Below are positions 1 through 32,000 of a stretch of DNA of 32,000 nucleotides, piece after piece. Position 1 is the stretch's first letter; every line of letters starts with the position of its first letter. Source of the stretch: Nostoc sp. PCC 7120 = FACHB-418 (GTDB lineage: Bacteria; Cyanobacteriota; Cyanobacteriia; Cyanobacteriales; Nostocaceae); contig NC_003272.1 in assembly GCF_000009705.1 (NCBI RefSeq), positions 5,730,001 through 5,762,000 of the forward strand. The letters are read 5' to 3'. Made by a program: the position numbers and the translations under genes. The notes below the pieces were generated by a model. The model worked only from the letters and a program-made list of their open reading frames with translations. It searched no databases and was not told the origin of the DNA.

Positions 1-213
1 AACAGTGTAGTTTTTTTACACCTATTTTGTGGACAATTTAACATTCATGGTCTTGAATATTATCATCAGAATATTCATCTGTAAAAAAACTAGCTGAAAC
101 AGCAGCTTAATATTTTGGGTATTATGTGAATTAAGTAGGCTAAAAGATTATGAGTGTGAGAGTAGGTCAGTCAAACGTTATGGAATTTACATCGCAGATG
201 AGGGGTGAAGGCG

Positions 214-861
214 ATGAGTGAAAGTATGGCATTTATCGGCGGTGTCGCCGTAGCTGGACTGGCGGCTCTCTTGATGCTCAGGGGAACAGGTAATTCCCTA
301 CAGCCTAACTTTGGAGTGGCTTCACAAATGCCAGCTAACTTAGTAGCGCCCCAGGTGATGCCGCCGCAATACCCACCTTATGGGCAAGCACCATATTCTA
401 ACCCACAACCAGCCGCACCAAATCCTGTGCAAACTGTGGAATTAGAACGATTAAAAATGGATTTTGAACGCTTAAAGAGTGACAATGAACAACTAAGAGC
501 GCAAAACCAACAACTCCAGTTCCAATTCCAAAATTGGAACAATAGCCAACAGATGCAGTTAGCTCAACAAAATACTCAAAGAGTAGCATCTGCCGCGTTA
601 CAACCCCAAAGCTCTTGGTGGAATTCACCTATGGTCTGGGCTGTTGGTGGAGCAACTTTGACAATTGGCGGTGGTATTGTTGTCGCTGGCGTACTATCTT
701 TATTCTCACCACGTTCACGCCCCACCCGTACAGTACAAGTTATTCACCCATACCAAGGCCCCACACCACCATTGGTTCCTGTACGTAGGGCTGAATTCCT
801 GCCCTCAGCCGGGATGGAAGCAAGACGGGTTGAAGCTCATGAGTATGACGAAATGAGATAA
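214..861 (+). CDS. hypothetical membrane protein, Pro/Gln-rich with a central coiled coil
   Basis: Long ORF (track 205..861 with a GTG start). The ATG at 214 sits 9 nt downstream of GAGGGG and is the more likely start. It has an N-terminal hydrophobic helix (FIGGVAVAGLAALLML), a P/Q-rich low-complexity stretch, a heptad-like segment (ELERLKMDFERLKSDNEQLRAQNQQLQ) and a second hydrophobic helix (GGATLTIGGGIVVAGVLSLF). No family was recognised. Confidence 0.55.
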   Translation: MSESMAFIGGVAVAGLAALLMLRGTGNSLQPNFGVASQMPANLVAPQVMPPQYPPYGQAPYSNPQPAAPNPVQTVELERLKMDFERLKSDNEQLRAQNQQLQFQFQNWNNSQQMQLAQQNTQRVASAALQPQSSWWNSPMVWAVGGATLTIGGGIVVAGVLSLFSPRSRPTRTVQVIHPYQGPTPPLVPVRRAEFLPSAGMEARRVEAHEYDEMR

Positions 862-917
862 GAAGGCAGGGGGCAGGAGGTATAATTATTTATCTCTACC
901 TACTCCCTACTCCTTAA

Positions 918-2846
918 TTAATAACCACCTTGAGGAGGTTCTTCAGAACTGGGTGTTTCATTGATAGATTCTTCCTCATAATTACGTGATTCTTCCATAT
1001 CATTATTTGGCTCCCCTGGATTTTCTGTCTTGGGGAGTGCTTGTTTGGCTACATTTTCGGTGGCTTGTTTAAATACAGGTTCTAACTTATCTTGCCAATA
1101 TTTAATATTCGGTAATTTTTCTGGCTGATTTTTGTATTCTAAAACTTTATCCCATTGACCGTTTTCTAGGGCTTTGTTGATGTCATTAAACAGGGCATCA
1201 GCTTTTTGCCAATCTTGCTGCCACTGATTAATCATGGCACTGGTTTCTTTAATACCGGCAGAAGCATTTGCCGGGATTGATCTTAGCATGGCGATCGCTC
1301 CGACTAAATCCCCTGATTCGTACTTCTTCCTGGCTTGTGCCACAACTTTAGTGGTGTCTTCTTTAGGTTGTGCTGCTTCCGTTGGCTGAGAGTTTGGGGA
1401 AGCTTCTGGTTCTGGTGCTGAATTAATAAAAGAGTCTAATTTCGGTTGGGGTTTAGGTACTGGTCTAGCAGCAATCAGAGTACTATCATCAACCGTTTTC
1501 AAGGCAATACCTTTATCCCGTAGGCAAGAAGTCCACTGTTGATCATTAATAATCACATCCGAATGCGCCCAAGCCAAACGACTAGAGTTAAATTTTATTT
1601 CTACCCAACCTCGTTTTGTCCGTTTACCTGTGACCTCAAAGTTAGTATTAACACCAATGGTTTGTAAAACCGTATCGGTATTAATCGAACTAGGTTCAGA
1701 ACGGATATTAGAATTACCAGCTACTACAGCCAAGCATTTATTTCCTGATGTAGCGTTATTACTCAAAACATTAGCAGCAAAATTTTTCACATTGGGATAA
1801 AAGTTAGCTACTAAGGCAGCCGCGCCACCCGCCAATACAATCCCAATTAATAGAGGTAATGGGTCAGAGTTGTGAGAGTCTTTACGTCCAGGTTTGGTAA
1901 CAACTGGGTTTGTTGGCGCAACGGCTACAGTTTGCTGGCGAGAGACAGGGGATGATGGATTAGCTGATTGATAGTAGGAGTTCTTGAGAGACTTTGCTGA
2001 TGTGGAGGATACAGCTACTACAGGATTAAGAGCATTTTGTAAGGCTTGTAAAGCTTCTGAGGCAGTTTGGTAACGATCTTTAAAGTGATAGCGCACCATT
2101 TTATTTAAGACTACTGCCAGGCGATCGCTTACATTGACTAAATGCCGCCAAATGAGTTCTCCTGTTTGGGGGTCTTCTTGTAACTGTGTGGGTAATATAC
2201 CCGTCAAGGCTTGAATGGCTATAATCCCCAAAGCATAAATATCGCTGTTAGGACGGGGTTTACCTTGCCCTTGTTCTGTAGGCATATAGCCAGGAGTACC
2301 AATCGCCACGGTAGCAGATGATTGTCCTCCCACTGTCACCAGTTGGGTACGCAATTGTTTAACCGCCCCAAAGTCTACTAAAACTAACTTATTATCAGCA
2401 GTGCGACGGATGATGTTATCTGGCTTGATATCGCGGTGAATCACCCCTTGATGATGGACAAATTCCAAGATACACAAAATTTCTTGCAACAGGTGAGTAA
2501 CTTGGCCTTCACTCCAACGATTGCCAGGGATAAGTTCCTCTGTCAGAGTATGTCCGTCAATAAACTCTTGGACTAAATAAAATTCTTGATTTTCGTCAAA
2601 ATAAGCCAGTAACCTGGGTATTTGGTCATGATGACCCAGATTTTCTAAAGTTTCGGCTTCGCTGTTGAAGAGGCGTTTGGCTGTTTCAAATACTCTGGGG
2701 TCAGATGTGGCAGGCTTGAGGTGCTTGACAACACAGGTGGGGTTGCCTGGCCGTCGGGTATCCTGAGCAATGTAAGTTTGACCAAATCCCCCTATTGCCA
2801 GGACTCTAATTACTTGGTATCGATGATCTAGTAGCTTGCCAATCAT
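918..2846 (-). CDS. Hanks-type serine/threonine protein kinase with one transmembrane helix and an SH3b-like extracytoplasmic region
   Basis: Kinase subdomain motifs are present: GGFGQTY (Gly loop), VVKHL (Lys), HRDIKPDNI (catalytic loop), DFG and GTPGYMPTEQ. A TM segment (PLPLLIGIVLAGGAAALVANFY) follows a Pro/Ser-rich linker. The segment after it (SNIRSEPSS...VTGKRTKRGWVEIKF) resembles a bacterial SH3 domain. GGAGGG lies upstream of the ATG. Confidence 0.9.
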   Translation of the reverse strand: MIGKLLDHRYQVIRVLAIGGFGQTYIAQDTRRPGNPTCVVKHLKPATSDPRVFETAKRLFNSEAETLENLGHHDQIPRLLAYFDENQEFYLVQEFIDGHTLTEELIPGNRWSEGQVTHLLQEILCILEFVHHQGVIHRDIKPDNIIRRTADNKLVLVDFGAVKQLRTQLVTVGGQSSATVAIGTPGYMPTEQGQGKPRPNSDIYALGIIAIQALTGILPTQLQEDPQTGELIWRHLVNVSDRLAVVLNKMVRYHFKDRYQTASEALQALQNALNPVVAVSSTSAKSLKNSYYQSANPSSPVSRQQTVAVAPTNPVVTKPGRKDSHNSDPLPLLIGIVLAGGAAALVANFYPNVKNFAANVLSNNATSGNKCLAVVAGNSNIRSEPSSINTDTVLQTIGVNTNFEVTGKRTKRGWVEIKFNSSRLAWAHSDVIINDQQWTSCLRDKGIALKTVDDSTLIAARPVPKPQPKLDSFINSAPEPEASPNSQPTEAAQPKEDTTKVVAQARKKYESGDLVGAIAMLRSIPANASAGIKETSAMINQWQQDWQKADALFNDINKALENGQWDKVLEYKNQPEKLPNIKYWQDKLEPVFKQATENVAKQALPKTENPGEPNNDMEESRNYEEESINETPSSEEPPQGGY

Positions 2847-3010
2847 ATTCCCTCCCCAGAGTTATTACCTAGATTCTGCCGATGGTAATAAATATCTCCA
2901 ATTTTTTTTACATGAAATCCGCTATCTTGATAAAAGATTTGGACTATATAAGCAATCTTTTTAATAAACAAGACTGTAAATTTTTCTTTTAGTGCCTTTG
3001 TTAATTACCA

Positions 3011-3499
3011 ATGCCACCCAGAATAACAAACCAAGATACCTGGCACCAGGCCGAACTCCTCATGCAGCCTGCTTTTATTCGCGTTGTTGATAATCTCCGC
3101 AAGCAGCTAGATGAATCTGCTTGGAAAGGAACTTACCAAGATGTGTTAATTTGGCCCCCCCACACCACTGATGAAACTAAAACTTTGGTGACACAGTTAT
3201 TGCAAGAAATGGAATCTGCAACCTTAGAACAGGCCGATGCCATCAGAGAGACTTTGGCTAAACTGCCAATGCCCCACCCAGGATATCATTTATGTTTGCA
3301 ACGTCAAGACCAAAGTGCCAGTATCGATTTGTGGGAACTGTGTTATCAGGTGTGTTTCTGTAATTACACATCTGGGAGTGAGGTGGTTGATATTGATACT
3401 AGTTTAATTGATGAAACAGGTGAGGTCGATTGGCAGCGTTTGGAAGTGAAGACTAAGGAATTAGTTGAGCAAGTGTTTGCAAGTTTACCAGAAGGGTAG
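3011..3499 (+). CDS. hypothetical protein (soluble, acidic)
   Basis: Clean 162-aa ORF, divergent from the kinase gene, with a HIP1 site just downstream. I recognised no diagnostic motif. Confidence 0.55.
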   Translation: MPPRITNQDTWHQAELLMQPAFIRVVDNLRKQLDESAWKGTYQDVLIWPPHTTDETKTLVTQLLQEMESATLEQADAIRETLAKLPMPHPGYHLCLQRQDQSASIDLWELCYQVCFCNYTSGSEVVDIDTSLIDETGEVDWQRLEVKTKELVEQVFASLPEG

Positions 3500-3582
3500 G
3501 GATGTTGCGATCGCCTAGTGTAGGCTGATAAGTCATAGAACTTATTGGTTTATTTCCTCATGTACAGACTTTGGGGTGTGAA

Positions 3583-3664
3583 TATCGATTTACTGTAGTT
3601 TCTCATCAAGAAGTGTGATGGGCTATCGATTTACTGTAGTTTCTCATCAAGAAGTGTGATGGGC
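3583..3664. repeat. perfect 41-bp tandem duplication (2 copies)
   Basis: TATCGATTTACTGTAGTTTCTCATCAAGAAGTGTGATGGGC occurs at 3583..3623 and again at 3624..3664. The next two bases (TA) start a third copy. It lies in the intergenic DNA at the left edge of the R-M island. Confidence 0.9.
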
Positions 3665-3910
3665 TACCGTTGGCGATGGCTAATTTAATACTTGTCACTT
3701 TCTGCCAGCCACTCAAGAATTTACTCTTCTCCATTAGCATTAACATATTGGCAGAATGAAAGTAAAAAACTGTTTACGTGCGCTGCATTAAGTGAGTTGC
3801 TTAAGTTGCGTAGTTGTCATTCCAGCAGTTTACAGAAAGACTAGATACCCTTGACAAAAGAGTACAAAGGTATCAAGCTAATTTTCTCAGAACTTAAATG
3901 CTTTAAATGT

Positions 3911-5155
3911 ATGGTACAAAGAGAACAACCTATTGCTATTGATTTGTTTGCAGGGGCAGGAGGCTTTGGTTTAGGTTTTGAAATGGCAGGCTTCTCTGTA
4001 CCTTTATCTGTTGAAATTGATACCTGGGCTTGTGATACACTACGCTACAACCGCCCTGATTCAACAGTTATTCAAAATGATATCGGTAACTTTAGTACAG
4101 AAAATGACGTTAAGAATATCTGCAACTTTAAACCTGATATTATTATTGGCGGGCCTCCATGCCAGGGATTTAGTATTGCTGGGCCAGCCCAAAAAGATCC
4201 TAAAGATCCTAGAAATGGTTTATTCATCAACTTTGCACAATGGATAAAATTTCTTGAACCTAAAGCGTTTGTCATGGAAAACGTAAAAGGATTGCTATCA
4301 AGGAAAAATGCAGAAGGTTTTAAAGTTATAGATATTATTAAGAAAACATTTGAAGAACTTGGTTATTTTGTCGAAGTATGGGTTTTAAATGCTGCGGAAT
4401 ATGGCATTCCGCAAATTAGAGAACGTATTTTTATTGTTGGCAATAAAAAAGGTAAAGTACTAGGTATTCCTAAAAAAACACATTCTCTGCAATTTTTAAA
4501 TTTAAATAGGTCTCAATTATCGATCTTCGATGATATGAGTATTATACCTGCACTAACTTTGTGGGACGCAATATCAGACTTACCAGAACTTAATGCGCGT
4601 GAAGGAAGTGAAGAGCAACCCTATCATTTAAAACCTCAAAATACTTATCAGACTTGGGCTAGAAATGGTAGTGCTACGCTTTACAATCATGTTGCAATGG
4701 AACATTCTGACCGTTTAGTAGAACGTTTCCGGCATATAAAATGGGGTGAATCCAGTTCGGATGTATCTAAAGAACATGGAGCTAGACGACGTAGTGGTAA
4801 TGGTGAATTATCAAACAAATCATATGATCAGAATAATCGCCGTTTAAATCCTCATAAACCGTCTCACACTATTGCTGCGTCATTCTATGCTAATTTTGTC
4901 CATCCTTTTCAACATCGAAATTTAACAGCCCGTGAAGGAGCTAGAATCCAATCTTTTCCAGATAACTATAGATTTTTTGGAAAAAAAACTGTCGTATCTC
5001 ATAAACTATTGCATCGAGAAGAAAGATTTGATGAAAAATTTCTTTGTCAATATAATCAAATCGGTAATGCTGTACCCCCTCTTCTCGCTAAAGTAATTGC
5101 ACATCATCTTCTAGAGAAATTAGAGTTATGCCAACAACTGATAGAAATCCTCTAG
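3911..5155 (+). CDS. DNA (cytosine-5)-methyltransferase, type II R-M modification subunit
   Basis: All canonical m5C-MTase motifs are present in order: DLFAGAGG (I), GGPPCQGFS (IV, catalytic Cys), ENV (VI), NAAEYGIPQIRERIFIVG (VIII), TAREGARIQSFPDNY (IX) and QIGNAVPP (X). A long variable TRD lies between VIII and IX. The track ORF starts at TTG 3851. ATG 3911 leaves the usual roughly 10 aa before motif I. Confidence 0.92.
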   Translation: MVQREQPIAIDLFAGAGGFGLGFEMAGFSVPLSVEIDTWACDTLRYNRPDSTVIQNDIGNFSTENDVKNICNFKPDIIIGGPPCQGFSIAGPAQKDPKDPRNGLFINFAQWIKFLEPKAFVMENVKGLLSRKNAEGFKVIDIIKKTFEELGYFVEVWVLNAAEYGIPQIRERIFIVGNKKGKVLGIPKKTHSLQFLNLNRSQLSIFDDMSIIPALTLWDAISDLPELNAREGSEEQPYHLKPQNTYQTWARNGSATLYNHVAMEHSDRLVERFRHIKWGESSSDVSKEHGARRRSGNGELSNKSYDQNNRRLNPHKPSHTIAASFYANFVHPFQHRNLTAREGARIQSFPDNYRFFGKKTVVSHKLLHREERFDEKFLCQYNQIGNAVPPLLAKVIAHHLLEKLELCQQLIEIL

Positions 5156-5427
5156 TGCATGGATCAAATCTTGAACAAAAAGAGAATCATCGTACAAAAT
5201 ACAGAGATACTGAAAGCAGGACTTTCCTTAGAGAAATCAGAACTGAATATGACAAATGGCATAAAGCAAATATGAACCTGGTTGGACCAAAATCAGAAAT
5301 TACTGACCAAGATGATTCAATTATTACTCAAAGAGTGGAACTTCTCACTAAATATAAAGATTTTTTAGATCAGCAGCATTATGCAGAAAAATTTGATTCA
5401 AGATCCAACCTTCATTCTAGTGTTTTA

Positions 5428-6336
5428 GAGACCATTTATAAAGTAAATCTTTAGACGACTAGACGACGTAGCATAATACGAGTCATAACGGCATATATGG
5501 CAGCCTCACTCATTTCTGGGAGACGCTCATAATCCTTACTGAGACGACGGTACTGGTTTAACCAGCCAAATGTTCTTTCTACTACCCACCGTTTGGGCAA
5601 AACCTGAAATTCTTGATTAGTACGCCGGATTACCTCAACATGAGCTTGAATCATCAGCCAAACAGAGAGCGCAAATTTATCACCGTCATAGCCGGAATCA
5701 ACCCAGATGACTTCAACTTTTTCCAGTAATTCTGGACGCTCTTCTAACAGTTCCATCAAAGTATAGGCGGCAAGTAATCTTTCTCCAGCATTTGCTTCAC
5801 TTACAACCACTTTTAACAAAAGTCCCAGACTATCAACCAAAGTTTGCCGCTTTCGTCCTTTTACCTTCTTGCCACCATCAAAACCGTACACATCCCCCTT
5901 TTTTCAGTCGTTTTTACCGACTGGCTGTCTGCCGCGATCGCCGTGGGTTGAGTTGACTTCCCCATTTTTTGACGAACTTGATCGCGCAAAGTATGATTCA
6001 TTTGCTCCCAGATACCTCGTTTTTGCCATTTACGATAGTAGCTGTAAACAGTTGAACTAGGAGGAAAATCCCCTGGAAGCATATCCCACTGACAACCTGT
6101 TTTCAGATGGTAGTAGATAGCGTTGCATACTTCTCGCATATCAGTTGTTCGGGGATGCCCACCGCATTTAGCGGGTGGAATCAAAGGAGCTAAAATTGCC
6201 CATTCTGAGTCATTAAGGTCTGTAGAATAAGACTTTCGTCTCATTGTTTCCTATGTAAATACACTCTACAAACAGTATCTTATCGCTGCCTTTTTATCTG
6301 ATAGCTCTCCTTTAGATTTACTTTATAAATAGCCTC
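5428..6336 (-). mobile_element. IS5-family insertion sequence (IS427/IS1031-like), 909 bp
   Basis: The terminal inverted repeats are GAGACCATTTATAAAGTAAATCT (5428..5450) and the reverse complement of 6314..6336, GAGGCTATTTATAAAGTAAATCT. They match at 21 of 23 positions. A 3-bp direct target duplication, TTA, sits at 5425..5427 and 6337..6339. There are two overlapping transposase ORFs with an A6G slippery site. The element contains a HIP1 site (5934..5941). Confidence 0.9.
5451..6244 (-). CDS. IS5-family DDE transposase, OrfA-OrfB produced by programmed -1 frameshift
   Basis: OrfA (6244..5861) is the typical N-terminal DNA-binding part (SEWAILAPLIP...YYHLKTGCQWDMLP...YYRKW). OrfB (5891..5451) carries the DDE part (WVDSGYDG, ERTFGWLNQYRRLSKDYE). 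The frames overlap at GAAAAAAGGGGG (complement of 5894..5905). A -1 slip there gives ...TEKKGDVYGFDGGKKVKGRKRQ. Confidence 0.88.
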
Positions 6337-7069
6337 TTAGAAGAATTTCTTTATTATTTATTTAAAGATTTAGTACAAGATTTCGGGCAGAACGCTCTTA
6401 TTGGTAAGTCACACACGTTCAAAGATATTTTCTTCGTACCACCAAAATATTCTGAAATGCTCAAGCGACCTTATGCGCGAATTGAGAGAAAAGATCATGA
6501 TTTCGTAATTGGTGCAACTGTTCAAGCATCGCTTGAAGCAGCACCTCCTCCAGAACAAGATAATACTCCTGGTGAAATACTTGCAATTTTAAAGGAAGAG
6601 CCTGATACATATTCTGAAGTGACAGTCACGGGTAATATTGAGACACATATTTTTGATATTCCAGTTGTTGCAATCGAATGTAAAACATATTTAGATAAAA
6701 CCATGCTTGAGGGATCTTCACGCGCAGCAGAGGATTTAAAAGCGAGAAATCCTAACAGTTTATACCTTGTGGTTATGGAATGGATAAAACTGACCAATGA
6801 TGTAAATTTACGAAAATATAAAGTTGATCAAATTTATGTACTACGTCAGCAAAAAAATACTGATAGAGAGTTTAGGTATGAGTCAACTTACATAAAAAAT
6901 TCAATTAATCCAACGGTAGTACAACATCTTTTCAAGAAGGTGCAACACCATTTAATAAAGGATTGGGCCGGTGGTATTGAGTCTGGGATACAGCGTGGAT
7001 GGTTAATTGATGAATAAACAACACGTATTATCTCCGCCCGTCCAGCTACTCGCAGAGAAAGAAAACTAT

Positions 7070-7366
7070 ATGAACAAGCCTGATGAAGAACTGCAACTAC
7101 ATTTAAAAGCCCGTGCAGCAGAAACAGTGTCAATAAAAATACCAACAGATACATTAGAAGCGCTCAAAAAAGTTGCAGCTAGTCGAGATATGACAGTTGA
7201 AGCTCTACTCAGATTTTACATTGGGCAGAGTTTGCGACAAGACTTAGCTAAATTATTTTCTGAGCGTGTACTGGAATCAACTGCTCAAGTGTTAGCACGG
7301 CATATCCAATCAGAAGATGAAGTTCTCACAATTATTCGAGAAATTCAAGCTGAAACAATTCTTTAG
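7070..7366 (+). CDS. ribbon-helix-helix (CopG/BrnA-like) protein, solitary
   Basis: The segment VSIKIPTDTLEALKKVAASRDMTVEALLRFYIGQSL fits the beta-strand/helix/helix RHH pattern seen in CopG-type antitoxins. The track ORF begins at 7007 inside the REase gene. ATG 7070 is the first plausible start. No toxin-like partner ORF is adjacent. Confidence 0.55.
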   Translation: MNKPDEELQLHLKARAAETVSIKIPTDTLEALKKVAASRDMTVEALLRFYIGQSLRQDLAKLFSERVLESTAQVLARHIQSEDEVLTIIREIQAETIL

Positions 7367-7372
7367 TTAATC

Positions 7373-9286
7373 TCAAATCTGCTGTAAATAATAGTCGAAA
7401 CGCTGTCGTAATTGTTCAACTGTGAGATTTTGAGTCCAGTATTCAACTAGCGCATGACCAAAAGCCCAGGCGTTGCGGTCTGGTGTGGTGGGGTTTTCTA
7501 AAAGTAGCGGCCACAGAGATAATAAGTCAAAGTTGAGGGTGCTGGATTCTTCTGTTTTTAATAGTGAGAATAAATCATAAGCCATTTGCAGTTTACCAAT
7601 GACAATGGGTAACTGTTCTACGGGAATTTGTTCTGCTAGTAGGTAAGCCAAGGTTGGGGAACCAGTGGAAATGGTAGAAATGAACTGAAGCACTGGACTT
7701 TTGAGTAATGCTGTCAATCCTTGGGTGGTTGCCATTTGTAATGTGTAGTGGTCGATGATTTTGGCAGCAGCTACAGTACGGGCTTCTAGGTTACGCAAAA
7801 AGCGGGCGAGTCTGAGTTGTTTGGCTGGGGCGATCGCCTGGATTAATCCCAAGGATAAAGCCTCTATTCCCCAAGCAAGTCTACCTGTTTGTGTATCACC
7901 TGTGACAATGGGTAGGACTAGATTACAAAAGTCTCCTAACAAGTTAGCACGGTACTCTGTAGCTTCGCGGATGGCAATTTCCTTGGGTCTGTTACCCAAT
8001 TCCCAATCATAAGGCGGTTGCCATTCACGGATGGGACGCAGACGATCTACTTGAGTAACTACAGCGATCGCGGGGATGTCTGCAACTGTGGCTTTGATTT
8101 CTTGCAAAAAGTCCACATCCATTTGTAAAGCGGGGTCAAGTACAGGAGTGACTAACAGTAATAAGTCGGCTTTGGTGGCATATTCTAATACGGAATCCCG
8201 TAAATCGCCCCGTTTAACTTGTTCGTATCCTGGTGTGTCTAAGAGATTCAAGGTTTCCCCATCTTGGGTTTGCCAGTGGTAATTTTGAATTTCGGCGGTG
8301 CTGGGTAACACATCAACTTCTGCCAAATTACTTTGGAAGATTGTATTAATTAAACTGCTTTTGCCTGCTCCCGTTCTTCCTGCCAGTAAAATATTTACAG
8401 GTTTCTGGGTAACTTTCTCGACTGGCTGGGCTTGTGCGAGAATGTTTTCTAGTGTTTGAGTTTTGGTTTTTGGTAAGGTTGGGGTAGAAACGGTAGCTGT
8501 GGAGATATTTACTGTAGTTCCACTGTAGAGGGCGATCGCCTGGCGACACAAGTTTTTTAAAGCGGCTTCCCGCAGTAATTGCCCCAAATTCACCAATAAT
8601 TGCTGATTTGCTTGATTAGTTGTTCCCTTAGTTGCCCGGTTAGCCGCCGCAGCCACAGGATTTAACAACCACTGCGCCCAGTTCCATGCACGCCAGACCT
8701 TCCGCGCTGATGGTTCTAGTTTGCGATACACTTCGTATGCTTGGTATGCTTGCCCAATTGTTACCTGATTGAGTGCTGGTGATAACTTCTGCATCCATTG
8801 ATCTAAGTCATCGACTGTTCCCCGAATCAATCCGTAAGCTTGGGGTACGTAGATATTTAGTAAGGGATACTGCACCTGGGGATAATAAATCAGGGCGATC
8901 GCTCTCACTAAATCTTGACATCTTTGCCAAAATGTTGTCCAATCTTCCCAAATTGGGCGATCGTTTTGGGCGATTGTGAGAATTTCTTGCAAAGCTGCTT
9001 CTGCTTGTTGTGTCCTATCACTACTAACAATTGGTGTTGTATCCTCCACCGCAGATTTGAGTTCTTCTTTAACTTCGGCTAATGCAGCTTCTATTTGCCG
9101 GATGGCTGGTTGTGTCCATTTCACCAACAACCAACGCCAAGCTACAAATGCCAAGGTAAACACAGCCCAAATCCAACTTAGTCCCCAAGCATGAATCTGC
9201 ATCCCGGCGGATACTAGTAAGAAAATAATTATGGAGGCGATCGGCATTGCCAATATCACCCACTGCCACGGTTTTAAACGCACCAT
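7373..9286 (-). CDS. membrane-anchored P-loop GTPase (HSR1/YfjP-like GTP-binding protein)
   Basis: Two N-terminal TM helices are present. GTPase motifs are G1 GRTGAGKSSLIN, G3 LLDTPGY and a G4-like VTQVD. At least four HIP1 sites lie inside the gene, consistent with native core DNA. Confidence 0.75.
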   Translation of the reverse strand: MVRLKPWQWVILAMPIASIIIFLLVSAGMQIHAWGLSWIWAVFTLAFVAWRWLLVKWTQPAIRQIEAALAEVKEELKSAVEDTTPIVSSDRTQQAEAALQEILTIAQNDRPIWEDWTTFWQRCQDLVRAIALIYYPQVQYPLLNIYVPQAYGLIRGTVDDLDQWMQKLSPALNQVTIGQAYQAYEVYRKLEPSARKVWRAWNWAQWLLNPVAAAANRATKGTTNQANQQLLVNLGQLLREAALKNLCRQAIALYSGTTVNISTATVSTPTLPKTKTQTLENILAQAQPVEKVTQKPVNILLAGRTGAGKSSLINTIFQSNLAEVDVLPSTAEIQNYHWQTQDGETLNLLDTPGYEQVKRGDLRDSVLEYATKADLLLLVTPVLDPALQMDVDFLQEIKATVADIPAIAVVTQVDRLRPIREWQPPYDWELGNRPKEIAIREATEYRANLLGDFCNLVLPIVTGDTQTGRLAWGIEALSLGLIQAIAPAKQLRLARFLRNLEARTVAAAKIIDHYTLQMATTQGLTALLKSPVLQFISTISTGSPTLAYLLAEQIPVEQLPIVIGKLQMAYDLFSLLKTEESSTLNFDLLSLWPLLLENPTTPDRNAWAFGHALVEYWTQNLTVEQLRQRFDYYLQQI

Positions 9287-9417
9287 TTCCCCATACCTAC
9301 CTGAATTAAAGTTACTGTACTGCTATCATTCATCCCAAGACTGTTAGAAAATAAAGCCAAAATCAATCTTTTTAAGTTTATAAATCAACAGACATATACT
9401 CGATAGGTTAACAAACT

Positions 9418-9539
9418 ATAGGACTAGTATTGGATTTGTGAAATATACATAGAGCAATGCCCACCACAACCATGATACGGTGGGCAATGCCCACCCTACA
9501 GATACTTAAAGCATTTCCATAATCAAATCTGATTCCTAT
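9418..9539. repeat. MITE-like dispersed element, copy 1
   Basis: The termini are ATAGGAC...GATTCCTAT, with imperfect inverted ends. The internal near-palindrome is GGTGGGCAATGCCCACC followed by CTACA. A related copy lies at 30727..30875. Confidence 0.7.
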
Positions 9540-9870
9540 CGAAGAGGTGTAAAAACTAATTAATAGATTATGCTTACCATCCCCTCTTGTTTAACTACAT
9601 AGGTTCATGAGTCGTCTTCAGGAATAACGACCTCTGCTGTTGTATCAAGACTTGTTGGTAAATTAGTTATGTCAAAAGTTAGTAATTAAAGCGATGTCTA
9701 AAAATTTATTGTAAACAATAATCACAAAACTTTGGCATTTTTATTTAGGCTAAAGTATGACATTATGAACCGATTACTAAACGGACGTAAATATTTTACT
9801 TCTGATGGCGACTTTAGTAATCATAAGATAACTAAAGTTTCATACTTGCAGAAGGACTTATTAGGACTTA

Positions 9871-9983
9871 CGCATGAAAACGAAAGGTCAAGGGTTTGGA
9901 GAAGGGTATAGGGGAATAAATGTTTGAAACCCTTACACCCTTACACCCGGTCTCAACAGAAAATTTTAGTGCGTAAGTCCTAA
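9871..9983. repeat. hairpin/MITE-like element with 14-nt perfect terminal inverted repeats
   Basis: TTAGGACTTACGCA (9871..9884) is the exact reverse complement of TGCGTAAGTCCTAA (9970..9983). The interior is partially self-complementary (AAGGGT...ACCCTTACACCCTTACACCC). Confidence 0.65.
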
Positions 9984-10064
9984 TTATGAACAATTCAATT
10001 TAATCATGGTCTTCTCAATCTTGAGAATGTCTCAATTTGTCGTGTTTATCAGGTATAAAAAATT

Positions 10065-11123
10065 ATGAAAGCAAAACTGAGATTTCAACCTGTTTCGCAT
10101 AGCTGGGTAGCTTTACATCCAAAACCCAAAGGTGTTATTCAATTTATTGGTGGGGCTTTCTTCGGTACTTTTGCCCCCATGCTATTCTATCGCTATTTAT
10201 TACAATATCTATTTGATAACGGCTACACTATTATTCTTCTACCTTTTAATTTTACCTTTAATCATTACGTAGAAGCAGGGTTTTTAATCAGGGAAGAATA
10301 TGAAATTACCCCACAGTTAATTAGAATGGCAAAGCTTGCTAATTATGATTATCAAGTTTATTTAAATGATCGGAAATTTTCCTGGATAGGACATAGTATT
10401 GGCTGTAAGTATATTGCTCTTTTGGAGGCTTTTTCTGCATTACCGCAACAGCCCAAAGAACTGGAAGAATTGATTCGTGATATCGTAACCAAAACATCAA
10501 ACCCATCAGACCAGGCGAAAAATGAACGCAAAATTCAAAGTATCGTCGAAAATCTAGAAGTCCTCATGAATGATCTCCAGCAACAACGTGCTAAAGCAAC
10601 CCAATTAATTAAATATTATCTTGGGTATGAGCCAGATACTTACTGGGATAGGATGGAAAATCCAAATATTGACAAAACTTTCTTTAAAAGCATCTTCATT
10701 AAAGGACAGACATCTATACTTTTAGCGCCTGTCAATACTGGTACTGATAGTGCAGTTCCCAAATTTTTAGCAAATATTATTGATAGATTAGGCTGGGGTG
10801 TTAAACCCAGTCCTCAAGAAACTTATGCTTTAATTCAAGCTACCAATCTCTTTAATCTTCTGGGATTGATTCGCTTCAAATCAGATAATATTGCTAAGTC
10901 AACGGGTGACTGGTTTATCAATGTTTTCAAAAAGCCGCCAACAGATTTCCAAAATTATTTAGTCGGTGGTCATTTAAAACCTTTAGGTATTCAACTCGGT
11001 GGTTATGTAGTGAATTTTCCCGATAGTCCACCTATGATTGAATCGCCCCAAAGACGCAATTCCGAGTTGGAAATATATATAGATAAATTGCTTCAGGCTT
11101 TAGAAAAAGAACGACAACTATAG
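10065..11123 (+). CDS. alpha/beta-hydrolase-fold protein, DUF1350-like
   Basis: The N-terminal WVALHPKPKGVIQFIGGAFFG...GYTIILLPF pattern and the nucleophile-elbow GHSIGC (GxSxG) match my recollection of the cyanobacterial/plant DUF1350 family. A roughly 80-aa charged, helical insertion follows the elbow. Confidence 0.6.
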   Translation: MKAKLRFQPVSHSWVALHPKPKGVIQFIGGAFFGTFAPMLFYRYLLQYLFDNGYTIILLPFNFTFNHYVEAGFLIREEYEITPQLIRMAKLANYDYQVYLNDRKFSWIGHSIGCKYIALLEAFSALPQQPKELEELIRDIVTKTSNPSDQAKNERKIQSIVENLEVLMNDLQQQRAKATQLIKYYLGYEPDTYWDRMENPNIDKTFFKSIFIKGQTSILLAPVNTGTDSAVPKFLANIIDRLGWGVKPSPQETYALIQATNLFNLLGLIRFKSDNIAKSTGDWFINVFKKPPTDFQNYLVGGHLKPLGIQLGGYVVNFPDSPPMIESPQRRNSELEIYIDKLLQALEKERQL

Positions 11124-11222
11124 CAATTTTCATCATCTTTGCAACAAATGGATAACAGTAGGGGCGCACAGCAACACCCCTACTAAGCTAATGCGCGCCT
11201 AAATTGCATAACTACTAATAAG

Positions 11223-11257
11223 GGCTGTTGACTGTTAACTGTTAACGGTCAACAGCC
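11223..11257. terminator. 35-nt near-perfect palindrome built from ACTGTTR heptamers, candidate bidirectional terminator
   Basis: GGCTGTTGAC (11223..11232) pairs with GTCAACAGCC (11248..11257), and the interior (TGTTAACTGTTAACG) is also self-complementary. It lies between convergent genes 10065..11123 (+) and 11320..12594 (-). A second small hairpin, GTAGGGG...CCCCTAC, is at 11158..11183. Confidence 0.5.
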
Positions 11258-11319
11258 TTCACGATGGATTATGCAACTTAAAAGCAGAATAGTTTAGCTC
11301 ATATCCCATGAAGCTATAA

Positions 11320-12594
11320 TCAAAAGTTTCTCGCTGATGTTGGTTGGTCTAGATAGCCATATACTAGGCGAGAAACTTGATTGATGAAAGCTCTAGCTCT
11401 AGCATCACCAAAAGGCCTGGCTACTATGATGCCTGCCAAATAACGTTTACCAGAGGGTGTTTGGATAATTCCCGCGTCTCCTAAAACTCTTCCAAGAGTC
11501 CCTGTTTTATGGGCGATGACTGCACCTTTACCCAGGCCTACTGGCAACAAGCTTCTATTTTTACAGCGACTCATAATATCCATAACCCGTGAGTTGCTGG
11601 TAGCACTTAGCAGCTTATTGTTAGAAATCAAAGCAGCTAATCTTACTAAATCTTTAGGACTAGTTTTGTTAGTTCCCTTAAAATCTCCTAGCAAATTACG
11701 AATGACTGTATTTTGTAGTCCCCAAGTGCGAAATTTTTGATTCAAGCGATTTTTACCACCTAATCGGTCAATAATCATGTTCGTGGCGGTATTATCGCTG
11801 ATAATCATCATTTTGCTAGCAGTTTCCATCAGCTTAAATCTACTGCCTGCTTTTCTATATTGCATCGTTCCCGAACCACCAGTCATCAAGTCACGCCGCA
11901 TCACCAAAGTTTCATTGGGGTTAATTCTGCCAGCATCGATTTCTTCAAACAAAGCAATGAGAATCGGAAATTTAATTGTGCTGGCTGCGGCAAATGTTTT
12001 TTCTCCATTGATATCTAGATACTCGCCAGTTTCCATATCTAAGAAAAACATCCCGGCTGAGAGAGAACTGTAGCGATTCATCAATCGTTTAATTTGAGAA
12101 TCTAGCTGTGATATTTCTCTACTTAAAGGAACAACTCCCGCAAATTCTAAATTATTACTTACAGGAATTGAGATTTTTTCTTCACTTGCTCCTGTATGGT
12201 CAACGTCCTTCTTAATAGCTGAGAAATTGAGAATCCAATGTGAGGCGGAATCACCTTTAATTACTAACTTGTCAGGAGAAGTTGTATAACCTGGTGCTAA
12301 CTCCACCACGATTCTGGCAGTATTATTCTCAACCTTACCAACGCGAATTTCTCGCACGGCGGCTCCAAAATTTTTACGTTGTGTATTAGCTTTGAAACTT
12401 GTTCCTGGTAAGTCGATGACAATTCTGTCTGGATTATTAATTAAAAAAGCTCTGGGCTTAACTTCTGAATCTGTCGTGATATTCAGTTGATTTCGATTTG
12501 GATCAAATTTCCATGATTCTAAACGAGCTGCATTTGCTGGAGTAGATAAAAGAATTGTGCTGATGAGACCGAGTAAGAGAAAAGGTGACTTCAT
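11320..12594 (-). CDS. secreted AMIN-domain protein fused to a class-A beta-lactamase-fold serine hydrolase
   Basis: A signal peptide is present (MKSPFLLLGLISTILLSTPANA). An AMIN-like N-domain follows (LINNPDRIVIDLPG...VREIRVGKVENNTARIVVEL). The C-domain has the three class-A motifs STIK (SxxK), SDN and KTG (AHKTGTLG). Confidence 0.8.
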   Translation of the reverse strand: MKSPFLLLGLISTILLSTPANAARLESWKFDPNRNQLNITTDSEVKPRAFLINNPDRIVIDLPGTSFKANTQRKNFGAAVREIRVGKVENNTARIVVELAPGYTTSPDKLVIKGDSASHWILNFSAIKKDVDHTGASEEKISIPVSNNLEFAGVVPLSREISQLDSQIKRLMNRYSSLSAGMFFLDMETGEYLDINGEKTFAAASTIKFPILIALFEEIDAGRINPNETLVMRRDLMTGGSGTMQYRKAGSRFKLMETASKMMIISDNTATNMIIDRLGGKNRLNQKFRTWGLQNTVIRNLLGDFKGTNKTSPKDLVRLAALISNNKLLSATSNSRVMDIMSRCKNRSLLPVGLGKGAVIAHKTGTLGRVLGDAGIIQTPSGKRYLAGIIVARPFGDARARAFINQVSRLVYGYLDQPTSARNF

Positions 12595-13192
12595 GCGTGT
12601 GAATTGTGAGGAGCTACAGAGATTATTTGCAATATTTTCCGGCGTTTTTTTAATTTTCCGGAAGGTGCTGTGGGAAGGTGATATTTTTGCCTATTTTCTG
12701 ACATCGAGACGTTTGCAGATGCAAATAGTTCCAATGCAAATTCAAGACATTAAAGCCGACACTTTATCCTTCGTAGTAACGATTGGTCAATAGTAAATCA
12801 ACCTATTGTGTTAGCCACGGTTGCTAAATTGATTGGCAGTAGGCAAAGAAAACAAAAGAAGCCGTATCAAGATTACAATAAATCCTGACTCCATAAATCA
12901 AAAATCATCTTAGTTTGACAAAAAATTTCTCCCAGGTAGAGACTAAACCTAAAATTATTCAGTTACATGGGCTAGTTTTGACTAGTACTGATCTATAGCG
13001 CAGCGATCGCCGCCATATTTATCTGAGAATACTTAATTAAAATATAACCAAAACTTAAAATGCACCTGTCAAATTAAAAGATTGTATGAACTCCAGGCAG
13101 TAAATTTCTAATGTCAGGGAATTTTTGTGTATATTTACACCTAGCATAGAATAATTTATTTGACGAAAAACTGAAAATTTAACTTTACAGTC

Positions 13193-13900
13193 ATGTCCGT
13201 ACCTGATTTTACTCCTAAGCCGGAACATTTCACTATGAATAGATTAGCTATTGTGAATCATCCAATGAATGCGGACTTTTTACAACAGCCTGTACACTAT
13301 TCAACTATTAGCGTTAGAAAAAGATTAATTGATATTATCGGTGCTATTGTGGGGCTGATAATTACAGCCATTATCACAATCCCCATAGCTATACTTACTA
13401 TTATTAATGATCCTGGGCCAATATTTTATTCTCAAATTCGTTGCGGTCTGAACGGCAGACATTTCCGCATTTGGAAATTCCGTTCTATGGTGGTTAACGC
13501 CGATAAAGTTAAACATTTAGTAAAAAACCAAGCTCAGGGTCACATATTTAAATCGGTGAATGACCCACGTATCACCCCTATGGGTCAATTTTTGCGTCGT
13601 ACCAGCTTAGATGAGTTTCCCCAATTTTGGAATGTTCTGATAGGGGATATGAGTTTAGTGGGAACCCGTCCACCCACACCTGATGAAGTCGTTCACTATG
13701 AACCACGTCACTGGGAACGATTACGGGTTAAACCAGGAATGACGGGAGAATGGCAAACTAAAGGTCGTTCCAACATTAAAGATTTTGAAACTATCGTACA
13801 GATGGATTTAGATTATCAACGTAAATGGTCTATAACTTACGACCTCAATCTGATATTAAAAACCGTGTGGGTAGTGCTAAAAAAAAGCGGTGCTTGTTAG
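13193..13900 (+). CDS. small phosphoglycosyl (sugar-1-phosphate) transferase, bacterial sugar transferase family (WbaP C-terminal/PglC-like)
   Basis: The segments KRLIDIIGAIVGLI (re-entrant helix), [54 protein letters not shown] and KPGMTGEWQ are the hallmark blocks of this family. Confidence 0.88.
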   Translation: MSVPDFTPKPEHFTMNRLAIVNHPMNADFLQQPVHYSTISVRKRLIDIIGAIVGLIITAIITIPIAILTIINDPGPIFYSQIRCGLNGRHFRIWKFRSMVVNADKVKHLVKNQAQGHIFKSVNDPRITPMGQFLRRTSLDEFPQFWNVLIGDMSLVGTRPPTPDEVVHYEPRHWERLRVKPGMTGEWQTKGRSNIKDFETIVQMDLDYQRKWSITYDLNLILKTVWVVLKKSGAC

Positions 13901-14740
13901 TTAACCTTTGACACCACTACCAATATCTGTTTCTACGATGTAACGCTGTAGTATAAGAAATAGTAACAGTACAGGGGCGATCGCAATTACGGAACCAGCC
14001 GCAACCAAACGCCAGTCAAGGGAAAACGTCCCCGCCAGTTTAGCTACACCCAAAGGCAAGGTATACAAATTCTCATCTTGAATCACAATCAACGGCCACA
14101 GAAAGTCACTCCAAGCGCCGATAAAGACGAAAATAGCTAGAGTTACCAATGCTGGTCTTACCGCAGGTAACATAATATGCCACCACAAGCCTAACTCCGA
14201 ACTACCATCCATCCTGGCAGCTTCTTCTATTTCTTTGGGAACACCCATAAAAGCTTGTCTTAAAAGGAAAATACCAAAAGCAGAAGCCAAACTGGGAAAC
14301 ATCATACCGAGATAAGTATTGCGTAAGCCCAACTGCACAGTCAAAATGTACAGTGGTATCATCACGATTTGGAAGGGAATCATAATCGTAGAAACGATCG
14401 CAATAAAAATCCAGTCTCTCCCCGGAAATGATAGTCTTGCTAAGGGGTAAGCGGCTAAGGAGCAAAATAAGAGATTTAACCCTACAGTCAGTACAGAGAC
14501 TAAAGTACTGTTGTATAAATATTGCCCAAATGGCAGAGAATTCCACACCTTAAAAAAATTATCTACCGTTGGTTGATTTGGTAATAACTGCGGTGGAGAC
14601 TGAAAAATATTTTCTGTAGGTGATTTTAAAGCAGTGCTGATGAGCCACAACAAAGGGAAGAGAGTGATGAAGGCGATCACACCTAATAAACCATACATTA
14701 CCAGCGTTCGCCAGGGTGAATTTTGCGTTTTCCAATTCAT
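13901..14740 (-). CDS. carbohydrate ABC transporter permease (MalG/UgpE-like)
   Basis: About six predicted TM segments and the EAA loop (IEEAARMDGSSELGLWWHIMLPAVRPAL) are present. No partner ATPase, substrate-binding protein or second permease is in the window. Confidence 0.85.
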   Translation of the reverse strand: MNWKTQNSPWRTLVMYGLLGVIAFITLFPLLWLISTALKSPTENIFQSPPQLLPNQPTVDNFFKVWNSLPFGQYLYNSTLVSVLTVGLNLLFCSLAAYPLARLSFPGRDWIFIAIVSTIMIPFQIVMIPLYILTVQLGLRNTYLGMMFPSLASAFGIFLLRQAFMGVPKEIEEAARMDGSSELGLWWHIMLPAVRPALVTLAIFVFIGAWSDFLWPLIVIQDENLYTLPLGVAKLAGTFSLDWRLVAAGSVIAIAPVLLLFLILQRYIVETDIGSGVKG

Positions 14741-14749
14741 TCTGTTCGT

Positions 14750-14784
14750 TAACAGTTGACGGTTGACAGTTAGCCGTTAACTAT
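14750..14784. repeat. STRR-like heptamer array (5 units, TRRCNGT-type)
   Basis: The array reads TAACAGT TGACGGT TGACAGT TAGCCGT TAACTAT. It spans the gap between the permease start and the stop of the cyclo-ligase gene. The same heptamer flavour occurs at 11223..11257 and around 31668..31690. Confidence 0.7.
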
Positions 14785-15364
14785 TAACATGAAAAGATGT
14801 TTCTGTCAAGACTGCTTGTAAAGGCTGATCCCAATTTTCTATGGGTAATTGAGGCAAATAAGCAAAATCAAAGACAATGCCAATGCTTGGCTTGGTTGAC
14901 CATTCCGGAGAACTCAGTAGGCGATCGTAGTAACCTCCTCCGTAGCCTAAACGGTATCCTTGATAGTTACAAGCAACGCTGGGAACGAGAATTAAATCAA
15001 CTTCCTCAGGGTCTATGGTTGGCGCTTGTGGATCAGGCTCTTTGATACCGTAAGCGTTGATATTTAAGGAATCTTTAGGTATCCAACTATGCCACCGCAG
15101 GGATTGATCAACGCAGCGAGGAAATCCCCAACGGTGGTGAGTATGGGCAAATAAGGAGCTAAGATCAGGTTCTTGACGAAAGCTGAAATAGGCCAGTATA
15201 GTTGTGGATTGAGTAAAAAGAGTGGAAGATTGTAATAGACAAGAGATGCGATCGCTCTTTTCTCGCCATTCTCCAATAGACATAGACTGTCGAGTTTTGA
15301 TTAAACTCCGACGTAATTGAGATTTAGTTAATACTTGATGGTCATTCACTGCGCTCATATTCAA
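14777..15364 (-). CDS. 5-formyltetrahydrofolate cyclo-ligase
   Basis: The size (195 aa), the N-terminal K..LRR...R motif, and LILVPSVACNYQGYRLGYGGGYYDRLL (GxGxGYYDR signature) are characteristic of this family. Confidence 0.85.
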   Translation of the reverse strand: MNMSAVNDHQVLTKSQLRRSLIKTRQSMSIGEWREKSDRISCLLQSSTLFTQSTTILAYFSFRQEPDLSSLFAHTHHRWGFPRCVDQSLRWHSWIPKDSLNINAYGIKEPDPQAPTIDPEEVDLILVPSVACNYQGYRLGYGGGYYDRLLSSPEWSTKPSIGIVFDFAYLPQLPIENWDQPLQAVLTETSFHVNS

Positions 15365-15425
15365 AGATGGGGTATAGGAAATAGGGTACTGAGGATTGGG
15401 AAGAGGTTACAAAAATATTATTCAT

Positions 15426-15454
15426 CCCATTACCCATTACCCATTACCCATTAC

Positions 15455-15455
<1 letters not shown>
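15426..15455. repeat. STRR-type heptamer array CCCATTA x4
   Basis: CCCATTA CCCATTA CCCATTA CCCATTA CC lies in the short spacer between fcl (stop at 15455) and the downstream cyclo-ligase gene. Confidence 0.85.
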
Positions 15456-16423
<968 letters not shown>

Positions 16424-17502
16424 TCAGAAGTGGAGTACACCCAGTTGTTGACGAATAGTAGCAATATCCTGGGGTAGGATTGAAGTATTACCATTGGGAG
16501 AAGTCTGACCTAAAGCTTGCAAATCGGCTTCTACCATTAGTGCTACCAATTCGTTAAAGGTGACAGAAGGCTTCCATCCCAATTTCTGTTGTGCCTTGGT
16601 AGGATCACCAATTAATAAATCTACTTCTGCTGGACGCAGATAACGCTCATCAAACTCTACATAATCTTGCCAGTTAAGATTTACATAGCTAAAAGCCAAC
16701 TCAAGAAATTCACGTACTGAGTGGTTTCGCCGGTAGCAACTACATAATCATCTGGTTGTTCTTGTTGCAACATCAACCACATAGCTCGGACATAATCTTT
16801 GGCATAACCCCAATCCCTCTTGGCATCAAGATTACCCATATAGATGCTTTTCTGATTGCCGGCTACAATCTGGGCAACAGCTCTTGTAATTTTGCGGGTG
16901 ACAAAAGTTTCACCGCGACGAGGTGATTCATGGTTAAAAAGTATGCCATTACAAGCAAATAAACCGTAAGATTCCCGATAATTTACTGTTTGCCAGTGGG
17001 CATAAACTTTGGCACAAGCGTAGGGACTACGGGGATAAAATGGTGTAGTTTCGCTTTGAGGTACAGCTTGTACTAAACCATACATTTCCGAAGAACCTGC
17101 TTGATAAAATCGTACTTGAATACCTGTGCGTCGCTGGTAGTCACGGATAGCTTCTAATAACCGTAGTGTTCCCATACCTACGGCATCTACTGTATATTCT
17201 GGCGAATCAAAACTTACTCGCACATGAGATTGAGCGCCTAAGTTATAGATTTCTGTTGGTTGAACTTCTTCGAGAATTCGGCGTAGTGTTGTACCATCGG
17301 TTAAATCACCGTAGTGAAGAAATAACCGCGCTCCTTCTTGGTGGGGATCTTCATAAATGTGATCGATGCGGTCTGTATTGAATGTGGAAGTCCGGCGAAT
17401 AATACCGTGAACTTCATAACCTTGTTCTATGAGAAATTCGCTTAGATATGAACCATCTTGACCAGTAATCCCAGTTATTAATGCTCGCTTGTTTTGGTTC
17501 AT
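16424..17502 (-). pseudogene. gmd: GDP-mannose 4,6-dehydratase with a frameshift (two ORFs, 16681..17502 and 16424..16699)
   Basis: The N-terminal ORF has [14 protein letters not shown], the [10 protein letters not shown] catalytic YxxxK and NHESPRRG. After ...[10 protein letters not shown] the frame yields [13 protein letters not shown]-stop, while the other frame reads [35 protein letters not shown], the normal Gmd continuation. This is consistent with loss of one C in GAAACC(C)ACTCA (complement of about 16721..16727). Confidence 0.8.
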
Positions 17503-18038
17503 GCTTTGTTTATTCCTTATTCTCGGTGATGAAATTTTCGCAGGTCAATTGATACAACCTAGCAGGTAATGACTAAATTGCCTAACGGTAAACTTACGCG
17601 TTTTAAAGAGTACCCGGATTGTATCGTAAATAAATATACTGAAATAAAGAGCAATTTTTTCTGGCAACTCAGCTTTAAGACTCACAAGTCAAGTTTTTTA
17701 AAGCATTTTACCCTTTTTATCAGCGATTTTACCAAGATTTTTCTTGGCCAAAACTTTACACAAATGTCACTTTTATTAAGTTGGAATTAATCAAATATTG
17801 AAAATGAATGAATATTGACTATAGCTAGATGAGGATACATCACAAGACTTAGTTCACATAGTTGATAATAAATAATAGTTCAATAGTTAGTAATTGGTAA
17901 TAGCTAATAGGCAATAGGTGAATTTTTTCTAATACCAATTTCTGATTACCAACTACCTGAAATATATTGTCCAGAAGAACATAATATTCTTTGTGTGAAG
18001 GGGGAAATAATGCCCCCTAGCAAAAAAATTCTTTTTCG

Positions 18039-18800
18039 TCAGTATGCTCCGTTATTTTTAGGCATGATTACCACATCAATTGTTTTCAATATAATCCATA
18101 AGTCCAACCAGAGAGTCCTAGATTTCACATAATGCAAATCGATTTGCACTCGTCGGGGATAGGGAATGTCATTCCTTCCTGAAACTTGCCATAATCCAGT
18201 AATCCCTGGTCGAATTGTTAGAACTTGTTCGATGTGATCACCATATTTTGGTAATTCTTCTGCTACTAAAGGGCGTGGGCCAACAACACTCATATCCCCT
18301 TTTAAAACATTCCAGAATTGGGGAAATTCATCCAGGCTGGTAATTCGTAAAAATTGACCAATCTTAGTAATTCTGGGGTCTTTTTTGAGCTTAAAACTAC
18401 TTTCAAATTCCTGCCGCAACTGTGGTGATGTTTCCATCATTTGCATGAGGACTTCATCAGCGTTGCTGACCATTGTCCGGAATTTAATACAATTAAAGGG
18501 TTTGTAGTTTTGGCCGATTCTTTCTTGGACATAAAAAATTGGGCCTTCTGAGCTTAAAGCAATCAGCGATGCCAAGATTAAATAGACTGGTGAGAATAGG
18601 ATCAACACCAATAAAGAAAACACAATATCGAAAAGTCTTTTCGCAAACTCTCCGTTGATACCTTGCAAAGACAAACCTTTGGGTTTGATTTTAGGTGTCT
18701 TTGTTTTTTGACCACGCTTGACTGTAGAACGCATAGACGAGCTAGCATCTTGCCGTAAGCGTCGTTTGCCGGAGAGGAGTGAACTCTGGGCAGTCATCAT
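18039..18800 (-). CDS. small phosphoglycosyl transferase, bacterial sugar transferase family (paralog of 13193..13900)
   Basis: The hallmark blocks are [73 protein letters not shown] and [14 protein letters not shown]. The track start at 18824 is a GTG. The tandem ATG ATG at 18800/18797 directly follows AAGGAG and is the more likely start. Confidence 0.85.
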
Positions 18801-18907
18801 ACTCCTTAATAATCCACACCACACATAGTCCCAATCTTAAAGCCAAAAGGATGTGCTTCTGGGGTTAAATTGCCAAAAGCATACAAAAGAATTACAAAAA
18901 ATTCTGC

Positions 18908-20053
18908 CTAACCTGCTAAATTAGGCTTTTGTTGATGGCACTGGTCTAAAAAATCTAGATAGCGCTTGGCAAAGTTTTGCGGGGAAAACTCAGCAGCGTG
19001 CGATCGCATATACTCAGGGTCAAGAGCATCTTGATACATTTCAAATTTTTCTACTGCCTCCACCAAAGCTGCTTGAGTTTGCATTTTAAAAAATATACCT
19101 GTTCCTGTATCTTTATAAGATCGTACATCCCTAACTGTTTCCGTGGCACCTCCGACACCATAGGCAATTACCGGAGTACCACAAGCTTGTGCTTCCACTA
19201 AAGCTATACCAAAATCTTCACAGGCAGCATAGACAAAAGCCTTGGCTTTGGTCATATACTTTTTGACTACATCATCAGGCTGCCACCCTAATATTTGAAT
19301 ATTAGAATTAGCTAGCTGGCGAATCTGTTTCATTTCTGAACCTGTACCGATGATGATTAATGGCCGTTGCAATTGGTTAAACGCTTTCACAATTAGGGAT
19401 ACCTGTTTATAACTCACTAATCGGCAAACTGTGAGATAAAAATCCTCTTTGTGAGGTGAAAACGGAAATTCTGCCACATTCACCGGGGGATAAATAACTT
19501 TGGCTTCTCGGCGATAGCAACGCCATATCCGCCTAGCTGTGTAATGGGAATTGGCAATGAAGTAATCGACTCGATTGGCGCTTAACACATCCCATTGGCG
19601 TAAACGATGTAACAAGTATCGAGTCACCCATCCCGCTACACCATTCCCCATTTGGCTGGAACGCAAATAATCAAAGGTTAAGTCCCAGGCGTAACGCATA
19701 GGACTATGACAGTAGCAAATATGTAGCTGGTCAGCAGTGGTCAATACGCCTTTGGCGACAGCATGAGATGAGGACAAGATTACGTCATACTGGCGCAAGT
19801 CCAATTGTTCGATTGCCAGGGGTAAAAAGGGTAGGTACTTTTGGATACCATTACGGGCAAAGGGAAAGTGCTGGAGGAAGGTCTTGCCAATCTGACGTTG
19901 GTATAAATAACTTTCAGGATTGTTAGACTCAAAGTCGATGAGGGCGTATAAATCGGCATCGACATGATGCAGAATTTCTTTGACAACGAGTTCTGAACCG
20001 CCGGTGGCTTTTGGTGTCAGCCACTCATGAACAAGAGCATATTTCAATGGCAC
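18908..20053 (-). CDS. glycosyltransferase, GT4 family (GT-B fold)
   Basis: The C-terminal nucleotide-sugar binding block EDFGIALVEAQACGTPVIAYGVGGATETV (E-x7-E region) and the N-terminal HEWL...GG.E pattern are typical of group-1 glycosyltransferases. The start is GTG. Confidence 0.8.
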   Translation of the reverse strand: MPLKYALVHEWLTPKATGGSELVVKEILHHVDADLYALIDFESNNPESYLYQRQIGKTFLQHFPFARNGIQKYLPFLPLAIEQLDLRQYDVILSSSHAVAKGVLTTADQLHICYCHSPMRYAWDLTFDYLRSSQMGNGVAGWVTRYLLHRLRQWDVLSANRVDYFIANSHYTARRIWRCYRREAKVIYPPVNVAEFPFSPHKEDFYLTVCRLVSYKQVSLIVKAFNQLQRPLIIIGTGSEMKQIRQLANSNIQILGWQPDDVVKKYMTKAKAFVYAACEDFGIALVEAQACGTPVIAYGVGGATETVRDVRSYKDTGTGIFFKMQTQAALVEAVEKFEMYQDALDPEYMRSHAAEFSPQNFAKRYLDFLDQCHQQKPNLAG

Positions 20054-20311
20054 AGCTAACTAACTTTAAGGTGTAGAAATTAAAGGAGGCAAGAGGCAGA
20101 GGGAGCAAGCCAGAAGCAAATTAAACCCCTCCAACCTTGAAGCCACGGAAAAAATTACTCTATGGCAAGCTGACGCAAAAGTCATGACTTTTTCAGGCAA
20201 ATTCCCCTTTGCAAGCAAGAAATGGAAAGCGCTTCAGATAAAAAATACAGACGTACTTCTCTGAGGGGAGGTTCCAGAAGGATACAGCAACCTGATAACC
20301 TCAAATCAGGG

Positions 20312-20398
20312 ATTGGGTATTGGGTATTGGGGGTTGAGTAAGGGGATAATATTTTCTTTATTCTTATGTTTCCTCCTAGTCACCAGTCGCCAGTCCCC
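20312..20398. repeat. two STRR-like heptamer arrays in the 5' intergenic region
   Basis: ATTGGGT ATTGGGT ATTGGGG lies at 20312..20332 and TAGTCAC CAGTCGC CAGTCCC at 20378..20398. Imperfect hairpins follow at roughly 20420..20500 (GGGGGAAACCCCC; CTACGACAGGCTTACGCTA/TAGCGTCTCGTAG). Confidence 0.7.
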
Positions 20399-20529
20399 CC
20401 TTCGGGGTTCGCCAGTCGCTAATGGGGGAAACCCCCTTGTCTACGACAGGCTTACGCTAACGTGTAGCGTCTCGTAGAGAATACCGCGCTGGCTCACCAT
20501 TCCCTCAAAAACATAGCAATGGGTAATTT

Positions 20530-21465
20530 ATGCGAATTTTAATAATGGGTGGTACTAGGTTCATTGGTGTCTATTTGACGCAAATCCTGGTTGAACAAGG
20601 ACATGAGGTAGTACTTTTCAATCGTGGTAATCGACCGTTACCAGCTTTACAGGGAGTAGGACAAATTATAGGCGATCGCACGGATGCCACGCAGCTCAAA
20701 GAAAAATTATCAGCAGAAAATTTTGATGTTGTTTTTGACAATAACGGGCGGGAATTAACGGATACTCAACCACTGGCGGAAATTTTCCAAGATAGAGTGC
20801 AGCATTTTGTTTATATGAGTTCTGCGGGGGTTTATCTCAAATCCGACCAGCTACCCCATATAGAAGGGGATAAGGTAGACCCCAAAAGTCGCCACAAAGG
20901 TAAGCATGAAACCGAGGCTTATTTGCAGCAAATAGGATTACCCTTTACCTCGATTCGTCCCACCTACATTTACGGCCCACGTAACTACAATGATTTAGAA
21001 AGCTGGTTCTTTGATCGGATTGTACGCGATCGCCCCCTGCCCATTCCAGTTAATGGGCTGCATATTACTCAGTTAGGTCATGTCAAAGATTTAGCAATGG
21101 CAATGTCGCAAGTGATTGGCAACAAACAGGCGATTGGGCAAGTATATAATATTTCTGGCGATCGCTATGTCACGTTTGATGGTTTAGCTCGTGCTTGCGC
21201 CCAAGCCTTGGGAAAATCAGCCGATGATCTTAAAATTGTCCATTACGACCCGAAAAAATTTGATTTTGGTAAACGCAAAGCTTTCCCCATGCGAGTGCAA
21301 CATTTCTTTGCTTCAGTAAATAAAGCACAGACAGAATTAAATTGGCAACCGCAATATGATTTAATTTCTGGGCTGGCTGACGCTTATGAAAATGATTATG
21401 TAGCAAGTGGACGCGATAAATCAGAAATAGATTTCTCTGTAGATGACGAGATTCTCAAAGCTTAG
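20530..21465 (+). CDS. NAD(P)-dependent epimerase/dehydratase-family SDR protein (CSP41-like)
   Basis: The N-terminal Rossmann motif is ILIMGGTRFIGVYL. The length and blocks (YMSSAGVY, RPTYIYGP) resemble the atypical SDR group related to chloroplast CSP41. Confidence 0.7.
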   Translation: MRILIMGGTRFIGVYLTQILVEQGHEVVLFNRGNRPLPALQGVGQIIGDRTDATQLKEKLSAENFDVVFDNNGRELTDTQPLAEIFQDRVQHFVYMSSAGVYLKSDQLPHIEGDKVDPKSRHKGKHETEAYLQQIGLPFTSIRPTYIYGPRNYNDLESWFFDRIVRDRPLPIPVNGLHITQLGHVKDLAMAMSQVIGNKQAIGQVYNISGDRYVTFDGLARACAQALGKSADDLKIVHYDPKKFDFGKRKAFPMRVQHFFASVNKAQTELNWQPQYDLISGLADAYENDYVASGRDKSEIDFSVDDEILKA

Positions 21466-21523
21466 AATCGAGTTATGAGTGCTGGGTACTGAGTAAGAAT
21501 TTTTTCTCTGCTCCTCTACCCCG

Positions 21524-21631
21524 CTCTTTGACCACTCATACTAGTTTGGTCAAAAACGATGAGATAGAGAAATGAAAATGAATGGTTTTGATTTCTCTTT
21601 GACCACTCATACTAGTTTGGTCAAAAACGAT
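21524..21631. repeat. two identical 37-bp hairpin-containing repeats spaced 71 bp start to start
   Basis: CTCTTTGACCACTCATACTAGTTTGGTCAAAAACGAT occurs at 21524..21560 and 21595..21631. Each contains the stem TTTGACCA/TGGTCAAA. They lie between convergent genes. Confidence 0.9.
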
Positions 21632-21638
21632 AACATAT

Positions 21639-22928
21639 TTAATTTAAAGTTTCAGGCAAAGAAGTTTTCTGCTCATTAGCAATATTGCGTTCATACCAAC
21701 TCATTAATGGCGTAGCAGATATGCCATGTATAACTACAGAAACTACCACCGTAGTGTAAGTTATCCAAGCTATTTCTTCGGCAACTGCATCTTTTAAACC
21801 ATGACCAAAGGCATAGGCGAGATAATATAAGGAACCAACGCCACGAATGCCAAACCAGCCAAGTAACCAGCGAGTTCCAGGATGGAGGCGGCGGCGATGG
21901 GATGCTAAAGGACGTTTGCCAATGGTGCTAATCCAGGCTCCAATAGGTCGAATAATTAAAAATAGGAAAATAATTATTATCAAAGACTGATAGCCATAGT
22001 TAATTATTGGTTGCCATAGTAATATCGAACCTAATAATAATATTGTGCCAACTTCTAAAAGTTTTTCTAAGCGTTCAATAAATTCTAATTGTGCAAGTGG
22101 TTTTTCTGGATTTCTATAAGTATCTTGGAAAACTAATCCAGCAATAAATACTGCTAAAAATCCATAACCGTTGACAACTTCTGTTAGAGAATAAGTTAAC
22201 AATATTGCACTGAGAGCAATAAAATCTTCCATCAACGCATCAGCAGAACGACGCTTCTGGACTTTTTGATCAATCCAAACTATTGCTTTGGCAACAACAA
22301 AACCCATAATTAATGCAGCAGCGATCGCCCAAATTAAATCAACTGCTACCCACTGCTTAAACCATGTGTTCCAGTTGTCATCTTTGATAGCAAAAAGTCC
22401 AAAATAGACAAAAGGAAATGCTAAGGCATCATTTAAACCACCTTCCGAGGTTAAACCAAAACGTAGCTCATCTTTATCATTGATATCTGTTAGTTGAACT
22501 TCCGATGCTAACACTGGGTCAGTGGGGGCAAGAATGGCTCCTAATAAAATCGCTTCGCCCCAATTCATGCCTAAAAATAATTTAGCTACAACAGCTATGG
22601 CAAAAATAGAAATAGGCATTAAGAAACCAATAAGGCGTGCGGTAATATCCCACACTCTACGTCTCAGGGGATGGATTATTTTTAATCCACAGCTAAAAAC
22701 GGAAATAATGACGACAAATTCTGTGATTCTTTCCAATAAATCTGCATTAAATACATCATCCCGCCTTAGTTGTATCAACCCAAAGCCATAAGGGCCGAGA
22801 ATGATTCCCACTAAGAGATATATCAAGGCAAAAGATAGAGGTAACCGCGAAATCCAACCAGAACCTAATGTAACGACGAGCAAAAGTAGCCCAATTACAA
22901 ATAGGTCAATAATATAAATATCTACCAT
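21639..22928 (-). CDS. cation/proton (Na+/H+) antiporter, CPA1/NhaP-like
   Basis: The 429-aa polytopic membrane protein has about 11 to 12 hydrophobic segments. The segments LGAILAPTDPV and SEGGLNDALAFPF match the conserved Na_H_exchanger core (TDP and ND motifs). Confidence 0.8.
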   Translation of the reverse strand: MVDIYIIDLFVIGLLLLVVTLGSGWISRLPLSFALIYLLVGIILGPYGFGLIQLRRDDVFNADLLERITEFVVIISVFSCGLKIIHPLRRRVWDITARLIGFLMPISIFAIAVVAKLFLGMNWGEAILLGAILAPTDPVLASEVQLTDINDKDELRFGLTSEGGLNDALAFPFVYFGLFAIKDDNWNTWFKQWVAVDLIWAIAAALIMGFVVAKAIVWIDQKVQKRRSADALMEDFIALSAILLTYSLTEVVNGYGFLAVFIAGLVFQDTYRNPEKPLAQLEFIERLEKLLEVGTILLLGSILLWQPIINYGYQSLIIIIFLFLIIRPIGAWISTIGKRPLASHRRRLHPGTRWLLGWFGIRGVGSLYYLAYAFGHGLKDAVAEEIAWITYTTVVVSVVIHGISATPLMSWYERNIANEQKTSLPETLN

Positions 22929-23082
22929 ATAATTTATGTATAAAAAATCTGGATAGCTACGTTATTTTAGAAGCGATCGCCTATTTGTATAAATGATCTA
23001 CAGATAGATATTATTAAGATGATTTATCTTTATTTCTACTTCTGCTAGCTGAGTTAGGATAGTACCAAAAGGAGCATTTGTC

Positions 23083-24450
23083 ATGAAACTTCCAGATAGT
23101 CCAAAAATACCAAAATTTATGCAGCTAGTGCAGTGGATTTATCAGCCATTACAACTAATGGAAGCATCTGCCAAAGCTCATGGAGATTCTTTTACACTAT
23201 GGCTAACCAATAAACGACCAATAGTATTTTTGAGTAACCCGCAAGCCATTCAAGAACTTTTTACTACTCCATTAGAACAATTAGACGCTAGAGGGACAGC
23301 CCAAGTTTTACAACCTTTATTAGGGGAAAATTCTTTACTGTTGCTGTCTGGAGAAACTCACCAGCGCCAGCGTAAGTTGTTAACACCGCCTTTTCATGGC
23401 GATCGCATGAGGGCTTATGGCGATATCATTACTAACATCACCAAAGAAGTCATCAGTAATTGGCAATTAGGCAAACCCTTCTCAGTGCGCGACTCTATGC
23501 AGGAAATTACCTTGCGGGTCATTTTACAAGCTGTTTTTGGTTTACGCGAGGGAGAACGTTACACCCAACTGCAAAAACGCCTCTGTGACATCTTAGATTT
23601 AAGCGGTTCTGCCTTACGTTCTACCCTTTCCTTTTTGCCTGCATTGCAGATAGACTTAGGTCGCTGGAGTCCTTGGGGTCACTTCTTGCGTCAACGAGAG
23701 GCAATTGACCAACTGCTTTACGCCGAAATTCAAGACCGCAGAGATCATCCAGACCCATCCCGCACTGATATCCTGTCCTTGATGATGGCAGCACGGGATG
23801 AAAATGGCGAAGCCATGACCGATGTTGAATTGCGGGATGAATTGATGACGTTGTTAGTCGCAGGTCATGAAACCACCGCCTCAGCTTTGACATGGGCTTT
23901 ATACTGGATTCACAAATTACCGCAAGTACGAGAGAAACTTCTGGCTGAGTTAGATAATTTTGGTGACAATGGCGACGTAAATGAAATTACTCGCTTACCT
24001 TATTTAACGGCTGTCTGTCAGGAGACACTACGCATTTATCCCATTGCGATGGTGACCATTCCGCGTATTACCAAGACAAATTTAGAAATTGGTGGTCATC
24101 AATTTGCACCAGGAACAATGCTTGTCGGCTGCATTTATTTAATGCACCGCCGACCAGATTTATATCCCCAACCGCAAGAGTTTAAGCCAGAAAGGTTTTT
24201 AGAAAAGCAGTATTCGTTATATGAATATCTACCATTTGGTGGCAGTAACCGTCGCTGTGTAGGTATGGCTTTTGCCTTGTATGAGATGAAATTAATTTTG
24301 GCGACGGTCTTAGCAAATGTAGACTTAGCACTAGTTGATAACTATCCCGTCAAACCCACCCGACGCGGTGTCACCTTAGCACCCTCCGGCGGTAAATGGT
24401 TAATCGCCACCGCACAGCATCAAAAAATCAAAAACCCTGTAGAAGTATAG
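23083..24450 (+). CDS. cytochrome P450 monooxygenase (CYP110-like)
   Basis: The I-helix AGHETT, K-helix ETLR (ExxR) and heme-binding loop FGGSNRRCVGMAFA (FxxGxRxCxG) are present. AAGGAG lies 8 nt before the ATG. Confidence 0.92.
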   Translation: MKLPDSPKIPKFMQLVQWIYQPLQLMEASAKAHGDSFTLWLTNKRPIVFLSNPQAIQELFTTPLEQLDARGTAQVLQPLLGENSLLLLSGETHQRQRKLLTPPFHGDRMRAYGDIITNITKEVISNWQLGKPFSVRDSMQEITLRVILQAVFGLREGERYTQLQKRLCDILDLSGSALRSTLSFLPALQIDLGRWSPWGHFLRQREAIDQLLYAEIQDRRDHPDPSRTDILSLMMAARDENGEAMTDVELRDELMTLLVAGHETTASALTWALYWIHKLPQVREKLLAELDNFGDNGDVNEITRLPYLTAVCQETLRIYPIAMVTIPRITKTNLEIGGHQFAPGTMLVGCIYLMHRRPDLYPQPQEFKPERFLEKQYSLYEYLPFGGSNRRCVGMAFALYEMKLILATVLANVDLALVDNYPVKPTRRGVTLAPSGGKWLIATAQHQKIKNPVEV

Positions 24451-24462
24451 TTAATTGCCACA

Positions 24463-24498
24463 GCGATCGCCTATATTATTTTCCCATAGAGCGATCGC
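24463..24498. terminator. HIP1-based hairpin, candidate bidirectional terminator
   Basis: GCGATCGCCTAT (24463..24474) can pair with ATAGAGCGATCGC (24486..24498) with one bulge. It lies between the convergent P450 and WD40 genes. No clear U-tract is present. Confidence 0.35.
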
Positions 24499-24513
24499 GC
24501 CCCAATCAATACT

Positions 24514-27500
24514 TTACTTCAATATATCGCAGAGACGGCGATCGCTCTCTGTGACATGAGGGTTATTCTCTAGATAATCTTGTAGCCAATTACAACCACG
24601 CGCCAGTAATTGGTCTAAATTTTCTATCGGCCATAATCTCACGGTGCGATCATCAGAAGCCGTGGCAATATACTGATCATCAGGACTGATACTAATACTT
24701 CTGACTGCACCTTTATGTCCTTTGAATTGCGCTAGTTGCTGTCCGTTAAGATTCCATAACCTAGCGGTGCGATCGTCGGAACTAGTAGCGATATACTGCC
24801 CATTATGACTAAAAACGGCACTCTTCACCGGGGCTTGATGTCCTCTAAATTCGGTCACTATTTGCCCATCCAGAGTCCACAATTTAGCTGTATGGTCTTC
24901 AGAAGCAGTCACCAGATATTGACAATCAGGGCTAAAATTCACACTCCAAACTATACTTTGATGCCCCAAGAATTGCCCGACCTGTCGTCCTGCCAGATTC
25001 CACAATCTAGCGGTACAGTCATCAGCAGCAGTCGCAATATGCTGACCATTGCAACTAAAACTCACATATCGCACCCATTTATCATGCCCTTTAAATTGCA
25101 TCAACTCCTGACCATCAAGACTCCATAATCTAGTCGTCAAGTCAGAGGAAGCAGTAGCGATGTGCTGGCCATCCGGGCTAAAACTAACGCTCCAAACTGT
25201 ACCTTGATGTCCTGGAAATTGCTGAAGTAACTGCCCTGTAATATCCCATAATCGTACCGTCCGGTCAGAGGAAGTAGTAGCAATATATTTACCGTCGGGG
25301 CTAAAACTCACACTCCAAACTTTTCCTCGATGTCCAAGGAACTGTAAAAGCTCCTCACCTTTAATATTCCACAAACGTACAGTCCGGTCATCGGCAGCAG
25401 TAACGACTTTCTGCCCATCAGGGCTAAAATCTACGCTCCTAACTGTACTCTGATGTCCTTGAAATGCGGAAAACTGCTGCTTGTTGAGGTGCCACAATCG
25501 GACTGTACGGTCGGAAGATGCAGTCGCAATATATTTACCATCTGGGCTAAAACTGACGCTTCGCACATAGTCCTGATGTCCTGAGAATTGCGCTAGTTGC
25601 TGACCATTGAGATTCCAAACCCTAGCGGTACGGTCAGAGGAAGTTGTAGCGATATATTGACCATTGGGGCTAAAACGCACACTCCAAACCACACCCTGAT
25701 GGCCTCGAAATCTGGTTATTTGTTCTCCTGCAAGGTTCCATAACCGAGATGTACCGTCAGAGGAGGCGGTAGCAATGTACTGACTATCGGGGCTAAAACT
25801 TACATCCCAAACACAATCTTGATGTCCTGGGAATCGGACAAGCAATTTCCCCTTGAGGTTCCATAATCTGACTATACGGTCATCAGCAGCTGTGGCGATG
25901 TGTTTACCATCTGGGCTAAAACTGATACACCAGACGGTTCCTTGATGTCCAGGAAACTGCACTAGCTGCTGACCGCTAAAACTCCATAATCTGGCGGTGT
26001 GGTCATCACCAGCCGTGGCAATATGTTTACCATCTGGGCTGAAACTGACACTCCGCACATAGCCCTGATGACCTTGAAATTTGGCTAATTGTTGACCGCT
26101 AAAGTTCCATAACCTGGCTGTCCGGTCAGAGGAAGCAGTGGCAATATATTTGCCATCAGGACTGAAATTGGCACTCCAAATTGTATCTTCATGTCCTTGC
26201 AATGAGATTAATTGTTTGCCTTGGAGATTCCATAATCTGGCGGTACAGTCGTCAGAAGCCGTAAGGATATACTGACCATCACGACTAAAACTGACACTCC
26301 TGACCCAGGCTTGATGTCCTTGGAACTGGTTACGCTCTTGGATATTGTCTAAAATCGTCTGCAAAGCCAGTAATGGACTAGTTGCTGGGTATTTTGCCAG
26401 AGAGCGACCGTCTTTGACTAAAGCTTGCAAGGCTTTTCCACTCCGCATTGCTGACATGAGGGCATCCAATTGTGCAAAATCGAACTGTCGTACAGCGCTG
26501 ACTCCTTCCTGTTCTAAGGTTGTCCCTGCTTGTGCTTCTCTGAGGGCAACTTGTTGTTTTTCTAATTCTGCGTTGACTTGAGTTAGTATGGTTTCTACCC
26601 GCTCTAGCTCTTGTTCAATTTGTTTTCTTTGTTGCCGTTCCTGTTCGAGTTCTGCTAACAATTCATTTCCCTGCTGTTGACGAATGAACGGCACTAGATA
26701 ATCATGTACTAATTGATAGCGATCTGCTGGTACTTCTGGTAAGAGTAACACTAACCCAGACTTCACAAAAATTTCTAATATTAAATCTAATGTTTTTATC
26801 TCTGGTTTTAAATCTGAGGCCAAATCAGTCCGAGTTTTGAGAGGACGAGTACCGTTTTCATCTGTGAGTAAATATAATACTAAGCGCGCCATGTGTTCAT
26901 TTTCTGAACCACAATTTCTAATAACCGTTTCTAAAAACCTTTCTACTAATTTTTCTTTAGTACCAAACTGACAATATTTTTCTAAAGTATTAATTTTTTC
27001 TGTTTGCATTTGCGCCCCCACAATCTGTAATTCAATGGGACGTACTTCCCCAAACTGGCATGATAAATCTTCAACTAGCTTATCTATAAGTTTAGGTTCT
27101 AAGTAAAAGTGTGTTTTCTCTGTCAGGTTTTGGATAATAGCTTTAGCATCTGCGGGGGAAAAATTACCCAAGTAATAACGAATATTTTTATCTAAAATAT
27201 TATTATTAATTGACCCCAAATTAAATAATCGTTCTAATTCTAGTAAGTAGTGTAAATAATCTTCCCGCAACGAAAGTACAATCTTGACAAAAGGAATATC
27301 CAAACAAAAACTTAAAAAATCGTAAAAGGCTTTTCTGCTAGCTTTATCTGTATAAACGAAGAAAAACTCCTCAAACTGGTCAAAAATTAACACTGTTAAA
27401 AGATGGCGCTCAGAATTCTTCTGTAATTGCTCTCTAATGGCTACGGCTGAATTAAGATCATGAGATAACTTATAACCTCTAACTTCCTCAACAGCTTGTG

Positions 27501-29169
27501 CTAGGTTTTGTCCTAATGTTCCTACCCAATCTGTATACACTCGTAACAGTATAGGTAAAGCATCACGTTCAGCAATAGGCTTTTCCTGCAAAGCGGGTAT
27601 TAGACCAGCTTGTAAAATAGAGCTTTTACCCACCCCTGATTGACCATGAATGACAGTCAATTTATGTTCGGTGCTACTAATCCTTTCTCGCAAACGTTGA
27701 ACATCCCTTTCTCGACCAGAAGCAACTATTTCTTGAGCAATTGTTCCCTTTCTGTCTACTTGTAATTGTGCGGGATTAATCGCCTGAAGCTGAGGATTGA
27801 GATAAGATGCGCCAACAAAGGCACAAAAACCATATTGTTGTTCAATTTGTAGTTGCTCTTGTTTAGCTTGAAAAGCTGCTAAATATTGACCTTGCTCAAA
27901 ATAGACATTACTTAACATCTCTAAAATATTAATATAAAGCCTGGGATTATAGTAAGCCTGGGTTTCAGTTTTGGCTGCTAATAAATTGCTGACAGCATCG
28001 GCATTTTCATTTAGTTCTTTTTGGGAGCGGGCTAAGATAAATAGATATAAACTCCGTTCAGGAACTTTTTGATTCGAGATATTCTTCAGTCTTTGTAATG
28101 CTTTTTGAGCAAGTTTTTTAGCCTCATACCATTGAAAACTTTCTAAAGAAACTTCAGCTAAAAACCCATAAGATTGGGCAATTTTTAGCGATTGACCGTA
28201 ATTTTTATGCAGTTTTAATGATTTATGCGCTAAGTTATATAAATCTGGCCAAGCATTTAAGTTCCTTAACACCTCTCCTAACGTATTAATATACTTGGCA
28301 ATTAAATTATCAAAATGTCCTTTTTCTAAAATAGCAATACATCGCTGAAGATATTTTCTGGCTTTTTGGTAACATCCCTGATTATCTATCAGATTTTTCT
28401 CCGCCTGTCTCACATAAGTCAAACCAATGTTAAATAGTAATATTCCTTGCCGTTTCAAATTATGATTTTTTTGCCAGAAATCTAAACTATCTTGATAATG
28501 AGCTAAAGCAGAGTCTGTATGGTCGTGTAAATAATCATGTAAACCCCGGACAAACTCCAGGTTAGCTTGAATGACTTGATTTAATTCTCTACCTCTGTTT
28601 TGCAAATCTTGAATTCCTCGATTTAATTCCCAACAAATCTGGGGATTGGGAATTACATCACCAATAAAGACTTCATCAGTTTTTCTCTGAATAAAACTTA
28701 TTAACTCATTAGTGTTACTTTCAAATGGAATAATAGTAGCCCAATTTTCTAAATCGGTGGCTAATCTAATGAACTTTTGGAGAACTTGGTCATTAACCCA
28801 TAACATTATAGGAAAAGGAAAGTTTTTTCTAAACTCTTCTCTTACTCGGTTAGCCGCAGTCAGCACAGTATCAATATCTTGAGCAGACTCTAAGCCAAAG
28901 ACAATCAATGCGGGTGGTTGTTCATCTCCTAATTGTTCATTTATATTTGTGTAGAGTGTTTTTACTGTTTCTGGTAAAGTGATTTCATGTATTTTGATTG
29001 GAGAAATTTGATGTAGTTGTTGGGTAATGCGTTTACGCAAAGCCGCGTAATTACAACGCAATAATATTAAGGAAAATTCTCCCTGAGAAAAAGTAATTGC
29101 CCTTACCAAAGTTTGTAACGACTGCTCATTCTCAGGAGTTAAGTTATGGGAATTAGGTAGATTATTCAT
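24514..29169 (-). CDS. giant STAND-type P-loop NTPase with an unknown N-domain, TPR region, coiled coil and 14 WD40 repeats
   Basis: Walker A is IHGQSGVGKSS and the Walker B-like block is LLTVLIFDQFEEFF, the hhhhDQFEE signature I associate with the novel-STAND/NACHT-related group. TPR-like helical repeats lie N-terminal to the NTPase. A coiled coil is present (ELLAELEQERQQRKQIEQELERVETILTQVNAELEKQQ). Then come 14 consecutive 41-aa GH...WD-type units. The C-terminal tail is RGCNWLQDYLENNP. Confidence 0.9.
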   Translation of the reverse strand: MNNLPNSHNLTPENEQSLQTLVRAITFSQGEFSLILLRCNYAALRKRITQQLHQISPIKIHEITLPETVKTLYTNINEQLGDEQPPALIVFGLESAQDIDTVLTAANRVREEFRKNFPFPIMLWVNDQVLQKFIRLATDLENWATIIPFESNTNELISFIQRKTDEVFIGDVIPNPQICWELNRGIQDLQNRGRELNQVIQANLEFVRGLHDYLHDHTDSALAHYQDSLDFWQKNHNLKRQGILLFNIGLTYVRQAEKNLIDNQGCYQKARKYLQRCIAILEKGHFDNLIAKYINTLGEVLRNLNAWPDLYNLAHKSLKLHKNYGQSLKIAQSYGFLAEVSLESFQWYEAKKLAQKALQRLKNISNQKVPERSLYLFILARSQKELNENADAVSNLLAAKTETQAYYNPRLYINILEMLSNVYFEQGQYLAAFQAKQEQLQIEQQYGFCAFVGASYLNPQLQAINPAQLQVDRKGTIAQEIVASGRERDVQRLRERISSTEHKLTVIHGQSGVGKSSILQAGLIPALQEKPIAERDALPILLRVYTDWVGTLGQNLAQAVEEVRGYKLSHDLNSAVAIREQLQKNSERHLLTVLIFDQFEEFFFVYTDKASRKAFYDFLSFCLDIPFVKIVLSLREDYLHYLLELERLFNLGSINNNILDKNIRYYLGNFSPADAKAIIQNLTEKTHFYLEPKLIDKLVEDLSCQFGEVRPIELQIVGAQMQTEKINTLEKYCQFGTKEKLVERFLETVIRNCGSENEHMARLVLYLLTDENGTRPLKTRTDLASDLKPEIKTLDLILEIFVKSGLVLLLPEVPADRYQLVHDYLVPFIRQQQGNELLAELEQERQQRKQIEQELERVETILTQVNAELEKQQVALREAQAGTTLEQEGVSAVRQFDFAQLDALMSAMRSGKALQALVKDGRSLAKYPATSPLLALQTILDNIQERNQFQGHQAWVRSVSFSRDGQYILTASDDCTARLWNLQGKQLISLQGHEDTIWSANFSPDGKYIATASSDRTARLWNFSGQQLAKFQGHQGYVRSVSFSPDGKHIATAGDDHTARLWSFSGQQLVQFPGHQGTVWCISFSPDGKHIATAADDRIVRLWNLKGKLLVRFPGHQDCVWDVSFSPDSQYIATASSDGTSRLWNLAGEQITRFRGHQGVVWSVRFSPNGQYIATTSSDRTARVWNLNGQQLAQFSGHQDYVRSVSFSPDGKYIATASSDRTVRLWHLNKQQFSAFQGHQSTVRSVDFSPDGQKVVTAADDRTVRLWNIKGEELLQFLGHRGKVWSVSFSPDGKYIATTSSDRTVRLWDITGQLLQQFPGHQGTVWSVSFSPDGQHIATASSDLTTRLWSLDGQELMQFKGHDKWVRYVSFSCNGQHIATAADDCTARLWNLAGRQVGQFLGHQSIVWSVNFSPDCQYLVTASEDHTAKLWTLDGQIVTEFRGHQAPVKSAVFSHNGQYIATSSDDRTARLWNLNGQQLAQFKGHKGAVRSISISPDDQYIATASDDRTVRLWPIENLDQLLARGCNWLQDYLENNPHVTESDRRLCDILK
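24631..26322 (-). repeat. intragenic 123-bp periodic array encoding 14 WD40 blades
   Basis: The units follow xGHxxxVxSVSFSPDGxxIATASxDxTxRLWNLxGxxLxxF and are recognisably repeated at the DNA level (for example GGGCTAAAACT.AC.CTCCAAAC recurs). Fourteen blades would give two 7-bladed propellers. Confidence 0.9.
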
Positions 29170-29189
29170 CTTATGAACAAGACAACATC

Positions 29190-30494
29190 TTATAATTTAA
29201 AGTCTTTGGCTTCTGCCAAAATCGGATTAATATCAAACCAGGAACCATCCTCGTCTCGGTATTCAAATACAAACATACTGGGAAGCAAAAGTTCATATTT
29301 TTCATGACCTCTCAAGCTTTTATCTTGCGCTACTTCGTAAAGAACTTCCCATTCATCAGGAGTAATAGCCAATGAAAGTTCATTACAGCGTTGTTTAATT
29401 ACCCTATCTAGACATTTCCGCGAAATGGGGGGGTCTTCTTGTTGAAGACAGCGAAATAATATCATGAGCAAATTACGCAAATGGCCACCACTAACTAAGC
29501 ACAGTCTATCCAATGTTTCAGCGCTATCAAAAACCTCTGTAATTAACGTTTGGTTTTGTTCCCAACTTACGCCAGGAAACGCCCTGGCCATTACCATCTG
29601 TTGTAGTAAGTTGATTCCCTGGGCAAATTTAGTACCGTTTTGAAGTTTTACAGGTACCATTGGCAGGACTTTGGGGTCAATACCAAAACGATTTGTTAAT
29701 CTACCTAAAGCATTGGAGAATATTAAAACTAAGGGAATTGTATAAACAACATGGCAGTTTAGTTGGTTTAACTGTTCACCACGTTCTACAAATAAATATT
29801 CAGGCTGGATTTGTCCTGTAGGCTTCAATGAGTTATCAATGCGGTCAAGATTGTCAATGATGACCACTAATCCTTTTTTACCTTGCAATTTCAGTTTAGC
29901 GATCGCTGGTTGTAGTAGTTCTTTATTGATAGACTCTAAAATACCATTGGTGCGTGGTTCTAGATATTGCCGTAATTGCGATCGCAGTTTCGGACTATCT
30001 TTAGTTTTAGCGGTAATTTTGCCAATACCTACAGATAACTCCGCTTCTACGCCAATATCTAGGGGTGTTTGCAAAAAACCCACAATTTCTGTAAACAAAT
30101 TTTGGAAGTATCCAGGTTTGAGGTTAATCTTGATTGCCTCTAGACTTTGACTCACCTCACGGGCTATTGCTAATAAAATATCTGTCACGTCTACATCAGC
30201 CATATCCAGGCTTTGGCTAGACTCAAAGTACACTACATGAAATCCCTGCTGTTCTAACTCTGATTTCAGGCGGAGTAATTCCGTTGATTTACCACAACCA
30301 ATATGACCAGTAAACAACTGACAAGTAGGTTCATCTGGTGAAAGCCTGGTGATAGTTCGCCCTAATTCGTCAATAATCTTGCTACCCCGCACCTTAGAAA
30401 AATCAATGTAATATTGTCTATCCTCCGGTTTGCTGACAGCCAAAGTTTTGCTAGGATTGCACGCCTGAAAAAACCTGATTAAATCTAACTTCAT
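29190..30494 (-). CDS. AAA+/ORC-Cdc6-like P-loop ATPase (sensor-less STAND-like), upstream partner of the WD40 gene
   Basis: Walker A is FTGHIGCGKSTEL, Walker B is GLVVIIDNLDR, and a sensor-2-like SGGHLRNL is followed by a small C-terminal helical (winged-helix-like) region. The stop lies 20 nt upstream of the ATG of 24514..29169 on the same strand. Confidence 0.75.
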   Translation of the reverse strand: MKLDLIRFFQACNPSKTLAVSKPEDRQYYIDFSKVRGSKIIDELGRTITRLSPDEPTCQLFTGHIGCGKSTELLRLKSELEQQGFHVVYFESSQSLDMADVDVTDILLAIAREVSQSLEAIKINLKPGYFQNLFTEIVGFLQTPLDIGVEAELSVGIGKITAKTKDSPKLRSQLRQYLEPRTNGILESINKELLQPAIAKLKLQGKKGLVVIIDNLDRIDNSLKPTGQIQPEYLFVERGEQLNQLNCHVVYTIPLVLIFSNALGRLTNRFGIDPKVLPMVPVKLQNGTKFAQGINLLQQMVMARAFPGVSWEQNQTLITEVFDSAETLDRLCLVSGGHLRNLLMILFRCLQQEDPPISRKCLDRVIKQRCNELSLAITPDEWEVLYEVAQDKSLRGHEKYELLLPSMFVFEYRDEDGSWFDINPILAEAKDFKL

Positions 30495-30726
30495 GAGAAA
30501 TCACCCGAAATCAGCCTGGTAATAGCCCTATATTTCAGGATTATAACGATATCATTACTAATAATTAGAAATTGCTAATAAAAGGTTATTTTCTACAACT
30601 TGAATTTTATTTGTACAGGGAATAATCTAACAATTACATCCAACCTCGCAGCTTTTGATGCACCTGTGCAAAGTGCCATATATAGTTAGTCATCAAGTTT
30701 GTATTTATCAGCAGCCTCAACTATAT

Positions 30727-30875
30727 ATAGGATTCATACTTGATTTTTGAAATACACGTAGGGTGGGCAATGCCCACCAGCTCATGGTTTTGGTAGACAA
30801 TGCCCACCCTACAAGTACTGATAATTTTATGTGCAAGCGCAGGCTACGCCAACAGAAATCAAATCGGATTCCTAT
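30727..30875. repeat. MITE-like dispersed element, copy 2
   Basis: The termini are ATAGGATTCATACTTGATTT ... AAATCAAATCGGATTCCTAT (inverted). The internal long hairpin is GTAGGGTGGGCAATGCCCACC ... CAATGCCCACCCTAC. It shares the core and the right end with 9418..9539 and lies about 230 bp upstream of the ATPase/WD40 operon. Confidence 0.7.
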
Positions 30876-31177
30876 ATTCTTGAGCTAAAAGTAAATGATT
30901 TTCCGCTTCGTAATACAATCCCAAATAAAGTTTTTTACTAATAACTTCGTTCCATTGCCGGAGTTAATTTTCTAAATAATTGATAAATAACATAATTGGT
31001 AAGCTGTAATTTTAACTATCAACAACTGCAAGTGTAATAATTTATATTTAATTCTACTTTCAGGTAATCCTGCTGAGTTGAGTAGGATAGGAAATTATTC
31101 ATGCACAGACATAGACAAGGGAGAAAGACAGCTTGTTATGTCATACTGGGTTCTTGGTGTTAAATTTATATTGATCT

Positions 31178-31654
31178 ATGTCTGGTGTGAAAGAATATCC
31201 TGGGGAACAATACATAATTATTCGCCACAGTCAACGCTTAATTAAAAGTTTTCAGTATTGGACAGGAAATTTATTACTAGATGTGCATGGATCACCTGAT
31301 GAAACAGCGTTGGCATTATTTGAAGCACCATTTGTCTTAGTTTCTCATGGTACGGAACCAGACCCAATTTTTAACTACGGTAATCGCAAAGCTTTAGAAC
31401 TATGGGAAATGTCTTGGAATGAATTTACGAAAATGCCTTCGCGCAAGAGTGCTGAGGAGATGGTACAACAAGAACGCGATCGCCTGTTAGCAGAAGCAGC
31501 AACTCAAGGTTTTAGTTACTACTCTGGTGTACGCATTACCAGCACTGGCAAACGCTTTTATATGCAAGACGGTATCATCTGGAATCTGCTGGATGAACAA
31601 CACCAGTATTGTGGTCAAGCAGCTGTTTCCTATAATTATCAATTTATTACATAA
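31178..31654 (+). CDS. standalone MEKHLA-domain (PAS-like) protein
   Basis: The segments FVLVSHGTEPDPIFNYGNRKALELWEMSWNEFTKMPSRKSAE...ERDRLL...GFSYYSGVRITSTGKRFYMQDGIIWNLLDE...GQAA match the conserved blocks of cyanobacterial MEKHLA proteins as I recall them. Confidence 0.75.
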   Translation: MSGVKEYPGEQYIIIRHSQRLIKSFQYWTGNLLLDVHGSPDETALALFEAPFVLVSHGTEPDPIFNYGNRKALELWEMSWNEFTKMPSRKSAEEMVQQERDRLLAEAATQGFSYYSGVRITSTGKRFYMQDGIIWNLLDEQHQYCGQAAVSYNYQFIT

Positions 31655-31694
31655 CCATGATTTGATTGCTAACGGTTAACCGCCAACAGTGAAG

Positions 31695-31716
31695 GAGACG
31701 CGATTCATCGCGTCTC
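31695..31716 (+). terminator. stem-loop downstream of the MEKHLA gene
   Basis: GAGACGCGA ttca TCGCGTCTC has a 9-bp perfect stem and a 4-nt loop, 40 nt after the stop. A T-run occurs only about 25 nt further on, so intrinsic-terminator status is uncertain. It may be a dispersed repeat hairpin. Confidence 0.4.
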
Positions 31717-31879
31717 TACAGATGGTTTATTTGTCGCATTCTTTTTTCCGATTGGTATTAGATGGGGGATATTTTAAATCTTGATACCGTTTAACTCTTA
31801 TTCATCCACTGGCTAGAAGAAACTACTAGCAAAATTTACTACTCTGAGTCTAGTGAGTTAAAAATCAGGAAAAACGCCA

Positions 31880-32000
31880 GTGGTTCCCATTAGAGATAAT
31901 AATCCTGTAACAATTACGCCTTATGTGACTTATGGGCTAATTGCTGCCAATATCCTCGCTTTTTTGTATGAAGCTAATCTTCCTCCCCAAGCATTGGATG
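31880..32000 (+). CDS. rhomboid-family intramembrane serine protease, N-terminal part (runs off the window)
   Basis: The frame is open from 31862 to the window end and the first start is GTG 31880. The translation (M)VPIRDNNPVTITPYVTYGLIAANILAFLYEANLPPQALD has the PxRDxNP...P.VTY.LI..N...F opening typical of bacterial rhomboids. It is not in the supplied ORF track because it is truncated. Confidence 0.55.
   Translation, partial: MVPIRDNNPVTITPYVTYGLIAANILAFLYEANLPPQALD

Follow-up and report, generated by a model that had tools for sequence, protein, structure and literature searches.

A conserved ATPase gene and its STAND-WD40 neighbour in Nostoc sp. PCC 7120: candidate parts of a three-module NTPase switch

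Introduction

Proteins of the STAND-WD40 or STAND-TPR type number in the dozens in filamentous cyanobacteria. One of them, named here B, lies in a 32,000-nucleotide stretch of Nostoc (Anabaena) sp. PCC 7120 (contig NC_003272.1, positions 5,730,001 to 5,762,000), referred to here as the window, directly downstream of the gene for a much smaller ATPase, named here A. This layout raises the question of what the two NTPases do together and whether they belong to a known system. A sequence-only reading had proposed, among other things, a defence module or a sensor/helper pair analogous to paired NLRs. No experimental work on the pair was found in the literature searched.

Layout of the locus

The main features of the locus, in window positions, are the following:

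29190..30494, minus strand: gene A, 434 aa (product BAB76534; presumably all4835)
29170..29189, minus strand: A-B spacer of 20 nt, too short for a promoter
24514..29169, minus strand: gene B, 1551 aa (product BAB76533; presumably all4834)
30747..30819, no strand assigned: palindromic dispersed repeat, MITE-like, with inverted arms at 30753-30779 and 30791-30817

Both open reading frames and the spacer are found where the sequence-only reading had placed them, and all the motifs that it quoted for A and B were located in the translations. The geometry is that of co-transcribed genes, which in other loci (L001, L004, L093) overlap by 4 nt. The same reading had also reported a MITE upstream of the operon. 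A palindrome some 70 nt long is indeed found 253-325 nt upstream of the ATG of A, with a second copy at 9454-9510; the name is limited by there being only two copies within the window, and the repeat is probably not a part of the A-B system.

The ATPase A

A is a soluble ATPase of the AAA+ class, KAP-like in its Walker B and ORC/Cdc6-like in its fold. The NTPase core, which contains a long helical insert, is followed by a lid and, at the C-terminus, by a winged helix of acidic charge. Its features are:

30282..30308, minus strand: Walker A GHIGCGKST, residues 63-71, a sequence motif
29841..29867, minus strand: Walker B VVIIDNLDR, residues 210-218, of the hhhhDxLD[RK] type, as in KAP NTPases
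29469-29492, minus strand: SGGHLRNL, a sequence motif
29193..29432, minus strand: winged-helix-like C-terminal domain, residues 355-434, secondary structure H-H-H-beta-beta, net charge -5

Residues G63 to T71 are invariant, and T62 nearly so, in 27 orthologues, and the FVFEYRDEDGSWFDINP hairpin of the C-terminal domain is nearly invariant in the orthologue alignment. In Pfam, A exceeds the cut-offs of KAP_NTPase (28 bits against 20), with a match that spans only profile positions 3-165 of 293, and of AAA_22 (27.3 against 27). An AF2 model (pLDDT 74.7) was matched by Foldseek to ORC1/Cdc6, TnsC, RdrA and Apaf-1; the best matches are ORC1/Cdc6 structures (7jgr_A at 4.9e-6, 2v1u, 2qby and 1fnn), with low TM-scores of 0.22-0.28. 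These matches agree with the proposal that A is an AAA+/ORC-like ATPase devoid of sensor repeats. A profile search of the PDB returned only guanylate kinase at E 0.94, with no sequence relationship to ORC/Cdc6.

Like the ORC/Cdc6 initiators, the modelled protein would have an AAA+ base, a lid and a winged-helix fold; it differs from them in this lack of a sequence-level relationship, in the acidic rather than basic charge of the winged helix, and in a sensor-2 arginine that is not conserved. Arg340, the residue for which GGHLRN had been called sensor-2-like, is replaced in a distant clade of A proteins (GGQPSEL). The Walker B of that clade reads [IV][LIV][VI]DDLDK. Besides scoring above the cut-off, A resembles the KAP NTPases (PF07693) in having a Walker B of the DxLD[RK] form and, between the two Walker motifs, a large insert. 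KAP NTPases were reportedly described by Aravind and colleagues in 2004 as having transmembrane helices inserted in the NTPase domain. The insert of A (residues 100-205) is, unlike theirs, free of such helices, being amphipathic with a net charge of 0; no transmembrane segment was detected in A, where the maximal Kyte-Doolittle mean over 19 residues is 1.54 and falls on a beta-strand. RdrA, a KAP-family protein and another of the structural matches, belongs to RADAR, and no deaminase or other RADAR partner is found here.

The modules of protein B

Protein B consists of five parts (Bn, TPRs, nSTAND1, linker and 14 WD40 repeats), listed here with their boundaries and motifs:

28660..29169, minus strand: Bn, residues 1-170, a conserved alpha/beta domain, predicted AAA+-like, without Walker A
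27805..28659, minus strand: TPR region, residues 171-455, matching TPR_12, TPR_10 and TPR_MalT
27718..27804, minus strand: linker, residues 456-484, the fusion point between Bn-TPR and nSTAND1-WD40, at which the Microcoleus gene (L096) is split
26605..27717, minus strand: nSTAND1 NTPase module, residues 485-855 (PF20703, E 2.1e-35, 123.5 bits against a cut-off of 27.1)
27619-27645, minus strand: Walker A GQSGVGKSS, intact and kept in relatives
27367-27393, minus strand: Walker B VLIFDQFEE, intact (hhhhDxxEE) and kept in relatives
26323..26604, minus strand: helical linker by sequence composition, residues 856-949, probably a coiled coil; dN/dS 0.156, the highest among the modules
24601..26322, minus strand: 14 WD40 repeats, residues 950-1523, as 14 Pfam WD40 stretches

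The description of B as a STAND NTPase with TPR and WD40 repeats is borne out by the nSTAND1 match (E 2e-35) and by the 14 WD40 stretches. These repeats are of exactly 41 aa each and in phase, with a mean pairwise identity of 56% and a DNA periodicity of 123 nt, and are enough for two 7-bladed propellers. As had been stated from the sequence, neither A nor B has a catalytic effector domain in Pfam, PADLOC or NCBIfam searches.

The N-terminal side of B had been described as TPRs. These are present (the Pfam TPR_12 matches fall in residues 200-480), but residues 1-170 form a separate conserved domain that is not a TPR. The first strand of Bn, FSLILLRCNY, contains no P-loop, and eight residues (F32, L34, C39, G92, R110, W124, D139 and W143) are invariant in the alignment of its relatives. 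No match to Bn was obtained in Pfam at E <= 1 or in NCBIfam, and profile-profile comparison gave no similarity to A or nSTAND1. The AF2 model of B residues 1-215 (pLDDT 89.7, pTM 0.84) was matched by Foldseek to RFC1, RAD17, RuvB, Hda and NorQ at E values of about 3e-5 to 2e-4, with moderate TM-scores of 0.4-0.49 from this one model. Bn is thus predicted to be an AAA+-like core lacking the P-loop.

Conservation of the A-Bn pairing

An A + Bn-TPR module was defined by two things: an A-type ATPase gene and, immediately behind it in the same orientation, a gene or domain that starts with a Bn-like domain. It is present in the window, in 71 of the 76 cyanobacterial loci (the A genes with enough downstream DNA), where the Bn-containing ORF comes directly after A, in 64 of 66 metagenomic loci of the distant A clade, and in a fusion protein, P0394. 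The adjacency expected from the window is therefore conserved by gene neighbourhood; the genes that flank the pair vary from genome to genome. The distant clade, found in Planctomycetota and Armatimonadota, is about 32% identical to A, and its small Bn-TPR partners lack both nSTAND1 and WD40. The minimal pair consists of A and a Bn-TPR protein of 429-508 aa, encoded by overlapping or abutting genes; it was seen in full context in Phycisphaerales, at a locus with an A protein named Fimbriimonadaceae, and in one further genome. In other phyla A is found with Bn and the TPRs only, which makes Bn-TPR, and not the STAND-WD40 part of B, its constant partner. The pairing of an ATPase with a STAND protein is consequently real as a conserved gene pair, but the link runs through Bn-TPR. 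It is important to note that in a second A lineage (62-66% identical) no B gene adjoins A, the neighbour being aroE, so that A is apparently able to work without a neighbouring Bn gene.

In Microcoleus (L096), the components are encoded by three genes, A, Bn-TPR and nSTAND1-WD40. The Bn-TPR gene ends at the equivalent of about residue 455 of B with a stop codon, followed after 10 nt by a new ATG. B thus unites in one gene what Microcoleus keeps as two, and the layout is one of three modules, which does not fit the analogy with paired NLRs. In P0394, on the contrary, a single protein combines an A-like part, a Bn-like part (E 4e-11) and TPRs, arranged as the genes are. Domains of the TIR type, or CHAT together with TRADD-N, are attached to some relatives of A; for instance, a Nostoc locus (L086) contains a gene for an A'-TIR protein and a standalone Bn' gene nested between the orthologous A and B. 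Such variants are rare.

With respect to selection, A is very strongly constrained (dN/dS 0.026) and is 72-88% identical across cyanobacterial orders. The modules of B range from 0.04 to 0.16, the WD40 array (0.126) and the linker having the highest values, and the WD40 array is also under purifying selection. Over 68 pairs, A diverges by a mean p-distance of 0.30 and the modules of B by 0.41-0.52; the divergence of A and that of B are correlated (r = 0.86-0.89), which fits a pair inherited as a unit.

Comparison with known systems

No system match was obtained in PADLOC for A or B, the hits being P-loop-only or WD40-only, and no Avs model appeared among the hits for A, B or the variants. The candidate model PDC-S20 gave a weak hit at E 2.6e-6 (25 bits) over profile positions 48-197 of 464 only, that is, the stretch between Walker A and Walker B. 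The expectation that no named defence system fits the pair is thus upheld, and none of the outcomes that had been held to speak against the sequence-only proposal (a housekeeping family for A, rare adjacency, a named defence subtype) was found. Because the N-terminal domain of B is the constant partner of A in several phyla, the pair is regarded as an uncharacterised molecular switch and not as a named antiviral system.

Several memberships were considered for B and rejected: Avs, as no Avs model matched and the N-terminus is Bn plus TPR with no effector in Pfam; bNACHT, the NACHT model staying below threshold (E 0.022, 15 bits against 26.7); and the Apaf-1-like NB-ARC proteins, for which the putative WD40 double propeller is present while the NB-ARC model reaches only E 0.13 and 11.9 bits against 23.5. 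In Apaf-1 and its bacterial counterparts, as in B, two WD40 propellers come after a STAND NTPase, and their ligand-induced oligomerisation is, by analogy, the mechanism expected for B too; B differs in having nSTAND1 and not NB-ARC, 14 blades and not 15, no CARD or caspase, and an extra ATPase partner. Sensor/helper NLR pairs (NAIP-NLRC4, plant paired NLRs) offer the analogy of two NTPases, encoded or acting together, of which one carries sensor repeats and the other has none; unlike in these, A and B are not paralogous STAND proteins, the link would be made via the non-catalytic Bn, and A + Bn-TPR exists in other phyla without a STAND module.

The nSTAND1-family members of the NTP-dependent conflict systems of multicellular bacteria (Kaur, Burroughs, Iyer and Aravind, eLife 2020 and 2021) resemble B in the genuine nSTAND1 with intact Walker motifs flanked by TPR and WD40 repeats, and in being found mainly in filamentous cyanobacteria. 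At its N-terminus, however, B has no effector or EAD adaptor but a domain that is predicted to be AAA+-like, lacks the P-loop and is linked to an ATPase encoded by its own gene. No mention of the A-Bn pairing came up in term searches of the two papers. With the MoxR-vWA-iSTAND ternary systems (Kaur et al. 2020) there is a shared logic of three components, in which an AAA+ switch and a constant partner go with a component that has helical repeats and an inactive domain of the P-loop type, as well as the same effector types (TIR, caspase-like) in variants. Nonetheless, A is KAP/ORC-like and not MoxR, Bn has no Pfam match at E <= 1, and the STAND module of B is catalytically intact by its motifs. 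Neither of the adjacent MoxR AAA+ and vWA genes that define such a system (PMC7159879) was found in the window or the related loci, by which it was ruled out.

A possible mechanism and its alternatives

The reading preferred here, which we place near an even chance and slightly short of it, is that the genes make up an NTPase switch of three modules, here in the fused version that cyanobacteria have, in which an NLR-like sensor controls a conserved ATPase via the Bn adaptor. The modules would be A; B residues 1 to about 455 (Bn and TPRs), as the obligate partner of A across phyla; and B residues about 485-1551 (nSTAND1, helical linker and two WD40 propellers), in cyanobacteria only. We infer a physical contact in which Bn would dock on the ATPase core of A as a non-catalytic AAA+-type subunit, giving a stoichiometric A-B complex. 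The signal would then run from B to A: a protein ligand would be bound by the WD40 propellers and perhaps the TPRs, nSTAND1 would exchange nucleotide and oligomerise in the manner of NLR/Apaf-1-type proteins, and the clustered Bn-TPR arms would gather A subunits and so turn on their oligomer-dependent ATPase. The output would be this ATPase activity, replacing a fused toxin, and in the rare variants the same scaffold would be wired to TIR or CHAT effectors. The TIR of these variants sits on the A-type and not on the Bn protein, which suggests that A stands next to the output. No output domain is obvious in A, and the charge of its winged helix is acidic, so that naming A as the output is an argument by elimination. 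A wider version, tentative and further below even, sees in A + Bn-TPR an AAA+ machine of two proteins, ancient, as conserved as housekeeping genes are and spread over several phyla, that filamentous cyanobacteria plugged into an nSTAND1-WD40 sensor, giving an NLR-type receptor with an ATPase "effector" and with TIR and CHAT as later add-ons.

The polarity could also be the reverse, with A as a chaperone or loader (compare MoxR-vWA and the clamp or helicase loaders) that spends ATP on holding, loading or resetting the Bn-TPR(-STAND-WD40) protein, and the scaffold B as the output. This is unlikely in our judgement. A is the constant and most constrained component, as would befit a switch or chaperone; its closest folds are those of loaders and regulators (ORC/Cdc6, TnsC); the modelled Bn resembles clamp-loader and NorQ-type cores; and an AAA+ ATPase as a threshold-setting switch is described for ternary systems by Kaur et al. 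(2020, PMC7159879). Against it, the minimal Bn-TPR partner has no output domain beyond its TPRs, and the position of TIR in the effector variants points the other way. A housekeeping or regulatory ATPase-adaptor pair that has nothing to do with conflict, serving for instance protein assembly, quality control or signalling, and coupled by filamentous cyanobacteria to a scaffold of the WD40-STAND type in the service of a developmental or physiological signal, is given the same low probability. The high identity of A, both among cyanobacterial orders and within the minimal clade (54-58% between phyla), its low dN/dS, the correlated divergence of A and B and the neighbourhoods, which are housekeeping or metabolic (for the minimal pair ribosomal, rpoA, glnA, purA and nusA genes), are all consistent with such a role, as are the lack of a conserved third or effector gene and of relatives found on viral contigs. 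It is at odds with the nSTAND1-WD40 architecture, typical of conflict systems (PMC8195603), with expanded paralogues and tandem copies (L017, L063; Nostoc sp. T09 and 106C), with the fragmented B of several MAGs and with the TIR, CHAT and TRADD-N variants.

Antiphage abortive infection of the Avs kind, with B sensing a phage protein through its WD40 repeats or TPRs and A acting as the helper or executioner that arrests the cell, appears quite improbable. The combination of STAND and repeat sensor in B, the presence of WD40-sensor STANDs among the catalogued prokaryotic STAND clades (PMC13581612), the TIR of L086 and the weak PDC-S20 match are in its favour; it has to contend with the absence of any Avs, bNACHT or other PADLOC system match and of an effector domain in A or B, with a locus outside any defence island in the neighbourhood inspected, with purifying selection on the WD40 sensor and with a conservation unusually high for a defence gene. 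The earlier defence reading accordingly keeps the rare TIR or CHAT/TRADD-N variants on its side, and the low dN/dS of A, the non-defence neighbours and the selection on WD40 tell against it. Under the preferred switch, a role in the surveillance of stress or invaders is favoured; it is doubtful all the same, because there is no defence island or PADLOC match, the minimal pair has housekeeping neighbours and the WD40 array is under purifying selection.

Significance

The pair is among the best conserved of the STAND-WD40 and STAND-TPR proteins of filamentous cyanobacteria and sits in a genetically tractable model, Anabaena PCC 7120. Its architecture is now concrete and testable, with an ATPase and, dedicated to it, a pseudo-ATPase-TPR adaptor, and the natural split, fused, minimal and effector-bearing versions mark cut points and co-expression partners. 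If the minimal pair is housekeeping, it would be a widespread unannotated machine of Planctomycetota, Armatimonadota and Cyanobacteria; if an ATPase is truly the output of an NLR-like sensor, the NLR signalling repertoire would be wider than toxins and proteases.

Identity and Layout of the Gene Pair

The two minus-strand ORFs described in the sequence-only reading are present in the window, as are the 20-nt spacer between them and every motif quoted for either protein. They encode a 434-aa AAA+ ATPase (A) and, directly downstream, a 1551-aa multidomain protein (B), both identified by exact look-up. From the accession order and the neighbouring P450 gene, A and B are presumably all4835 and all4834, and no paper on either locus tag was found in the literature searched.

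Features of the A-B locus
24514..29169, minus strand: B, 1551 aa, BAB76533.1
29170..29189, minus strand: A-B spacer, 20 nt
29190..30494, minus strand: A, 434 aa, BAB76534.1
30747-30819: palindromic element of about 70 nt with GGTGGGCAATGCCCACC-type arms
9454-9510: second copy of the palindromic element (copies 75-77% identical)

Promoter and terminator scans gave consensus-level matches only, none above shuffle expectation, and Rfam and tRNA scans of the window gave no match. The element upstream of the operon had been called a MITE, a designation partially supported by its palindromic structure and second copy. The repeat is short and dispersed; its copy at 30747-30819 lies 253-325 nt upstream of A.

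In the window, A-B is surrounded by genes for polysaccharide biosynthesis, a P450, a Na+/H+ antiporter and a MEKHLA protein, and therefore the pair is not located in a defence island. The MEKHLA protein (31178-31654, 158 aa, E 1.6e-55) is a stand-alone domain encoded upstream of the operon in divergent orientation. A pair of paralogous Bac_transf sugar-transferase genes (13193-13900 and 18039-18824), oppositely oriented and giving rise to the inverted repeat I1 (113 nt, 75% complementary), brackets a polysaccharide-biosynthesis cluster that includes GDP-mannose dehydratase, epimerases and a glycosyltransferase. Other repeats of the window are a 41-nt unit duplicated perfectly in tandem (3583-3664, 100% identical, intergenic, upstream of the ORF at 3851) and a 54-nt direct repeat (21524-21648, 87% identical, copies 71 nt apart) in the stretch from an epimerase gene (20530-21465) to the end of the antiporter gene (21639-22928).

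Protein A

In Pfam, A matches KAP_NTPase (28 bits, cut-off 20), AAA_22, ATPase_2 and nSTAND5 weakly. No NCBIfam family is matched by A, its distant relatives (about 32% identical, Planctomycetota and Armatimonadota) reach only a sub-threshold Sll1717-family match (29.9 bits vs a cut-off of 75), and a PDB sequence search with the A profile returned guanylate kinase alone (E 0.94). The best structural match of the AlphaFold2 model (pLDDT 74.7) is ORC1/Cdc6, with further matches to TnsC, KAP-type RdrA, Apaf-1 and NLRs; the predicted fold combines an AAA+ base with a lid and a winged helix. The protein has no TM segment, and thus is soluble; its winged helix is acidic and its Walker B motif, VVIIDNLDR, is of the KAP type. 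A is above the Pfam threshold of the KAP family but lacks the TM insert, whereas with ORC/Cdc6 it shares the fold without a sequence-level relationship, a family-wide sensor-2 arginine or a basic winged helix. The GGHLRN motif, earlier read as sensor-2-like, is present, but its arginine is not kept in distant relatives, which carry GGQPSEL.

Protein B and Its N-Terminal Domain

B consists of an N-terminal domain (Bn), TPRs, nSTAND1, a linker and WD40 repeats. Pfam places TPR_12 within residues 200-480, nSTAND1 at residues 485-855 (E 2e-35) and WD40 in 14 stretches; the WD40 array comprises 14 in-phase repeats, each of exactly 41 aa, with a mean pairwise identity of 56%. Neither A nor B has an effector domain according to Pfam, PADLOC and NCBIfam, which bears out the absence of an effector noted earlier, nor does either protein match an NCBIfam family.

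No Pfam or NCBIfam model matched Bn (residues 1 to about 170), although the domain is well conserved, with invariant F32, L34, C39, G92, R110, W124, D139 and W143. The AlphaFold2 model of residues 1-215 is confident (pLDDT 89.7, pTM 0.84), and its Foldseek matches are exclusively AAA+ cores, namely RFC1, RAD17, RuvB, Hda, NorQ and ORC4 (E 3e-5 to 3e-4, TM-scores 0.4-0.49). Bn has no Walker A motif, its first strand being FSLILLRCNY. Profile-profile comparison with hhalign found no similarity that would make Bn a degenerate copy of the NTPase core of A or B (probabilities 0.2-0.4), and therefore the label 'pseudo-AAA+' is a structural one.

Conservation of the Pair

Relatives of A occur in at least 591 stretches of GTDB species genomes, the best 80 of which are nearly all labelled cyanobacteria, mostly of filamentous genera. 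A is remarkably well conserved, with 72-88% identity throughout Nostocales and as far as Coleofasciculus, Trichocoleus and Leptolyngbyaceae. The family is large: when 1.84 billion representatives were searched without a profile, 2764 clusters were found with E <= 1e-3 and 376 with E <= 1e-30. The two genes are conserved as a pair: for 71 of the 76 cyanobacterial A genes of GTDB species genomes with at least 700 nt of downstream DNA, the next ORF on that strand contains Bn, nearly always with the composition Bn, TPR and nSTAND1 (with or without WD40). In relatives, A and B frequently overlap by 4 nt, and the genes flanking the pair vary from genome to genome. Clustering of all ORFs of 82 loci for a third conserved gene returned shadows of the two genes alone, and no phage-borne homologue was found in IMG/VR viral contigs. 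At two of the loci (L001 and L004, Coleofasciculus and Trichocoleus; 3740-7828), a conserved pair of SNF2-helicase (DUF3670) and SWIM-zinc-finger genes lies immediately upstream of A-B.

Next to A relatives of 32-37% identity, the following gene again has a Bn-like domain at its start (HMM E 1e-13 to 1e-21). In three such loci (a Phycisphaerales MAG, a locus with an A protein named Fimbriimonadaceae, and a 7.9-Mb genome), the partner is a Bn-TPR protein of 429-508 aa without nSTAND1 or WD40, its gene overlapping or abutting A amid housekeeping genes. A metagenome scan of the distant clade found a Bn-like domain directly downstream of A in 64/66 loci, and nSTAND1 downstream of A in none of the 66. 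The constant partner of A is thus Bn-TPR.

Split, Fused and Effector-Bearing Variants

In a Microcoleus locus (L096), the system is spread over three genes, which encode A (429 aa), a Bn-TPR protein of 457 aa and an nSTAND1-WD40 protein of 1211 aa. Where residues 455-484 of B would lie, a genuine stop is followed by a new ATG; therefore, B of PCC 7120 is a fusion of genes 2 and 3. Conversely, the 1179-aa protein P0394 joins A-like, Bn-like (E 4e-11) and TPR regions with the gene order kept. A Nostoc locus (L086) has, nested between orthologous A and B, an A paralogue with a C-terminal TIR and a standalone 218-aa Bn'. Other A relatives carry CHAT and TRADD-N (P0314) or a second P-loop domain (P0256 and P0264), and L077 has a CHAT gene ahead of a TPR-A fusion. 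A relatives of 950-1000 aa (P0251 and others) and L077 have extensions at the N-terminus, in which no Bn-like domain was detected.

P0314 stands alone at L087 7001-9247 in a run of small ORFs that includes ArdA (anti-restriction) and a UvrD-like helicase and looks like a mobile element. Uma2-family endonuclease genes adjoin atypical effector-bearing versions of the module at L077 (8418-9035) and L086 (7422-8036), and P0192, a Bn-TPR relative, is annotated with a Uma2 domain.

A second A lineage, 62-66% identical (L035, L066 and L079, and probably L082), has no Bn gene downstream; A is followed by shikimate dehydrogenase (aroE) in the first three. An apcE-like phycobilisome linker gene lies near A in L079. 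L035 (JBLNEP010000116.1) is labelled 'Actinomycetota bacterium MAG69'; its A gene is 66% identical to the cyanobacterial one and it has the A-then-aroE order in common with Microcoleus L066, the label probably reflecting mis-binning or contamination.

Evolutionary Pattern

Over 68 pairs, p-distances average 0.30 in A, 0.47 in Bn, 0.52 in TPR and 0.41 in nSTAND1, and the distances of A and B are correlated (r = 0.86-0.89). Between PCC 7120 and its closest relative, a single close pair (Nostoc parmelioides in the case of A), dN/dS rises from 0.026 in A through 0.044 in nSTAND1, 0.065 in TPR, 0.105 in Bn and 0.126 in WD40 to 0.156 in the linker; purifying selection acts on every module, with no sign of positive selection in any of them. 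Since dN/dS is lowest in A and highest in the linker and WD40, the constant part of the system is A, and lability is greatest in the C-terminal sensor. The possibility that the WD40 sensor is under diversifying selection was set aside as unsupported with one close pair, the dN/dS being 0.126 and the substitutions spreading across most positions of the repeat. Paralogous pairs and tandem duplications occur (L017 and L063; Nostoc sp. T09 and 106C), and in several Nostoc MAGs (L009-L011, L015 and L016) the B gene is broken into at least two ORFs; either pseudogenisation or misassembly of the repetitive WD40 region could be the cause.

Relation to Known Systems and Proposed Mechanism

A-B belongs with the NTP-dependent STAND-type multi-component systems. 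B qualifies as an nSTAND1 family member, but fails the profile tests for Avs, bNACHT and Apaf-1-like proteins. In line with the earlier reading, the pair matches no named defence system: PADLOC matches were P-loop-only (PDC-S20, mad8, PbeC and LmuB) or WD40-only (HEAT-ARM_XIII). The iSTAND, EACC1 and EAD systems of Kaur et al. were likewise rejected, since their required partners (MoxR, vWA, TM protein and caspase) are absent; the MoxR and vWA genes defining the iSTAND ternary systems (PMC7159879) are missing from the A-B locus. Term searches of Kaur et al. (2020, 2021), the DGR paper and a 2026 STAND survey gave no description of the A-Bn(-TPR) pairing; general literature searches found none either, an absence that is no proof of absence.

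What is observed is the domain composition, the linkage, the existence of split and fused forms, and the pattern of selection; these observations may be read in several ways. Our preferred reading, held tentatively and a little short of even confidence, is a three-module switch with the A ATPase as output. Bn would dock onto A as a non-catalytic AAA+-type subunit, the WD40 or TPR repeats would bind a ligand, and nSTAND1 would oligomerise; the Bn-TPR arms, once clustered, would assemble A into an active ATPase oligomer, TIR or CHAT being optional add-ons. In this scheme the physical contact between A and Bn, the way the signal runs, the ligand and the outcome for the cell are inferred.

The polarity could instead be reversed, in that A would act on B as its chaperone or loader; this is rather unlikely. 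Just as unlikely is a housekeeping or regulatory role without link to conflict; the housekeeping surroundings of the minimal pairs speak for it and the TIR- and CHAT-bearing relatives against it. A classical Avs-like antiphage system, whose STAND core B shares in its nSTAND1 domain and whose profile B fails, is the least probable. The earlier observation of an ATPase-STAND pair is thus confirmed and its interpretation supported in part. A-Bn(-TPR) is a real, conserved and uncharacterised module, the key feature of which, overlooked in the sequence-only reading, is the P-loop-less Bn adaptor tying a conserved ATPase to an NLR-like sensor.
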